DNA of 64,000 nucleotides from Nitrospirales bacterium. GTDB taxonomy: Bacteria; Nitrospirota; Nitrospiria; Nitrospirales; UBA8639. This document shows positions 1 through 64,000 of this stretch, one piece after another. A model generated the notes under the pieces. It was given only the letters and a program-made list of their open reading frames with translations, was not told the DNA's origin and ran no database searches. The number at the start of each line of letters is the position of its first letter. Position 1 is the first letter of the stretch. The DNA is taken from the NCBI GenBank assembly GCA_963422365.1, contig OY729426.1, positions 2,176,001-2,240,000 of the forward strand. The letters are read 5' to 3'. The position numbers were made by a program, and so were the translations under genes.

Positions 1-1
1 C

Positions 2-337
2 CTGATTCAACAGCATGGGGAATGGTATCTCGAAGGGAAGGAATCAGATCTGATCGACCAGCGGCAAGTCAAATTGTTTGTCAGCCGTCTCGTTGACTTG
101 CCCGCGGAACTGTCGATCAGTCGGACGAAAAATAATCTGACACAATATGGTCTCGCGCAACCGGCCATTGAGATCACAGGCATTGATCAAAAAGGGCGAC
201 CCCTCGGCCATCTGACATTGGGAACACGGGAGAAAGGCTTAGTCTATGCCACAGGAGCTAGATTATCCGGCATTTATCAGGCCCGCTCCGTGATCCTGAC
301 TCAGATGCCTTCTCCTGAAACCCTGTTGGACCACTAG
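2..337 (+). CDS. C-terminal part of a probable DUF4340-domain protein (gene starts before the window)
   Basis: The frame is open from base 2 to TAG at 335-337. The 'LTQYGLAQPAIEIT...LTLG' motif resembles DUF4340 (YGLxxP). Confidence 0.55.
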   Translation: MIQQHGEWYLEGKESDLIDQRQVKLFVSRLVDLPAELSISRTKNNLTQYGLAQPAIEITGIDQKGRPLGHLTLGTREKGLVYATGARLSGIYQARSVILTQMPSPETLLDH

Positions 338-662
338 CAACAGAATCTTTCACGGTGCCCTCTGATTTGTGAGCCTCACGTTTCTCAATGGACAAGGCTT
401 GTACAGCATTGCCTTCCATGGCTCGACTGATTCATAATTCATCTGTAACCAACCGACTGATCAAGGAGAAGCTGTGCGGGTGTCTATGTCCGCGATCCTG
501 CATCTCAGGCTTCTCTCTCATAGACGGAGAAGCAACGTTCGATTGTGCAATCGTCGCGTCATGCTTATCAGAAAGCGATTCACGACACACGAAGCCCGGG
601 ACAGGGTCGAAAATTGGCCATCCGATTCATGCTGAAAACAGTAGTACATCCGAGCCCAGCCC

Positions 663-2393
663 ATGCCTTCAAGCACCCATGACCAGCCGCCGGCCCAGAC
701 CAACGAGAAGGTTTGGCAAGACAACGGTTTTGACCTGAGCCGGTACCTGCTCATACTGCTCACTTGGTGGCGGGAGATCATCTTCGTTTCAGTTTTAGCC
801 GCCGCTGGTGGTTTGGTGATGAACGGGGTCTACCAGACCTTGTGGCCGAGGTATACAGCCTCGGCCATGGTGACCATCATACCCACGAGAACCGATATTT
901 CCATCACCAAGGAAATTTCTAACGTGGACAGGCAACAGACGCAGGCCACCCTATCAGCCAGGCAGTCCGCGTTGCTGGGACTCGTCTACAACGGCGAAGT
1001 GGCCCGGACCGTGTTCCGGCGCGTGGGCGGACAGTTGAGCGAAGAGGAACGCTCAATGAGCTGGCTACTCCGTGATTCCATCACAGGCGAACTGGTCGAA
1101 TCCCAAAACCGTGACAAGGTCAGCGACCTGATCCGCATCCAGGCGACCGCCAGATCGCCGGAGACGGCGCAGGTGATCGCCAACGCTTGGGCGAAAGAGT
1201 ACGTGAACCATGTGAGTTTTCTGTGGCAGACCGACCCTGAATTGCGCAAGTCGATCATGACGGAGCTGGCCAACACACAGGACCGGTATCAAGTTGCCCA
1301 ACAGAAACTGGAACAATATATCAGCACCAACCAGACCGAGCGACTGGATCGGGAGATCCAAGAAAAGCGAAAAGCGATCGAGAAACTCTCAGCATCTCGG
1401 GAAGTGTTCATTGAGGCTCGCACAATTGCCTTGAGCAGAGTGTACGAGGCCGACAAGAAGGTTGAGTCTGCCAAAGTTGATAGTTTCAATCAGAAGGTCG
1501 AGTCGGCATTGTCGAGTCTGGCCGGCAGCTACGAAGTCCGGCAGAAGCTGATCCGGCTCCTCGACGACGCGCAAGGACTTCGCGACCTGATCGAGAGAGG
1601 CGGCGAAGCAGGCACCCAGTCGAACGGGCTGGCCATCCTGCTACTCAAGGCCCAAACATTCGCATCCTCCACCGATTGGCCCGAAAGCCTGGAGTTGAGG
1701 ATCGATAACCAGAACGCGATGCACGAAAGCTTGGCGCAACAGCGGGCCGACGTCGATGCGCTCATCAAGACACTGCAAGACCGGATCGAGCGACTCAGGG
1801 AGACCATCGCCAGTCAATCTGAGAGTCTGTCCAACGGTGCAAGCCATGTGGCTGTGGATACCGGGCAAGCGGATGGAAGCGGCCGTCGCGTCGCCATCCA
1901 GGAACAATATTCCACCCTGTTCGTGCCCGATGGACCGAACGATCCCGGCAAAGACGTGGCCGGGAACTCCGCCGACTTGGACGAGGAGACGGCGGCAATA
2001 CAGGTGCTGCGAGACCGGTTGATCAATGGAGACGATCAGACCAAGCAGATCATCTTTGACCTAGAGGACAGCATCCAGACGCTGCAAGAGGCAAAGCAGA
2101 TCGCATTCGCCAATCTCAGGGAACTTACCAAAAAACGAGACCTGCTGATGAAATCCGTGAACATTCTACAAAGCAAGGTCATGGAGATAGACCTGGAGTC
2201 GGCCGCCACCAATGCGAAGATCCGCTTGGCGTCGCCAGCGGTGACAAGTTATTCTGACGGTTTGAGTCTTTTTCAGTCGACAGTTCTCGCCGGCATCGCC
2301 GGGTTGATCACGATAATGTTCTTCATCACATTCCTCGCAGAGCCCATGGGGGCAAGGCCCTTTTTCGCGCGGCACAAGGCAGCCGATGGATGA
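663..2393 (+). CDS. Polysaccharide chain-length determinant (Wzz/GumC-like co-polymerase) with a long coiled coil
   Basis: N-terminal 'FDLSRYLLILLTWWREII' plus TM and 'PRYTASAMV', then 'SPETAQVIANAWAKEYV', a long heptad region, and a C-terminal Pro motif plus TM. Confidence 0.8.
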   Translation: MPSSTHDQPPAQTNEKVWQDNGFDLSRYLLILLTWWREIIFVSVLAAAGGLVMNGVYQTLWPRYTASAMVTIIPTRTDISITKEISNVDRQQTQATLSARQSALLGLVYNGEVARTVFRRVGGQLSEEERSMSWLLRDSITGELVESQNRDKVSDLIRIQATARSPETAQVIANAWAKEYVNHVSFLWQTDPELRKSIMTELANTQDRYQVAQQKLEQYISTNQTERLDREIQEKRKAIEKLSASREVFIEARTIALSRVYEADKKVESAKVDSFNQKVESALSSLAGSYEVRQKLIRLLDDAQGLRDLIERGGEAGTQSNGLAILLLKAQTFASSTDWPESLELRIDNQNAMHESLAQQRADVDALIKTLQDRIERLRETIASQSESLSNGASHVAVDTGQADGSGRRVAIQEQYSTLFVPDGPNDPGKDVAGNSADLDEETAAIQVLRDRLINGDDQTKQIIFDLEDSIQTLQEAKQIAFANLRELTKKRDLLMKSVNILQSKVMEIDLESAATNAKIRLASPAVTSYSDGLSLFQSTVLAGIAGLITIMFFITFLAEPMGARPFFARHKAADG

Positions 2394-2614
2394 TATGAGA
2401 AAGCGCCGGTCACGGCTGATCAAGTCGGGCATGCCAGAAAGGTTCTCCGGGCCGCGGCGGGCAAGCTGAAGGCTGTCACGATGCGCTGAGCGAAATGCCG
2501 CAGGTTGTTGCGACGCCTGAAGGAAAATCCTCGTATACGAGCGTCTTCTTCGTATCCCGCGGCCGAAGATCGAACGCCGCCTGTGTGGCCTCTTCGACGC
2601 CTGCCGCCAAGTCA

Positions 2615-3925
2615 TCAGTGACTCGAGTGGGCGACTCGCGGAGGGTATCTGGCTGCAGCGGGCCGATGCCGGATTTCCACCTGACTCGCCGCCAGTGCGC
2701 AACTCAAACCGGCCAGAAAACAGTACGCCCCCAGCGTGAGCCAATGATGGAACGTGACGCCGAACAAGGCCATCACAACGGCCCAGCCGACGATGACAGG
2801 CCTGGCCAGGGAATTCGGCGTGATCCAATAAAACCGCAGCAAAGAGAAAAGAAACAGACAGTACAACCATAACGGGACAATGCCGGCTTCGCCAACCAAC
2901 ATCAGGTACACATTATGGACGCCTTCCGGTTTGCCACGATAGCTGATAGGTCCGCCAGGCAGACTATGGAGCCGACCCATGCCATGACCGACGATGGGTG
3001 ATTCCAAGGCCTTTGTAAGAGCGACTTCCCACAAAAACGGCCGATTCGTTCGAACGCCTGACATCCCCTCGCCGCTGAGAATCGCCACGACCGTATCAAT
3101 TTTTTCCTGTTGTTCGCCGTGCGACGTGATTGTTGTCAGGTTAACAGTCAAGTAAGCAAAACTGCCGAGCAAGTACGAAGCGAACAGCCAGCGGACGATG
3201 GGGCCTCGTCTCTCACGACCGTTGAACAGCAGAAAAAAGGCGAATAGCACACCCAGGACAAAAACGGCCGATACGGAAAATGATCCCAGTACCGCCCCGC
3301 AGCCAGCGGTCAGGCCCAGATAGGCTGGCACGCGACGTCGGACGCCGCCCAGCAGGGCCATGGCCAGCGCCGCCGTCATGCAACCGATGAAGCCAGCATC
3401 ATTGGGGTCGGTGAAGGTACCGGTCAAGCGAAAGGGAAGTCTGTAACCCGGCAGCACGCCGAGACCACTCAGGATCGGCGAAGCCAGAACCACGAGGCAA
3501 CTCGCGGTCAGAACCACAAGCATTCCCTTCAACAACGCCTCGGTCCCGACCCGCTCCAGCACCGAGCGTCCGCCGAGCAGGGAGGCCACGATCACCAGGA
3601 GGAAGAAGGTCTGGCGCAGCAGGTCTTTGCCCGCATCCGAGCCGTCGGCAACCGCCACGGTGCCGCCGATGACCAGATAAGATGCTACCGCGGCGAGGAG
3701 CAGCACTCCGGACGTTCCCCCGGCCAGCCACCATCGGGCACCGACCAGCACCACCAGGCACAGACAACAGGCGAGAGCGACCGCATAGCTCATGATAACG
3801 GGAGATCCCCAAAGATGCAGCCCTCGCACGTTGAGCAGCATCATGACGGCCAACATCCAGAAGGCAAGCGTGATCAACGTAGATTTTCCCCAGCCAGGAC
3901 GGACTCCGGTTGTCGCCCGGGTCAT
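2615..3925 (-). CDS. Wzy/O-antigen ligase family membrane protein
   Basis: Many TM segments; motifs 'RLTGTFTDPND', 'RPFLW..ALE.SPIVGHGMG' and 'HNVYLMLVGEAGIV' are typical of Wzy_C. Confidence 0.85.
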   Translation of the reverse strand: MTRATTGVRPGWGKSTLITLAFWMLAVMMLLNVRGLHLWGSPVIMSYAVALACCLCLVVLVGARWWLAGGTSGVLLLAAVASYLVIGGTVAVADGSDAGKDLLRQTFFLLVIVASLLGGRSVLERVGTEALLKGMLVVLTASCLVVLASPILSGLGVLPGYRLPFRLTGTFTDPNDAGFIGCMTAALAMALLGGVRRRVPAYLGLTAGCGAVLGSFSVSAVFVLGVLFAFFLLFNGRERRGPIVRWLFASYLLGSFAYLTVNLTTITSHGEQQEKIDTVVAILSGEGMSGVRTNRPFLWEVALTKALESPIVGHGMGRLHSLPGGPISYRGKPEGVHNVYLMLVGEAGIVPLWLYCLFLFSLLRFYWITPNSLARPVIVGWAVVMALFGVTFHHWLTLGAYCFLAGLSCALAASQVEIRHRPAAARYPPRVAHSSH

Positions 3926-3993
3926 TTACGACTCATAGAGTATGCGTTCATTTTCTACGGATCGCAGGCGCGAAACGTTGTGCGTTCGGGTCA

Positions 3994-5124
3994 CTACGCA
4001 GAGCCTGTTTTCCGACACAGGCCATGGAGGTCCGCAGCCATATGGCCGTACCAATCCGCACTGCGGAAGTCCTCCCCACGGCATTCGGCGCCCTCGCACA
4101 ACCGCCGGTACAAGGCTGGCTCGTCAAGCAGCCTCTCGATCGCAGCCCGAACCGCCACGGCAGAGCGGGGCTCCACCAGCAATCCGCTCTCCTCATGCTT
4201 GACGAGTTCGGGCACACTGCCGCATCTCGCGGCGACGACGGGCACGCCGCACTGAAAAGCTTCGAGGATGATGCCGGGATAGCCCTCGGTGCTGAAATAG
4301 CTAGGGAACAGCAGCAGGTCGTGCTCACTCAGCGCCCTGGGCACCTCCTCCGGCTCCAGCACGCCGCCATAGGTCGCCCGGGGATGGCCTTCGAACCCGG
4401 AGAAGTCCGTGTCGGACATACGCGGGCCGAAGACCTGAAGATGACAAGGCTCTGGCAAATGGCGGCACGCATCGAGGGCCTCGGCCAGCCCTTTTCGCTT
4501 GTCCAATCGGCCAACGAAGATCAGCTTGCTCACTGTGTCGCGCCGGGCCCTGGCCAGCGCCTGGACATTCCGCGTATTGGGGAACCGGCGGACATTGGCC
4601 AAGTTGCCAAAGTCCCTGTATGTTTGCAGGGTTTCAACGTATATCAGGGCGGAGCGCATCCAGGTCAGGTTGGCCAGCCAGCGGGCCAGAGCACCGTAGG
4701 CACGATAGACTTGGCCGAGGCTGGACGCGGAGAACCGTAGCACTAGAGGCCGGCGTACGATTTTGCAGATAATCCAGACAGATGTGGCCATGGTGAGCGC
4801 CGAATAGGGGGCAATGAGGAGAAACACGAGATCGGAGCGGAGGACCTTCTTTATGATGCTCCGGAGCACGTGGAGGAACCGTGCCAGGCGATAGGCCTGG
4901 ATTTTCCACGGGGGCAGATTGGTCACGCTTCCCGACGTGTCGATAACGTCGATCTCGAACCCCAGCGGACTCAGTTCGCGGATCGACTCCTCAGCCATCA
5001 CCCTGTTCCCCCCGACGACATTGGTGACGGACTTGCCGGAACCCACCGGAGCGATGAACAGGATGGTCGGCATTCGATGTTTGATATCAGCCATAATATC
5101 AGCCATAAAGAGGGCTCGCCTCAA
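3994..5124 (-). CDS. Glycosyltransferase family 4
   Basis: 'FVGRLDKRKG' and 'PSYFSTEGYPGIILEAFQCGVPVVA' (EX7E) motifs. The true start may be a downstream Met. Confidence 0.9.
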   Translation of the reverse strand: MRRALFMADIMADIKHRMPTILFIAPVGSGKSVTNVVGGNRVMAEESIRELSPLGFEIDVIDTSGSVTNLPPWKIQAYRLARFLHVLRSIIKKVLRSDLVFLLIAPYSALTMATSVWIICKIVRRPLVLRFSASSLGQVYRAYGALARWLANLTWMRSALIYVETLQTYRDFGNLANVRRFPNTRNVQALARARRDTVSKLIFVGRLDKRKGLAEALDACRHLPEPCHLQVFGPRMSDTDFSGFEGHPRATYGGVLEPEEVPRALSEHDLLLFPSYFSTEGYPGIILEAFQCGVPVVAARCGSVPELVKHEESGLLVEPRSAVAVRAAIERLLDEPALYRRLCEGAECRGEDFRSADWYGHMAADLHGLCRKTGSA

Positions 5125-5214
5125 TCATGCAACGGCCTGTCATCGGACACGGTCCTTGGAATCTCTCCTTGCATTTCCGTAACAAAAGCCGCATCTCTTC
5201 ACCCAATCGAAAAT

Positions 5215-5500
5215 CAGCCTGGCATGAAAGGGCTTGAGAACTATACGTCATTTCAGTCTGTGGCCTCTCAAGTCATCTAAACTCTCGTATATTCAGAGAG
5301 TTGGAGTGACGCAGTCCGAGTATCCTCGGTACGCTAGCCACTCTTTGAACGAGGCCTTATCTGTGACTTTTCTCGCTCAATCCAGGTCAATTGCCAACCT
5401 CCTTTTCTCGTACAGAATGTGCTTATTGAATGAACGTGGCGAAAAGAGATGAGGCAAGTAACCCAGCTTATACCAAACCGAAAGGAAACTGAAGCATTGC
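5215..5500 (-). pseudogene. Remnant of a TupA-like ATP-grasp protein
   Basis: One frame reads WYKLGYLPHLFSPRSFNKHILYEK..D*ARKVTDKASFKEWL..GYSDCVTPTL*IYESLDDL..K*RIVLKPFHA. This matches the TupA-like pattern (PxxFNxK..., DKxxxxxY, KPxH), with three in-frame TGA stops. Confidence 0.6.
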
Positions 5501-5589
5501 CCCAAAAAAGTGTTACCGGAAGATGTTTTCGTGCTAAGGTTGCGCCTGTCTTCACAATAGGGTGGGTACGAAATCCTCCGGAGAGTCCT

Positions 5590-6469
5590 GTCGACAGGAA
5601 GAAACCGGTTACCCAGATCAGATGCATGGTGGCGAGGGCCAACGGCAAGAGAACCCCTGCCGCATCCCGCCGCCGAACGCCGACCACCAAGGAGCCAGCC
5701 GCCAAAACGAAGAGGTGGGTAAGCGGCAACGCCGCCGCTACCGCACACGGGGCACCGACCAGGACCAGAAACACCGACGCGGCGAGACCCAGCACCCGCT
5801 TCCCGCAACCATAGTTGAACTACTGCAGGGCGAGCGCCCGCAATGTGCCGCGCGGTTGGTAGATGACCACAAGCGCAGGATCGAGCCACACCGTTTCTCC
5901 GCGCTGCCGCAGCCGCCAGTTGAGTTCATAATCCTGATTGCGAGTCAGTGTAGGATTGACTCCGCCCACCGCGTCCAACGTGTCACGCCGGAACGCGCCC
6001 AGGTAGATGGTGTCAACGGGCCTCTCGTGGCCACCGAGCCGGTAGCGGACATCTCCTGCTACCAAGGGCGTGATCATCGCGATTGCCACCGCCCGCTCGA
6101 AGCACGTGGTTCCGAGTGGCTGTTGCCGGCCGCCGACGTTCACGGCGTCCGTTCTCTCCAGCATGTCGAACACGCGGCACAGATACCCGGGCGGAAACGT
6201 CACATCGGCGTCGCACCGCACGATGATATCGCCGGTGGCCACCCGAAGCGCCGCTTGGACTCCAAACCCAAGGGTCTGCTCCGGATTGGGGATCACCTGC
6301 ACCATCGGGTAGTGTCGTCGGCGACAATGCCCTCCACCGGCCCCGCGTAATCCTGGGTCAGCACCGAGTCAAGAGTCGCCGCGATGCTTGCCTCGGCATT
6401 GCGGGCTGGGATGATGACTGACACCGAGGGGGCGTTGATGTCAGGTGGATTGGATTTCTTTTCAGTCAT
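5590..6469 (-). pseudogene. Disrupted ExoA-like GT2 glycosyltransferase, a paralog of 18497-19471
   Basis: Three ORF pieces (6293-6775, 5820-6305, 5334-5795) align with the intact gene (PARNAEASIA, VDTIYLGAFRR, RNQDYELNWRLR, RRRDAA). There are two internal deletions, a frameshift and a TAG at 5820. Confidence 0.85.
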
Positions 6470-6639
6470 GCGGGCATCCCGTCGGTTCTCCATATGCAAC
6501 GGCATCGGATTAGTCGAAATACAGTGGTTCAGACTTGTTCGGTTCGGGAATAATGCAGCTTCTATCCCCCCCCCACGTTTAGCGGGATAGTGGACCCCAC
6601 ACTTAAGCTCGTCCGGGGGGATCGGCAGGTTCTGATATA

Positions 6640-7115
6640 CCCGCCAAACCAAATTAGACTTTGGGGAGATGGCGACCCACGCCGTTATCAAAATCAAGGT
6701 GAAGGAGGTAAGTCGTGTCTGATTGGATCTACCATGCCTCAACTTTTCCCTTATAAGGTGCGATAAGCTGATCATAAAAATCCAGTACTCTTTCTTGACA
6801 TCTTAAAAGCTCATCCTCTTTACGAAACACAATTGAACCAATGCCGGAGAGTCCCGGCTTAACCTTCATCATGATTTCCTGCATTTCTCTGGGGAAGGCG
6901 TTGAAACACCTTGGGATTTGTGGACGCGGTCCAACTATACTCATATCGCCTAGAATGACATTAAGTAATGGCGGACACTCATCGAGTTTAGTCTTTCGGA
7001 GAAATCTGCCAACAGGCAATACACGCGGATCATCTTTTATCGTGACTGTCCCATTGTGACTGTTCCGGTTCCAATATTCTGGCTATCCTTGAGCATGGCA
7101 GCAAATTTGAAGAGT
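6640..7115 (-). pseudogene. Fragmented initiating sugar (phosphoglycosyl) transferase, Bac_transf family
   Basis: FKFAAMLKDSQNIGTGTVTM / PRVLPVGRFLRKTKLDECP.LLNVILGDMSIVGPRP / KPGLSGIGS motifs. It has a frameshift, an internal stop and no N-terminus. Confidence 0.8.
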
Positions 7116-7305
7116 TGAAAATCTTTCTCGCCGGTGGTATCACTCCTGAAAAAGTAACAGGGCCATTGCTTCTTGGCGATAAGTTCTCCTGTGCGACTAC
7201 GCGCTTCTTTCTCCGTCTCACATTGATAGGGCTCAAACCCGACTCTTCGCAAATAGCGCTCAGCAATGTCTGAGAAAGTAATTCAATGCAGCCTCTCGCT
7301 TAGTT
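7116..7305 (-). pseudogene. Internal fragment of a UDP-GlcNAc 4,6-dehydratase (CapD-like polysaccharide biosynthesis protein)
   Basis: 'TFSDIAERYLRRVGFEPYQCETEKEARSRTGELIAKKQWPCYFFRSDTTGEKDF' is the recognisable C-terminal region of this family. It abuts the sugar-transferase fragment. Confidence 0.6.
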
Positions 7306-7544
7306 TCGGAAAAATGTTGCGGTTTTCGCCCGACATTTAGAGCTAACAGAGCCATATGCAGCGCCGCTGTTCCAATTTGCAACGGCACGACAATGAGTTC
7401 CATCACCTAAAAAACGCACTGAATTGGGATTCGAACTGAGCGACTCTTTTTCCCATGGAAAGCCAGCCGCCCTGAATAACTTCTGATGCAGCAACTTCGC
7501 GATGATCAAAATTTAACTCAAAAAGCTGTATTGTCCACATTATC

Positions 7545-8250
7545 TAATCACGCTTTTTAATCCAGCATACAATATGTGACCGCAGTAATGGGCACGAATT
7601 AAATACGTAATAAAGCGCCGGGGGTACGTGACAGACGCGCCGACTCATAACCGGCGACAGGGTGACTTTTTTACCAATAATCTCAGCTTCTGGAAATAGT
7701 TCTTTCACTCGACGCAGAGGACTCCCCTGACATCAGGGTTAGCAGGATTACTGTACAAAAAATCATAGAAAATCACTCCGCCGCCTAGTTTGACCCAACC
7801 CCACATTCTATCTGCCAGATTCTGCCGGAAGTCATCATCTAACAACGGGGGAAAACAACAGGCTGAAAGGACAACATCCTGAGATTCTAGTGACAGTCCT
7901 GCCAAAGCAGCATCACCCTCGATAAGATTTACTGCTTTGGGGAGCATCTCTCTGGCCCTGATCATCCTGTCAACCAGCACTTCAATACCTGTAAGATGCG
8001 CAGGAGAGAAACCAAGGGCCAAAAACTCCGGAATATGTCTCCCGGCACCACAACCTACGTCCGTCAGTTTGAGCTCAGATAAGCTTATATGTGAAAATTC
8101 GCCAACCAATATTTTACATATTGAGTGCTGAAGTTCTTAATGACTAAACAAAACCTCTGGTCGCAACCGTGAGTAGAGTGAAGCGACGGTTCTTTTTCTA
8201 TACCGGTCAGCCAATTCTCTCATTTCCAGATGTGGATTATTCATACGCGA
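7545..8250 (-). pseudogene. Frameshifted class I SAM-dependent methyltransferase
   Basis: 'LTDVGCGAG' SAM motif and 'GGGVIFYDFLYSNPANPDVRGV'. The C-terminal part (RRVKELFPEAEII..VTLSP) continues in another frame. Confidence 0.7.
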
Positions 8251-8271
8251 CCTTTCGACAAGGGTGTCCGA

Positions 8272-8757
8272 TTATGTTCCAGTCACCACATTTATCGGTG
8301 GGGTCTGATAGACAGAAGATCGAGCGGCGCCACCCGTTCCAATTTTCGAACTAAATACCGCTGAAATAGCATCATTTTTGCCACCCGGTGATTTGACTTG
8401 CCAGGGACCACCAACACAATTCGCACCTGAATCGGCAAGTACTTCGATACATTTCCTCACATAATTTTTGGCGTAAATAGTATGAACGTCCATGCGTCTC
8501 ACATACTCACCTTTTGCAATCATAATCGCATTGTTCAGCCCGGTGGGGACGATTCGATCAGCATTTTCAAGCACTACGATTTCAGGATGAGTTTCTAATA
8601 ATTCGTCAAACATGACACTGGTCCCATCATTACTTTTCCCATCAACTATAATGAACTCACAATCAAGACCAGTGCGATCCTGGCTGAAAACCTGAGACAC
8701 AAATTCCCTGATATGGGATTTTTCATTGAAGCACGGCGTTATTATTGAGACGAGCAT
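8272..8757 (-). pseudogene. Truncated ExoA-like GT2 glycosyltransferase
   Basis: 'VSIITPCFNEKSHI..IIVDGKSNDGT..GLNNAI..RMDVH..ANCVGGP'. It stops after 161 aa, about half the length of the intact paralog. Confidence 0.75.
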
Positions 8758-9356
8758 GATAATTTCTCGGGTGCAGTCGGCATCTTTACGGCAAAATCAT
8801 TGGTTGCGATAGAATAACAAAACATAAAGAGAGTCCCTCTAAATCCATTTGGCTCGGAGCACACGGAAGATTATGAAATAGGCTGCTATTTGCCTGCGAA
8901 CAGGGCAATCCAGTAATTTGAATGGGTCTTCTACCAATTCTCTAGCAGAAGCACTGTAACTTCAATGGTAACTTGAAGGTGCGGAGACGTCCGCGCGCGT
9001 AGCGCCGTTGCCGATAGTCGGCAGAGCCGTTGAAACGGTGTATCCATAGAACTGCACGGACGAATCGAGCAAACGCGATCTTCACACTGGCCATGATGCT
9101 TTCATCTTGAAATAAGGAAACAGCTTCGCTGTTTGACCCCGACAACCGGAAAACCTCCCCAAGAGTTGCAGTTTGTTGTTTGAGACGCCCTGGCATCCTC
9201 ATGTTTTCTTGTTGCGGTATAGACTCCTCTATCCAATAGGCATTTTTTCAAAGTTTATCATAGGGTTTGCCAGATAACCCTCGTGCACCCGATAATTCCG
9301 GACAAACCGGCAACAACAGCAGGTCGCGCACGGAGATGGTCCTTGAGCAGAGAGAA

Positions 9357-12300
9357 TCACACATTGCGGTCAGTGGCAGCACTGTTCACCACCCCCGCAG
9401 CAAGGCCGATCAGGATCCAGGCCAGACATCCCACGCTGAATATGTTTTGTAGCAGATGAATGTCGAACGTTTCGCATATAAGAACAGCGATAGTGCAGGC
9501 TGCGGCGTAGCAATGCACCGGGGTGACTTGCACGCCGGTGCGCACACGCAGGTTGAAAATCAGGGAAGCGCACAGGAGCGCGAGCGCGCCAAGGCCGAAA
9601 ACCCCTGTCTGTACCCCCACCTGCAAGTAGAGATTGTGGGCGGAAGCGGGAATGGTCTCGAAAGTCAAAGGGTCTACCGCGGCGTTGATGCGCTTGACAA
9701 CATCGCCAAGAGAGGCGAATCCGGGGTCCGGTGCCGCGCCGCACCCGGGAAGTCCATCGGGTCGGGCGCGGGGTTGGCCGCTACTTTGGCCGAGCGGCGG
9801 AAGGCAGCCGGTGAATTGGTTGCCGCGCAGGTGCAGGACCGAGAGCGCATCGAGCTCTGCCAGTTCCGGCGGGATGGCGTCGGTCAGATGGTTGTCCCCA
9901 AGCCACAGCTCCGAAAGGTTCGCGAGTTGGCCGAGCTCCGGCGGAACCGGGCCGGTCAGGGCGTTGGCATCCAGGCCGAGTTCGCGTAAGTTGGCGATCT
10001 GCCCCAGCTCCGGCGGGATGGGGCCGGTCAGATGGTTGTCCCCAAGCCACAGCTCCGAAAGGTTCGCGAGTTGGCCGAGCTCCGGCGGAACCGGGCCGGT
10101 CAGGGCGTTGGCATCCAGGCCGAGTTCGCGTAAGTTGGCGATCTGCCCCAGCTCCGGCGGGATGGGGCCGGTCAGATGGTTGTCCCCAAGCCACAGCTCC
10201 GAAAGGTTCGCGAGTTGGCCGAGCTCCGGCGGAACCGGGCCGGTCAGGGCGTTGGCATCCAGGCCGAGTTCGCGTAAGTTGGCGATCTGCCCCAGCTCCG
10301 GCGGGATGGGGCCGGTGAGCCGGTTGTCGTTGAGGCGCAGCCAGATGAGTTGGTCCAACTCCGCCAACGCCGCCGGCAGACGCCCATCGAGACCCATCCC
10401 GGACAAATCCAGACCGACCACCCGCTTCGTTTCCTGTGCAGCGGCTCCCCCTCGCGCTCCCCGACCGGCGGACCGCACCGGACTCACGGTGACGCCCTCC
10501 CAGGCAGAGATGGGCGTGGCATAGCTCCAGTTCAGGCTGGCGCTGCCGGCCAGGAGGTCGCGTATCTCCATCAAGGCGATAGCGTCTTCGCGCAAGCTGC
10601 GTTGGTTCGGGTGCGACGGATCGCAGAGCAGGTCGAGCTCCAGCTCGCGGTCCGCCAGATCATGCAATGCAAACGGAATGCAGCCGCTGAATTGGTTGCC
10701 GCCGAGCCGCAGCGCCGAGAGCCTGGTCAGCGCCCCCAGTTTCGGCGGAATAGCCCCGGTCAACCGATTGGCCCGCATGGACATCTCCTCCAGGTTCGCT
10801 AGGCTTCCCAGCTCCGAAGGGATAGCACCGCTCAATGCATTGTCGTCAAGCGCCAGCACCCGCAACTTGCTCAGCCGCCCCAGCTCGGACGGAATGGGCC
10901 CGGTCAGGGCATTATCGCTGAGGTGCAGCCAGACCAGGCTCTGCAGTTGCCCCAGCTCCGGCGGGATGGCGCCGGTCAACCCAGCCCCCGAGAGATCCAG
11001 CGCGAACACGCGCGGCGGTTCGCCGCCCACCGCGACGCCCTGCCAGGCATTGACGGGCGTGGCGTGGCTCCAGTTCAACACGCCACCACCATCCAGCAAC
11101 TCTTCTGCGGCCAGCAAGGCGGTGCAATCGCCGGCCAGGTTGTCCGCCTGCGCGGGCAGGCCGCCATCCATGCCCTCGGACGGGCAGAACAGATCGGGGC
11201 CGATGCGCCGCACGGTCGCGTCGGCAACGGCGTCGCCGCCAGGACGTGGAGCCGAAGGCGCTGCCGATGCTGCCGACGCCCGTGGCGTGTCGATGCCATT
11301 TCCGACAAGCCGCATTTCCTCCAGGTTCGGCAGCTTCGCCAGTGCGGGAGGAACCGGGCCGCTCAAGGCGTTGAAATCGAGCGCCAGCGTCCGCAGTTTC
11401 GCCAGTCCCGCCAGTTCCCGGGGAATCGGTCCGGTGAGCCGGTTGCGGCGCAGGTGCAGTAAGGCCAGTTGCTCCAGATCGCCGAGCTGCGGCGGAATAG
11501 GACCGCTCAGGGCGTTGGAACCAAGCACAAGCTCGCGCAAGTGGGTCAGCCGCCCCAACTCCGGCGGGATGGCGCCGGTGAGCCGATTGCGGTGGAGGCG
11601 CAGCACTGCAAGCCGGTCCAACTCCGAGAGGGCCGGGGGAATGCGGCCGCTCAGTCCCTTCTCCCGCAGAGTCAGCCCCGTCACCCGCGCCGGCGCACCG
11701 TCCAGCACCACGCCTTCCCAATATTCAAGGGGCGTCGAGTCGTCCCAATTCAAGGAGGCGGCGCCGGCCAGAACGTCCCGTGCGGACAGCAGAATCGCAC
11801 GGTCGGCAAGCAGGCCGGGGTTGCTCTGGAGGTATGTCGGGCTGGACAGGTCGGGGTCATGCCTGCCTGTCAGTGCAGGCGCAGCAGACTCCGGATCGAC
11901 ATCGTCACGTCTGGAGTCTTCCGGCGCCGCGTCGACGAAATCGTTATGCGATAGTTTGATGGACTCCAGTTTCTCAAGCCTTCTCAACGTCGGCAGGATG
12001 GAACCGGACAGGCGATTGAACTGGAGATTTAGCCACTTGAGGTTCTGCAGATGGCCCAATTCCGCTGGAATCGACCCGGTCAAACGGTTCGAGGCCAGGC
12101 TCAAGCCGCGCAGGCTGCGCAGATTACCCAACTCGGGTGGGATGGGACCGGTGAGCTGGTTGTCGTACAGATGCAGCAGGGTCAGGCTTTCCAGGTCGCC
12201 AAGCTGCGGCGGAATGGCGCCGGTGAGGGCATTGTCGCCGAGCAGAAGCTCCTGCAATTCAGCGAGACTCCCCAGTCCTGGCGGGATAGCGCCGGTGAGC

Positions 12301-15300
12301 CGGTTGCCGACAAGGCGCAGCGCCACAAGCCGGTCCAGCTCCGAAAGGACCGGAGGAACGATGCCGGTCAGCGCCATCGACGGCAAATTCAGCTCGACCA
12401 CACGAGCCGGCGCGCCGTCCAGCACCACGCCCTGCCAGAATTCGATGGGGATCGCGTCGCTCCAACCCAGCGTCGCTTCGCCCGCCAGAACGTCCCGTGC
12501 GGTCAGCAACACGGCGCAATCGTGGACCAGGCCGGGATCACTCCGGGGCGCCGCGCGGCGGCAGTGCCGATCGCGGTCGAGATCATGGGCCGCGACATGG
12601 CGTAGCGCGGACGGCGCGGCGCCCGTGAAATCATTGCCGGCAAGTCGCAGCGAGGACAGATTGCCCAGCATTGCCAATTCGGACGGGATATCGCCGCTCA
12701 ATTCGTTGCCGTTCAGCCACAGCTCTTTCAGATACGCAAGCTTTCCCAGTTGCGGCGGAATCGAGCCGGTGAGCCGGTTGCCGGCGAGGCGCAACGACAT
12801 AAGTTGATCCAGCCCGTCGAGCGCGGGTGGGATCCGGCCGCTCAGCCCGAGCCCCGTCAAATCCAGCTCAACCACTCGTGCGTCTCCGGCTGCCTCGCCT
12901 ATTATCACGCCAGGCCACGCACTGATGGGCCGAGAGCGTTTCCAGTCGAGCGCGGCATTGCCGGCCAGAACACCCCGCACGGCCAGCAGGGTGTTGCAGT
13001 CGCTGAGCAGTCCTCCATCGATGCCCAACCCCGACAGGCAGAGCAGATCCCGGGCAAAATCGTGGTCCGCCACCTCGTACAGTCCTTGCGGCACAGCACC
13101 GGAAAAGTCGTTGCCGGCGAGGCGCAGCACCCGCAGGTTACGCAGCCGTCCCAGCTCGGGCGGAATCGGGCCGGTCAGAGCATTGTTGCTCAGCCTCAGC
13201 AGTTCCAGCCTGTTCAGGTGCCCCAACTCCGGTGGCAGGGTGCCGCGCAAGTCCTTTTTCGGCAAATCCAACCCGATCACGCGAGCCGGCGCGCCACCTA
13301 CCTTCACGCCCTGCCACGCCCCGATGGGCCGGGTTCGTTTCCAGTTGAGCGTGGCGTCGCCCGCCAGAACGTCCCGCGCTTCCAGCAGCGCGGTGCAATC
13401 TTCGAGCAGGCCGTTGCCGATACCCGGCGATGGGAATCCTGCCTTGCCGGCAGGCAGGCAGAACAGATCAAGACCCCAATCGTGCTCGCCGACATGGTCG
13501 AGCGTCGGCGGCAAGCCGCCAGCAAGATCGTTTCCGGCAAGTCGCAGAATCGACAGACCGAACGGCCGACCGAGTTCCGGCGGAATGCTGCCGCTCAGCC
13601 GGTTGTTTGCGAGCCGTAACTCCCTCAGGCGCATGAGTTCCCCCAGTTCCGGCGGAATGGAACCGGTGAGCCGGTTGTCGCCAAGGCGTAGCGACACGAG
13701 CCCGTCCAGCGCGCCGAGCGCGGGCGGGAGCCGCCCGCTCAGCCCGAGCCCCGTCAAGTCCAGCCCGACTACTCGTATGCCCCCTGGAGCCTCGCCGACT
13801 GCCACGCCCTGCCATGCCGCGATGGGCCTGGCGCGTTTCCAGTCAAGCGCGGCGTTCCCGGCCAGGGCGTCCCGCGCAGCCAGCAGGGTCTCGCAGTCGG
13901 CGAGCAGACCCTTGCTGAGTCGCGGTAACGGCAGGCAGAACAGGTCCCGGTCGAGGTCATGGTCCGCCGTATCGTGCAGCGCCGCCGGCACGGTGCCGGT
14001 GAAGTCGTTGCCGGCAAGACGTAGCAGCGACAGGTTGGTTAGATTCGCCAGTTCTAACGGTACTTCGCCGCTCAGCCGGTTGCCGCGTAACCACAGATCC
14101 TCAAGGTTTTCGAGCGCTCCGAGTTGCGGTGGGACGGGGCCGCTCAAGGCATTGTCGTCGAGCGCCAGCACCCGCAAGTTGCTCAGCCGCCCCAACTCGG
14201 ACGGGATGGGGCCGGTCAGGGCGTTGTTGCTCAGCCTCAGCAACTCTAGCTTGTCCAGCCGCCCCAACTCCGGCGGAACGACGCCGGCCAATCCCCGTTT
14301 CGACAGATCCAGCGCGACCACCCGCGGCGGCGCGCCACCTACCTTCACACCCCGCCAATCGCGGAGAAGCCTGGAAGGCTTCCACCTCCCAAGAGCTCTG
14401 AAGCCACCGTCCAGGGCATTCCGCGCCTCCAGCAGCGCGGCGCAGTCTTCGAGAAGACCCGGGTTCCAATGGTCCATGCAGGAAGGATCGAGGTCCGACG
14501 GTCTCGCGGCAGGAAGTGCATCCCCCGCCTTGCCGGTCGGCAGCTCGCCCGTCAGGCGTGTGAGCACAGCGCCAGGACCATGGCCAAGCCAGGGGGACTC
14601 CGAGATGGCGACCAGCGAGTACCGCCACAGCACCTCACGACCGGTCAGGAGACTGCCTCCTGTGAAATCTCTGACGGAATCGCCGAAAATCGCTTCTACT
14701 GCATCGGACAACGAAGTGCCCAACAGCACGATTGGTGCGCCGATGAGCAAACCGGCGGTCGCCACCAATACGCCGGTGCGTAACCGGTTTCGCAGGAAAA
14801 AGTACCCGCTCCAGTACAACGGATAGGCCAGCAACGCGGCAAGCACTAGCGATCGGTATCCGAAGATGATGGCAATCAACGCAACCAACAGGAACAGGCT
14901 GTGCGCCCACCAATGCTGACTCTTTCGGTTGTCGGAGCGGGCGATGACGATGAGCCCGACGGTCAGCAGCAAGTAGCTCAGAAGGATGGCGATGCCGTGC
15001 GGGTTGAACTCGGTCGGTAGCAGGTACAGCGGAAACAGTGCCGAGGCTGCTGTCAGCAAGAGGGGGATAACGTACTTGGCCCGAATCAATGTCGGAGCAT
15101 TGCGCCAGCAGAACAGAAAGATGACGCCGGCGAACAGAATCGCGACAAGATTGCTGGCGCCCTGGAGGCTGAACTCCACGAGCAGGCCGGCCGCGTAGAC
15201 CGTCATCAGCGCGGCGAAGCAGAGGACGGTCGTCCGCGCGGAGGCCGGAAATGGCTCCCTGAACAGCGAGAGCGCGAGGAACAACAGGGTCACGCCGAAG

Positions 15301-15512
15301 ATCCCGTCGGCGATCGGGCCGGGAGCGTAGATGCGCAGCAAGTTCGCCGCCAACAATAAAGCCAGCAGCACCAAGCTGTCGCCGGGGAAGGACAGACGCC
15401 TGGCGATCACGCCGAGTACGGACGCGCCGCCGATCAGCGCACGTCGAATCCGTGCGACGTAACGATGCCCGGCAATCCGGTGGGACATGTCCGCAACGCC
15501 GGACCGCTTCAC
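9357..15512 (-). CDS. Giant Wzy/O-antigen-ligase-family membrane protein with an inserted array of 8 capped plant-type LRR modules
   Basis: Uninterrupted 2051-aa ORF. The TM-rich N-terminus ends in 'TGREVLW...SPWLGHGPG' (~aa 314). Then come ~1640 aa of 24-aa LxxLxxLxLxxNxLxGxIPxxLG repeats, followed by 'SAHNLYLQVGVQTGVFGL' and TM helices. Confidence 0.9.
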   Translation of the reverse strand: MKRSGVADMSHRIAGHRYVARIRRALIGGASVLGVIARRLSFPGDSLVLLALLLAANLLRIYAPGPIADGIFGVTLLFLALSLFREPFPASARTTVLCFAALMTVYAAGLLVEFSLQGASNLVAILFAGVIFLFCWRNAPTLIRAKYVIPLLLTAASALFPLYLLPTEFNPHGIAILLSYLLLTVGLIVIARSDNRKSQHWWAHSLFLLVALIAIIFGYRSLVLAALLAYPLYWSGYFFLRNRLRTGVLVATAGLLIGAPIVLLGTSLSDAVEAIFGDSVRDFTGGSLLTGREVLWRYSLVAISESPWLGHGPGAVLTRLTGELPTGKAGDALPAARPSDLDPSCMDHWNPGLLEDCAALLEARNALDGGFRALGRWKPSRLLRDWRGVKVGGAPPRVVALDLSKRGLAGVVPPELGRLDKLELLRLSNNALTGPIPSELGRLSNLRVLALDDNALSGPVPPQLGALENLEDLWLRGNRLSGEVPLELANLTNLSLLRLAGNDFTGTVPAALHDTADHDLDRDLFCLPLPRLSKGLLADCETLLAARDALAGNAALDWKRARPIAAWQGVAVGEAPGGIRVVGLDLTGLGLSGRLPPALGALDGLVSLRLGDNRLTGSIPPELGELMRLRELRLANNRLSGSIPPELGRPFGLSILRLAGNDLAGGLPPTLDHVGEHDWGLDLFCLPAGKAGFPSPGIGNGLLEDCTALLEARDVLAGDATLNWKRTRPIGAWQGVKVGGAPARVIGLDLPKKDLRGTLPPELGHLNRLELLRLSNNALTGPIPPELGRLRNLRVLRLAGNDFSGAVPQGLYEVADHDFARDLLCLSGLGIDGGLLSDCNTLLAVRGVLAGNAALDWKRSRPISAWPGVIIGEAAGDARVVELDLTGLGLSGRIPPALDGLDQLMSLRLAGNRLTGSIPPQLGKLAYLKELWLNGNELSGDIPSELAMLGNLSSLRLAGNDFTGAAPSALRHVAAHDLDRDRHCRRAAPRSDPGLVHDCAVLLTARDVLAGEATLGWSDAIPIEFWQGVVLDGAPARVVELNLPSMALTGIVPPVLSELDRLVALRLVGNRLTGAIPPGLGSLAELQELLLGDNALTGAIPPQLGDLESLTLLHLYDNQLTGPIPPELGNLRSLRGLSLASNRLTGSIPAELGHLQNLKWLNLQFNRLSGSILPTLRRLEKLESIKLSHNDFVDAAPEDSRRDDVDPESAAPALTGRHDPDLSSPTYLQSNPGLLADRAILLSARDVLAGAASLNWDDSTPLEYWEGVVLDGAPARVTGLTLREKGLSGRIPPALSELDRLAVLRLHRNRLTGAIPPELGRLTHLRELVLGSNALSGPIPPQLGDLEQLALLHLRRNRLTGPIPRELAGLAKLRTLALDFNALSGPVPPALAKLPNLEEMRLVGNGIDTPRASAASAAPSAPRPGGDAVADATVRRIGPDLFCPSEGMDGGLPAQADNLAGDCTALLAAEELLDGGGVLNWSHATPVNAWQGVAVGGEPPRVFALDLSGAGLTGAIPPELGQLQSLVWLHLSDNALTGPIPSELGRLSKLRVLALDDNALSGAIPSELGSLANLEEMSMRANRLTGAIPPKLGALTRLSALRLGGNQFSGCIPFALHDLADRELELDLLCDPSHPNQRSLREDAIALMEIRDLLAGSASLNWSYATPISAWEGVTVSPVRSAGRGARGGAAAQETKRVVGLDLSGMGLDGRLPAALAELDQLIWLRLNDNRLTGPIPPELGQIANLRELGLDANALTGPVPPELGQLANLSELWLGDNHLTGPIPPELGQIANLRELGLDANALTGPVPPELGQLANLSELWLGDNHLTGPIPPELGQIANLRELGLDANALTGPVPPELGQLANLSELWLGDNHLTDAIPPELAELDALSVLHLRGNQFTGCLPPLGQSSGQPRARPDGLPGCGAAPDPGFASLGDVVKRINAAVDPLTFETIPASAHNLYLQVGVQTGVFGLGALALLCASLIFNLRVRTGVQVTPVHCYAAACTIAVLICETFDIHLLQNIFSVGCLAWILIGLAAGVVNSAATDRNV
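9881..10316. repeat. Perfect tandem repeat, 3 x 144 bp (two LRR units per copy), inside the LRR array
   Basis: Identical units begin with CGGTCAGATGGTTGTCCCC at 9881, 10025 and 10169. Confidence 0.95.
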
Positions 15513-16657
15513 TCGGAACCTCTCACGATGTCCTTGATCGCATCCCGCAGGATGATGTCTTCATTCCCCAGCGTGTACTCATCAGGCGGCAGCGCCGCCA
15601 TATTGGCCCGCCAACGATCCCAGATCGCGGCCTCGATACTGCGTATCTCCGCCGCCGCCGCTTCAATCTCGGACGACGCGATGGTCAGTCCGATGTCGAA
15701 CCGACGCACCTGATCGGCATCCCCGCAGCCAGCCCGAACGATGATCGGCCTCTGGAAGAGGCAGGCATCATAGTACCTGTTCGTCCGCTTCCAGCCGTGT
15801 GGTTCCCCTGGCGGATAGCAGACCAGGGCCATGTCGACGCGGCCATAGAGTACCGGCAGATCCGTCGGATGGTCGTAGGGGCCGAGAATCTCGCTGTTGG
15901 GCATTTCTCCCTGTATTTCCGAGAGTTTCCGGCAGGGCGCCGATTGCGGCCCGGCGAGAACTGCGGAGAACCGGTCGGTCGTGCGCATCAACGAGTCGAG
16001 AACGCGCAGCGACCATTCATCTCTCAGGTAGCCGAACCAGCCAATGCGCAGCGGCCGGTCCACCAGCGGTCGGCCCTTCGGGGGATACGCGCACTTGGCG
16101 CGGACGACCGCCGCAAACCGTCCATCGACCTTGTTTTCGATGATCACACTCGGCGTCTCTAGCTTCAGCCGGTTGCGGTAGTAGTCGGAGTAGCCGTCGG
16201 TCGTCAGCACCAGCAGCCGGCAGGCGCGAGTCGTCAGCTTGTCAATCGCTCGAACCGTGCGCCCGAGCAGGCCGGCGGCGACCTGAATCTCCCGGATGTC
16301 CGCCGCCTCGACGACAACGGGCACTTTCAGCCTGGGTCCGGAGAGCAAGGCCAGGAGAGCCATATCGGCATTGAACGCATAGACGACGTCATTGCGGCGC
16401 ATGGCAGCTCTGACCTTGGGTACGGCCAACATCAATTTTCTGATTCGGGCGCCGTAGCGCCCGTTCGAAATGTCCCCTAGTTCCACGAACGGGCAGTCTG
16501 GCCGGCGGCCGAGATAATGGCTGCGTTCGAAACCCAAAGCTTCGACCCGAAAGCCCACCTGCCGCAACATGTCGACGCGCTTGGAAATCCTGGCATCGGT
16601 TCCTATCGGCAGGATGCAAAGCACTCGAATTGTCATGACCCGCAATCTGCCAGGCAA
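15509..16657 (-). CDS. ExoL-like GT-B glycosyltransferase
   Basis: 'DARISKRVDML..GFRVEALGFER', 'LRIGWFGYLR', 'GPYDHPTDLPVLYGRVD' and 'NRYYDA' resemble the succinoglycan ExoL family. Its stop overlaps the start of the LRR-Wzy gene. Confidence 0.7.
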   Translation of the reverse strand: MPGRLRVMTIRVLCILPIGTDARISKRVDMLRQVGFRVEALGFERSHYLGRRPDCPFVELGDISNGRYGARIRKLMLAVPKVRAAMRRNDVVYAFNADMALLALLSGPRLKVPVVVEAADIREIQVAAGLLGRTVRAIDKLTTRACRLLVLTTDGYSDYYRNRLKLETPSVIIENKVDGRFAAVVRAKCAYPPKGRPLVDRPLRIGWFGYLRDEWSLRVLDSLMRTTDRFSAVLAGPQSAPCRKLSEIQGEMPNSEILGPYDHPTDLPVLYGRVDMALVCYPPGEPHGWKRTNRYYDACLFQRPIIVRAGCGDADQVRRFDIGLTIASSEIEAAAAEIRSIEAAIWDRWRANMAALPPDEYTLGNEDIILRDAIKDIVRGSE

Positions 16658-16659
16658 TT

Positions 16660-17036
16660 CATCCTTGTCCTTCTGCCTACCTTCGCCCGGTTCTGTCCCG
16701 GGGCGGAAGGAAGAAGCCGGCGCTCCAGCGAATGGCGTAGGTGCTGTCCAACGTGCTGACGAGAAAGGAGCTTCATCCGGATTGGTCTAGGCCGGCATAT
16801 ATTATGATGGGCATATTAAGATATGGCCCCATTCCGACTTCCATGACCGTTGCGCCCGCGGGGCGGCGTCCATGTGCTCGTATCGCGTCGGCCAAATCCA
16901 CACAGAGATTGATATGGTGTTTGGGCGTATTACGAGAGCTAAAAAGCCGCTGGGCGTATCTGTAGCACTTACGGCCCAACGGTTCGGCAGGGCGGCGAAT
17001 GCGTTCTGCAATCTTGCCTTGGTTTGCCATTTCATG
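16660..17036 (-). pseudogene. Remnant of a class I SAM methyltransferase
   Basis: MKWQTKARLQNAFAALP (frameshift) EPLGRKCYRYAQRLF...GATVMEVGMGPYLNMP, then truncated. Confidence 0.55.
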
Positions 17037-18444
17037 ATCCGATCCCATTCCTTACAGTTTTCCACAGGTATGCGAAATCAGCGCGGCGCGGCAGCCAGAT
17101 GGCGCACAAGGTCGCGCCGGTCCGCCAGTGGAACATCATGGCGAGGTAAGCGGTGCGGACAATCAGCCCGATGGTCATGGCCCAGGCGGCGGCTTCGATG
17201 CCGAGCGCCGGATGCAGCGCCAGAAACGAGGCGATATTGGCGATCAAGCCGAACCACACGGCCCAGGAACAGACTCCCGGCCGGTTCACGCCGCTGAAGT
17301 AGGTAATGAACATGCCGCCCCCGGCGTAGGCGAGGATCCCGGGCGCCAGAATCCACAGCAGCGGCACCGCCGGCAGGAAGGCCTCGGAAAGCAGAACCCG
17401 CACCAGCGGCGTGCTGATGGCCAGCAGCACCGCCAGCGCACCGCCGGTCGCCAAGCAGACCAGGCGCAGATTGAGCCCGACCAGCTTTTCGGGCTGCTTG
17501 ATCGCGCCGCTTGCCACGCGCGGGTACAGGACGATTCCGACCGCGCTGGAAATCAGGCCGAGGCGGAGCATGAGCATACTGGCAGCAGCGAACAGCCCGA
17601 TGTCGGCGCGGCCGGCCAGCATGCCCAGAGCGAATACGCCGACATGCGGTTCAGCCTCGTTTCCCACCCGCATGACGTGGTACCGCAAGCCATAGCCGAG
17701 CACCCGGCGACACCCTGACAGGGACGGCAGCTCGAACGCCAGCCCGCAATGCTTGCGCAGGTCACAAAGGCAGGCGGCAGTCATGAACACATGACCGGCG
17801 ATCAAGGCCATGAGGGCCCCGTCCACCCCGAGCTCCAGATGCCACACCAGAGCCACAGTTGCCAGCACCACGACCAGGGATTGGGCCGGCAGGAAAACTG
17901 CGAGCGGTCCGAAGCGCCGCAGCCCGGCGAGCTGCAACTCCACCGCGACCGACATCGAGATGAGCGGCACCAGCGCCAGGGACAGATGAAAGGAGTGGGC
18001 GGGCGCTTGCCGGAAAAAAGCCAGACTGCCGTGGATGAGCGGCAGCGCTACCGCCACCGCCACGGCGCTGCCGACGAGACAGGCGGCCAGGGCCAGGAAC
18101 AGGCTTTGTGACAGGCTGATCTGCCTGGCAACGGCGTAGTACTGGGCGCCGCGGTCGATGCTGAAGGTGAAGACCACGCTCAGCAGAAACGCAAACGTGA
18201 CGCAGACCGCGTAGGCGCCTCGACCTTCGGGCAGCAGGAGGTAGGCCAGCAGGCTCTGGGTCAGGATGCTGACCGCGTACACCCCGGCCCGGGACGTGAA
18301 GGTGACGGCGACTTCCTGCCCGCCGGCCATGTTCACACTGCGTGCGGCAGCGGTCCGGTCGATCATGGTATCATCGCGATCCGGTCTCTCGCGGCAGGCG
18401 CTGCTCACGAATTTCGCCACGTCCGGTTCTCCTCCGACAAGCAT
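17032..18444 (-). CDS. Wzx-type oligosaccharide flippase
   Basis: About 12-14 hydrophobic segments; 'LAYLLLPEGRGAYAV', 'IGLFAAAS' and 'HPALGIEAAAWAM' motifs. The start may be a downstream ATG. Confidence 0.85.
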   Translation of the reverse strand: MLVGGEPDVAKFVSSACRERPDRDDTMIDRTAAARSVNMAGGQEVAVTFTSRAGVYAVSILTQSLLAYLLLPEGRGAYAVCVTFAFLLSVVFTFSIDRGAQYYAVARQISLSQSLFLALAACLVGSAVAVAVALPLIHGSLAFFRQAPAHSFHLSLALVPLISMSVAVELQLAGLRRFGPLAVFLPAQSLVVVLATVALVWHLELGVDGALMALIAGHVFMTAACLCDLRKHCGLAFELPSLSGCRRVLGYGLRYHVMRVGNEAEPHVGVFALGMLAGRADIGLFAAASMLMLRLGLISSAVGIVLYPRVASGAIKQPEKLVGLNLRLVCLATGGALAVLLAISTPLVRVLLSEAFLPAVPLLWILAPGILAYAGGGMFITYFSGVNRPGVCSWAVWFGLIANIASFLALHPALGIEAAAWAMTIGLIVRTAYLAMMFHWRTGATLCAIWLPRRADFAYLWKTVRNGIGS

Positions 18445-18496
18445 AACTTCATCCCTTACTGACCTCGATCGGAAGCGACGACTGTCCCAGGCTGCC

Positions 18497-19471
18497 CTAA
18501 CCCCGCCTAGCCGGCAGGAAGAAGCCGAGGCCCCAGCTCAGGTGCATGGTCGGCAGCACCAGGGGCAGGAGGACAGCCGCCGCATCCCGGCGCCGAATAC
18601 CCACAGCCGCCGCCCCGGTCACGAGAGCCAGCATGTAGGCGAGCGACACCGCAACTCCCCCCGTGTTTCCAGCCACGGCTAGGAATGCCGAGGCGGTCAA
18701 GCCCAGGACCAGCAGCGGGGCGGACACATGTCGAGGCCGCAGCGATCGCGGATGTCGTCGCAGCACCACCCGCTTCCATCGGCCATAGTCGAAATATTGC
18801 CGGGCGAGCAACCGCAACCGGCCGCGCGGCCGGTAAGTGACCACGAGCTCGGGATCAAACCACACCGTTCCCCCGCGTTCCCGCAGCCGCCAGTTGAGTT
18901 CATAGTCCTGATTGCGGACCAGAGTAGCGTCGTATCCCCCCACCTCCTCCAGCACCTCGCGCCGGAACGCGCCCAGGTAGACGGTGTCGACCGGTCCCTC
19001 AACGCCGCCCAACCGATAGCGGGCGTCCCCGGCTCCAAGTGGCGTGGTCATCGCCAGCGCCACAGCCCGCTCGAAGAAGGTGGTGCCGACCGGCTGTTGC
19101 CGGCCGCTGACATTGGCCGCCCCCGTCCTCTGAAGCGTCTCGACCGCACGGCGGACATAGCCGGGCGGGAACGTGGTATGGGCGTCGCAGCGCATGATGA
19201 TCTCGCTGCTCGAGGCCCGAAGCGCCGCATTAATTCCAGCCCCGGTGACCTGTTCCGGATTGGGGACCACCCGCACCGTCGGGTGGGACCGCCGGATAAG
19301 CTCGGCCATACCCGGGGTGTCGGCACCATCGGCCACGATCACCTCCACCGCCCCCGCGTACTCCTGGGTCAGCACCGAGTCGAGCGCCTCTGCAATGCTC
19401 GCCTCCGCATTGCGGGCTGGGATGAGCACTGATACTCGGGGGGGGATTCGAGATTTGTCGATGTCTGACAT
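18497..19471 (-). CDS. ExoA-like glycosyltransferase family 2
   Basis: 'VSVLIPARNAE', 'RCDAH', 'VDTVYLGAFRR', 'RNQDYELNWRLR', 'QYFDYGRWK' and C-terminal TMs. Confidence 0.9.
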   Translation of the reverse strand: MSDIDKSRIPPRVSVLIPARNAEASIAEALDSVLTQEYAGAVEVIVADGADTPGMAELIRRSHPTVRVVPNPEQVTGAGINAALRASSSEIIMRCDAHTTFPPGYVRRAVETLQRTGAANVSGRQQPVGTTFFERAVALAMTTPLGAGDARYRLGGVEGPVDTVYLGAFRREVLEEVGGYDATLVRNQDYELNWRLRERGGTVWFDPELVVTYRPRGRLRLLARQYFDYGRWKRVVLRRHPRSLRPRHVSAPLLVLGLTASAFLAVAGNTGGVAVSLAYMLALVTGAAAVGIRRRDAAAVLLPLVLPTMHLSWGLGFFLPARRG

Positions 19472-19757
19472 TTATGTCATCCTGTGAAGTCGCTATACCA
19501 TTTTTGGTGTCCATTTGGTACTTTCCGCGTTGTCTCGACGAGAAAAATGGGAATAATATTCTTAATAAATCAGTATTTTTGTCAAGGTTCATGAATGAAT
19601 CCTACTGCCCCTCGGCTTTCTCAATCCAGGTTCCTCTCAGGTCTTCCATGCCATCAACGTTTGTATTTGGAGAGCCATGCGCCGCAATTGGCGACGGTGC
19701 TTGATGCGCAGCACCAAAGCATGCTGGACATGAGGAAAGACAGGGTTGCTCAAAGTA

Positions 19758-19917
19758 TTGACGGTGACGTCGCCCGTTGTCGCGATCATCGTCGCCTGAT
19801 GCCGATCCTTATGTTGAAGAAGGCGACGTCGTGAGCCGATGTCAAGTGTTGTGCATGGTTGAAGCCATGGAATTCATGAATGAAATAGAATCCGAAGCTG
19901 ATGGTCGCACGGTGCGG
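19758..19917 (+). pseudogene. accB: Fragment of biotin carboxyl carrier protein (accB-like)
   Basis: LTVTSPVV / RSSSPDADPYVEEGDVVSRCQVLCMVEAMEFMNEIESEADGR. The GTFY segment is deleted and the biotinylated Lys of EAMKLMNE is replaced by Glu. Confidence 0.75.
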
Positions 19918-20199
19918 GGATTCCTGTGATGCCGGGGAGCGAAGGCGAGATTCGTCAATATCGAAATTCAAGTATTAGCCGATAAACACGGTCATCAGGT
20001 CCGTTACCGGGGCGGCGGGGCCAACAGGAATGAGAGATTTGATGCCCGAGTCCAGCCCGGGCTGCAGGGGCGAAACTTCAAAAGGGTGGATTTCGCGATC
20101 CAGCCGCCAATCGACCGGGATCGGCGAGCGCTGAACAACGCCCCGCACGCCAGACTTCCCTTCCATTTCCTGGCTGATTATTGGTATGTTTGGGCCGAA

Positions 20200-20269
20200 C
20201 ATCTACTGATTTTCCAGGCCATTCGCAATTATTTTTGTCCGGATTCATAATTATTTTCGTTCCGCTACA
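20200..20269. mobile_element. Orphan transposon-like right end (...TACA) with tandem ~22-bp internal repeats
   Basis: 20243-20269 matches the right end of the 35730-39927 element at 25/27 nt. A second related motif lies 22 bp inward at 20221-20242. Confidence 0.7.
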
Positions 20270-20359
20270 TCAGTTTTGTTTTCTCTGCGAAAAGATGATA
20301 TAAGTCGTTTCTTGTAATTCTTACCCGCTATACTCCTGAACATCGTCACAACATTATTC

Positions 20360-21400
20360 ATGTTTACCACAAAGGAGGATCACATATTGAATCGATGCAG
20401 AAGGCCTTTTCTCATCTTGTTCGGGGTTTCCATTCTCTTCTGCTTTCCCTTGGTCAACCACGCTGAACAACCCTTGGTTCAAGCCAACCTTGCGTATGCG
20501 CCCCAGGTCCCAGCCCCCATCACCCGATCGACTCCCGCTCGGGTGGTCGTGCACTTTGAAGCACAGGAATCCGTCGGCATGCTCACCGACGAGAAGTCCT
20601 ATAAATTCTGGAGTTTTAATGGAACGGTTCCCGGTCCTATGGTCAGAGTTCGGGTGGGAGATACCGTAGAATTCCACCTCAAAAACCACAGAGACAGCCA
20701 GTTCCCTCATAATATCGACATCCATGCGGTCAATGGACAGGGAGGAGGCGCGGCAGTGAATCTCGTGTCCCCTGGCCAAGAATCAGTCTTTGCATTCAAA
20801 ACGCTGAATCCCGGACTCTATCTTTACCATTGTTCCTCACCTATCCCCAATATCCCTGCTCATATTGCAAACGGCATGTATGGCTTGTTTTTGGTGGAGC
20901 CTGAAGAGGGTCTACCTCAAGTAGAGAAGGAATACTATGTCCTCCAAAGTGAATTTTTCACGACTCCGTCAAAGGAGAAGAACATCCTAGAGCTTTCCAT
21001 GGAAAAGGGACTGAGTGAACACCCCGATTACGTCGTGTTCAACGGGCGACAAGGCGCACTGACCGAAGATGTCACGTTAACGTCAAATGTCGGGGATACC
21101 GTCCGAATCTACTTTGGGAACATCGGGCCAAACGGCACATCGTCATTTCATATCATCGGTGAGATCTTCGACACCGTGTATGTGGAAGGGGCCATCGGGG
21201 GTTTAGTGAATCACAACGTGCAAACGACTCTTGTCCCTTCGGCAGGAGCGGTGATCGTCGAAATGAACATGGACGTGCCCGGTGATTATCTGTTGGTGGA
21301 CCATAGTATTTTCCGCGTGGCCAAAGGCGCAATCGGTTTTTTATCCGCAAAAGGCAAGGAACACCCTGAAATTTTTCAAAGCATCCAGACTGCTCAATAA
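20360..21400 (+). CDS. nirK: Copper-containing nitrite reductase
   Basis: Signal-peptide-like N-terminus and Cu ligand motifs 'HNIDIHA', 'YLYHC..P.IPAHIANGMYG', 'SSFHIIGEIFD' and 'LVDHS'. Confidence 0.92.
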   Translation: MFTTKEDHILNRCRRPFLILFGVSILFCFPLVNHAEQPLVQANLAYAPQVPAPITRSTPARVVVHFEAQESVGMLTDEKSYKFWSFNGTVPGPMVRVRVGDTVEFHLKNHRDSQFPHNIDIHAVNGQGGGAAVNLVSPGQESVFAFKTLNPGLYLYHCSSPIPNIPAHIANGMYGLFLVEPEEGLPQVEKEYYVLQSEFFTTPSKEKNILELSMEKGLSEHPDYVVFNGRQGALTEDVTLTSNVGDTVRIYFGNIGPNGTSSFHIIGEIFDTVYVEGAIGGLVNHNVQTTLVPSAGAVIVEMNMDVPGDYLLVDHSIFRVAKGAIGFLSAKGKEHPEIFQSIQTAQ

Positions 21401-21425
21401 ACTCTTCCGCTCCTAATCCCCTGGC

Positions 21426-21749
21426 TCACGAGGGGTTGGGAGCCATTAAGACAAGCACTCGCAGTCTGGCTCCGGAATGATTGGTGACAGCGTGTTCTTC
21501 ACCGGCAGGGGCTAAGGTTCCCTGCCCTGGCCCCAGCACGTGTTCCTGATTGCCAACTCGAAAGGTGCCGTGCCCCTCCAACACCATATATATTTTGTCT
21601 TCGTGGACATGAACATGCCCTTTCTGCACTTGATTCGGTTCAAAACAATAGACGTCACAAAACAATCGAGGCGTGTCAAACACATTATGTTTTTTCATTT
21701 TTTCACTGGAAAATTCCTGGAAATCCTCCAAACTAATGACTTGCATCAT
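21426..21749 (-). CDS. Cupin domain protein
   Basis: 'GHVHVHEDKIYMVLEGHG...APAGEEHAVTN' cupin motifs. Start chosen at ATG 21749 after a GGAGGTGA RBS-like site. Confidence 0.8.
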   Translation of the reverse strand: MMQVISLEDFQEFSSEKMKKHNVFDTPRLFCDVYCFEPNQVQKGHVHVHEDKIYMVLEGHGTFRVGNQEHVLGPGQGTLAPAGEEHAVTNHSGARLRVLVLMAPNPS

Positions 21750-22046
21750 CCCATCACCTCCCCTTGCCATAAACCTGCCCCCTAAAAGACGTGTGCACCC
21801 TGTTCTGCCACATACACCGCTCATCTTGTTTGGTATAATCTGATCAAATCAGACTCGAACACGCAGGTATTGTACCAAAGGCACATGATGTTCCCAAGCC
21901 TGTCCTCGACTTTCTTAATCAGGGAAACAACACGTCGTATCGACTTGCTGATTCACCATTCGTCTGGATTTTGCCCTGTCGAGCCCGTTCATGGTAGCGT
22001 GGAAACAGCGTAACGGTTTTTCGCATTCAGCAAAAAGGAGCAAGAG

Positions 22047-22682
22047 ATGAACGTGGCGCAAAGAGGAAGAAGCATCCTTTTCGGTGGCACGGTGCTCCTC
22101 CATCTGCTATTCGCAGGTGTCCAGGCTGCAGAAACATTGCCGGGCGATTACGAAGTCATACAAGGTGAACGTTCTCTTCATACACCGGGGAAGGTCCTGC
22201 TTCTCGAATTTGCCGATTTTTATTGCTCTCATTGCCACCTTTTTGAGAGAGTCGTGACATCGCGCTTAAAAAAAGAATTCGGCGAACGACTGGGAGTACG
22301 ATTGGTCGGGTTTCCCGTGATTCGCGGGAAACTTCCTACGGCTTTTGAAATGTATGAGCAGGCCAGAGCAATGGGAAAAGGTCCAGAAATGAAGGAGGTC
22401 TTATTCCGCACGATTCATAAAGATAAGATTGATATTTTTGATCGAGGCCTCCGTTCACTTCTGCTTCGTGAAGTCGGGTTAGACGGCAAAGCCTTTGAGG
22501 CCGGACTGGCCAGTGGCGAGCCGTACAAGGCCTTGGAAAAAGGTACAGCCTGGGGTGAACGAATTGGCGTCAAGCATACCCCTACTGTCGTCCTGGATGG
22601 AAACCTGCTGGTCTCGAATTTGGATATCGATAATTTTCGTACGCTGATCAACGGCATTCTCAAAAGAGACCAAGTACCATAA
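22047..22682 (+). CDS. DsbA-family thiol:disulfide oxidoreductase
   Basis: Signal peptide, 'EFADFYCSHC' CXXC motif and the cis-Pro loop 'GVKHTPTVVLDG'. Confidence 0.85.
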   Translation: MNVAQRGRSILFGGTVLLHLLFAGVQAAETLPGDYEVIQGERSLHTPGKVLLLEFADFYCSHCHLFERVVTSRLKKEFGERLGVRLVGFPVIRGKLPTAFEMYEQARAMGKGPEMKEVLFRTIHKDKIDIFDRGLRSLLLREVGLDGKAFEAGLASGEPYKALEKGTAWGERIGVKHTPTVVLDGNLLVSNLDIDNFRTLINGILKRDQVP

Positions 22683-22769
22683 ATTGAGAGAATCCCTGTT
22701 CGTGAAGCAGGCGTGGATTGAGCTCAGATAGTCTCACGTAGTAGGTTATCCCTCCTGGAGGAACTCCCC

Positions 22770-22982
22770 ATGGGCAAGAAAAAATTCCCGAAGGCCTCCT
22801 TTCCCGAATTGGAGGCTATGCTCAAAGACATGCAGGAATTACTCACTGATGAGTATGGAAATCCCCTTCCACCAGACCATCCACAGATTAAAAAGCTTCA
22901 AAGCCTTGCCGAACACATTGAAGCCGGCACGCCCTCCTCACCTGAAAACGAAGCCGGCGAATCATTGGCAGGCCATGCCTGA
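22770..22982 (+). CDS. Small hypothetical protein
   Basis: 70-aa ORF with a GGAGG RBS upstream; no recognised motif. Confidence 0.5.
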   Translation: MGKKKFPKASFPELEAMLKDMQELLTDEYGNPLPPDHPQIKKLQSLAEHIEAGTPSSPENEAGESLAGHA

Positions 22983-23092
22983 AAACTTGTTGTATCTGTC
23001 CCAGGGCATTTGTCGTACCCTGGCTGAAAGATGAAACACCATTTGTATAATTTTTATTTTAGCTTCGCCATCCCTGCTGCGGAGGCAAGGCC

Positions 23093-24391
23093 ATGCCTCA
23101 TGGTGCCTTAGCTGAACAGATCGCCGTGGAATTCATTCGATCAATCAAGAACGTCTCAATGGTTTCTCCTGAAACGATTTTCAGATATGGGCTGATGATG
23201 ATCGCGTTGTTTATTCTAGTAGACAAAGCGCACCATGTGGTTGAGTATTGTTTTGTCGGATTGTTGATTGTGTGGGGCAGCGTCAAGCTGAGCCGTCGGG
23301 ATTACCACTTCGTCAGGACTCCACTCGATCTTCCCATCTTGCTGTTTGTCATCTGGATATTGGTGACCATCCCCTTTTCCGTGGATCCAGCGTATAGTTT
23401 GACGGAATGGCGCAAGACCGTCGTGAAAATTCTCATGTTCTATTTCGTGGTGAACGTGGTGCGCACAGAACAAGACGTGCGTTCCATTCTTCTGGCGTTC
23501 ATGCTGGGTGTCGTGGCATTGAGTGCGTTCGGCATCGTCGACCATCTGGTGAAAGGAAACAGCCTTTTCGACAAAACCAGCCACACGGCTTCTCTGTCGT
23601 CGTCAGGGCAATGGTTTTCTACGTACCTGGTGATGGGAGTTCCGTTTGTGTGGCTGGTTTTTCTGGAACGTGAGGGGAGACACGCAACATGGTCCATCGG
23701 ACTCCTCTTCGTCATGATTCTGACCGCGTTGTTCTTGTCGCATACAAGGGGAGCCTGGGTGGCCTTTTTTGCCCAATTGGCGGTATTTGGATTGCTAAAC
23801 GTTAAACACAAATGGCGAACATGGGGTCTCGTAGCTGTAACGTGTGGAGTGATCTTTATTGGTGGATCCTTGTTCAAGGAGTTTCAAGGCAATCTTGCCC
23901 ACAACATTCAGGACATTCCTCTTCCAAGTTTGTTGGCTATGAACACTATGAAAATTCGACTCGATATCTGGCAAACAACCATCGAACAAATTCTGGCCCA
24001 GCCTATCCTAGGCTATGGATACGGCAATCATACGTTTCAACAAATCAACAAAGAAATACTCGTTGGGTTTGATAATCGTTTAATGACACTGCATGTGCAT
24101 AACGCATGGTTATCTCTAGCCTATGAAGTAGGGCTGATCGGGTTTGCCTTATTCGCCTTTGTCTATTTCATGATAATCCGGGCAGCAACGCAGGGATGGA
24201 AGAAATGGAGAGGGACCTTCGTTGGAAATCTTGGCTTATGCATTCTTCTGCTGGCTGTAGGAGTGGTCACAAGAAACATGTTTGATACCATGTTTGCCGG
24301 AAGTTTGGCGTATCTGTTTTGGTTGTTAACCGGCCTGTATTTCGCCCTCAGGATTCACCAGGACACAAGCGGTCGAACATCATCAGACTAG
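23093..24391 (+). CDS. O-antigen ligase (WaaL-like)
   Basis: Many TMs; 'LSHTRGAWVA', 'RLDIW..QPILGYGYG' and 'HVHNAWLSLAYEVGLIG'. Confidence 0.88.
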   Translation: MPHGALAEQIAVEFIRSIKNVSMVSPETIFRYGLMMIALFILVDKAHHVVEYCFVGLLIVWGSVKLSRRDYHFVRTPLDLPILLFVIWILVTIPFSVDPAYSLTEWRKTVVKILMFYFVVNVVRTEQDVRSILLAFMLGVVALSAFGIVDHLVKGNSLFDKTSHTASLSSSGQWFSTYLVMGVPFVWLVFLEREGRHATWSIGLLFVMILTALFLSHTRGAWVAFFAQLAVFGLLNVKHKWRTWGLVAVTCGVIFIGGSLFKEFQGNLAHNIQDIPLPSLLAMNTMKIRLDIWQTTIEQILAQPILGYGYGNHTFQQINKEILVGFDNRLMTLHVHNAWLSLAYEVGLIGFALFAFVYFMIIRAATQGWKKWRGTFVGNLGLCILLLAVGVVTRNMFDTMFAGSLAYLFWLLTGLYFALRIHQDTSGRTSSD

Positions 24392-24556
24392 GCTGGCGAA
24401 GCGTTCCTGGTTGCAGTGGTCCATTGGTCGTTACGAGTTGAAACATTTTAGATAACAGGCCATGTTTCGATTTGAGAAAGATTCGTCGTCTCTGATAAAT
24501 TACCCCACCGATCCGAAATTGTTCTGCTCAGGAGGCAAAGAATTTCAGAGAAGCGG

Positions 24557-24916
24557 ATGAGTACGATTAGTTTTGACACCCATACGTTTGTGAAGCGCCT
24601 GACGCAAGCGGGCATGCCGGAAGCCCAAGCCGAAGTGCTGGCCGACTCCCAGTCCCAGCTAATTGACGATAAGCTCGCCACGAAACACGACTTGAACGAA
24701 CTAGAAGCCAGACTGACCCATGACATCAAGGAACTGGAAACCCGGCTGACCCATGACATCAAGGAACTGGAAGCCCGGCTGACCCGCGACATCAAGGAAC
24801 TGGAAGCCCGACTCACCCACAACCTGAACGAATTGGCCTTGCGGCTAACAATCCGACTCGGCTCGATGTTGGTCGTTGCCATTGGCGTCGTCGCCACGCT
24901 GGTGAAACTCCTTTAA
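24557..24916 (+). CDS. DUF1640/CCDC90-like small coiled-coil membrane-anchored protein
   Basis: 'FDTHTFVKRLTQAGMPEAQAEVL...LATKHDL' head, 11-aa repeats and a C-terminal TM. Confidence 0.8.
   Translation: MSTISFDTHTFVKRLTQAGMPEAQAEVLADSQSQLIDDKLATKHDLNELEARLTHDIKELETRLTHDIKELEARLTRDIKELEARLTHNLNELALRLTIRLGSMLVVAIGVVATLVKLL
24698..24829 (+). repeat. 4 x 33-bp imperfect tandem repeat (ELEARLTHDIK)
   Basis: GAACT(A/G)GAA(G/A)CC...GACATCAAG units read directly in the sequence. Confidence 0.9.
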
Positions 24917-24997
24917 ACCATCCTCCCCCTCTGATAGGACACTTTCCAAATGATTTTGTAACCATGATGAAACTAAATGTTCATGAATAGACACAAC

Positions 24998-25088
24998 GGA
25001 GAGGTGGCCGAGCGGCCGAAGGCAACGGTTTGCTAAACCGTCGTAGGCTAACCCCCTACCGCGGGTTCAAATCCCGCCCTCTCCGCCA
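24998..25088 (+). tRNA. tRNA-Ser(GCT)
   Basis: GGAGAGG/CCTCTCC acceptor stem, anticodon loop TTGCTAA, long variable arm, GGTTCAAATCC T-loop and encoded CCA. Confidence 0.95.
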
Positions 25089-25213
25089 TTTTTTGATCGA
25101 CTGAGGAGTTACGTCTTTACTTTACTTTACTGCCTTCCTTTTTCTTCAACCCCCAGCCATACAAGTCCTACAGAGGCGTACTCTGTTTTTACCTTTCCTG
25201 CAGGAACGTTTTC

Positions 25214-26275
25214 ATGCGTGAACAGCGTTGGGAATCCTGTCAACCTCTGAGTTTCCCGCAGGTTCTCGAACTCTTGGACCGACTTCGCGCCAAAGGGTTT
25301 CGTCCTGTTGATCCTGAAAAAGAAGTGATCTGTTATATCGAAGAGTGGCCAGTCCCATCTCCTGCTGCCATTCAGCAACTCGATCAATGGCCTCTTGAAG
25401 ACGTGACAATGATCCATGTGCTCGATGCGTGGAATGGCGATTTCTTTCTTCTGGCCGGACGTTATCATTCGATCTTCCAACGCTACCAATCGGTGAACAC
25501 GTATTGCTCAATCAGCCACCCGTGGCATCTTTCCGGCCATTTGGCCACGCTGTATCCCCTGGCCATGTTCTGGGTTGGATTTCGCCATACGCACTCATTC
25601 ATCAGAATTCGATTCCACACTTCTAAGATTATTGCCCAGGGGGAATCCTGTGACGACCACCAACAGCCAATCTGGGTAGAAGAACGGCAGACGGCGTTCC
25701 GTGAAGCCATTGAACTTCTCGACTTACCGATAGACGTCTCGATTCAAAAAGGCCGAGTGGCGCTGCGCAACACATACAAAGAGGTCCCATTTTTTTGTTC
25801 TTGGCCTGATGCGTTTGGACCGTGCCAATTCGAATTTAATTCCTCAGATTCATTCGCATTTCTCGTGCCAGCCAGCGGATTAGCTTCGACTTATCGACTG
25901 CCGACAGCACCGGTTCGAATTTACTTAACTGGCTTTTCTCAGAAGGCCCTGAATGAGTTCAAGGCTGTTGAACCTGATGTGCGCACAGTCTACCGCTGCT
26001 CTGCGCATGCCTGCCTCTTGGATCTCCCTACCCTTCTAGACATTACGGGAACAGGAGGACGATTGTACACCACGGTTTCTGAATTTCGAACACAAGCTGT
26101 TTTCCCTCATCATCCGGATGCCGCTGCCATTATCGGAATCATGGGGACGGACAATCACTATCAGCTTGAAGTCCGGTTTAATATGATACCTGTAGCCATA
26201 AATGAGATGACCTCCTGGCTCGAGGGTTTGTTCGTCTTTCCTATGACCTATGCCCCACTCTCCCCTTTTCCGTAA
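25214..26275 (+). CDS. Hypothetical protein
   Basis: 353-aa ORF with host-like composition and a plausible RBS; no motif recognised. Confidence 0.7.
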   Translation: MREQRWESCQPLSFPQVLELLDRLRAKGFRPVDPEKEVICYIEEWPVPSPAAIQQLDQWPLEDVTMIHVLDAWNGDFFLLAGRYHSIFQRYQSVNTYCSISHPWHLSGHLATLYPLAMFWVGFRHTHSFIRIRFHTSKIIAQGESCDDHQQPIWVEERQTAFREAIELLDLPIDVSIQKGRVALRNTYKEVPFFCSWPDAFGPCQFEFNSSDSFAFLVPASGLASTYRLPTAPVRIYLTGFSQKALNEFKAVEPDVRTVYRCSAHACLLDLPTLLDITGTGGRLYTTVSEFRTQAVFPHHPDAAAIIGIMGTDNHYQLEVRFNMIPVAINEMTSWLEGLFVFPMTYAPLSPFP

Positions 26276-26300
26276 AAAAATCATCAACCATGCCGCTATC

Positions 26301-27338
26301 TTATAAAAACTCTTGTGCGGCATCTAAGACTTCCTCAACAGTGATCAACTTCATGCAGCTTTGCTCTCCTCGGAAACAGCCAGGATGAAAGCACTCCCGA
26401 CAATCAAGCCCCTTATAGATCGTCTTGGTGTCTTTCCCTCGTGGTCCCCAGACGGCCGGATTCGATGGGCCGAACAGAGCAACAACGGGACATCCAACTG
26501 CTGCGGCGATGTGCATCGGTCCTGCATCGTTGCCGACAAAGAGGCGACCGTGCCGCATCAGCGCGGCCAATTCCAACAGGCTTGTTTTTCCAAGAAGAGA
26601 AGCGATAGGATGTTGGGCAGCCTTCAAAATTTCCGTTTCCAGGATCTGTTCATTCCGGCTTCCCACCAATACGACCTGAAATCCCTTTTCATATAAAACA
26701 TCTGCTAATGCCGCGAATCGATCAGAGGGCCACGCCTTAAACCAATAGCGAGCCGCAGGATGAATCATAATCCACTGTTTCTGATCTAGCGACAAGGTTT
26801 CCAGCATTCGATGAGCCTGTTCATAGTCTTTACTGGAGAGCGGCAAAATGGGCTCTCCTCCCTGTATGGGAAGACCCAGCGGTGAAAAGGCCATCGCATG
26901 ATAGTCAATCACGTGCATGGCTTCGTAGGAAGCCTTGACACAATGCGAATACAGCCGTCCGCGCAAGCGGTCCTCATGATTAAAGCCGATGCGCAGGCAT
27001 GCTCCTGTGACACATGAAATGATCGCCGACCTATCACCATCCGTGAGGTCCACAACGCAATCAAAACCCCGTGCGCGTAATCCACGAGAAAACTGCACTT
27101 GGTGGATCATTCCTGTACGCGGGAGACAAAGCACCTCATCGACATCGGGGTTGTATCGCAGCACGTCGTCGGTTCCAGGATTCACCAGCATCGTGACCCC
27201 AGCGTCAGGGAAACCCTGACGTAACACGCGTAAAAACGGCGTGGTGAGCAGCACATCTCCAATGTAGCGAAGTTTAATGACGAGAATGTCATGAATCACT
27301 CGACTTTCCGCTCTTTCAGAAAAAGGTGTGCCAGGCAA
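26301..27338 (-). CDS. LPS heptosyltransferase, GT9 (RfaQ/heptosyltransferase III-like)
   Basis: 'ILVIKLRYIGDVLLTTP', 'IHPAARYWFKAWP' and 'GNDAGPMHIAAAVG'. Confidence 0.85.
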   Translation of the reverse strand: MPGTPFSERAESRVIHDILVIKLRYIGDVLLTTPFLRVLRQGFPDAGVTMLVNPGTDDVLRYNPDVDEVLCLPRTGMIHQVQFSRGLRARGFDCVVDLTDGDRSAIISCVTGACLRIGFNHEDRLRGRLYSHCVKASYEAMHVIDYHAMAFSPLGLPIQGGEPILPLSSKDYEQAHRMLETLSLDQKQWIMIHPAARYWFKAWPSDRFAALADVLYEKGFQVVLVGSRNEQILETEILKAAQHPIASLLGKTSLLELAALMRHGRLFVGNDAGPMHIAAAVGCPVVALFGPSNPAVWGPRGKDTKTIYKGLDCRECFHPGCFRGEQSCMKLITVEEVLDAAQEFL

Positions 27339-27363
27339 AGAGTGACTGATTTATGCGTAGAGG

Positions 27364-28467
27364 TTAAGCACACAGATCTTCATAGACGCTCAAGGTTTTC
27401 TCGGCGGTTCGTTGCCATGTAAAACGATTCGCTTGTTTCAACCCCTTGGCGATGAGTGTGTGACGGAGCGACTCATCTTCGATAATCCGCAACAAAGCCT
27501 TCAGCAGATCCGTTTCGTCGTGAGGATTCATGAACAGCGCCGCATCCCCTGCAACTTCAGGAAGCGCCGTCACATTGGAGGTAATCACCGGCGCGCCGCA
27601 AGCCATGGCTTCGAGCACAGGGAACCCAAACCCTTCATAAAGCGATGGAAAGAGAAAGGCCGTGGCATGAGAATAGAGCAGACGCAACACGTATCTTGAC
27701 ACGGTGCCCACGCAATGCACATGTTCGGCAATACCCATGGCCCGAGCCGTCTCTAAGAGATCATCGCCACGAGACTGCCGGCTTCCGACCATAATCAAGG
27801 GGTACTCACGTAACAGCGCAGGGGCTTGGCTCAATGCTTGACAGATGAGTCGATGATTTTTCCGCGGATCGGCTCCCCCGACAAACAACAAATATGCCCC
27901 GTCGGGAAGCCCGAGGGCATGCTTCGTCTTGTTCCAGGCTGACTCATCATGATCTGGATAAAACCCGTCTGGCACCCCGTGATAAACCACGTGGACGCGA
28001 TCCGAAGGACAGTTCATCCATTCTTGAAGATCTCGTGCCGTAGACTGAGACACGGCGATAACTCGCTGAGCCGAGCACACGCGCCGCTTCAGTCGCTGCA
28101 ACGCCCATCGTTCGCCACCCGCCTTCTTGGTGTATTGAGGATACCGTGACAACCACAAATCATGAATCGTGAGAACGGTCCCAAAAGAACCCTTGGTTTG
28201 GAGCTTGAAATTCGTCCCATGATACACGTCTAAGTGGTCCCGTCTCCCTATTGTTCGCCGATTCCACCACCGTACGGGTGACCATGACGCGGCGTCTGTT
28301 GTTGTCGCTACTCTCAACTCTTCTGGCAAGAAGGTACCTTGAGGAGTATAGAGCCAAAACTCATGAGACGACTTGAGATTTAGCAATGATTGCACTAAGC
28401 ACCGCACGTATTGCCCCACTCCGCCTTGACTCCCGAGTACAGGCCCCGCGTCAATCCCCACCCGCAT
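27364..28467 (-). CDS. Glycosyltransferase family 4 (MtfB-like)
   Basis: 'VGGADPRKN' and '[22 protein letters not shown]'. Confidence 0.9.
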
Positions 28468-28493
28468 GACACCCCCTCACCACGTCGTCGCAA

Positions 28494-29618
28494 TTATTGA
28501 GGTCGCAGGACATCCTGATACACGTCAACAAGCCTATCCATCATCGCCCCAACATTAAACTGTGATTTCACTCTCTGACATCCTTGGGCGCCAAGGACTC
28601 GACAACGCTCAGGATCAGCAAGCAAGGCAAGCACGGCTTGCGCGAGAGCCTGAGCATCATCAGGTTTCACGAATAACCCGGTGTATTGATCGTGAACAAC
28701 TTCTGACAAACCGCCCACATTTGTCGCGACCACAGGTTTGTTCACGGCCATTGCCTCCAGCACCGCAAGAGCGAGGCCTTCCAGACGCGATGGTTGGACA
28801 TACACGTCAAGAGCGGCAAGGTAAGGCACAACATCCGGTTGAAAGCCCAAAAAATGGACATATTTCTCAAGACAGAGCCGCTTGACTTGACGGTGAAGCT
28901 GTTCCTCGTAAGTCTTCTCACCTGCACCAATGATCAGATAGTGCGTGCGAGGAACCTTGGCGATGATCATCGGCATCGCCTGGAGCATGACATCATAGCC
29001 CTTTCTTGAAAAAAGATTCGCCACCGTCCCCAGCACCATGTCTTCAGGGGAAAACCCAAGTACCTGACGGATTTGATCGCCATTCACATTCAGGGAAAAC
29101 CGATTCAAGTCGAGACCGCTATACAGAGTCTCGACTTGGCGCGGTGAACCCCCACCCGCCGCAAAAGCACGTTCAATCTGCCTGGAGACGGTAAAAACAT
29201 AATCCACTTTATTCAATTCATACGGAATAACCTTAGCCGGCTCAATCTCTTGGCGCACGTGCGCCACAACCGGCACGGCAAAACGCTGAGACGCTCGCAG
29301 GACTTGCGGAACCCACCATATATCATTGACATGGACGAGTTGAGGTTGCACCGAATCAATCATTGATTCCAGAAAATGAATGCTTCTACCCCGAGCAAAG
29401 CGTGTTTTCCATTTCCTCCATGCTGGAAACGAGGCATCGCGTGCCTCTATTCCACAAGAAGCTAATTCCCGTTGCAGGGAGGATGGGCATGGACAAACGA
29501 CAATGGGATGATAACTCCGTTGCGCAAGCTGGGTGACAATGGTGACCAGCTCACGCTCAGCACCACCAATGCCTCCAATACCATGAATGAACAGAATTTT
29601 TGGAACATCCAATACCAT
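28494..29618 (-). CDS. Glycosyltransferase family 4
   Basis: 'GGAE', 'VANLFSRKG' and 'PSRLEGLALAVLEAMAV'. Confidence 0.9.
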   Translation of the reverse strand: MVLDVPKILFIHGIGGIGGAERELVTIVTQLAQRSYHPIVVCPCPSSLQRELASCGIEARDASFPAWRKWKTRFARGRSIHFLESMIDSVQPQLVHVNDIWWVPQVLRASQRFAVPVVAHVRQEIEPAKVIPYELNKVDYVFTVSRQIERAFAAGGGSPRQVETLYSGLDLNRFSLNVNGDQIRQVLGFSPEDMVLGTVANLFSRKGYDVMLQAMPMIIAKVPRTHYLIIGAGEKTYEEQLHRQVKRLCLEKYVHFLGFQPDVVPYLAALDVYVQPSRLEGLALAVLEAMAVNKPVVATNVGGLSEVVHDQYTGLFVKPDDAQALAQAVLALLADPERCRVLGAQGCQRVKSQFNVGAMMDRLVDVYQDVLRPQ

Positions 29619-29830
29619 GTTATCCTGTCAGCCTTGGCTGACCATTCCCTCAGGCATCCTGTCGTCTTTAGAGGTCGTAAAGCGAGAAGAGGAATTATAG
29701 AGGACACAGGGAAAAGCGGTCAATGCTGGGGAACGCGTTGCATGCGGCTGACTTTCTCTAGTAGAATGGGCAAATCCTCTGAGATTCCTCGAACACCGAC
29801 GGCAGACCACACGGGGCTTCAGTGAAGTAG

Positions 29831-30091
29831 ATGAGCGCGATTAGTTTTGATACCCATACGTTTGTGAAGCGTCTGACCCAAGCGGGCATGCCGGAAGTCT
29901 AGGCCGAGGTGCTGGTGGACTCCCAAGCCCTGCTGATTGATAATCAACTTGCCACCAAGCACGACTTGCACGAACTGGAAGTTCGGCTGACCCATACCCT
30001 CAAGGAACTGGAGGCCAGGTTGACGATCCGCCTGGGCTCTATGCTCGTCATCGCCATTGGCGTCGTGGCCACGCTGGTGAAACTCCTCTAA
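29831..30091 (+). pseudogene. Second DUF1640-like copy with a premature TAG
   Basis: Close paralog of 24557-24916 with an in-frame TAG at 29900-29902 (Gln in the other copy) and fewer 33-bp repeats. Confidence 0.85.
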
Positions 30092-30195
30092 CCTAGCGCA
30101 CACCCCATGCTCCAATTGACTCCACGAGATGACTCCACGAGAAGTCAGACTTTCAAAATTCAGGAATAGGACTCAGCCAATTAAGATTCTCAACC

Positions 30196-31209
30196 ATGCC
30201 TTCTTTACTATGCCAAAAGGTTCGGCCTCGCTTCATACCAGAGGATCAGGTCATGAATAGCTCTCCCTCTATGCCTCTTGTCAGCGTAATCATCCCTACC
30301 TGCAACGGCGTCAATCGCTATATAGACCAAGCGATTGCAAGTGTCCTTTCGCAAACATTTCAGGATTTTGAACTCATTATTATCGACGATGCCTCAACGG
30401 ATGGGACCTTGGAGTATGTCCAAGATCTGATCCTGAAGCTCATGCCTGCTCATCAACAGATCACTTATTCTCAGAGGGAAATCAACGGCGGTCCGGCCGT
30501 GGCACGGAACGATGGTGCCAAACGAGCCAAAGGCGAGTTTCTAGCCTTCTTGGACCAAGATGACCTGTGGGCACCTCCATTTCTAGACGCCACGGTGACG
30601 CTGCTGCAAGCGATGAGAACGGATATTGGTGCTGTCTGTACCGATCGCTATCGCATCAGTGCTGATGGCTCCATCATGGAGATGGAGCATGGAAAAAAAA
30701 TATCAAGAAAGGCGAAGATAAGATACGGCGATATCTGTACCGCTTTACTCCAAGGACAGCATTCCTCCGTAATAGGTTCATTCCTCTTCAGAAAGAGTGC
30801 ATTTGAGTCGGCAAAGGGGTTTGACGAAAATCTAAGGGTTTGTGAGGATCGTGATTTCTTCATCCGGTTTAGCCAACACGCTCATGTCGCGTACCTACCA
30901 AAACCTCTCTATTCTTTCAGGCGACAGTATGGGCGTCGTTCCGCGTGCGAAAGCACTCCTCCAAAATTAGCTTTTGCCAGCAGAAAATATTATTTGGAAA
31001 AGCACGCGCCATCCTGCAAGGGGAGGGCTGATCTGAAAGAAGCTCTTTCATTCGAATGGGCAAACCTTTATAGCGACATGGGGAAATACTATCTTTCCCA
31101 ACACAAACAAAAGAAAGCCAGACAATTTTTTCTTTCATCCTTAAGATTTCGTCCATTTTCGCGAAAAACGCTGCTCCGCTTTCTGCGTTCCTATGTGCCA
31201 TCTTTCTAG
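30196..31209 (+). CDS. Glycosyltransferase family 2
   Basis: 'LVSVIIPTCN', 'IIDDASTDGT', 'FLDQDDLW' and 'GFDENLRVCED'. The start is probably a downstream Met (~30253). Confidence 0.9.
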   Translation: MPSLLCQKVRPRFIPEDQVMNSSPSMPLVSVIIPTCNGVNRYIDQAIASVLSQTFQDFELIIIDDASTDGTLEYVQDLILKLMPAHQQITYSQREINGGPAVARNDGAKRAKGEFLAFLDQDDLWAPPFLDATVTLLQAMRTDIGAVCTDRYRISADGSIMEMEHGKKISRKAKIRYGDICTALLQGQHSSVIGSFLFRKSAFESAKGFDENLRVCEDRDFFIRFSQHAHVAYLPKPLYSFRRQYGRRSACESTPPKLAFASRKYYLEKHAPSCKGRADLKEALSFEWANLYSDMGKYYLSQHKQKKARQFFLSSLRFRPFSRKTLLRFLRSYVPSF

Positions 31210-31380
31210 AAAACACGTTTTTCAAGTTTTGGATGGGTTGAGATTCCCCATGTAGGAACACCTCAGAATGATTGAAATCATCTCAACGATCTCAAGAAAA
31301 TCTAAGAAAGAGTTAGAAAAGACGATGACAAGGATTTGGGGATGGAAGTAGATGGAAATAAATAGCCATGAGAAATTATC

Positions 31381-31968
31381 GTGTATCCGAGGGGGGGGGT
31401 AGAGAATATCAGAGATGTATTGAAGATAAACTTTAAGGAAATTGACGATCTATGGAAAAATGGTTGTAACATTCTGTATTGTGATCTAGACGTGGTCTTT
31501 CTCAAAGAAGCGAAATACGTTGGCGATTTTGACACATTTGCAATGTTTAATTTCACTGATCCGCCTCAAACTGATGTGAAATTTGAAAAATTTTTCAATT
31601 GTGGGATTCGATATTATCCAAACAACATGGATTCCCAAATTTGGGATTTGGGTATTGAAATGCTTGAAAATTGGAATTCTCATCGGTGGGACTGTGAACA
31701 AGTTATCTACAATTCCATGATGTGGAATCAGAACGACTTGGTACTTGAAAAAATTTACAGACCAGCAGTTAGTTTCCAAATGTTATTTACACCACCACTG
31801 CATCCAAAAAATTCAAAATTTAATAATATGCCCGTCACTGATGCAAGTGCCGTACACGTTCATGGAAGTAGAAACAGTAAATCCAGATTGCAGAAAATGC
31901 TAAAAGGAAACTTCAAAGGTCGCGTCAAAGATTTTTGCACTTTTCTTTCTTTTCCTTGGAGCCGATAA
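31381..31968 (+). CDS. AT-rich GT-A-like (nucleotide-diphospho-sugar transferase-like) protein, probably 5'-truncated or frameshifted
   Basis: 'NILYCDLDVVFLK' DxD motif, 'FFNCGIRY', 'EQVIYN' and 'HVHGSR'. There is a G9 tract at 31391-31399 and an upstream in-frame TGA. Confidence 0.55.
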   Translation: MYPRGGVENIRDVLKINFKEIDDLWKNGCNILYCDLDVVFLKEAKYVGDFDTFAMFNFTDPPQTDVKFEKFFNCGIRYYPNNMDSQIWDLGIEMLENWNSHRWDCEQVIYNSMMWNQNDLVLEKIYRPAVSFQMLFTPPLHPKNSKFNNMPVTDASAVHVHGSRNSKSRLQKMLKGNFKGRVKDFCTFLSFPWSR

Positions 31969-32032
31969 ACTCGATTGCTCCATCGAGCAACCACCACCTC
32001 ACAAGAGGCACATCTTCGCAACCACGTCGCAC

Positions 32033-33268
32033 TCACTCCCCGACACGAATCATTCTAATGCCATCCTGATCCTGCAGGTAACGCCACGGATCAACGACAA
32101 CGGAACCCTTCGGAAAACGCATGTTCCGAAAAAAAGCATGTTTGGTTCCAATAAGAAAAACAGAAGGCTGAAAATCCGGCACTCTCTCGCCGTCTATAAA
32201 CGGATCATACATTTGTACGTCCACGTTTCGTTCAACGAGCAAATTCCGTAACAACATCGCCGGACTTCCGACCGTGATGTTTGATTCCGGCTTAAAGGAC
32301 TTTCCAAAGATCACTTTCGGCAAATCGTACTCCATCATGACATCAGCCAACCACTCGGTTTGTTTTTCACGCGCAATCATAATCGCCTCAAAAAAGTCGT
32401 AGCTCAAATTCAACTCGCGCGCCAACCAGGACAATGCGATATTATCACGCGGATGGCAGCCGCCCCCGTCCCCCATTCCGCCTCGCAAATACATCGGACT
32501 GATAATGCGCGTTCCCGCCAGCGCAATCGATTCGGATATCGCGTCAATATTCGCTTCCGTTTTATGGCATATCTCCATGAATGTGTTGATAAACGCGATT
32601 TTCATGCTGATATACGTGTTATACGCCACTTTCGCCAACTCAGCGCTGGGAATCGTCGTGGCAAAAACAGGAGCGCCGTGAATTGTCGCATAAAACTGTT
32701 TCAAAACCTCCACAGCCTCTTCATCGTCAATGCCCATCAAAACGAATTCTGGATTCAGAAAATCCTCCATCGTTGTCCCCATAGCAATAAAAAACGGGTT
32801 GTAGCACAACTTGACTGTGCCGTTCAGTAACGGACGAATTTCCCGTTCAATCGTCCCCGGCAAAACGGTTGAAATAATGACAATGATCTTCTCTTCTCTT
32901 CTCTTCAAACACTGTTTGTCGATTTCCGCCGATAAGGTTTTCATGCCCGCTTTCAAATACCGGTAATCAAAATCCACTCTCTCCTCAGGCACTCGAGTCA
33001 CGCCTTCGTATTTTTCCTCGTGAGGAGTCTGTATCGCCACAAAAATAATATCGCTTCCAGACACCAGATCGGCAACATTCGTCAAGCGCAAATGGCTCTT
33101 CGCCAATGCCTCCTGCGCACCCTCTTCACGATAAGAAAGAACGCGCTTTCTAATGCCGTCAACGACGCTCTCATTCGTGTCGCAACCAATGACCTCATGC
33201 CCGCGTTGCTCAATGGCTAACGCACAAGGCAACCCCAATTTCCCCAGCCCCAGAAATCCGATTTTCAC
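32033..33268 (-). CDS. UDP-glucose/GDP-mannose dehydrogenase family protein
   Basis: 'GLGKLGLP' Rossmann motif, 'STVLPGT', 'AELAKVAYN' and catalytic 'GGGCHPRD'. Confidence 0.9.
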   Translation of the reverse strand: MKIGFLGLGKLGLPCALAIEQRGHEVIGCDTNESVVDGIRKRVLSYREEGAQEALAKSHLRLTNVADLVSGSDIIFVAIQTPHEEKYEGVTRVPEERVDFDYRYLKAGMKTLSAEIDKQCLKRREEKIIVIISTVLPGTIEREIRPLLNGTVKLCYNPFFIAMGTTMEDFLNPEFVLMGIDDEEAVEVLKQFYATIHGAPVFATTIPSAELAKVAYNTYISMKIAFINTFMEICHKTEANIDAISESIALAGTRIISPMYLRGGMGDGGGCHPRDNIALSWLARELNLSYDFFEAIMIAREKQTEWLADVMMEYDLPKVIFGKSFKPESNITVGSPAMLLRNLLVERNVDVQMYDPFIDGERVPDFQPSVFLIGTKHAFFRNMRFPKGSVVVDPWRYLQDQDGIRMIRVGE

Positions 33269-34203
33269 GCTATCTCCTTTGCTTTCAGGATGTTCAACGA
33301 GCGCCCGTGCTTGACAATGTGACCAGCCAGACGCAACACATCTTTTTTCCTCAAGTCTTTCTTTTTGACAAAAACTGGGTGAGTTATTGAATATGCCGCA
33401 GACGTCTCCGCGTACGTCTGATCCCTCGCCTCCTCCGTACCACGAATATGATCTATTTCAATCGACATCTCATCGCGTTGCATGAACAATTGGCCTGCAA
33501 CCGATTCAATCCATGAGTCAGAATGCGTATCGAGAGAATAGTGCCCCAATATTTCAAAAATTTTACGGTGTGCGGCGGGAAAGATGTTTTCCGAAGTACA
33601 AGTATTGAATCTCAAAACCACGAGTTGATTTCGCCAACCCTGAATCGCCGAAGGCCAGTTGCGTGAAAGAAATCTTGCGTCATCGTTAAACAACATCAAA
33701 AAGTCGCCACGTGCGACGGCAGCCAGTTCGTTCACAAACACATGAAAATTTCTATATCCTTCTCCCCGTGGTCCGACAATGATTTTCAGATCAACCGGCG
33801 AACAAGCCGCGTAAAACGATTCCCTTGCGGTTAGAGATTCGTCGTCATCCTCATCCAAACGAATCAAGACCTCAACCTTCGAAGGATCGTTCTCACAGGT
33901 ATTGGCGATATTTTGCAGGGTGTTTTTCAACATCTCCACACGACCACGCGAAGGCAACAAAAGAGACACCCCAATACCATGTGAGACCAATTCATTGCCG
34001 AAGTCGGGAACGTTTCCCGAATACCTTCGATGCATTGCCATTGCCAAGTACCATAACATGCGAAAATATCGGCGCACATAGCGCCGACTGTAGTAGAGAT
34101 CCAATCCTAATAACGCGCGAAAGTACCCACGCGCATGGCGCAACGGCTCTCTCATGAGAAGCCCGATCCATTGCGACAGCAAATTTTTATCTTTGCTTTT
34201 CAT
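33265..34203 (-). CDS. Glycosyltransferase family 2-like protein
   Basis: 'VSLLLPSRGR', 'LIRLDEDD', 'NELAAVARGDFLMLFNDD'. Confidence 0.75.
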   Translation of the reverse strand: MKSKDKNLLSQWIGLLMREPLRHARGYFRALLGLDLYYSRRYVRRYFRMLWYLAMAMHRRYSGNVPDFGNELVSHGIGVSLLLPSRGRVEMLKNTLQNIANTCENDPSKVEVLIRLDEDDDESLTARESFYAACSPVDLKIIVGPRGEGYRNFHVFVNELAAVARGDFLMLFNDDARFLSRNWPSAIQGWRNQLVVLRFNTCTSENIFPAAHRKIFEILGHYSLDTHSDSWIESVAGQLFMQRDEMSIEIDHIRGTEEARDQTYAETSAAYSITHPVFVKKKDLRKKDVLRLAGHIVKHGRSLNILKAKEIA

Positions 34204-34282
34204 TGATTGATATAGCTCTCGTCAGCAAAAAGGTAATCTGCAGATGTACAACGCCGCAAACGGTATTGGTGAATATGAAGCG

Positions 34283-35122
34283 TCAACCTCTATTCGCAAC
34301 ATGCCGTCTGTTGGCTTCGGGTGGTGCAGTCTCCTTGATTTCATAAGCCTTCGCATACTTTCCAAAGGTGTGAAAACCCGCAAACATCGCCGCAATCAAG
34401 CCAGGCAGTCCATCTTTCCATCCTTGTCGGAGGATCAAGGTCTTGATGATGATCCAAATATGATGGCCAAAAAGATTCATGAACGTGACTTCCCGAAGAG
34501 TTTTTAATTTTTCTCGAGCAGCCAATGACGTATATTGCATCATTTTTCGAACATGATGCGTAATCGTGGGCACAGAATGATGGTCTAAAAGCCCGCGAAG
34601 ATCCCCAATGTCTCCCTTAAGCTCTAGATTTTCATGCAGCAACGTATCATCATATCGACCCATGTCTTTTCGAAATAAGCGAACCTGAAGGTCAGGAAAC
34701 ATCCCTCCATGCTTCATCCACTGTCCGTAGAAAAAATTTCGTCGAGCAACTCGGTACCCTACGATATGTGGCTCTTGTCCGTTTTTTTTAAGGCCTTGAA
34801 TCTCGTCACGCAAACTATCGGTCACACGTTCATCCGCATCCACAATAAATATCCAATTGCCTCGAGCCCGTTGGATCGCAAAGTTTTTTTGAGGCCCAAA
34901 TCCTTTCCATGGCTCAATAAAAATTCGCTCCGTGAATTCTTGAGCCTTTTCCACGGTTGAATCGGTACTTTCGGAATCCACGATTATGATTTCATCGACC
35001 CACTTGAGGCTATCCAGACAGTTACGAATATTCTGTTCCTCATTTTTGGTGATGACGATACCAGTCAGAAAATTGGAATCTACACAACCCTTGTGTTCGA
35101 CGTCCATAGTTTGTGTGCTCAC
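34283..35122 (-). CDS. GT2, LPS core beta-1,4-glucosyltransferase (WaaE/KdtX-like)
   Basis: 'ITKNEEQNI', 'VDSESTDST', 'GFGPQKNFAI', 'VDADER' and 'LHE'. Confidence 0.88.
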   Translation of the reverse strand: MSTQTMDVEHKGCVDSNFLTGIVITKNEEQNIRNCLDSLKWVDEIIIVDSESTDSTVEKAQEFTERIFIEPWKGFGPQKNFAIQRARGNWIFIVDADERVTDSLRDEIQGLKKNGQEPHIVGYRVARRNFFYGQWMKHGGMFPDLQVRLFRKDMGRYDDTLLHENLELKGDIGDLRGLLDHHSVPTITHHVRKMMQYTSLAAREKLKTLREVTFMNLFGHHIWIIIKTLILRQGWKDGLPGLIAAMFAGFHTFGKYAKAYEIKETAPPEANRRHVANRG

Positions 35123-35729
35123 CCTTGAAACCCGTGAGTCAAAATTTCTTTATAAAATCTTGGATTGAACCACCGATTTCGTCTCGGACGAAGCGGAGTT
35201 TTTGATGCTATTCGGCTTTGCATGACCTGAGGATGCGTCCCTCTGTAGCCTTTAAGAATATCATATGTCGGACAATATCGGGAATGATTTGCCTCTTTCA
35301 ATGCAGTTTTCTGCATAGACAGTCTTCCCTCACCTTCGTGCCGACTCACTTGGTATTGCAATTTTTGTTGCAAGACCTTGGGATCTTTGACCCATCCGTC
35401 ATGAAACACCCTTGCCTTGATGAGTCGTCCATACAGACCAGATTTGATCATTCGCTGTCTCTTACCTTTGGGCAAAGAATCGCAGCCATCGGTCGCTGAA
35501 TACACCCCGCAATGATTACGGATAATCTGTGTGGCCTTTCTGTACATCCACGGGTCTATACTCCAATAGTCCCCCTTCAACTGGACCATTTTGAACACCA
35601 ATCCCAACACCTCTGGATGCCCCAGGTATCGCTCCATCGCATTCTGAATTTCCGGATAATTTTCTTCATGCAACACTTCGTCACCTTGCACGAATAAGGC
35701 CCAATCACCGGTGCAATGAGATAAGGCAC
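35119..35729 (-). pseudogene. 3' part of a GT2 gene split by the 35730-39927 element
   Basis: ALSHCTGDWALFVQGDEVLHE... joins in frame with the 5' part at 39928-40170. Confidence 0.85.
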
Positions 35730-36223
35730 TGACGGCGGATGAAAATAAATGGGAATGGGATGAAGCGGGACAGGGGTTAAACAAATCAAGGAGTTAGGAG
35801 GGTCTTTTTCTCCATCGTGCGGCGGCGGAAAATAATGAGGAATTTTCGAACAGGTGGGCGAAACAGGGGAGAAATCGGACAATTTCCCCCCTCCACAGGG
35901 GTGTGGCACGTCGGGGGATTTTCGGGAGAGAGAGTCCCCCCTCTGGTCATTGAGAGGCTACCCAGAGGATCTCCGCCGGGCGCACCCAGAGCACCCGGGC
36001 CGTGTTGTCCATCACGACGACGCGCTGCGAGGGGAGCTGGAGGAGCCGACGCCACAGGGCGAGGATCTGCTTCTCGCCTCTCATCACATAACACGCTCGC
36101 CCTGTTCATCCGCTCATGCTTCCCTCCTTTCAGACCCACAAACAAAAAACATAGAGAAATTACCAACGCCTCAGCCGACACTCAGCCAGTCCAGCCCGTC
36201 CCGCCGTCGGGCTCCCCCTTCCC

Positions 36224-36252
36224 TTGACAGGCGCCCGTCCCCCGGGTATGCT
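36224..36252 (+). promoter_or_regulatory. Sigma70-type promoter convergent on the MuF gene
   Basis: TTGACA (36224-29), a 17-bp spacer, TATGCT (36247-52) in otherwise very GC-rich DNA. Confidence 0.75.
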
Positions 36253-36258
36253 CCTTGT

Positions 36259-36325
36259 GGGGCTGGAGCCAATTTCGCTTGTCCCGGTTTCGGCCGCGCG
36301 TGAGGGTAGCGACTCACCCAGCCCC
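36259..36325 (+). ncRNA. Candidate 67-nt cloverleaf-like small RNA
   Basis: Closing stem GGGGCTGG/CCAGCCCC with inner hairpins AGC-CAATTTC-GCT, CGGT-TTCG-GCCG and GTGAG-GGTAGCGA-CTCAC. It starts 7 nt after the -10 box. Confidence 0.55.
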
Positions 36326-36326
36326 C

Positions 36327-37607
36327 TCAGTCTTCCCCGAGCCTCCTCGCCGGGTTGAGCCGCAAGCGCCGCAGGTCGCTCGGTTTGATCCTTCCCAGAC
36401 TCGTCAGATACGTCTCGTGCCAATCCTGCGTGACCTTCACGGCGACGCGCCACACACGCCCCTCCTCATTGAAGACCCCCACGAGCACCCGATCCAACCG
36501 TCGTCCGGTTTGGCGATTGACCCCAGAGAACCACTCCCCCTCATCCAGGATCTTCTGCACCCGGGCGTAATCCGTGGGTGCCACATCGGGGTGGCCGGGG
36601 ATCCCCGGGATGCGCCCGGCCTGTTTCTCTGCGGTCCAGGGGGAGAGCCGCACCGTCCGGGACAGGCCCCCGAGGGTCTGCTGCACCGCCGGCGGCAGCA
36701 CTGCCACGGGCCAATCGCCCATCGGCCCCGCCCCGGCGTCAGCCTCAGGCCGTCGGGTCCCTGAGGGCGGATGCAAGAATTGCCGGAACACCGCCCCGCC
36801 CCAGGGCTGCCCGATAGCCGCCTGCGCCAGGGCCGCGGGCGCCGCGTCCAACCGGCCGATAAACTGATCCGCCACCGCCCGATCCACCTGGGCCCGGCCC
36901 ACGTGATGCGCCCACCCGGGCTCAAGGCCCACGGGCACCTGCGTCACCCGGCCCGTGCGGCGATTCTGCCAGGGCACCCGGCGCTCGGAGCCCGCCGGGG
37001 GGCCGTCGGCCACCCGATAGCCGTGGCTCGCGAGGTCGGCCGCATCCAGTTGCTGGACCAGGCAGCGACAGTTCCAGCCGTTGGGCGGGTAATGGGTCTG
37101 CCACCAGGGATCGTCCACCGGCAGCACCGTGCCATGCCAGGCCGCGTGCGCGGGCCGGGTGCGGCCGTCCAACACCGCCACGTACCGGAGATACGGCAGC
37201 TCGGCTTTGACCCGGTCGATGCGAGCCCAGCGGCCGGCGCTATAGGCGGTGGCGAGATTGGTGCGGAAGATGGTGCGCAGGCGGGCGAGGCTGCCGAGTG
37301 TCACCCGCCGGGGCGTGCCCGTCAGGGGATCGGGCTGCCACTGCTGGCCCCACCAGCCCTTGCGCACTAGGAGCGGCTCGAGGGCGTCCTGGAAGTGAGA
37401 CAGCGTGGTGCCCTCTGCGAGCGCCGCGTCGACGGCCACGCGCACGTCCTGCAATAGATCGAGTTGCAGCATTTTCGCGACCGTAAAGCTGCGCACGTGC
37501 AGGGCCGCGTCGGTGTCCCGCCAGTCGAAGCCCACGTGAAAGCCCTTGGCCCGGAAATGGTCGACGGCCTCGGCGGCGGGCAGATTGAGAATCTCCGGGT
37601 CAGGCAT
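36327..37607 (-). CDS. Phage Mu F-like head morphogenesis protein with a C-terminal PBECR-like nuclease/toxin domain
   Basis: 'RLRTIFRTNLATAYSAGRW', 'YVAVLDGRTRPAH' and 'WWQTHYPPNGWNCRC' (MuF). The tail reads 'KQ...HPDVAPTDYARVQKILDEG...WRVAVKVTQDWHETYLTSL'. Start set at ATG 37607. Confidence 0.85.
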   Translation of the reverse strand: MPDPEILNLPAAEAVDHFRAKGFHVGFDWRDTDAALHVRSFTVAKMLQLDLLQDVRVAVDAALAEGTTLSHFQDALEPLLVRKGWWGQQWQPDPLTGTPRRVTLGSLARLRTIFRTNLATAYSAGRWARIDRVKAELPYLRYVAVLDGRTRPAHAAWHGTVLPVDDPWWQTHYPPNGWNCRCLVQQLDAADLASHGYRVADGPPAGSERRVPWQNRRTGRVTQVPVGLEPGWAHHVGRAQVDRAVADQFIGRLDAAPAALAQAAIGQPWGGAVFRQFLHPPSGTRRPEADAGAGPMGDWPVAVLPPAVQQTLGGLSRTVRLSPWTAEKQAGRIPGIPGHPDVAPTDYARVQKILDEGEWFSGVNRQTGRRLDRVLVGVFNEEGRVWRVAVKVTQDWHETYLTSLGRIKPSDLRRLRLNPARRLGED

Positions 37608-37620
37608 CAGTCCGTTGGGT

Positions 37621-37656
37621 CCCTCACCCCCAGCCCCTCTCCCAGAGGGAGCGGGA
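37621..37656. repeat. REP-like palindrome (CCCTCACCC..CTCTCCC..GGGAG.GGG)
   Basis: Related copies at 37983-38017 and 42374-42411. Confidence 0.6.
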
Positions 37657-37725
37657 GAAAGAAGGGGGACGCTGCCGCGGGTCGGCCGCGAGGCGGCAGC
37701 CCCCGTGCCCAGCCGGTGCAAGGGC

Positions 37726-39120
37726 TCATCCTGAGGCCTCCGGGGGGTCCGCGGCTCCCGACAGGTCGGCAGCAAATCCGGTCCGGTGCAGGCGCTGCGT
37801 CACAGGGTCGACGGCCGCCTCACCGCCCGGCCCCTGCTCCAGTGCGGCGCTCACCGCCGCCAGAGACGTGGCTTGGCCGACGACCTCGCGCACCGGGGCG
37901 ACCACGGGCTCCAGCAGCGGCTCCCAGTCATCCAGGATCGCGGAGGTGGCGGCCTCCAGGGTGGCGTCGGTGGCCCGGGCTGCCCTCACCCCGGGGCTCT
38001 CCCGTGAGGAGAGGGGGCGAAGAGGGAGCGAGTGGGCGGCGAGCGTCACCGGTGCGCCCGGAGCGGGCGCCGGAGTGCCGGCGTGGGCGGGCGTCTCCAC
38101 CCACTCGCCGCCGTAGACCGATTGCACGTGGGCGAGCGTCGGGCGCCGCCCGGCGGTGCGGGCCACGATCTCCTCGCGCACGGCCCGGGCATCGAGATCC
38201 TCCGGCGGGGCGGCATCGCGGTGCAGCCGCGGCACGGCCGCCCCCGGCCAATTCCAGGCCGCCCACCAGCGCACCACGGAGGTATTGAGGGCTGCGTCCA
38301 GTAGCCGGCAGTCGGCTTCGACGGTCTCGTCGCGTACATCTTTTTGGACCTCCGCGGTGCCCCGCCAGGGGCCTTGGTCGGTGGTCGAGGATTGGCCGAG
38401 GATGCGCCGGGTGATCGCCCGATCCCAATACTCGATATAGGCCAGGTGGCTGCCCTCCGAGCGCCGCACGGCCTCTAAGAGCTCGATCGATTGGTCCTCG
38501 GGGATGGCGACGCCGGAGGCCCCCGCCAGGTCGCGGAGTAGCCCCAGCAGCCGATCCACCTCGGCCTGGTCGGCCCCCCGGCGATACGTGGCCTTCGCCG
38601 TCGGGGTCCCAAATTTTTCAAGTGCCGTGGCCCAAAATTTGACCCCGAGGCGCTTGAGCTCCACGGGCCAATAGCACCAGCGGGCCAGGCCGACCCCGTG
38701 CGGCACGTCGCCGTGCTCCCCCGGGCGGGCGAGCAGGACAAATTTGTGCGGCGGCACGGGCACGCCCTGAGGCGCCGCTTCGGTGCGCAGAGCCAGGTCG
38801 CCCCGGGCATCCCAGCAGAAGCGATCCGGTGCGCGGACCCTCAGGGCGGCCAGATGCACGCCGGCGGCAGAGGGCTGCCAGACGGCCTCGGCCACGGCGT
38901 AGCCATACCAGACGGCGTAGAGCAGTCGCCGGCACACGAGATCGAGATCGAGCGCCTGGAGTTCGTCGCGCAGGGCCTCAGCGGCGCGCCGATCCCGCCG
39001 CCGCTCCCCCCCGGGCTCCACGGCCCAGGACTTGGCCACGGCGGCGTCGAGCCGCTGGTCCAGCGCACTCGCCACCCGCTCGTCCCGAAGTACCTCGCGG
39101 TACAGCCGCAGGGAGGCCAG
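37726..39120 (-). CDS. Mu gp29-like portal protein (DUF935), probably 5'-truncated
   Basis: 'LRLYREVLRDERVASALDQR', 'AVWYGYAVAE', 'PHGVGLARWCYWP', 'FWATALEKFGTP' and 'ILGQSSTT'. Homology extends upstream of the called GTG without a clear start. Confidence 0.8.
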   Translation of the reverse strand: MASLRLYREVLRDERVASALDQRLDAAVAKSWAVEPGGERRRDRRAAEALRDELQALDLDLVCRRLLYAVWYGYAVAEAVWQPSAAGVHLAALRVRAPDRFCWDARGDLALRTEAAPQGVPVPPHKFVLLARPGEHGDVPHGVGLARWCYWPVELKRLGVKFWATALEKFGTPTAKATYRRGADQAEVDRLLGLLRDLAGASGVAIPEDQSIELLEAVRRSEGSHLAYIEYWDRAITRRILGQSSTTDQGPWRGTAEVQKDVRDETVEADCRLLDAALNTSVVRWWAAWNWPGAAVPRLHRDAAPPEDLDARAVREEIVARTAGRRPTLAHVQSVYGGEWVETPAHAGTPAPAPGAPVTLAAHSLPLRPLSSRESPGVRAARATDATLEAATSAILDDWEPLLEPVVAPVREVVGQATSLAAVSAALEQGPGGEAAVDPVTQRLHRTGFAADLSGAADPPEASG

Positions 39121-39176
39121 GTCGTCTCGCGGCAGCGTCCTGGGGAAGGGAGAAGCCGTGATGATGAGCAGGGCGC

Positions 39177-39317
39177 CTAGAGCCAGAAGTAATCCAGCAG
39201 GAGGGTGAGCCCGGCGAGCACCGCCACCGGCACCAGCACCAGGCCGAGGGGGAGCATCACGCCGGCGAGGAGGACAAATTTCAGCAGATCCCAGAGGGTG
39301 TCTTCTTGAATATCCAT
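39177..39317 (-). CDS. 46-aa hydrophobic membrane peptide
   Basis: MDIQEDTLWDLLKFVLLAGVMLPLGLVLVPVAVLAGLTLLLDYFWL, translated by hand. Confidence 0.4.
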   Translation of the reverse strand: MDIQEDTLWDLLKFVLLAGVMLPLGLVLVPVAVLAGLTLLLDYFWL

Positions 39318-39337
39318 ACGTGAGCGGAGACTAGCAC

Positions 39338-39466
39338 ATGGCGGGGAGAGATCTCAAGCTCAGCCTGCGGATTGCCACGGAGCTCGGGCAGACGAGAGCC
39401 AAGCTCACTCGACTCGAGAGCGACCTGCGCGATCTCCGGCGGGTGAGGGTCAGTAGATGGTGTTGA
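39338..39466 (+). pseudogene. Short tape-measure-protein-like N-terminal fragment
   Basis: MAGRDLKLSLRIATELGQTRAKLTRLE..., a paralog of the 39628 fragment. Confidence 0.45.
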
Positions 39467-39569
39467 TGAGGGCGACGAGGCCGGCCAGCAGCAGCCCACA
39501 GACGGCAGCGGGGCCGAAGATGCCCACCACAAAGAAGAGGACCCACTCTCGAAACGTCCCATGATCCAT
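39450..39569 (-). CDS. 39-aa hydrophobic membrane peptide
   Basis: MDHGTFREWVLFFVVGIFGPAAVCGLLLAGLVALINTIY. Confidence 0.4.
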   Translation of the reverse strand: MDHGTFREWVLFFVVGIFGPAAVCGLLLAGLVALINTIY

Positions 39570-39627
39570 ACCCAACAGGATACCACGGCCGCGAGGGGGC
39601 GTCAAGCCCTCGGAGGAGATCGGAGCC

Positions 39628-39875
39628 ATGGCTAGAGACCTCAGGCTCGCGTTGCGGATCCAGGCCGACCTCGGGCAGACGCCCGAGCGGCTCAACAGGC
39701 TCAAAGGGCAGCTCGGAGGGGTGGCCGGTGGCGCCAACGCCATCAGACGGCAGAGCGGCCCGGCCGCGAGGGGGCTCCGGTCGCTCGGCACGGCCGCCCG
39801 TGACGCCGTCCTCCTCTTCGGGCGGGCTGGGGCCACCCTCTTCGTACCCCACAGCGCCACCCGCGGTCTCTACGT
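39628..39875 (+). pseudogene. Tape-measure-protein-like N-terminal fragment truncated at the element end
   Basis: MARDLRLALRIQADLGQ... is an Ala/Gly-rich start typical of tape measure proteins and runs into the terminal repeat. Confidence 0.5.
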
Positions 39876-39927
39876 ATTCACTCGTAAGACTTTTCTAGCC
39901 ATTCCTAATTATTTTCGTTCGGCTACA

Positions 39928-40170
39928 GGCAATATCCTGTTGTATGCTGAATATTTCTCCCTTTACGCACAAATCCTCATCTCATTCCGTCTCAATGATC
40001 CTAATCTTCTGTGACCCGATCGACCGAATACGTTCCAGGGTATCGTCTTCGGAGTGCCCGACGTTGACGATACACTCATCCACAAGTGGCAACGCTGACG
40101 TAATGGCTTCAACGATCGGAAAGTCGTATTGAATGGCATTCCGCATGAATGTCAACCCGCTGACGTTCAT
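39928..40170 (-). pseudogene. 5' part of the split GT2 gene
   Basis: MNVSGLTFMRNAIQYDFPIVEAITSALPLVDE...KIRIIETE*DEDLCVKGEIFSIQQDIA, with a TGA at 39982-84 where Trp is expected. Confidence 0.85.
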
Positions 40171-40234
40171 ACACTCAACTTCCTGATTTTGTTGAAAATC
40201 TGAAGACTCAACAATCTCTCTGAAATTCATTTGT

Positions 40235-41347
40235 CTAAGGCATAAGAAGATTCCGGTACACCAGATCGTTTTTTTTTACGGTATTTTCTGAGCTGAAGCA
40301 ATCCACAACCAACTTTCGCCCTTTTCGAGCCGTTTCCTTGGAAAGTTCCATATGACGCAATACGTCAACAATCTGGCTGGCTAAAGCGTGAGCATCCTTT
40401 GGGGGGACGAGAAATCCAGTTTCCTGGTGACAAACAATATCTGAAATGCCCCCCACGTTTGTTGCGACCACAGGCACCTCCATGGCCAAAGCTTGTGGAA
40501 TAGTTTGAGTCAAGGTTTCATCAGACGTGGAGGCAACCACAAAAACATCCAGAGCAGCCATGACCTCCGGGACATCATTTCGATGTCCAATGATTACAAT
40601 CCTTTTTTCCAGCCACATCCCAGTTATTTTTTTTAACAGCCGTTCTTTTTCAGGGCCATCGCCGACAAGGACAAAACGACAGTAAGGCATCTGCTCAAGA
40701 ACGATATGAGCCGCATCAATAAAATACTCAAGGCCTTTATAGCTTCGCAAAAAACACACCGCACCGACGAGAAATTCGTCTTTCTTCACGCCAATTTCTT
40801 CCCTGAATTTCCTGCCGTCGATCTTAGGGGAAAATTTGGAGATATCTGCACCAGTAGGTATAGTAACAACTTTGGCTTCATGGAATCCATGCTCTTCAAT
40901 GAGAGCTCTCCTTGTAGTTTCCCCTCCGGTTGTTACAATGGTATCCACAAGAGAATGATATAACAGGTTGTTCACAAAATTTTTGGCAATCGGAGTCGTT
41001 TTATGTCTCGTCAATACCATGCGCGGGCGTTGCGGAGACAATTTTGACGCCACCCCACCGATCCAACTATCACGTGATCCATGAGTATGAATAATGTCAA
41101 TTTGATGCTTGTGCAGGATGGTCACAAGTTTCAAAATCGCCCAGGGATACAGCGGCTTCCCCATGAGAAGAGTATAGTGAGGAATGTGGCGTTCCTGAGC
41201 AATGCGTGCCAATTGGCTATGCGGCCGAATGACCAACTGAACATAATACCCTCTTTTTCTCTGTCCCTCTGTCAAAGCTAGGGTGGCATATTCTTGCCCT
41301 CCCAGCGTCATTGATGAGTCGGTTTGAAGAATCCGTATTGGTTTCAC
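40235..41347 (-). CDS. Glycosyltransferase family 4
   Basis: 'LGGQE', 'LRSYKG' and 'ETLTQTIPQALAMEVPVVAT'. Confidence 0.9.
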   Translation of the reverse strand: MKPIRILQTDSSMTLGGQEYATLALTEGQRKRGYYVQLVIRPHSQLARIAQERHIPHYTLLMGKPLYPWAILKLVTILHKHQIDIIHTHGSRDSWIGGVASKLSPQRPRMVLTRHKTTPIAKNFVNNLLYHSLVDTIVTTGGETTRRALIEEHGFHEAKVVTIPTGADISKFSPKIDGRKFREEIGVKKDEFLVGAVCFLRSYKGLEYFIDAAHIVLEQMPYCRFVLVGDGPEKERLLKKITGMWLEKRIVIIGHRNDVPEVMAALDVFVVASTSDETLTQTIPQALAMEVPVVATNVGGISDIVCHQETGFLVPPKDAHALASQIVDVLRHMELSKETARKGRKLVVDCFSSENTVKKNDLVYRNLLMP

Positions 41348-41434
41348 GTGAACCCGTTCTGTGCAGCCTCAAGCGGGAGGTCCTTAACGCACCTTGATTT
41401 CCCTTCCTCACAGAAGGACATCAAAAAATATTGC

Positions 41435-42226
41435 TTAACGTTTAATTTCATTTACATGACTGTTTTGAGCGTCCATTAGAGGATTTTCAGTCATCTCCCA
41501 AAACTTAGCGTACTTTACAAAGGTATAGTAGGCATAGAGACCAGCCAGGATAAGCCCCGGCTTGCCGTCTAACCCCCCCCTTCGCAGCACGTACATTTTC
41601 ATAAAGGTAAACAGGGGATGAGAGAAAAGCTGATGAACATGAAACGCTCGGCCTCGCTTGACCATTTCTTCAGCCATGAGCGTGGAATACCGATCCATCT
41701 TCATAAGATAATGATCAATGTCCCGAAAAGGGTATTGATCAACAGGCGATTGCAAATATCCAAGTCGTCCATCCAGTTCATAGGATTCATGCACGAGGTC
41801 CGGCTTGTAGCGCAGACGGCCTTTATGAAAAAATTGAGGTTGACGGTAATCAGGATACCACCCGCTCCGTTTGATCCATCGGCCTAAAAAATAATTCCTG
41901 CGCGGGACAAGAAAGGCATCGGCTTCAGGGCCCTGTTCGAGTTGGTAGCGGACTTCTTCCTGTAACTCAACCGTCGCTCGTTCATCCGTATCCAGACTCA
42001 AGATCCAGTCATGAGTGGCGTGAGCAATCGCCTCATTTCGAAGTTTCCCGAATCCGGTGAATTCATGTTGAAACACGTTATCAGTATATTCGCGGCTAAT
42101 GGCTGCCGTGGCATCGGTACTATACGAATCCACGACAACCAATTCATCAGCCCATTTCACGCTCTCCAGGCACGGCCGCATATTCGGTTCATCGTTATAC
42201 GCAATGACGACTGCTGATATTTTCAA
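41435..42226 (-). CDS. GT2, WaaE/KdtX-like LPS glucosyltransferase
   Basis: 'VVDSYSTDAT', 'LDTDER', 'GWYPDY' and 'VHE'. Confidence 0.88.
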   Translation of the reverse strand: MKISAVVIAYNDEPNMRPCLESVKWADELVVVDSYSTDATAAISREYTDNVFQHEFTGFGKLRNEAIAHATHDWILSLDTDERATVELQEEVRYQLEQGPEADAFLVPRRNYFLGRWIKRSGWYPDYRQPQFFHKGRLRYKPDLVHESYELDGRLGYLQSPVDQYPFRDIDHYLMKMDRYSTLMAEEMVKRGRAFHVHQLFSHPLFTFMKMYVLRRGGLDGKPGLILAGLYAYYTFVKYAKFWEMTENPLMDAQNSHVNEIKR

Positions 42227-42378
42227 GATGCAATTTCTTCCTTCGCTTCGGATGACAAATTCCTACATTCCCGCTAAGAGACGGCGGACATTGTAAATAT
42301 TCACTCATGCTTAGAATAGAACCCTGGATTCCCGATTAAAAATGTGGGGAATGACAGGAAGGAAAGAGCCTGTCCCTC

Positions 42379-43461
42379 TCACCCTAGCCTCTCCCGTCCA
42401 GGGAAAGGGGATGTCATCGCTAACATTCTTTCGGCTTGACCTATGACTTCTTCAGCCGAAATAGATTCCAAACATTCCAGATGATACGAGTTTTGGCATT
42501 TCCGTAATCCACACGGGCGACAGGCTGTGGTATGACTGACCATACGAACATGGCCTATCCCATAAGGACCGGTCGCTTGGGGATTCGTAGGACCAAAACA
42601 CGCAATCACCGGCACCCGGCAAGCAGCCGCCATGTGAATCGGGCCTGAATCATTCGCAATACACAGTTGGACTTTATCAAAGACAAGGCTCAATTGGCGA
42701 ATCCGCGTTTTTCCAATCAGATTGATTAACGCGGGTCCCAGTACCTTGGAAAAACGCTGACTGATTTGGGATTCAGCTGGTGATCCGATCAGAACAATTT
42801 TAATGTCCTTTTGTTTTGCCAAAGACACGGCCACCTCAAGAAACCGCTCAAGTGGCCAGTTTTTCATGGTATGCTTGGAGGCCGGGGCTATGGCAATAAG
42901 CCGATCCTGAGGTTCCACCTCTCCTCCGGCGAACAACTGATGAATCACAGCTCGATCTTCCTGCCATCTCGGCAACCAAAACCGTGGATGTTCCGTGGAA
43001 GCACCAAAAAATTTTGCAATCTCGAGGTTTCGGTCGACCGCATGGATATCCAGTAAACGCCAGGGCTGTTTGCCATCATTTGGCAATCGAACACGATGGG
43101 TATAAAACCACGGACTTCCTTCCCGTCCTTGCGCAAACCCCACACGAACCGAAGATCCTGACAGCTTGGCAAGCAGGCCGGACCGGAATAAGCCTTGCAG
43201 ATCCACCACACAATCAAACGCCTGCTCGCGAACCATTGCGATGATCTTCCACCAAGAGCGAAGACGAAAGTCGACAGGGATGACTTCAGAGAGATCGGGA
43301 TGGCCTTCTAGCAATTCTGCCCATTCCGATTTGACCAACCAGGAAATTCGCGAATAAGGAAAAACTGCACGTAACGCACTCAAGGTCGGCAGGGCATGGA
43401 TGATATCCCCTAATGAGCTCGGCTTAATAATCAAAACATTCTTAGGTTGAAACGCAAGCAT
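42379..43461 (-). CDS. waaC: ADP-heptose:LPS heptosyltransferase I-like (GT9)
   Basis: 'IIKPSSLGDIIHALP', 'DLQGLFRS' and 'ANDSGPIHMAAA'. Start set at ATG 43461. Confidence 0.75.
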   Translation of the reverse strand: MLAFQPKNVLIIKPSSLGDIIHALPTLSALRAVFPYSRISWLVKSEWAELLEGHPDLSEVIPVDFRLRSWWKIIAMVREQAFDCVVDLQGLFRSGLLAKLSGSSVRVGFAQGREGSPWFYTHRVRLPNDGKQPWRLLDIHAVDRNLEIAKFFGASTEHPRFWLPRWQEDRAVIHQLFAGGEVEPQDRLIAIAPASKHTMKNWPLERFLEVAVSLAKQKDIKIVLIGSPAESQISQRFSKVLGPALINLIGKTRIRQLSLVFDKVQLCIANDSGPIHMAAACRVPVIACFGPTNPQATGPYGIGHVRMVSHTTACRPCGLRKCQNSYHLECLESISAEEVIGQAERMLAMTSPFPGRERLG

Positions 43462-43510
43462 ACCGCTATGGAACAAAGAGCGTCGAAATTGCCATCTCAG
43501 CAGACAGGTG

Positions 43511-44080
43511 TCAGCAACCTTGCCGACTCTGCCGCAGGATCCAGGAGACCGCATCAGTGAAACAGGGAGCGATGAAATCGACCGGCAATTTTTTCTTGTG
43601 ACAGATGGCGACAGAGTCATGACCGTCGGGACCTGTCATGACCAAAACGCCTTTGGCCCCTACCTGATGAGCCAACTCGATATCGAGATGCTGATCGCCC
43701 ACGACATAACTTTTTGACAAATCAATTGTATGGCGCACGACGGCTTGTTCGATCATTCCAGGATTCGGTTTTCGACACCGGCATCCGTCATCAGGATGAT
43801 GCGGACAAACGAACACGTCATCCAACCAAGCCTTTGCTTCGGCGAGACCATTTTCTAATTTTTTATGAATAGCTTCCAGGTTCTGAAGCGAAAAATAACC
43901 ACGTGCAATACCGGATTGGTTACTCACCAGAATGACTTTCAGGCCTGCGAGATTTAATTGCCGAATCGCCTCCGGCACCTTCGGGAACAATTCAAAGGCC
44001 TTGGAGGACGCAAGATACTGGGTGTCCGGATTCAGCGTCCCATCACGATCCAAAAATACAGCCACATGATTGGAGGTCAT
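43511..44080 (-). CDS. gmhB: D-glycero-D-manno-heptose 1,7-bisphosphate phosphatase
   Basis: 'FLDRDGTLN', 'SNQSGIARG', 'CPHHPDDGCRCRKP' and 'VGD'. Confidence 0.9.
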   Translation of the reverse strand: MTSNHVAVFLDRDGTLNPDTQYLASSKAFELFPKVPEAIRQLNLAGLKVILVSNQSGIARGYFSLQNLEAIHKKLENGLAEAKAWLDDVFVCPHHPDDGCRCRKPNPGMIEQAVVRHTIDLSKSYVVGDQHLDIELAHQVGAKGVLVMTGPDGHDSVAICHKKKLPVDFIAPCFTDAVSWILRQSRQGC

Positions 44081-44111
44081 GGCCAGACATGCTCAGAGGT
44101 GACGCTGCCTA

Positions 44112-45194
44112 TCAGGATACCCCATGTCCTTCGAGGATCCCTTTCGCAGCTTGAACCACTTGATCGGTGGAGATTGAAGTCATACAACGATGATCAATGG
44201 GACATTCGCGAAGGAAACAGGGTGAACAGCCTACAGGATTTCTTGCAATCGTATGCAGGGCATTATAGGGTGCCGTGGTCGCAGGATCGGTTGGACCAAA
44301 AACAGCCACAACGGGAACGCCTAAGGCATTCGCCATATGCATCGGGCCTGTATCATTCGTCACAAAAAGATGACATCGTTGAAGAATTGCTTTTAACTCG
44401 CCTAATGAGGTTCTTCCCGAAAGGACCAGCGGGTTTGAACCCATCCGTTGGGCAACGGCCTCACCCAATACCTCCTCTCCCGAACCTCCGACGATCAAAC
44501 ATCGAACAGAACTTGGAACCTGCTGCCGCAACTCACCTATTAACCGATCAGCCACGGCAGCAAAACGTTCGGGCAACCAGCGCTTCGCCCCGCCATAAAC
44601 GGATCCTGGATTCAAACCAATGATAACTTCTGAAGCCTGGATGCCACCTTCTTGCAACAAGCGATCTGCCCGTGCCTGCTCTTCGGGAGACACATGGAGC
44701 ATCGGCTTCGGGGTGAATGTCTCTTGTCCAAGAGGACCAAGCAGGTCCATATAATAGTGAACCTGGTGTACCGTATGCATGCTATTCAGAGCGACAGGAT
44801 GCGTGAGCAACAACTTCCGACCATCCGTGGCATACCCGTATCGCAGAGGAATTCCAGCAAGCACGCCCAACAATGCCGCTTCAAAAGCATTTTGAAAGAA
44901 CAAAGCCAGATCATACCTTCCCTTACGAAGGCTTGCGGCCAACCTCAACTTTCCTCGCCATCCTGCATGGATCCCTTGGTGATCATACACGACAATGTGG
45001 TGCACACTGGGATGCCCAATAAATAACTCGCCAATCGCGGGACGAACTAAAAGGGAAATTTCCGAATCGGGAAACGCTTGACGAATCGCTTCTACGGCTG
45101 GGACGCACATCACGGCGTCACCGATCCAATTCGGCCCACGAACCAAAATTTTCTTTGCCTTGTCTGGTTGGATCTTGAACGCTTGTACAGCCAT
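44112..45194 (-). CDS. waaF: ADP-heptose:LPS heptosyltransferase II
   Basis: 'VRGPNWIGDAVM', 'NPGSVYGGAKRW' and 'TNDTGPMH'. Confidence 0.9.
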   Translation of the reverse strand: MAVQAFKIQPDKAKKILVRGPNWIGDAVMCVPAVEAIRQAFPDSEISLLVRPAIGELFIGHPSVHHIVVYDHQGIHAGWRGKLRLAASLRKGRYDLALFFQNAFEAALLGVLAGIPLRYGYATDGRKLLLTHPVALNSMHTVHQVHYYMDLLGPLGQETFTPKPMLHVSPEEQARADRLLQEGGIQASEVIIGLNPGSVYGGAKRWLPERFAAVADRLIGELRQQVPSSVRCLIVGGSGEEVLGEAVAQRMGSNPLVLSGRTSLGELKAILQRCHLFVTNDTGPMHMANALGVPVVAVFGPTDPATTAPYNALHTIARNPVGCSPCFLRECPIDHRCMTSISTDQVVQAAKGILEGHGVS

Positions 45195-45249
45195 GGCTAT
45201 TGCAAAATTCGCTGTCTTCTTTCAGCAAAATCAAAACAATGAACACCCG

Positions 45250-46281
45250 TTACAAAGCCAATAATGCTTTTTCTAATCGATGTTGGCCATTCAAAAACTC
45301 TACCTCAAGAGAAACAGCAAACACAGGAGTAGAGAGCGCCCAACTTGCTTGAACTTTCATGAGATCCTTTTCCGTTGTGAGCACCAAAGCCGGCTGACTC
45401 TGCTCAATACGTCGATAAATCTCTTTGATCTTAGAAGGGACATACGCTTCATGATCTGGAAAAACAAGTTCATCCGCCACGCGCACACCGAGTGCATTCA
45501 CTGTCCGACGAAACTGATTCGAATTGCCAACACCGCTGAAGATGAGCGATTTTTTCCCGCGGATATCGGAAAGAGTCTGATGCATGGATTCCGATGCACC
45601 AACTAATTTTTTGACCGTAAATCTTGTCGTGATGGGATTGATCATGCAACCCATGGCTGTCTCTAGGGGTTCGACTATCTTAGAAATCGCTGATTCATCT
45701 TCAACTCGCGTCAGAATAATATCTGAGGCTCTTCTTGCTTCACCAAGCAGTTCCCGAAGTTTGCCTATGGGAAGAAGCCCTTTGATCCCATTCAGATCGG
45801 AACTATCAACCAGCAACAAATTCACGTCACGATCAAGGCCTACATGTTGAAACCCATCATCTAAAATGAAACAGTCAAGGGGCATTTGTCTTAATACCCA
45901 ACGGCCCAGTTGATATCGATCAGCCCCAACCGCTACGACAACACCCTGACATCGTCGCGCCATCAAATAGGGTTCATCGCCTGCTTCATGGGGTCCGACA
46001 AGGATAGACCTGCCATCGGATACCAGCAAAAATTTTTGTCGGCTTTTTCGACGGTACCCTCGACTGAGGATACCCACCTTTTTCCCTTGTTCCAACAGCT
46101 TTTCGGCCACCCACATTGCTATAGGCGTTTTGCCCGTTCCACCAACTGTAAGATTCCCCACACTGATGACGGGGCAAGGCAACCGATGTCGCGTTAACCA
46201 CCCTTGCTCATACAGCCATATCCGAAAACGTGTCGCGCATTGATACGGGCCAGTAAGCAGCAACTTCCATCCATTCATCAT
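45250..46281 (-). CDS. lpxK: Tetraacyldisaccharide 4'-kinase
   Basis: 'SVGNLTVGGTGKTP', 'SRGY', 'LDDGFQH' and 'TTEKD'. Confidence 0.95.
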   Translation of the reverse strand: MMNGWKLLLTGPYQCATRFRIWLYEQGWLTRHRLPCPVISVGNLTVGGTGKTPIAMWVAEKLLEQGKKVGILSRGYRRKSRQKFLLVSDGRSILVGPHEAGDEPYLMARRCQGVVVAVGADRYQLGRWVLRQMPLDCFILDDGFQHVGLDRDVNLLLVDSSDLNGIKGLLPIGKLRELLGEARRASDIILTRVEDESAISKIVEPLETAMGCMINPITTRFTVKKLVGASESMHQTLSDIRGKKSLIFSGVGNSNQFRRTVNALGVRVADELVFPDHEAYVPSKIKEIYRRIEQSQPALVLTTEKDLMKVQASWALSTPVFAVSLEVEFLNGQHRLEKALLAL

Positions 46282-46331
46282 GGGGTCATGAATGCTCGAT
46301 TGAGGGAATACCTCATAAGAAAAAGGGATGA

Positions 46332-47630
46332 TTATGTTTCGCGAAAGCCGATAACGTGCTCAACCATATTCAAATTTCTCTCGACCACGCCTTGATTGTC
46401 ATCAATGACCTTTCGCGCACGTTGACCTGCATGAGACACCCAATTCCGATTTTGAATTCCCTTGATGAATGTTTCTGTCAATTCCTGCCCGTTGCGCACT
46501 CGAGTTCCACCTCCGGCCTCAATCAATAAATCTGCGATTTCCCGACAATGATCGGTGTACGGACCAAAACACACCGGTTTTCCCCAGGCTGCCGGTTCCA
46601 AGAGATTGTGCCCTCCAACCGGAACCAATGTCCCTCCGACAAACGCGATAAACGCCAACCCGTACACTTGAGCTAATTCTCCTCGGGTATCAAGAAGAAT
46701 GACCCGGGGTCCCACGAGTTTTTCATCAAAATGAACCCCTTGCAGCAACTGGCTTCGTCTCACGACAGGAAGCCCAAACTCCTGAACGGTTTGAACCAGA
46801 ACAGCACTTCGTTCAATATGGCGTGGAGCTAACAGCAAGACCACATTGGGGAATGAACGGATCAAGGCGCGATAACTTTCCAAAAGGATTTCTTCTTCAG
46901 CGGGATGAGTGCTGCCTGCGATAATCAGCCGTTCGGTTTCCGACACACCAAATGCTGAACGTTCGACCGATTGCTGAGGAGAAAAACCTCCATTCATTGT
47001 CAGATCAAATTTCATATTCCCCGTACTGCACATCCGATCCGGCGAAGCCCCTAACTCGACAAACCGGCGTGCATCTCGGCCAGATTGCAGAAGCCCTAAC
47101 GATACGGTTGAGAGAATCTGTCGCATGAACGGCCGAATCCACTGATATCGGAAAAAGGAACGGGAGGACAATCGGCCATTCACAATAACAGAAGGAATGC
47201 CCAGGCGAGAGAGCATTCGCAATAAATTCGGCCAAAGCTCGGTTTCGACGACTAAAAACCCTATGGGGTTCAGGGATTGAATAAACCGGTTGACAATCCA
47301 AGGATAATCAAGCGGCAAAAAGCAGTGAGTTGCGATGCCGGCTAATCGTTGTTCCACGGCTTCTCGTCCGGTTTCCGTGATGGTCGATACGATGATCTTG
47401 ACTGCAGGATACCGGTGATGAAGGACGGTAACAAACGGCACAACAGCGGAAACTTCCCCCAATGACACGGCATGAACCCAGAGGACTTTATCCTGAGAAC
47501 CCCACCCTTGAGGGACAACCCATCCTATTCGTTGTCGCAGGCCGGCTCGACATCGTTTTTTGATCAGCAACCCACAAAGAATAAATGGAAAACCGAGAAG
47601 AAGGAGCAAATTATAAATACCATACCACAT
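46332..47630 (-). CDS. waaA: Kdo transferase
   Basis: 'WVHAVSLGE', 'ETELWPN', 'AGSTH', 'APRHIER' and 'GGHNLLEPA'. Start set at ATG 47630. Confidence 0.95.
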   Translation of the reverse strand: MWYGIYNLLLLLGFPFILCGLLIKKRCRAGLRQRIGWVVPQGWGSQDKVLWVHAVSLGEVSAVVPFVTVLHHRYPAVKIIVSTITETGREAVEQRLAGIATHCFLPLDYPWIVNRFIQSLNPIGFLVVETELWPNLLRMLSRLGIPSVIVNGRLSSRSFFRYQWIRPFMRQILSTVSLGLLQSGRDARRFVELGASPDRMCSTGNMKFDLTMNGGFSPQQSVERSAFGVSETERLIIAGSTHPAEEEILLESYRALIRSFPNVVLLLAPRHIERSAVLVQTVQEFGLPVVRRSQLLQGVHFDEKLVGPRVILLDTRGELAQVYGLAFIAFVGGTLVPVGGHNLLEPAAWGKPVCFGPYTDHCREIADLLIEAGGGTRVRNGQELTETFIKGIQNRNWVSHAGQRARKVIDDNQGVVERNLNMVEHVIGFRET

Positions 47631-47737
47631 CTCAGATCTAACCCTAAGAGGATCGAGAGGGAAATAACCGGATCTCCCGTTTTCAAGAAGGGGCATCAGG
47701 GATCGTCGCGTAGGACCTCAATCGGAGCAACGGCTGG

Positions 47738-48396
47738 CTATTCACTCGAGTCATGACGCATCGTTTCTGCTTCGGATGACATTGCCGAGAGGGTCGTTTC
47801 CAACTCCAACCGTATTCGTTCCATAGTCGCAGCATCGGCGTGGCGGGCAACCTGAATCGGGTTGCCCCACATAAAGATCCCGTGCGAAAACGGATACGGG
47901 ACGATAAAGCGATCCCAACTGAAAAAGACTTTTTTTTTGAACACGCAAACGTCAGAGGAATGATAGGCATGCCTGTGACTTTGGCGAGAGCAACGACACC
48001 TGATTGAACACGGTGCCTAGGCCCTTTGGGACCATCCGGCGTGATGACAAGATCAAGGCCTTGTCGTCCTGAGCGAATGAGCTGACGCAAGGCTCCTTGC
48101 CCACCCCTCGTGGTTGATCCGCGGATTGCTCCGAATCCAAATCGTTTGACGATTCGATAAATGAGTTCCCCATCTCGATGCTGACTAATCAGAATCCGAG
48201 CCTGCCGGCCACGGTAGGCTAACGGCATCATCAACTGTTGCCCGTGCCAAAATGCAATAATAATATTGCGGCCTTCCTGATAGAGACGATCGACTTGCTC
48301 GGATCCGTAAGCCGTCCATGCCATTGATTGACCGAGAAGCTGAATCGTCGCGGCGCCCCAAAATGACAAAATGTTCAATTGCAGCCGCTTCATCAT
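47738..48396 (-). CDS. DUF374 / lysophospholipid acyltransferase family protein, split by a -1 frameshift at an A9 run
   Basis: 'AFWHG', 'ISQHRDGE', 'RGSTTRGG' and 'TPDGPKGP' lie in one frame. The expected tail 'SWDRFIVPYPFS...WGNPI' is in the -1 frame after T9 at 47930-47938. Confidence 0.85.
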
Positions 48397-48418
48397 AAAA
48401 GATATTGCCCTTCCTTGA

Positions 48419-50176
48419 CTACCGCAACGTGGATGCGGCCGGAACATCATGAAATTGGGTTTGATACAGTCGCGTGTAAATCCCATCTCGACGAAGCAAT
48501 TCATGATGGATGCCGGCTTCCACAATGCGCCCTTCATCCAGAACCACGATACGATCCGCATGCTGAACCGTAGACAGGCGGTGGGCAATGACTAACGTCG
48601 TCCGATTTTTCATCAATTCTGCCAAGGCCGCCTGGACTTTTCGTTCAGACTCAGTGTCCAATGCAGAGGTGGCTTCATCCAGAATAAGCAGAGGAGGATT
48701 GCGCAACATCGCGCGTGCGATGGCTAACCGTTGACGTTGCCCTCCGGAAAGTTTGACGCCATTCTCTCCAATCAACGTATCCAACCCCTCAGGCAATTCC
48801 TCAATAAATTCCCACGCGTATCCTGCCTGTGCCGCCTGGATAATTTCTTCTTCGCACGCCTCCGTGCGTCCGTACGCAATGTTAGCCCGTATGGTTTCAT
48901 CAAACAAGACCGTCTCTTGAGAGACAATGGCAAGCTGTGCTCGCAGAGAGGTCAACGTCACGTCCCTAATCTTTCGACCATCGATTAAAATGTGGCCTTC
49001 AGATGGATCATAAAACCTCGGAACCAAACTCACTAAGGTGGATTTACCGCTCCCGCTTTTCCCTACCAACGCCACTACTTCGCCACATTCAACAGTCAGG
49101 TGAATATGTTCAATTGCCGGTTTATCACCACCTTCATAACAAAAGCTCACGTTTCGAAACTCCAGGGAACGTGAGATGTTCGGCAACTTCGCATGACCAT
49201 GATCATGAACGAACTCATGCTCCTTATCCAGCATTTCAAAGACTCGATTCGCCGCAGCAAACGCTCGTTGAATCAGCACATTGGCACCGGCAAGTTTTCT
49301 CAACGGGGCATACGCCATAAACGTCGCCGCTAAAAGGGAAAAAAATTCGCCGGGTTTCATTTGATCATCAATGACTAAAGACCCACCGTACCAAATAATA
49401 ATAGCAATTCCGCCTATCCCGATCACCTCCAACAGCGGTGAAGTCAGCGCACCGAGTTGTGCCGACTTCATAGTCGCTCGCAAATAAGACGTATTTCCCT
49501 TGGCAAAACGTTGTTGTTCAATGTGTTCTCCCCCGTATGCTTTGACAATTCGAATGCCGGCAAAGGCTTCTTTCAGCGCAGAAGCCATATCCCCCATCGA
49601 CTCTTGCCCTCTCGTGGCCAATTTGCGTAACCGCTTGCCGATTTTGACTATGGTATAGGTTGACACCGGCATCACCAAAATCAACACCATGGTCAACTTC
49701 CAATTCTGATAAAACGCCACACTACTCAACGTCAGAAAGGTAAGCCCTTGTTGAAACAAATCCTTAATTACATTGGGAATGGCATTGGCCATTTCATTGA
49801 CGTCATTCATGATTCTCGCGACCAAACGGCCGCTGGAATGCCGATGATGAAACGCCAACGAAAGCCGGAGAAACTGTCCGAACAATTGTTGCCGAATTTC
49901 TGCCACAATACGATGCCCTACGTAACTCATCAAATAGGACTGCCCATACGCGAAGGCGCCTTTTAACGTAGCCGACCCGAGAATCACGAGGGGCAAGACC
50001 ATGAGAAGCATTTGATCTTTAGCAATAAAAATTTCATCTAAAACCGGTTGAACCAGCCAAGCATACAGTCCTGACATTCCTGCCACACCCGCTGCACACA
50101 AGCAGGCCACGACCAACCGAACACGGTACGCATGAAAGTAAGACAAAATCCTAAAAAAAATGGTCATGTCTGACAT
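48419..50176 (-). CDS. msbA: Lipid A export ABC transporter
   Basis: TMD plus NBD with 'GKSGSGKST', 'LSGGQRQR' and 'LDEATSALD'; located in the lipid A operon. Confidence 0.92.
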   Translation of the reverse strand: MSDMTIFFRILSYFHAYRVRLVVACLCAAGVAGMSGLYAWLVQPVLDEIFIAKDQMLLMVLPLVILGSATLKGAFAYGQSYLMSYVGHRIVAEIRQQLFGQFLRLSLAFHHRHSSGRLVARIMNDVNEMANAIPNVIKDLFQQGLTFLTLSSVAFYQNWKLTMVLILVMPVSTYTIVKIGKRLRKLATRGQESMGDMASALKEAFAGIRIVKAYGGEHIEQQRFAKGNTSYLRATMKSAQLGALTSPLLEVIGIGGIAIIIWYGGSLVIDDQMKPGEFFSLLAATFMAYAPLRKLAGANVLIQRAFAAANRVFEMLDKEHEFVHDHGHAKLPNISRSLEFRNVSFCYEGGDKPAIEHIHLTVECGEVVALVGKSGSGKSTLVSLVPRFYDPSEGHILIDGRKIRDVTLTSLRAQLAIVSQETVLFDETIRANIAYGRTEACEEEIIQAAQAGYAWEFIEELPEGLDTLIGENGVKLSGGQRQRLAIARAMLRNPPLLILDEATSALDTESERKVQAALAELMKNRTTLVIAHRLSTVQHADRIVVLDEGRIVEAGIHHELLRRDGIYTRLYQTQFHDVPAASTLR

Positions 50177-51300
50177 TCGGCCAACACCACCTCCGCCGCT
50201 CTCAGCGAAGCCCCAGGAGTTCCAAGCCGAGCACGAATGCCATCCAAGGCTTCTCGCATTTGCTCATACTGCGTTCGATCGTTGAGAAGGCGAAGGCCCT
50301 CCTCGCTCAGCCGCTCTGCCGTCGCCTCCGATTGCAACAATTCCGGAACAATGCCACGCCCGGCCACCAGATTGACCAAACCGATCTGTTCGACGGCAAC
50401 CATCATTTTGGCAAAAAGATAGGTGAACCAAGAAACACGATACGTGAGGATCATGGGTGTACCGACCAGGGCTGCCTGCAAGGTGGCAGTCCCCGAGGCC
50501 ACCAACAGTAAATCAGCAGCCGCCATGACTTCAGTCGGCTGGTTCAGGACCACGGTCACGGGAAGCTTCTTTCGATCAATCACCTCGTTTATCCAGTCCT
50601 CGGTGACCGTGGGCGCTTGTCCAATGACACAATGGAGGTCGGGAAACGATTCTCTGATTCGTGCCACCGCCTCCATCATAGTCGGCAAAAGCGACTGAAC
50701 TTCGGACTGACGGCTCCCGGGAAAAATCCCAAGAAGTAATCCTTGAGCAGGGAGCCTCAATTCCTGTCGGAGACAAGCTGCATCATAGTGTTGTGCCATG
50801 TGATCGAGTAAAGGATGTCCCACAAAACTACAGGGCATGTCGGCGGCACGGTACATTGGTTCCTCAAATGGTAAAATCACGATCATCCGGCGTACCACGC
50901 GCTTCATCATATTGATCCGATGCCGGCCCCATGCCCAAATTTGCGGAGCAATATAATAGATCACACGGTGGCCAAGTTTAGTCGCAATCCTAGCCAATCG
51001 AAGATTCATCGACGGATTATCAACAAAGACCACGCCATCCAAGGATTCCCGTCGAAAAAAGCGTTTCAGGATCACAATGTTGGCAATGCCCTTCCAAATC
51101 GTGACGGGTCCTGGAATCCCGACGACGTCCAAACGATGTAATCCTTGCACCAGTTCTACCCCTGCGGCTCGCATGTGTTGCCCGCCTACCCCAACCAGTC
51201 TGATTTCAGGCTGGAGTTTCTTCAAGGCTTTTGCCAGATTTGCACCATGAAGATCTCCCGATGCCTCGCCAGTGACAATCATGATTGACAGACCAGCCAT
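50164..51300 (-). CDS. lpxB: Lipid-A-disaccharide synthase
   Basis: 'GEASGDLHG', 'PQIWAW', 'FVGHPL', 'PGSR' and 'SGTATL'. Confidence 0.95.
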   Translation of the reverse strand: MAGLSIMIVTGEASGDLHGANLAKALKKLQPEIRLVGVGGQHMRAAGVELVQGLHRLDVVGIPGPVTIWKGIANIVILKRFFRRESLDGVVFVDNPSMNLRLARIATKLGHRVIYYIAPQIWAWGRHRINMMKRVVRRMIVILPFEEPMYRAADMPCSFVGHPLLDHMAQHYDAACLRQELRLPAQGLLLGIFPGSRQSEVQSLLPTMMEAVARIRESFPDLHCVIGQAPTVTEDWINEVIDRKKLPVTVVLNQPTEVMAAADLLLVASGTATLQAALVGTPMILTYRVSWFTYLFAKMMVAVEQIGLVNLVAGRGIVPELLQSEATAERLSEEGLRLLNDRTQYEQMREALDGIRARLGTPGASLRAAEVVLAECQT

Positions 51301-51315
51301 ACCCCACGAACACCA

Positions 51316-52293
51316 CTAAGAAAAGGAGGCTTCACTCTCTGAAAGCCCGGTTAGAGGATAAGGAGCTCCACGGATGGAATGAATAATCCTATGGACTAAC
51401 TCTAGGGCAGCCAAGCCTTCTTCACCAGAGACACCGACCGGAGCACCCGTTTGAATGGATTGCACAAAGGCTTGCAATTCCCGTTTAAGCGGTTCTTCAT
51501 CCCCTGCCTGAATCGGTTCCTCACTCACGGATGATTCAGCAGCCGTGAGCCCAGTTTGTCGATACACAATGCCTTGGCGAGAGGAAAAATCAACGGAAAG
51601 ATACAGCTTTTCCTGTAAGAGACGCATTTTTCGCAAACGGCCGGTCGATATTCGGCTAGCCGTAAAATTGACGATACACCCTTTGGAAAATTCGACTCGA
51701 GCATGCGCAAAATCAACCTGCGAAGAAAGAACCGTGGCTCCCACGGCTTTCACTTCCTTTACTTGCCCCAACCCAAAGGACAAAATAAGGTCAACGTCAT
51801 GAATCATCAAATCCAACGCCACGTCAATGTCTGTTCCCCGTGGTTGAAAAAGGGCGAGTCGATGGCATTCGATAAACCGAGGATTCGAAAGAAGATCCTG
51901 GACCAGATCCCTGACGGGATTAAACCGTTCAACGTGCCCTACGTGCAAAATCAGATTGTTCTGCTTCGCACAGTGGACCATCTGCAGCCCTTCTTCCGGC
52001 GTGGCCGCAATGGGCTTTTCAACCAGGACGTGCACACCGGCTTCGAGGCAGTTTCGCACCACCGTTTGGTGCTGCAAAGTAGGCACGGCGACGCTCACCG
52101 CATCGACTTGTGGTAACAAGTCTTGATAATCCCCAAGATGTGCCACGCCAAAACGATTGCCTATCTCGGTCCGTCTGGTTTGATCAAGATCAGCCACGCC
52201 CACTAAATGGGTCTGAGGCAATTCAGAATAGAGACGGGCATGATGTTGCCCGAAATATCCGACCCCGATGACGCCAACTTTGCTGACTTCCAT
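51316..52293 (-). CDS. Gfo/Idh/MocA oxidoreductase (GnnA-like)
   Basis: 'GVIGVGYFGQHHAR', 'VEKPIA', 'GHVERFNP' and 'DLMIHD'; lies between lpxI and lpxB. Confidence 0.85.
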   Translation of the reverse strand: MEVSKVGVIGVGYFGQHHARLYSELPQTHLVGVADLDQTRRTEIGNRFGVAHLGDYQDLLPQVDAVSVAVPTLQHQTVVRNCLEAGVHVLVEKPIAATPEEGLQMVHCAKQNNLILHVGHVERFNPVRDLVQDLLSNPRFIECHRLALFQPRGTDIDVALDLMIHDVDLILSFGLGQVKEVKAVGATVLSSQVDFAHARVEFSKGCIVNFTASRISTGRLRKMRLLQEKLYLSVDFSSRQGIVYRQTGLTAAESSVSEEPIQAGDEEPLKRELQAFVQSIQTGAPVGVSGEEGLAALELVHRIIHSIRGAPYPLTGLSESEASFS

Positions 52294-52470
52294 ATTTCGT
52301 CTTCTTCCGATTGAATCACATGAGACGACAGAAGAAACCTGAAACCCCGGCGCAACGAGGTCTGCCAACCTGTCTAGTTAAAAAGGAAGTTGGGGAAGGG
52401 AGCCAAGGTATGGGGACCGTCAGAACACGACAAGGTGGTTGCGGAATCGTGCGAAATACCCACTCCTCAA

Positions 52471-53337
52471 TTATCCCGGGACACCAATGATTGCGATGTC
52501 GGCCTGATACGCTTTTTCCAGCATCTCTTCTCGATCAAGCATAATAGTTTTGGAGGCCTCTAGGGCTAACACCGAAGCCTTGACTTCATTCATCACGTCG
52601 ATGGTTTGGGAACCGACCGCAGGCAAATCAAAACGTAAATCTTGTTGAGGTTTGCAACACTTGACAACGACGGCCCCATTCCGAGCCAATCGGCCGGCGC
52701 GCCGGATGGTCTCATCCGTCCCTTCAACCGCTTCAACCGCGACAATCACACGATCTTTGACCACCACGCATTGGCCAATATCCATTTGGCCGACCTCTTT
52801 CGCAATACTCCATCCGTAGGACACATCCTCTTGCTCTTTCTTGGACAGCCGACGCCGAGTCAAGACCCCTTCCGGAACGACAATATTTGAAAGCCCAAAC
52901 GTGGACTCTCGAATCGTAATTCCTTCGTCTTCCAGGCCGTCGGCAATCGCCCTGAGAATATGATCATCCTTCCACGATTTCAGTTTGGTAAAGAACGCCA
53001 TGGCCCAGAAGTCCGGACGAACATCAGAAAAGAGATGCGTCTTTTTCATCCCCCCCAGCATCACGGCTTGCTGTACGCCGTCATGTTTGAGGGCTTGAAT
53101 GACTTTCCCAAATTGGCCAATGCGAACCCAATGCATCCGATCGACAACCTGCTCCAACTCGGGAGCCGTCTCACCCTGATGGGCAACGGCAGACACTCGA
53201 AACCCAAGTTTTCTGGCATTTTCAGCAAAAATGATGGGAAACCGACCGTTGCCTGCGATGAGACCCATCCATGCACCAGGGCAAGGAAGCGGGAGCATTG
53301 ATGACGACCGTTCCTGAGTCACAGCGGGTATGAACAC
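52471..53337 (-). CDS. lpxI: UDP-2,3-diacylglucosamine diphosphatase
   Basis: 'GLIAGNGRFP', 'DIGQCVVV', 'AVEAVEGTD' and 'QDLRFDLPAVG'. Confidence 0.92.
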   Translation of the reverse strand: MFIPAVTQERSSSMLPLPCPGAWMGLIAGNGRFPIIFAENARKLGFRVSAVAHQGETAPELEQVVDRMHWVRIGQFGKVIQALKHDGVQQAVMLGGMKKTHLFSDVRPDFWAMAFFTKLKSWKDDHILRAIADGLEDEGITIRESTFGLSNIVVPEGVLTRRRLSKKEQEDVSYGWSIAKEVGQMDIGQCVVVKDRVIVAVEAVEGTDETIRRAGRLARNGAVVVKCCKPQQDLRFDLPAVGSQTIDVMNEVKASVLALEASKTIMLDREEMLEKAYQADIAIIGVPG

Positions 53338-54153
53338 CTAACAGTCTTCCTGCCCGCCCTGACCTTTTCGCGCAGAGCGACACGTTCCACGAATCGAGGT
53401 TTCCAAAAATGTAAGCAGGGCTAAAACGTCCGGACTCTCTTGGAATTGATGACGCACCAGTTGAATAGAATCGGCCATGCGTTGGTTTTTTCGGAACAGC
53501 AAGCTGTAGGCCTGTTTCAACACGCGGATGCGCTCATCCGAAAACTTTTCCCGACGAAGACCAATGGCATTGACCCCATAGAGATTGGCTCGATTCCCAG
53601 ATGCACGCATAAACGGAGGCACGTCCTTTGCGACGGCAGAACACCCGCCAATCATGGCATAATCTCCGATTCGCACCCGTTGATGAACACCGACTAACCC
53701 ACCAATGACGGCAGAATTCCCAATCGAAATATGCCCGGCAAGCGTCGCGGCATTGGCTATGATCACAGAATTGCCGATATGACAATCATGCGCAATATGC
53801 ACATAGGCCATCAAAAAATTGTGCTGGCCAATCGTCGTGACACCTCCGCCCAATGCTGTCCCGCGATGAATCGTAACATACTCCCGTAAGATATTTTCAT
53901 CACCGATACTTAGACGAGTCGGTTCATCATGATATTCAAGGTGCTGGGGAGAAGCCCCTATCGAAACATACGAAAAGATTTTACACCGTTGCCCGATTTC
54001 TGTAATGCCCTCTATGCACACGTGCGAACACAGTTCAGTGCCTCGACCGATTTTCACATGCTCGCCAACCACGCAAAAGGGACCCACAATCACATCCTCA
54101 TCAAGTTCAGATTTCGGATGCACAATAGCTGTAGGATGAATAGACATGTCCAC
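53338..54153 (-). CDS. lpxA: UDP-GlcNAc(3N) acyltransferase
   Basis: Hexapeptide repeats, 'REYVTIHRGT' and 'MAYVHIAHDC'. Confidence 0.95.
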   Translation of the reverse strand: MDMSIHPTAIVHPKSELDEDVIVGPFCVVGEHVKIGRGTELCSHVCIEGITEIGQRCKIFSYVSIGASPQHLEYHDEPTRLSIGDENILREYVTIHRGTALGGGVTTIGQHNFLMAYVHIAHDCHIGNSVIIANAATLAGHISIGNSAVIGGLVGVHQRVRIGDYAMIGGCSAVAKDVPPFMRASGNRANLYGVNAIGLRREKFSDERIRVLKQAYSLLFRKNQRMADSIQLVRHQFQESPDVLALLTFLETSIRGTCRSARKGQGGQEDC

Positions 54154-54183
54154 GACTCGCCAAAATTACCCTAAATTTTTTGG

Positions 54184-54663
54184 CTAACCCATCTCGGAAT
54201 TCGGCGATGCTGCAGCCTCTGGCGTCAGCATCGCCGTCGATTCAGCCTCACAAACAAGATCCGACCCGACAAAGGCCTTCCCTCGTATCTTCCAAAACGG
54301 TGGTCGGCGTTTCATCACTTCGACTTCCAACCGTATCTGATCCCCAGGAATCACAGGTTTACGAAACTTTGCTTTGTCAATTCCGGTCAGATACACGATC
54401 GGTGCTCCGTCAACGGATGACGATCGAATGGCCAACACTCCACCTAATTGAGCAAGGGCCTCTAAAATTAAGACACCGGGAAAGATAGGCCGCCCAGGAA
54501 AATGACCTTGGAAATATGGCTCATTGATCGTGACATTTTTCAGCCCTACCGCCCGTCGATTGCATTCAAACTCCACCACACGATCCACAAGCAAAAAAGG
54601 GTAACGATGAGGAAGGATGGATTGCACTTCAATAGTATCGATGACAGTCTCTCTTCCAGCCAT
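54184..54663 (-). CDS. fabZ: 3-hydroxyacyl-ACP dehydratase
   Basis: 'LPHRYPFLLVDR' and 'FQGHFPGRPIFPGVLILEALAQ'. Confidence 0.95.
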   Translation of the reverse strand: MAGRETVIDTIEVQSILPHRYPFLLVDRVVEFECNRRAVGLKNVTINEPYFQGHFPGRPIFPGVLILEALAQLGGVLAIRSSSVDGAPIVYLTGIDKAKFRKPVIPGDQIRLEVEVMKRRPPFWKIRGKAFVGSDLVCEAESTAMLTPEAAASPNSEMG

Positions 54664-54762
54664 ATGACCGCTCCTCCATCGTGCACACTCTCAAACAAAA
54701 AAGTTCGTAACATTTCCGCGTGGCGTCAATGATGTGAGGCATAGCACGGTGACTGATCTTCC

Positions 54763-55365
54763 TCAGTCGAACATTGTCTGATCTAACACGTCCAACACAT
54801 GGGACGAAAAATCCAAACTTGGGTCATAATACCGAGTCGAAGTATTCTTCCCTTTTTCCACGACTAAAACCAACCCCCGTTGTTGAGCAATGCGTTGGAC
54901 CACTAAATCAACTTGGTCACGGAATTCGCCAAACAGCTCGGCCTGTTTCGCTTGGAACTCTCGGTTCATATCACCGACTTTTTGTTGGTAGTCTAACATA
55001 CGTCGGCGCAATTGCTCTTCCTTCTGTTGCTTGGCCGAGGGACTTAAGACACTGCCCTGGCGTAAGACTTCATTTTCCAAATTCCGCAGTTCTTGTTGTT
55101 CGAGTTCAAGAAGCGTCTGCCGATCCTTCATGAACTGATTGAGGGCATCATTGACTTGACGGCCCAGCTTCGACTCCTTCAATAACCATTGCGTGTCGAC
55201 CACCCCAACAAGGACACCGGATACAGCTTGTCCTTCTGTTCCAGACGTTTCAGAAGCCGATGTGGTGCAACCAGTCCCAACAGACAACATGAGAGACATT
55301 CCTGCCAAGAGAACACCGACATAAAGAGGTAACGACACCCCATTTGAGCGACTTATTCTCAGCAT
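54763..55365 (-). CDS. skp: OmpH/Skp periplasmic chaperone
   Basis: 'VGVVD', helical tentacle region, position after bamA. Start set at ATG 55365. Confidence 0.8.
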   Translation of the reverse strand: MLRISRSNGVSLPLYVGVLLAGMSLMLSVGTGCTTSASETSGTEGQAVSGVLVGVVDTQWLLKESKLGRQVNDALNQFMKDRQTLLELEQQELRNLENEVLRQGSVLSPSAKQQKEEQLRRRMLDYQQKVGDMNREFQAKQAELFGEFRDQVDLVVQRIAQQRGLVLVVEKGKNTSTRYYDPSLDFSSHVLDVLDQTMFD

Positions 55366-55375
55366 GACTTGATCG

Positions 55376-57772
55376 TCAAAATACGTTCCCAACGGAAAAC
55401 TCAAAGACGCTTTGCTGTTCTTGAGGCTTAGGATCCAATTTGAGACCCCACGCCGCACGTAAAGGCCCAAACGGCGAAATCCACCGCACCTCTAATCCCG
55501 TCGCAGCCCGCAACTGCAAATTCAAGTCTTCGTCTTGATGAAATCCTTTCCCATAATCAAAAAAGAGGACACCATTCAATTTCGCAGCAGGAAGTACGGG
55601 AAAAATCAACTCGGCATTAAAGATCAGTTGTTTATTCCCACCCGCCAATGTTCCAGAGGAAGTCACCGGCCCTGCCCGTCCATATTGAAACCCACGCATC
55701 GTATTAATCCCGCCAACAAAAAAGAGTTCCGTCAATGGAACGGCGTTCCCCCAATACCCTTCAGCCAAGCCAAACCGACCACGGAACGCTGTCCGGATGT
55801 CCCAAACAGGCCAAGGGATGTATTTCAACCCATCGAGACTGAACCGATAGAAATTGTTGGTCCCCCCCAACGCCTCGGTTCCAAAACCTATGCGCAGGCC
55901 CGTTCTGGATCCAGTGCGCGGATCTTGAAAAAAGTCGCGCGTATCCCGAAAAATACTCGAACGAAACCCCGTCGTGGATTGAGTGCCGAGTTGGTTCCGA
56001 ATGAAATCTGGTGCATCGCTTGCCGGGTTTTTAATGTTAATTGTCTCGCCGACCAAGGTCAAACTTCCCGAGATATATTCAGAAAAGGCTCGTCCCCATT
56101 GGATGGTTCCCCCTTTTCTTTCTTCTTCATACGTCAAAAAATTCGTTTCCGTGCTAAACCCATCGGCTTGAAAGGAAGTGGGGCCGTCAAACAGTGCCGG
56201 ATTTCTAAAAGTTAAGACCCCGATGGTTCGACGCGCACCGATTTGTCCACGAATTCGAACCATGTACCCTAAGCCAAACAAATTGCCTTCCGAGATATTG
56301 GCAATTGCCGTCAATCGATCGAGGGTGCTGAACCCACCACCAATACTGAACTGCCCTGTGGGCTTCTCTTTGACTCGTACTTCAACATCCACTTTATCTT
56401 CCTCTACCTGTTCAGGAAAAAGCTCGACCGTTTCAAAAAAATTCAAATTGTTGAGTCGCTGAAAACTTCGCTTCACGGCCACCGAATTCAGAACTTCCTG
56501 CTCATCCACTCGCAGCTCTCGGCGAATCACATTATCACGCGTCTTATCATTCCCAGTAATGTGAATCTCCCGCACGCGAATAAGCGATCCCTCTTTCATT
56601 GTAAAGGTAATCTCCGTCGTGAGCGTTTCAGGATTCGGGACTAAGCCAGGTATGACTTCGGCAAAGGAATACCCCTTTTTTCCATACAGGTCCGTAATGC
56701 GAGAAACCTCTTCTCGAACGATCGTCCGTTGAAACACATCATGAGGGTGGACAAACGAATTCCGCTCAAGTTCCTCGACTTCAAAGACGGTGTTCCCTTT
56801 ATAGCGAATCGTTTGAACCGTATAGGGCTGGCCTTCATGGATTTGAAATGTCAAGGTCACGGATTCTTTATCGTCGCTCAGTTCAAGAGTCGGCATACTG
56901 ACCTGGACATCAAGATACCCCCTATTCGAATAATATTCCTTTATCCGCTCTACATCGTTGGCGAGTTCTTCTTTGTGTAAAATGCCAGCGTCTGTCAGGA
57001 GAGAGAGGAACGACGTCCACTCTTGATTGGCCGTGACTCCTAACAAATCACTTCTACTGACGACGGTTGCACCGACGAAATGAATCGATTGAATTTTCGC
57101 TCGCGCGCCTTCTTGGATAAAAAAGGTCACACGATTGCGGCTCTCCTGTAACGCCTGAATAACAGGAATCACGTTGGCCTTATGATACCCATCCTTTTCA
57201 TATGCCGCCCGAATATTTTCCGCACTCAGTTTAATCTCTTGTTGATCAAGAAACACTTGATTCTTCAGCGTGAGCACCTCTTTCAATTTATCGTCTGATA
57301 ACGCAACGTTCCCATCAAAGACAATGTCCGTGACAAAGGGTTTTTCCTTTACCACGAAAATGACCTCCACCCCCTTTGGTCTTGTTTCGGTCTGGACTCG
57401 CACATCGTCAAAAAACCCCATGTCGTAAATCCGTTGAATGTGTTCCCGCGTGGCCTGAGTCGTAATCCGGTCTCCCGTTTTCAGAGTAATTTTTCCGAGA
57501 ATCGCTGATGCCTCAATTCGTAGATTTCCTTGAACGGTAATGCGTTCCACCACCAAATCTTGAAGTTGGCTCCAACTCGGTAACGGCACACTCATGAACA
57601 TGAGCCCATAACAAAAAATGACACCGAGCACTCTGCTGGTTCTTGATTTCTGCGGAGCCATGGGTGTGTGAACGGCGGAACGCTGCTCCTCGGCATTGAC
57701 TTTCATCATCGTCCGTTTGTGTTCAGGACAAAAACCTGCTCTCATGAGGCAGGCGGGAAAAAACAAAATCAC
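55376..57772 (-). CDS. bamA: Outer membrane protein assembly factor
   Basis: POTRA repeats, 'GNDKTRDNVIRRE', 'MRGF', 'WISPFGPL' and terminal Phe. The true start is probably a downstream Met. Confidence 0.95.
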   Translation of the reverse strand: MILFFPACLMRAGFCPEHKRTMMKVNAEEQRSAVHTPMAPQKSRTSRVLGVIFCYGLMFMSVPLPSWSQLQDLVVERITVQGNLRIEASAILGKITLKTGDRITTQATREHIQRIYDMGFFDDVRVQTETRPKGVEVIFVVKEKPFVTDIVFDGNVALSDDKLKEVLTLKNQVFLDQQEIKLSAENIRAAYEKDGYHKANVIPVIQALQESRNRVTFFIQEGARAKIQSIHFVGATVVSRSDLLGVTANQEWTSFLSLLTDAGILHKEELANDVERIKEYYSNRGYLDVQVSMPTLELSDDKESVTLTFQIHEGQPYTVQTIRYKGNTVFEVEELERNSFVHPHDVFQRTIVREEVSRITDLYGKKGYSFAEVIPGLVPNPETLTTEITFTMKEGSLIRVREIHITGNDKTRDNVIRRELRVDEQEVLNSVAVKRSFQRLNNLNFFETVELFPEQVEEDKVDVEVRVKEKPTGQFSIGGGFSTLDRLTAIANISEGNLFGLGYMVRIRGQIGARRTIGVLTFRNPALFDGPTSFQADGFSTETNFLTYEEERKGGTIQWGRAFSEYISGSLTLVGETINIKNPASDAPDFIRNQLGTQSTTGFRSSIFRDTRDFFQDPRTGSRTGLRIGFGTEALGGTNNFYRFSLDGLKYIPWPVWDIRTAFRGRFGLAEGYWGNAVPLTELFFVGGINTMRGFQYGRAGPVTSSGTLAGGNKQLIFNAELIFPVLPAAKLNGVLFFDYGKGFHQDEDLNLQLRAATGLEVRWISPFGPLRAAWGLKLDPKPQEQQSVFEFSVGNVF

Positions 57773-57936
57773 AACTCACTTCCAGCAACGAACGATGAGG
57801 GGTATACGGTCTTTGTCTGGGGGGGATGCGTCAGACAATTCAAAACTTCAACCTGAAGAAAGCTAAGACAGGCCTCTATATTATAAAGAGATGTGCACTA
57901 CTTGTAAAGTGTTGGAATTTTATGGATTTTCCTTCC

Positions 57937-57966
57937 TTGACATTCATTTTTTCGTTCACTTACTAT
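57937..57966 (+). promoter_or_regulatory. Putative sigma70 promoter upstream of lon
   Basis: TTGACA, 18 bp, TACTAT in the divergent bamA/lon intergenic region. Confidence 0.45.
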
Positions 57967-58151
57967 CAATTGCTGTAGTCGAAACAGATGCTGAGACGAA
58001 GCATCTCGTCATAACCCGCATGGGTCAAAGACGAACGATTCATCTCTTGCCCCCGGTATTGCAACCCAAAAGAAGCCTTTTCTCGCTCTAGTTTTTTTGT
58101 TACCCGCACCAATTATCTTTCAAGACTCACTAATGTTGGAACACAGAATCG

Positions 58152-60611
58152 ATGGACCAAGAACTTCATCCCGCTCCTCAACATATTGACATTCCTGACA
58201 ATTTGCCGTTGATTCCCGTCCGGGATATCGTCGTGTTTCCTTACATGGTTCTGCCCCTGTTTGTCGGGCGAGAAATGTCAATCAAAGCAATTGAGACGGC
58301 CCTCGCCGGCAATAGAATGGTCCTGTTGGCGGCTCAGAAAGCCCACGATACTGAATCTCCAAAACCAGCAGACATTTTTAAAACCGGGACCGTTGGCATG
58401 ATCATGCGCATGCTGAAACTTCCCGATGAACGGATCAAAATTTTAGTGCAAGGTCTTGCCAAAGCTACAATCGTCGACTATCTCCAGTCTGAACCGTTTT
58501 ACTCCGTTCGCATTCAAACCGTATCGGCTTCTCAAGCACAATCACCGTCTCTCGAGATTGAAGCCGTCATTCGTACCGCAAAAGAGGGGATAGACCGGCT
58601 CACAAGTCTTGGGAAAGAGTTAATGCCGGACGTCATGGTGGTCATTGAAAACCTGGATGAACCGGGCCGACTAGCAGACATCATTGTGTCGAATCTCGGG
58701 TTGAAAGTGGAAAGAACCCAGGAAATTTTGGAAATCGAAAATCCGATGACCCGATTAAAGCGCGTGACGGAGATCCTCTCGAAAGAAATTGAAGTCTTGT
58801 CGATGCAACAAAAAATCCAGGCCGACGCCAAGGGTGAAATTGATAAAACCCAGCGTGAATATTTCCTGCGTGAGCAGTTGAAAGCCATTCAAAAAGAACT
58901 CGGAGAATTGGATGATCGGGCGGAAGAAGTGGCGGAATTCCGAAAGCGTATTGAAGAATGCCACATGCCAGAAAAGGTTATGAAGGAAGCAGAGAAGCAG
59001 CTGAAGCGGCTAGAAAAAATGCACCCTGATACGGCCGAAGCGGCGACAGTACGCACCTACATGGAATGGATGGTTGAGATTCCTTGGAGTCACACCTCCC
59101 CAGACAATCTGGATATTCAAGCTGCCCAAAAAGTCCTCAACGAGGACCACTATGATTTGGAAAAGGTCAAAGAACGCATCCTCGAATATTTGGCCGTACG
59201 CAAACTCACAGAAAAACACAAAGGCCCAATTCTTTGCTTTGTCGGTCCACCGGGTGTGGGAAAAACGTCGTTGGGGAAATCCATTGCGCGGGCCTTGGGT
59301 CGAGAATTTGTGCGCATGAGTCTGGGCGGCGTGCGAGACGAAGCCGAAATCAGAGGGCATCGCCGAACGTACGTTGGGGCTTTACCTGGACGTATCATGC
59401 AAGGAATCAAGCAGGCAGGAACGAATAATCCCGTGTTCATGCTGGATGAAGTCGATAAAGTGGGAATGGATTTTCGTGGCGATCCCTCAGCCGCGCTTTT
59501 GGAGGTTTTAGACCCCGAACAAAATCATGCGTTCACGGATCATTATTTAGGCGTCCCTTTCGACCTCAGCAATGTGATGTTCATCACGACCGCGAATCTC
59601 ATGGACCCCATTCTTTCCGCGCTCCGAGATCGAATGGAGATCATTGGAATTCAGGGATATACCGAAGAAGAAAAACTTGGGATTGCCCGTCGCTATTTAA
59701 TTCCTCGGCAACTGGAACAACATGGAATCTCGGAAAAATATTTTCGAATGACCGATCCCGCCGTTCAGAGAATCGTCACTCACTACACGCGGGAAGCCGG
59801 TGTCCGTAATCTGGAACGAGAACTCGCCAATGCCATGCGAAAAGTTGCCAGACGAGTCGCCGAAGGCAAACCGAAACGCTATTCCATCACACCACATTCT
59901 CTCCGCACCTATTTCGGTATTCCCAAATATCTCCCGGAAACCGAAAAGGAAAAAGATCAGGTGGGGTTGACCATCGGGCTCGCGTGGACGGAAACGGGCG
60001 GCGAGACGCTTCACGTCGAAGCCACCGGGATGCAGGGTAAAGGGAATCTGACCTTAACGGGCCATCTCGGTGATGTCATGAAGGAGTCCGCCCAAGCCGC
60101 ACTGAGTTATGTCCGTGCACAGGCCCGCACGCTAAACATCAAACAGGAGACCTTCGCTACGACCGACATCCATATTCATGTTCCCGCAGGCGCCATTCCT
60201 AAAGATGGGCCGTCAGCGGGGATTACCATAGCCACAGCACTTGCCTCGAGTTTAGCAAATATCCCCGCCAGACACGATGTCGCCATGACAGGAGAAATCA
60301 CGTTGCGTGGACGGATTCTCCCCATCGGCGGTTTGAAAGAGAAAATACTTGCGGCAAAGCGAGCCTCAATTCCTCGCATCATTCTTCCAAAACGAAATGA
60401 AAAAGATTTAGAAGACCTCCCGAAACATTTGCTGAAAGGCGTGAAGATGATTTTTGCGGAAACCGTGAGTCACGTGTTTGCCGCGGCACTTCAACGACCA
60501 GTTCACGCGCGCAGCACACCCAAAACGCCAAAACCCTCACACACCAAAACCGTCTCGCCGAACCGAAAAAAACGGGTGGACGCCTTGCCTGCAAAAAGGA
60601 CTCGGCGGTGA
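58152..60611 (+). CDS. lon: ATP-dependent Lon protease
   Basis: 'GPPGVGKTS', 'LDEVDK', catalytic 'PKDGPSAG' and 'IGGLKEK'. Confidence 0.97.
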
Positions 60612-61720
60612 ACTGCTCGAAAGCTCTCCCTTCTACATTACGGACAAACAAATCCTCTAGCCGTGGCTCCCTCAAGACGATCGGAGAATTTGGCCTGATC
60701 CGACAACTGAAGCAGCAATGGGCCATCTCCTCTCCACGGGTGGTCAAAGGCATTGGCGATGACGCGGCAATTCTGAAGGCACCTCAAGGCCAACAGCTTC
60801 TGATGAGTACCGATGCCTTCATTGAGGGGGTGCATTTTGACCTCACCTATCAAACCCTGAAGGATGTGGGATTTCGCGCAGGGGTGGCCAACCTCAGTGA
60901 CATCGCGGCTATGGGAGGGAGACCGCTGTACCTGCTTGTGTCCATGGCTCTTCCTGCTCAGATTCCAACCCCAAAAATTCGAGAGTGCTATCGCGGGATC
61001 CAAGACTCCTGTGGCCCCTGCCACGTCGAATTGATCGGCGGAGATACCTCGTCGTCTCCATCTAATATTTTTCTGAGTCTGACCATCATGGGATCCATTC
61101 AAGCGAATCGTGCACTTACGAGAAATGGGGCTAAAGTGGGGGACTCTATTTATGTGACTGGGACATTGGGTGATTCCAATGCCGGCCTTCACATTTTGCA
61201 AACTCATTCAAAAAGCCACCGAAGTCCCAGACTATCGGCCGTTGAAAAATTTTTAACCCAGCGTCATTTACGACCCACCCCACGGATTCACATAGGACAA
61301 TGCCTGGCAAACCAAGGCGTTGCGCAGGCTGCCATCGACCTCTCTGATGGACTATCTTGCGACATTGGTCATATCTGTGAAGAAAGTGGGGTGGGTGCCG
61401 AGGTCTGGGGAAAGGCCCTTCCCCTCTCTTCCCAACTTCACGCATTTGCGCAACAACATAACGTGGACCCCATAGAGTTCGCTTTGAGAGGAGGCGAAGA
61501 TTATGAGATCCTGTTTACCGCCCCTACAAAAAATCACCAAAACGTGTTAAATGTTTCCAAACAAACCAAGGTGCCTATTTCCTGCATTGGCACAATAAAA
61601 CCAAAAAAATTTGGTCAACAACTTGAGTGTCCTGAAGGCCGCAAACAAAAACTTTTGAAGAAGAGTTTTAACCACTTTAGCGGGAGACACATCTCCCATT
61701 CCCCGATTCCATCATCGTGA
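60608..61720 (+). CDS. thiL: Thiamine-monophosphate kinase
   Basis: 'GEFGLI', 'GIGDDAA', 'NLSDIAAMGG', 'DLSDGL' and 'GGEDYE'. Confidence 0.95.
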   Translation: MNCSKALPSTLRTNKSSSRGSLKTIGEFGLIRQLKQQWAISSPRVVKGIGDDAAILKAPQGQQLLMSTDAFIEGVHFDLTYQTLKDVGFRAGVANLSDIAAMGGRPLYLLVSMALPAQIPTPKIRECYRGIQDSCGPCHVELIGGDTSSSPSNIFLSLTIMGSIQANRALTRNGAKVGDSIYVTGTLGDSNAGLHILQTHSKSHRSPRLSAVEKFLTQRHLRPTPRIHIGQCLANQGVAQAAIDLSDGLSCDIGHICEESGVGAEVWGKALPLSSQLHAFAQQHNVDPIEFALRGGEDYEILFTAPTKNHQNVLNVSKQTKVPISCIGTIKPKKFGQQLECPEGRKQKLLKKSFNHFSGRHISHSPIPSS

Positions 61721-62202
61721 CAGCCTTCAAACGCGTTCTCGCTAAAATACAGGAAGCCCTCCACCTTCAAGAAACACCCCAACGAACAGCCGTTGCTTTT
61801 TCTCTCGGGGTCTTCATCGCGTTCACTCCAACCTACGGACTTCATTGTGTCAGTGTGATTGTCTTAGCCTGGGCGTTCCGTCTGAATTTTCCCGCTCTCT
61901 TGGTCGGTGCATTCATTAATAATCCCTGGACCATCGCCCCGATTTTGGGAGCCACGATGTGGACGGGATTTTTTCTGTTAGGAATGCCGGAAGTCCCAGA
62001 TGTTTCCTGGAATAATCTTTCGATCACGACACTGTACGAATTCGTCCTTCCCTTCGTTCTTCCTTTTACCCTTGGAGCCCTTACCCTGAGTGTGTTTGGC
62101 GCCTTGCTGGCCTATCCCTTGGGCGTGCTCTTGGTTTCTTGGTATCGCAAACAATATGCAGCCCAACCAAGCCACCAACTGGCTCGAAAGAAACCAGCAT
62201 AA
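61717..62202 (+). CDS. DUF2062 family membrane protein
   Basis: 'TPQRTAVAFSLGVFIAFTP' and 'INNPWT'. Confidence 0.8.
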   Translation: MTAFKRVLAKIQEALHLQETPQRTAVAFSLGVFIAFTPTYGLHCVSVIVLAWAFRLNFPALLVGAFINNPWTIAPILGATMWTGFFLLGMPEVPDVSWNNLSITTLYEFVLPFVLPFTLGALTLSVFGALLAYPLGVLLVSWYRKQYAAQPSHQLARKKPA

Positions 62203-62407
62203 CGACACTTCCACGGAATGCGAAAATGCGATCGTTTCTTGAAAGGTTATGAATTCACATGTTCCTTTCCCTTACCTATCATCATCACATTGATGATGCC
62301 TCAGCTTCGCCCGATCCAGAAATGTGGTATTCTGTTTAGTTGTTCGTGCCATAACGCTACGTTAAGATTCACAGGAGATTGTTCCATCCCTTCTGACTCG
62401 ACACTTA

Positions 62408-63787
62408 ATGGCTCAACCAGCACCTCATGACATTTCGCTTATTGCCGATCCTATTCATCACTACATTCAATTTACGGTTCCTCATTCCTCATCCGACTCT
62501 GACGAAACAACGGAAAAAGATTTAATCGATTCTCCCTGGATCCAACGCCTTCGGTACATCTATCAACTGCAAAGCGCACGATGGGTCTATCCTGGAGCGG
62601 AACACAGTCGGTTCCAACATTCTCTAGGGGCCATGCATCTTGCCGGACAATATGCGAAGCATGTGTATCCCACCCTCGCCCAAACAGTTCGGGATGTTCC
62701 CACGCTCCCTTATATCGAAGCCTTACTCAGGGTCACCGCACTACTCCACGATGTCGGACATGGCCCCTTTTGTCATTTTTTTGATCACCACTTTCTTCAA
62801 CAATACGGTTTATCCCATGAACACGTGAGTCAAGCCATTATTCGTCATGAAGTAGGCCCTCTGATTCGACAAGTACGACGCAGTCCTTCAGGAAGGTTTG
62901 CGAACCATGAAACGCTCGATCCCGATTATCTTGCGTTTCTGATTTTGAAAGATCCCAACAAACAAAGTCGGCACTATCCTCGATGGCTTCAGCTCCTCCA
63001 GCCATTAATCGGCGGGCTTTTCACGGCAGACAACTTCGACTACGTCTTGCGCGATTCCTATATGTGTGGAGTCGCGATCGGGCCAGTGGATATTCCTCGA
63101 CTGATTCATTACACGTTGATCACCCCAAAGGGGTTAACACTCCATAAAAATGGCTTGCCCGCCCTTCAAATGTTTCTCAATGCCAGACTCTATCTCTATT
63201 CCAATGTGTATTATCATCGCACCTCACGAGCAATTGATCTTCACCTCTTGGAGATTTTCCATGAAACCATGGAATGTATTTTTCCCCATAACCCGCTTCA
63301 ACACATGCAGAAATATCTCCGGCTTACGGATTGGTCTCTCTTGGAAACGGTCCGCACCTGGGAATCGTCATCGAATCGTCAGAAACAGCGGATCGGGAAA
63401 GAATGGGCTCGCGTGTTGGAACGCCAAATAAAATGGAAAACAGCCTATAGCAAAGTCTTGACGATTCGAGACTGCCGTCCACGAGGGCCAGTGGCGACAC
63501 CTGCAAAGCTTGAATCTCGTATTCGTCAAAAATTGCCTCGCCGACTGCAGGGTCTTATCTTTCGAGTAGATATTGCCAGCAAAGATACGCGCCCCTTCAA
63601 CGTTCTCAACATGGGCCAGTTTCAGTTTTATCTCTATGACCCAGCAACCCAGTCCGTCGAAAAAGAAAAGCTGCAAGAACTTTTGGCCTTTTTGCCCTCG
63701 CATATCGTCCAACTTCGAATTTTTGCTGAAAATCATCATGCCGACTCAGCGTTAGCTAAGGCAGCCGAACAGGTACTTGATGGCTAG
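62408..63787 (+). CDS. HD-domain phosphohydrolase (dNTP triphosphohydrolase-like)
   Basis: 'DPIHHYI', 'QRLRYIYQL', 'HSRFQHSLG', 'LLHDVGHGPF', 'DYVLRD' and 'VYYH'. Confidence 0.9.
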   Translation: MAQPAPHDISLIADPIHHYIQFTVPHSSSDSDETTEKDLIDSPWIQRLRYIYQLQSARWVYPGAEHSRFQHSLGAMHLAGQYAKHVYPTLAQTVRDVPTLPYIEALLRVTALLHDVGHGPFCHFFDHHFLQQYGLSHEHVSQAIIRHEVGPLIRQVRRSPSGRFANHETLDPDYLAFLILKDPNKQSRHYPRWLQLLQPLIGGLFTADNFDYVLRDSYMCGVAIGPVDIPRLIHYTLITPKGLTLHKNGLPALQMFLNARLYLYSNVYYHRTSRAIDLHLLEIFHETMECIFPHNPLQHMQKYLRLTDWSLLETVRTWESSSNRQKQRIGKEWARVLERQIKWKTAYSKVLTIRDCRPRGPVATPAKLESRIRQKLPRRLQGLIFRVDIASKDTRPFNVLNMGQFQFYLYDPATQSVEKEKLQELLAFLPSHIVQLRIFAENHHADSALAKAAEQVLDG

Positions 63788-63850
63788 CGATGATGGGAGA
63801 AATGGGCTTTTCCCCCGGGGGATTGTGGAGAAGGAGCACGGATGCTTCAG

Positions 63851-64000
63851 TTAATTTGAAGCCCACGGCAGACTCTGTTCATCCCCAAGAAGAGGGCCTA
63901 AAATACTCTTGAGGATTTGGGTTCCTAATCCGGTCGTAGCCCCCACGCCACGTAACGTGAGGACAAAATTAAATTGATTTCGTTCGGGAAGATCCTCTCC
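63851..64000 (-). CDS. C-terminal end of a probable LPS-assembly protein LptD (gene continues beyond the window)
   Basis: Open frame GEDLPERNQFNFVLTLRGVGATTGLGTQ...ASN*. 'FNFVLTLRGVG' resembles the last beta-strand of LptD. Confidence 0.5.
   Translation of the reverse strand, partial: GEDLPERNQFNFVLTLRGVGATTGLGTQILKSILGPLLGDEQSLPWASN

Follow-up and report, generated by a model that had tools for sequence, protein, structure and literature searches.

WaaL ligases (PF04932; CAZy GT121; PDB 7TPG/7TPJ) have a GT-CB fold with a long outer loop, and their catalytic set comprises two arginines and one histidine (PMC10920833). The histidine is a mark of the ligases (GT121), whereas the Wzy polymerases of clan GT-C1 (GT125-129) have Asp or Glu at this acceptor-activating position (PMC10920833). 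These polymerases contain one or two conserved arginines, are encoded in one cassette with glycosyltransferases and Wzx, and are partnered with the co-polymerase Wzz. The O-OTases PglL, PglS, TfpO and TfpM also have a Wzy_C domain with an essential histidine (PMC9829042), and WadA combines a GT121 enzyme with a further globular domain, a GT25 (PMC10920833). Enzymes of this kind bear on two general problems, how the Wzy pathway sets chain length and how a WaaL-fold enzyme chooses among glycan, lipid and protein acceptors. We found no description in the literature of a Wzy_C enzyme with an inserted LRR array. The enzyme analyzed here lies in a 64-kb window, that is, the whole stretch of DNA that was analyzed.

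An LRR array in the outer loop of a WaaL-fold enzyme

The enzyme belongs to a lineage designated family 1, and its parts are the following; the helices of the N-terminal membrane part are based on the structure model of a relative.

9357..15512 (-), family-1 enzyme of 2051 aa, a Wzy_C/WaaL fold into which the LRR array is inserted
14571..15395 (-), membrane part at the N terminus (aa 40-314), which ends with GR..LW and PWLGHGPG
14853..14855 (-), R220, counterpart of WaaL R191
14637..14639 (-), R292, counterpart of WaaL R265
9639..14570 (-), LRR insert of 1644 aa, with eight capped plant-type modules and 16 cysteines
9636..9638 (-), H1959, counterpart of WaaL H313
9357..9710 (-), C-terminal part with re-entry helix, AHNLYL and three membrane helices

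The intact 6.1-kb frame described in the earlier note was confirmed, since the ORF at 9357-15512 (-) encodes 2051 aa with zero stops. The two flanks of the insert form one Wzy_C domain, as PF04932 positions 2-104 match the N-half and positions 120-147 match the C-half in the same frame. The REVLW (aa 292), PWLGHGPG (aa 307-314) and AHNLYL (aa 1958) motifs delimit the insert, which runs from G314 to H1959, and the expected Arg/Arg/His site of WaaL-type enzymes is intact. In the model of a relative, both halves are predicted to re-form the WaaL fold, from whose outer loop the module protrudes, and a chimera was ruled out as the origin of the LRR-bearing ORF. The structural match to WaaL has 16% identity, and the enzyme differs from WaaL by its 1644-aa insert, compared with ~14 to 25 aa in relatives, and by its location in a mobile Wzx cassette instead of as the ligase of an LPS-core locus. 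In contrast to WadA, where the appended domain is catalytic, the addition here is a noncatalytic repeat array inside the catalytic loop. Overall, these results support a single WaaL-fold enzyme whose large outer loop holds an LRR array of the plant-receptor type.

The earlier note had also considered that the transferase might mainly anchor a host-interaction LRR domain in the membrane. The plant-receptor fold, the LRR proteins reported in sponge symbionts (PMC4453008) and a paralogue, P0015, which lost both arginines and retained ten modules, are consistent with this idea. Nevertheless, the triad is present in 35 of the 36 insert-bearing enzymes compared, and the enzyme is under purifying selection. 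Moreover, both ends of the insert are anchored in an inner-membrane protein, so that it faces the periplasm, and the hosts identified belong to two-membrane lineages. Because the loop is periplasmic, a host-facing role of the array is unlikely, and the anchor explanation as a whole seems highly improbable.

Composition and evolution of the inserted modules

Two further features were identified within the insert.

11223..11297 (-), Ala/Ser/Pro-rich linker (aa 1406-1430) joining modules 6 and 7
9903..10334 (-), tandem array of three 144-bp units, two of them the same, which lengthens module 8

As proposed in the earlier note, the insert contains eight modules, whose W.GV caps are at aa 386, 567, 733, 866, 1026, 1265, 1490 and 1671. 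A strict pattern recovers 32 LRRs spaced by 24 aa inside modules, and both the LxxLxxLxLxxNxLxGxIP repeat and the N-cap fold of plant-type LRRs were found. This combination is shared with the ectodomains of plant LRR receptors (SERK/BAK1, GSO1, ERL1 and PGIP), and the module superposes on SERK ectodomains with an rmsd of 1.7 to 2.8 A and a TM-score of ~0.8. However, the enzyme has many short capped modules arranged serially in a loop, has no kinase and is not single-pass, the array being flanked by the two Wzy_C halves. In the relatives that have a C-half, the last repeat group mostly consists of four repeats, unlike the extended module 8; given this difference and the three 144-bp units, two of them identical, the copy number in module 8 is due either to recent expansion or to an error in the assembly.

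The LRR core is strongly conserved (dN/dS of 0.03 to 0.09), and no dN/dS value above 1 was found in the comparison of LRR arrays. The concave faces are rich in Arg, His and Trp, and their conservation is no higher than that of the remaining surface, which argues against a single fixed ligand. The number of modules varies freely, from 0 to 17 across the enzyme series and from 1 to 17 in insert-bearing forms. Neutral insertion, in which a permissive loop simply tolerates a recombinogenic repeat, could account for the mosaic divergence along the gene, the recent tandem duplications and the frameshifted copies at two loci (L003 and L005). Against it stand the conserved core, the even number of cysteines in 35 of 36 inserts, the location of 100 of 102 module matches (10 genomes) in Wzy_C genes, and the retention of the array in different phyla although it costs as many as 2,900 extra residues; we therefore regard neutrality as the least probable explanation, and a very improbable one.

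Neighboring genes and putative acceptors

The genes around the enzyme include the following.

15509..16657 (-), GT4 glycosyltransferase overlapping the enzyme start codon; travels with family 1
17032..18444 (-), Wzx-type flippase (PF01943)
18497..19471 (-), GT2 glycosyltransferase
6804..7064 (-), broken priming phosphoglycosyltransferase, the genome's only PF02397 match
23093..24391 (+), full-length WaaL-like gene native to the host, close to the LPS-core genes

The GT4 stop overlaps the GTG start of the enzyme as GTGA (15509-15512), which agrees with the translational coupling suggested previously. The decay of neighboring genes, also suggested, was seen at 5334-8757 (broken GT2s and the broken priming transferase) but not upstream, where GT2, Wzx and GT4 are intact. 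The enzyme is encoded with Wzx and repeat-unit glycosyltransferases in the window and in 5 of 10 genome loci, and it sits in a GC-rich Wzx cassette, while the WaaL-like gene at 23093-24391 is near GT9 genes. In addition, membrane glycosyltransferases nearby also bear added outer domains.

An alternative function is that of an O-OTase or ligase moving a single repeat unit en bloc. The array would then catch periplasmic protein acceptors, such as adhesins that are being exported or the Ala/Ser/Pro linker of the enzyme itself. The His-type triad is that of GT121 and the O-OTases, and the profile of the insert-less family matches the OTase 9RMK at an E value of 1.5e-10 (WaaL, 3e-13). LRRs are usually protein binding, and secreted subtilase genes lie close to two of the loci (L007 and L067). 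Furthermore, Wza-type exporters were absent in 5 of 5 genomes checked; this absence and that of Wzz (7 of 10 family-1 genomes and L067; see below) would be expected if no polymer is made. However, no conserved acceptor gene was found beside the LRR-bearing gene. TfpO and TfpM have a cognate pilin immediately upstream (PMC9829042), whereas the gene upstream of the LRR enzyme is GT4 in the window and at L002, L003 and L005. The best score of the enzyme against the TfpM model is 27.5 bits, versus a cutoff of 600. PglL and PglS have an extra C-terminal domain after Wzy_C; here only ~90 aa follow the histidine, and no extra OTase domain was matched in Pfam at an E value of ≤0.01. The unremarkable conservation of the concave face, the freely drifting module number and the replacement of the array by another domain in family 2 (see below) also speak against protein-acceptor capture; we consider the O-OTase or ligase reading somewhat unlikely, although it is the leading rival to the one favored below.

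Relationship between LRR arrays and Wzz

A second Wzy_C lineage, designated family 2, is also represented in the window.

2615..3925 (-), insert-less family-2 member (Wzy_C)
3994..5124 (-), GT4 travelling with family 2
663..2393 (+), Wzz-like co-polymerase, of the kind found beside insert-less family-2 genes

The genes at 2615-3925 and 23093-24391 had been taken as ordinary members in the earlier note; the gaps of 19 and 24 aa between GxGxG and HN, counted from their translations, stand, but the lineage of the former is itself often LRR bearing. Family-2 relatives have the same LRR array placed before the R..W motif, and at this site the array was replaced once by an unrelated domain. The presence of this module in a second Wzy_C lineage, at another loop position, is newly described here.

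Like Wzy polymerases, relatives in family 2 appear to be partnered with Wzz. Each of the genomes that have the insert-less form (5 of 5) also contains Wzz, although the profile was trained on 4 of these, leaving G059 as the only independent match, and not all are independent (G053 and G057 are kin, as are G005 and G023). Wzz was not seen in 4 of 4 genomes with insert-bearing family-2 forms alone. Generic Pfam models are insensitive to these proteins (18.9 bits for the window's own), so that divergent co-polymerases could go unnoticed. Wzz appears tied only to insert-less family 2 and to none of the LRR-bearing genes, whose accessory part, in contrast to the Wzy/Wzz pair, belongs to the same polypeptide.

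The reading that we tentatively favor is a polymerase with a built-in, Wzz-like periplasmic LRR scaffold. GT2 and GT4 are predicted to build the lipid-linked repeat unit, and Wzx to flip it; the WaaL-fold enzyme would then polymerize it. The LRR modules, probably periplasmic and disulfide stapled, would form a loop that holds and measures the growing chain, replacing the Wzz co-polymerase. The chain may touch the Arg/His/Trp-rich concave faces, module number might set its length, and the host's own WaaL would ligate the product. A ruler or scaffold role, among the possibilities raised earlier, gains support from the Wzz exclusivity in family 2, the free module number and the ordinary conservation of the concave face. 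Nevertheless, the histidine is at the position where GT-C1 polymerases have Asp or Glu (PMC10920833), and, because it is found in 36 of 36 insert-bearing enzymes, the enzyme is not filed in GT125-129, though it may work like them. In family 1, Wzz was not found in 7 of 10 host genomes; L067, the sole readable insert-less outgroup locus, has none within 20 kb, and family 1 may therefore never have had Wzz. Moreover, within the genus, 35 of 38 genomes are without this Wzz, and the window contains both Wzz and the LRR-bearing enzyme.

Alternatively, the enzyme could be a functional polymerase or ligase whose active site the array covers as a steric shield or a crowding cage; the array would exclude phage-encoded inhibitors, ligases of foreign origin or host peptides and would not influence chain length. 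A conserved fold with a free surface, insertion at two sites that border the same active-site region (one also holding an unrelated domain) and the added outer domains of nearby membrane glycosyltransferases would fit. However, a shield leaves the Wzz/insert exclusion in family 2 and the growth to 17 modules unexplained, and the dN/dS above 1 that an arms race might give is lacking in the arrays compared; we judge it, including the proposed targets, unlikely. The built-in scaffold is directly testable as a ruler, since nature provides a graded series of the same enzyme in which the module number runs from 0 to 17 and two permissive sites are used.

Distribution and origin of the LRR arrays

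A search of other genomes for the split Wzy_C and LRR architecture found further family-1 and family-2 carriers. The design has spread between bacterial phyla, and the arrays occupy different loop sites in the two lineages, flanking the same active-site region. The description of the array as eukaryote-like applies to the fold; the nearest donors found are bacterial surface adhesins, which contain a related LRR module. The best Atlas clusters for the module are mostly bacterial, with some plant or algal, and a tree of the modules favored no particular origin. In the 10 genomes, the concentration of module matches in Wzy_C genes indicates that no donor pool is spraying other genes. An adhesin-derived array may have been grafted twice beside the active site in two marine Wzy_C lineages and replaced Wzz, with module number (1 to 17, through tandem duplication and a small cassette swapped between phyla) setting glycan length; this fuller scenario is speculative and, taken whole, rather doubtful.

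Two loop positions of a GT-C enzyme accept more than 1,500 inserted residues with the catalytic residues still under selection, and such permissive positions could be of use for glyco-engineering. Finally, the sole such LRR array in the window's genome is the one in this inner-membrane glycan enzyme, and counts of eukaryote-like LRRs in symbiont genomes therefore need not imply host contact.

The LRR array and the split Wzy_C domain

The genes of the window that are discussed here are as follows.

663-2393, plus strand: Wzz-like co-polymerase
2615-3925, minus strand: insert-less family-2 Wzy_C gene
9357-15512, minus strand: family-1 Wzy_C gene with LRR array
15509-16657, minus strand: GT4 of the cassette
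17032-18444, minus strand: Wzx of the cassette
18497-19471, minus strand: GT2 of the cassette
23093-24391, plus strand: the host's own WaaL-like gene

The earlier note had read 9357-15512 as one intact frame in which eight LRR modules divide a Wzy_C domain, and this was borne out. The frame is stop-free over 2051 aa, PF04932 matches it in two separate parts, covering positions 2-104 and 120-147 of the model, and 1644 aa separate PWLGHGPG (aa 307-314) from AHNLYL (aa 1958). Each of the eight modules combines a cap (D-C-x-x-L-L ... W-x-G-V ... R-V) with between two and eight LRRs that recur every 24 aa. In line with the proposed coupling to the upstream glycosyltransferase, the GT4 stop overlaps the family-1 start codon (GTGA). 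Neither insert junction is chimeric, as DNA matches from locus L002 span them (9385-10040 at 89.5% and 13159-18344 at 93.7%). No other open frame with this LRR pattern occurs in the genome, a single contig of 2.50 Mb with 98.6% completeness, and the GC content of the gene is 0.58-0.67 versus 0.53 for the genome.

Using the membrane half alone as query, we recovered 15 proteins of 1367-3236 aa, all 15 with LRR modules and the C-half; among seven shorter matches, one was complete and six were cut or frameshifted. A profile search returned 89 proteins, and both searches combined gave 36 full-length LRR-bearing members, including that of the window, whose module number ranges from 1 to 17 across the set. 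There are also four closely related sisters that lack the insert (401-464 aa), and the loop gap of the outgroup is mostly 14 aa. The LRR-bearing Wzy_C gene is a family, not an artefact. We placed 65 N-halves in a quick maximum-likelihood tree (SH-aLRT, no bootstrap); all LRR-bearing members fell in one 43-row group (SH-aLRT 96), with the insert-less sisters outside. One-module forms were sister to many-module forms in several subgroups, indicating that the array expanded repeatedly. The membrane half (14571-15395) is 79-84% identical to L002 and to protein P0002, whereas several LRR modules and the flanking GT4 and Wzx reach 92-98%, a contrast that suggests intragenic recombination. A paralogue at L013:6959-13708 (P0015 type, a cluster of 8 members) has lost both catalytic arginines and kept ten modules, and is possibly a non-catalytic derivative.

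Spread between hosts

Ten genome loci are recorded as Arenicellales, Gammaproteobacteria, Thalassobaculaceae, Thermodesulfobacteriota, Pseudomonadales, Ca. Azophilus and Ca. Azotimanducaceae, lineages of a kind typical of the microbiomes of sponges and other marine invertebrates. Since L002 and the window share GT4 and Wzx at 97% and 98% identity while GroEL of the two genomes is only 64% identical, the cassette must have moved recently from one distant host to another. The family-1 N-half was not found in 40 relatives, 24 of them of the same genus, and no relatives were found in the viral contigs searched. L003 holds a frameshifted copy, and one genome (G045) has three copies. At L007:16693-19967 and L013:3611-6827, the family-1 gene is followed by a GT2, a PF03706 membrane protein and a 483-488 aa protein instead of Wzx; these loci may use another flipping route.

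A second insertion site in family 2

The gene at 2615-3925 had been taken for an ordinary family member. It is itself insert-less, but its family is not ordinary, as all 14 long relatives carry the family-1 type of module, 4-9 times each. Here the array follows the last N-terminal helix and precedes the R..W motif, whereas family 1 has it between GxGxG and HN; the membrane halves of the two families barely align (best 36% over 49 aa). At L005, LRR genes of both families are adjacent; a GT2 frame there (L005:7415-8629) comes after an extended stretch of 12-base units (KQAS repeats), possibly a slippage tract. A cap profile built from the window's eight caps, biased to this module type, had 100 of 102 matches within family-1 or family-2 genes in 10 genomes, five of them chosen for family 1; the other two were weaker and lay in Calx-beta/cadherin/fn3 surface proteins. 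In a weakly resolved module tree, the last modules of both families grouped together, a hint that the array passed from one family to the other.

In one family-2 gene of genome G023, nested among LRR-bearing genes, the LRR site is occupied by an unrelated domain of 130 aa, which weakly resembles part of a neighbouring membrane protein (31% over 87 aa, E 0.005). Outer domains have also been added to membrane glycosyltransferase-like proteins at L019:1048-6520 and L003:6702-8669; one weakly matches the alternative insert and one is extended by a long C-terminal domain. Such grafting may be a general trait of these gene clusters. Genome G005 (L015:995-19999, L016) has two tandem family-2 LRR genes amid repeated GT4 genes, the second with VDNLYL instead of VHNLYL, and pieces of a second family-2 gene with a Wzx lie elsewhere in the window's genome (G000:C1:1455595-1458576).

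Wzz and the possible role of the array

A profile of the window's Wzz matched in 5 of 15 genomes, each time beside an insert-less family-2 gene.

Loci of the five Wzz matches
Window
L003/L022
L020
L021
L066

One of the five genomes, G059, was not part of the profile, and its family-2 neighbour was checked after the match. The profile found none in G005, G023, G041 and G043, where every family-2 gene bears an insert (Fisher p 0.008, although kin among the genomes are not independent cases); G044, G045 and G060-G063 likewise gave no match. This restriction counts for a Wzz-like role of the array. However, the generic models PF02706 and PF13807 are insensitive to window-type Wzz, which is absent from 35 of 38 genomes of the window's genus; the window carries both Wzz and an LRR-bearing enzyme; and L067, the single insert-less outgroup locus of family 1 that was read, has no Wzz within 20 kb.

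Gene order at L067
Subtilase-RTX
Sulfotransferase
Wzy_C
GT4
Sel1
GT2
Wzx

We tentatively prefer, at somewhat less than an even chance, that the family-1 enzyme would be a polymerase whose LRR array serves as a built-in chain-holding scaffold. An acceptor-selecting oligosaccharyltransferase (OTase) or ligase is favoured by the His, since PMC10920833 gives His to ligases and assigns Asp/Glu to related polymerases. Nevertheless, His-type family-2 genes adjoin Wzz in five genomes, the hosts own other full-length Wzy_C genes, each family is accompanied by a GT4 of its own, and no acceptor gene is conserved at the loci; TfpM-type OTases come after a pilin gene, according to PMC9829042. We rate this role as rather unlikely, second to the scaffold. 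LPS would be the simplest destination for a polymer, as no Wza-type exporter was found in any of five genomes. In the window's genome the priming transferase of the cassette is broken, but an intact WecA-like gene lies 21 kb before the window.

Across all 9 gene pairs the LRR core hardly changes (dN/dS 0.03-0.09); that the array is a neutral insertion seems the most improbable of the readings named. Concave-face positions change at the same pace as other surface positions (0.33-0.88 versus 0.32-0.82, none above 1), which argues against one fixed ligand. An anchor for host interaction is very improbable, and a steric shield is improbable to a lesser degree. Roles outside these five take the remaining probability. 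Basic residues take concave positions 8 and 13 in about 40% of 329 family-1 repeats, and position 8 often has His or Trp as well, a composition that would be compatible with weak, repeated chain contact, although high GC also favours Arg there.

The LRR-bearing Wzy_C enzyme is real and a variant of a known enzyme kind. Full-text literature searches gave no description of an LRR insert in a Wzy_C enzyme, and subscription journals and supplements, outside this scope, may mention one. For sponge cyanobacteria, PMC4453008 describes LRR/Calx-beta proteins as well as O-antigen change, and PMC12004945 gives pathway background. The present analysis adds a second site of insertion, the swapped domain, and the patterns of Wzz occurrence and of selection.

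Neighbourhood of the window locus

A broken GT2 at 5334-6775 shares 74% DNA identity with the intact GT2 (18497-19471), which suggests a merger of two related cassettes at this place. The interval from the cassette to the host WaaL contains a copper oxidase/nitrite reductase-like gene (20360-21400) with cupin and DsbA-like neighbours. A tRNA-Ser (24998-25085) inside the polysaccharide region is a possible integration site. Finally, a GC-rich island (36255-39852; 0.64-0.72) inside the LPS gene region contains open frames that, named by reading their translations, resemble phage Mu-like head morphogenesis and portal proteins.

Follow-up and report, generated by a model that had tools for sequence, protein, structure and literature searches.

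A convergent RNA gene and a predicted nuclease tail on a MuF head protein in Mu-like phages

In Mu-like phages, a MuF minor head protein with a predicted RNase tail is faced, from the opposite strand, by a small RNA gene with its own promoter. The two form an RNA-nuclease module that is real, widespread and apparently undescribed, and for which we propose a function. PBECR tails are common in temperate phages, and the conserved RNA gene, which tracks the catalytic residue of the tail, names their missing partner; the question of their targets and self-protection is now testable with two small plasmids. The copy described here lies in a 64,000-nucleotide stretch of a Nitrospirales bacterium genome, which we call the window and to which coordinates refer unless prefixed C1.

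The locus in the window

The module lies in a GC-rich island (GC 0.6-0.77 against 0.45 in the flanks) within an LPS-type gene cluster. The island (35730..39927, 4198 bp, unstranded) runs from TG to CA and is bordered by 5-bp copies on the plus strand, GGCAC at 35725..35729 and GGCAA at 39928..39932, that differ by one mismatch. Since TG...CA ends with a 5-bp target duplication are the marks of Mu-type transposition, we conclude that the island is a mini-Mu, an internally deleted transposable prophage. It sits inside a glycosyltransferase gene of the minus strand, whose 3' half (35119..35724) and 5' half (39928..40230, which also has a Trp-to-stop change) are continuous in the intact homologue of genome G180; the empty site is seen in three same-genus genomes that align across the insertion and keep the gene whole. 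A short-read contig spanning 34800-39631 shows zero differences in three runs of one study, implying that the window sequence is real.

The right end of the mini-Mu occurs in at least seven copies in this 2.5-Mb genome, with different flanks at each (C1:890751, 1002737, 1077390, 1741431, 1767089, 2196269, which is ~20269 in the window, and 2215927, plus a variant at 2092050). These at least seven remnants share a transposase-binding end; four carry the tail and the RNA, and the remaining ones hold tail-fibre or tape-measure fragments. Short palindromic insertions lie in the gap between the portal and MuF genes (37610-37725; this one recurs elsewhere in the genome) and within the portal gene (~37985-38030), and the window has an ordinary tRNA-Ser(GCT) at 24998-25088.

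A Mu-type portal gene (37726..39075, minus strand; Portal_Mu, E 1.4e-81; phrog_113) lies directly upstream of the MuF gene (36327..37607, minus strand), an intact ORF of 426 aa with a C-terminal extension that matches Phage_Mu_F at aa 53-184 (E 4.8e-25) and phrog_220, minor head protein and DNA pilot. It has the make-up of a MuF polymorphic toxin, a MuF domain with a C-terminal effector-type tail in a temperate phage head module. The 142-aa tail (36330..36755, minus strand) follows the colicin-like/PBECR topology of the BECR fold, a pre-alpha helix, a helix and a four-stranded meander, its pre-alpha element carrying His (and Lys) and its final strand Ser/Thr; it keeps K44, Q45, H55 and the terminal-strand T/S, and its nearest solved folds are the colicin D and CdiA-CT tRNases (PDB 5znm, 1tfk, 5i4q). 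The first-pass annotation had proposed a PBECR-type BECR fold, and these features bear it out; the tail is probably a PBECR/colicin-like endoribonuclease of the tRNase target class. At family position His121, where at least 90% of close homologues have His, the window tail has Gly. Among the folds that Pfam lists, the window tail reached the cut-off of 0 families, PBECR1-5 and MuF_C included, and had no ToxN-like or HEPN match, its best folds being BECR. PBECR3 is matched by 1 of 31 tail homologues (E 0.016), and two members of the branch match it below cut-off. No convincing immunity ORF had been noted behind MuF, and we agree: the same-strand downstream ORFs scanned (35789-36181) gave no Pfam match and no credible small protein immunity gene.

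On the plus strand, a predicted promoter of the housekeeping (sigma-70) type faces MuF, with a -35 box TTGACA at 36224..36229 and, 17 bp on, a -10 box TATGCT at 36247..36252. It matches 10 of 12 consensus positions and, as originally noted, is a near-consensus site; it is the sole plus-strand one in 35000-38500, an interval with 3 promoter-type sites on both strands together (shuffles 0.5+/-0.7). The predicted 67-nt, four-way-junction RNA (36259..36325, plus strand) converges on MuF. Its closing stem (36259-66/36318-25; pair probability 0.96-1.0) does end beside the MuF stop codon (36327-36329, minus strand). Stacked on this stem is the last hairpin (36300-17; 0.68), and the UUCG hairpin (36285-96) and AGC/GCT hairpin each have a pair probability of ~0.5. 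The minimum-energy structure of the exact 67-mer is a cloverleaf (-28.1 kcal/mol), an energy not beyond chance (z = -1.4 on the plus and -1.6 on the minus strand), and when a few flanking bases are added a different fold wins. It is comparison with relatives, and not energy, that establishes the structure. That comparison backs the closing stem and last hairpin of the three-hairpin cloverleaf first described, but not the AGC/GCT hairpin, because relatives keep the AG after the closing stem as a conserved linker. Bases of that hairpin, UCGCU (36275-79), can pair instead with AGCGA in the last loop (36308-12), a candidate loop-loop kiss on the plus strand. The RNA has no ARAGORN or Rfam match, and no match to a tRNA covariance model, anticodon loop or T-loop was found in it; nor was an intrinsic terminator found 3' of it.

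Conservation of the RNA and its tie to the active site

The window's genome holds three further MuF-tail remnants with broken ORFs, and beside each lie a convergent TTGAY box and an RNA that differs in sequence but not in shape. TTGATA and TTGACG stand at the position matching the window's -35 box, and two of these sister copies have a decayed -10 box. An RNA model built from 12 close relatives matches exactly the four known places in this genome. In the 12-relative alignment, made from sequence only, pairing reaches 86% over the closing stem and last hairpin, and both sides change in 9 of 13 pairs; 0 of 500 shuffles reached the pairing score, with the kinship between sequences left in.

A sister subfamily of RNAs shows the full cloverleaf. 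Among 85 non-redundant sequences of its 100 members, each of the 14 most strongly covarying column pairs belongs to a helix, and several lie beyond the structure that the model contains. A pseudoknot-type kiss of the first loop with the last loop is present in this subfamily (98.2% paired, 4 of 5 pairs compensatory, the search pattern having fixed part of the kissing loop); in the window's own subfamily the evidence for the 5-bp kiss UCGCU/AGCGA is suggestive (p = 0.06). Of 71 sister-subfamily loci, 56 have a -10 box with the expected spacing, compared with 13 in shuffles and 10 when the opposite strand is read, and 29 of these 56 also have a -35 box. G-U pairs outnumber A-C pairs 99 to 29 on the antisense strand in the fitted alignment, but not in the window's small subfamily (6 to 9, no G-U excess). 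A true T-loop occurs in three relatives within the MuF_C-like branch. The two RNA models do not detect each other, and we therefore define the class by topology and position. Compensatory changes occur in every helix, with the promoter kept, across many lineages; distant phages share the loop sequence and the tertiary pairing. The first-pass annotation had asked whether promoter and structure are conserved beside homologues, and the convergent promoter and tRNA-shaped RNA are conserved there. One sister-subfamily RNA, L281, is an orphan with no adjoining nuclease gene.

To follow RNA and tail together, a survey of 249 loci was reduced to 238 MuF ORFs and 123 clusters, and an RNA detector was set in advance (-10 box, closing stem and abutting hairpin). 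A score of at least 11 was reached in 23 of the 120 clusters with enough flank, all long-tailed and 0 tail-less. Independently of the detector, the gap between MuF and gene G was measured in the 46 loci with G within 400 nt. It was at least 87 nt for 24 of 24 tails that keep the catalytic His and for the 1 Arg-type tail, and at most 22 nt for every one of the 7 His-lost tails and the 14 tail-less MuFs. At all 24 His-kept loci, the RNA gene and promoter occupy the F-G gap of 87-272 nt, where an immunity gene would stand. Phage Mu and DMS3 are among the His-lost cases, with F and G overlapping. The RNA gene explains why F and G abut in Mu, whose domain is dead, when many relatives have a gap of 90-270 nt.

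A quick 86-tail tree requires 10 changes of the His-lost label, at least 6 of them forced by well-supported branches, the labels having been assigned from the alignment after the flanks were seen and two rows moved by hand. Joint loss of His and RNA is seen in the sister pairs L055/L059, L074/L132, L137/Mu and L146/L145+L165. Searching from the RNA instead, we retrieved 80 loci from a set of at least 120 viral matches. At 75 of these the RNA faces a tail that belongs to the window's branch (a few with intervening frameshifts or insertions), and at 1 a PBECR2-like tail; 3 are short of flank and 1 is without a tail. The search gave 67 non-duplicate tails, 56 with the His and 11 with an Arg-type segment. 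An Arg-Gly/Asp-Gln segment, perhaps an Arg-type PBECR site, replaces the His with the RNA kept in L282, L287, L297, L302, L311, L318, L334, L343, L345, L352 and L047. One intact-looking tail has lost its RNA through IS insertions; the same genome has a near-identical paralogue with an intact RNA gene. Across these loci, the RNA is tied to a predicted intact active site, and RNA and catalytic His are lost together.

Other branches provide further observations. Behind the gene, PBECR2 loci (L042, L046, L065, L071, L171, L175, L211, L228) have a convergent -10 box together with a stretch that is structured but differently shaped, as do L198, L222, L227 and L248 of other PBECR branches; by eye, none was seen at 8 degenerate PBECR2-like tails (L178, L183, L188, L189, L200, L209, L216, L238). 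In L196 and L185, an antisense -10 box and closing stem lie within the ORF, 238 and 248 nt inside the stop, just past an LPD3 or PBECR3 domain. This signal was found at 2 of 16 loci checked, MuF proteins with coding sequence beyond the domain, with chance hits elsewhere; polyvalent protein genes may contain an embedded RNA gene. Two metagenome-assembled alphaproteobacterial genomes (L085-L115) hold ~9 and ~20 Mu-like MuF loci that are near-identical; the tail there is of the HEXXH type, and a small ORF adjoins it in place of the RNA.

Possible functions of the RNA

The best explanation, in which our confidence is evenly balanced, is that the RNA is a substrate-mimic inhibitor, and so the immunity factor, of the MuF-borne PBECR nuclease. 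The RNA is probably an antidote to the tail, because it is lost across many phages when the domain loses its active-site residue. The tail's membership of a tRNA-cutting group, beside a tRNA-shaped RNA without a true anticodon loop or CCA, suggests inhibition by substrate mimicry. In outline, the tail would be a PBECR/colicin-like RNase that Mu-like phages carry on their MuF head protein. The convergent sigma-70 promoter would supply a small tRNA-shaped RNA in the lysogen and during lytic growth alike, since it is of the housekeeping type. With closing stem and last hairpin stacked, and an elbow formed by loop-loop pairing, this RNA would have neither a true anticodon loop nor an encoded CCA, and would bind the nuclease as a mimic of its substrate. 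It would replace the protein immunity gene of other MuF toxins and protect from poisoning both the producing cell and any lysogen that a sibling virion strikes; once delivered by a virion into a naive cell, the RNase would be unopposed. The fold class, the RNA structure, the conservation of promoter and strand and the co-loss of RNA and catalytic His are shown by the present analysis; we infer expression, RNase activity and its target, virion delivery, direct binding and neutralisation. The co-loss fits an inhibitor, a processed partner or cargo, and a cis-antisense RNA alike.

It is rather unlikely that the RNA is itself the working product, with the nuclease maturing or carrying a tRNA-like decoy or RNP cargo that MuF may package, aimed for example at host anticodon nucleases or other RNA-based defence. 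The accessible text of Iyer et al. (2017, PMC5512222) argues that the activity of PBECRs may be directed at host RNA-based defence, with host tRNA spared, and the co-loss with His is equally compatible with such a role. Some nuclease must form the RNA 3' end, because terminator and encoded CCA are mostly absent (at least 5 T within the next 8 nt in 15 of 84 RNAs, CCA in 6 of 84). However, the promoter is of the housekeeping type and opposes the late operon, which suggests that the lysogen expresses the RNA, as with immunity genes, and alignment A7 shows no evident variable guide segment.

A type I-like cis-antisense role is improbable. The RNA or its read-through would pair with the late mRNA in the F-G gap and the end of muF and lower MuF synthesis. 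Several type I systems have a convergent layout, which the module resembles; perfect complementarity is automatic, no terminator follows, and the closing stem extends into the MuF coding end at some loci. Nevertheless, the loop sequence and tertiary kiss conserved across distant phages are needless for cis-antisense, and the kiss would mask the loops that seed pairing. Control at the mRNA level would, moreover, offer no defence against protein that is produced to build heads or that a virion brings in.

Very improbable, and largely refuted at the level of the family, is a functionless passenger, a decayed tRNA-derived or integration-site relic beside a non-toxic RNA-binding tail. Two relatives do get weak tRNA-Sec scores, 25-26 bits where the cut-off is 47, and the ORF is broken in 3 of the 4 copies in the window's genome, but the compensatory changes in every helix, the kept promoter and the repeated co-loss with His argue for function. 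Least credible is an mRNA-strand element between F and G (a terminator, RNase or translation-control structure) beside an incidental promoter: the minus strand folds about equally well and the window's subfamily lacks the G-U bias, but the positioned antisense -10 boxes and the G-U excess of the fitted alignment oppose it, and the element is absent from F-G junctions that lack an active tail.

The window copy could still be active, because it has the sole whole ORF and the best promoter of the four copies in its genome and a host operon appears to read towards it on the minus strand. The suggestion that addiction explains survival of the remnant has fared poorly: three broken copies also kept the module, two of them with a decayed -10 box, so addiction is needless, and the window tail has its Gly at the family His.

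If the RNA does inhibit the nuclease, RNA antitoxins would reach past the ToxN and AbiF folds to virion-borne tRNase-type toxins, and tRNA mimicry would become an immunity strategy. A wider reading, to which we give slightly less than even credence, is that phage PBECR RNases are a large undescribed toxin class in which a tRNA-mimic RNA, made from a convergent promoter of its own, confers immunity. This would be the first case of immunity by RNA against a polymorphic toxin that virions deliver, and likewise the first for the colicin-D/RelE fold. Such an RNA would be an uncleavable substrate mimic, would make lysogens immune to sibling virions, would be shed each time the nuclease is inactivated, phage Mu gp30 being an example, and would lie hidden, antisense, in the coding sequence of multi-domain proteins.

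Comparison with known systems

PBECR and MuF-C domains are reported, in the accessible text of Iyer et al. (2017, PMC5512222), in phage polyvalent and MuF proteins. No partner RNA for PBECRs is described there, and 'noncoding' is used 0 times in the main text; against Pfam PBECR, the window's tail branch lies below every cut-off. The first-pass annotation knew of no description of the arrangement, and in the accessible literature we likewise found no published partner RNA of a PBECR-MuF protein. As in the MuF polymorphic toxins covered by the accessible text of Jamet et al. (2017, PMC5576092), a MuF N-terminus and a variable toxin tail are found in a temperate phage head module. Those toxins are thought to be head-borne, usually with a small immunity ORF behind, whereas here a convergent RNA gene occupies that place; the same text leaves proteobacterial MuF extensions (Ct_MAD and others) unexplained.

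The tail shares the colicin-like BECR topology of the colicin D and CdiA-CT tRNases, but these have protein immunity factors and bacterial export, and no phage head protein. Like tRNA and tRNA-like RNAs (Rfam clan CL00001), the RNA has a cloverleaf, a last arm stacked on the closing stem, a contact of first and last loops and, in the three relatives noted above, a true T-loop. Unlike tRNA, it has no Rfam or ARAGORN match or CCA, its anticodon arm is reduced to a short loop, and its elbow consists of Watson-Crick pairs in most members. The module is neither a standard MuF toxin-immunity pair nor a tRNA.

The closest parallel in kind is type III toxin-antitoxin, in which, according to the accessible parts of the sources, tandem repeats lie upstream of, and are co-transcribed with, a ToxN-like or AbiF toxin (PMC12283969; 10.1101/2025.04.15.648962). 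As in ToxIN, CptIN, TenpIN and AbiF, a predicted RNase toxin stands beside a structured non-coding RNA, which here would bind the protein; a pseudoknot is seen in the RNAs of the sister subfamily and is suggested in those of the window's own. Unlike them, the module has a single-copy RNA, without tandem repeats, that lies downstream on the opposite strand with its own promoter, and upstream repeats, co-transcription and a terminator in between are not found in it; the best folds for the tail are BECR, with no Pfam match to ToxN or HEPN, and it is fused to a virion protein, and the RNA is a tRNA-like four-way junction. The module is outside the known type III families and probably works like them.
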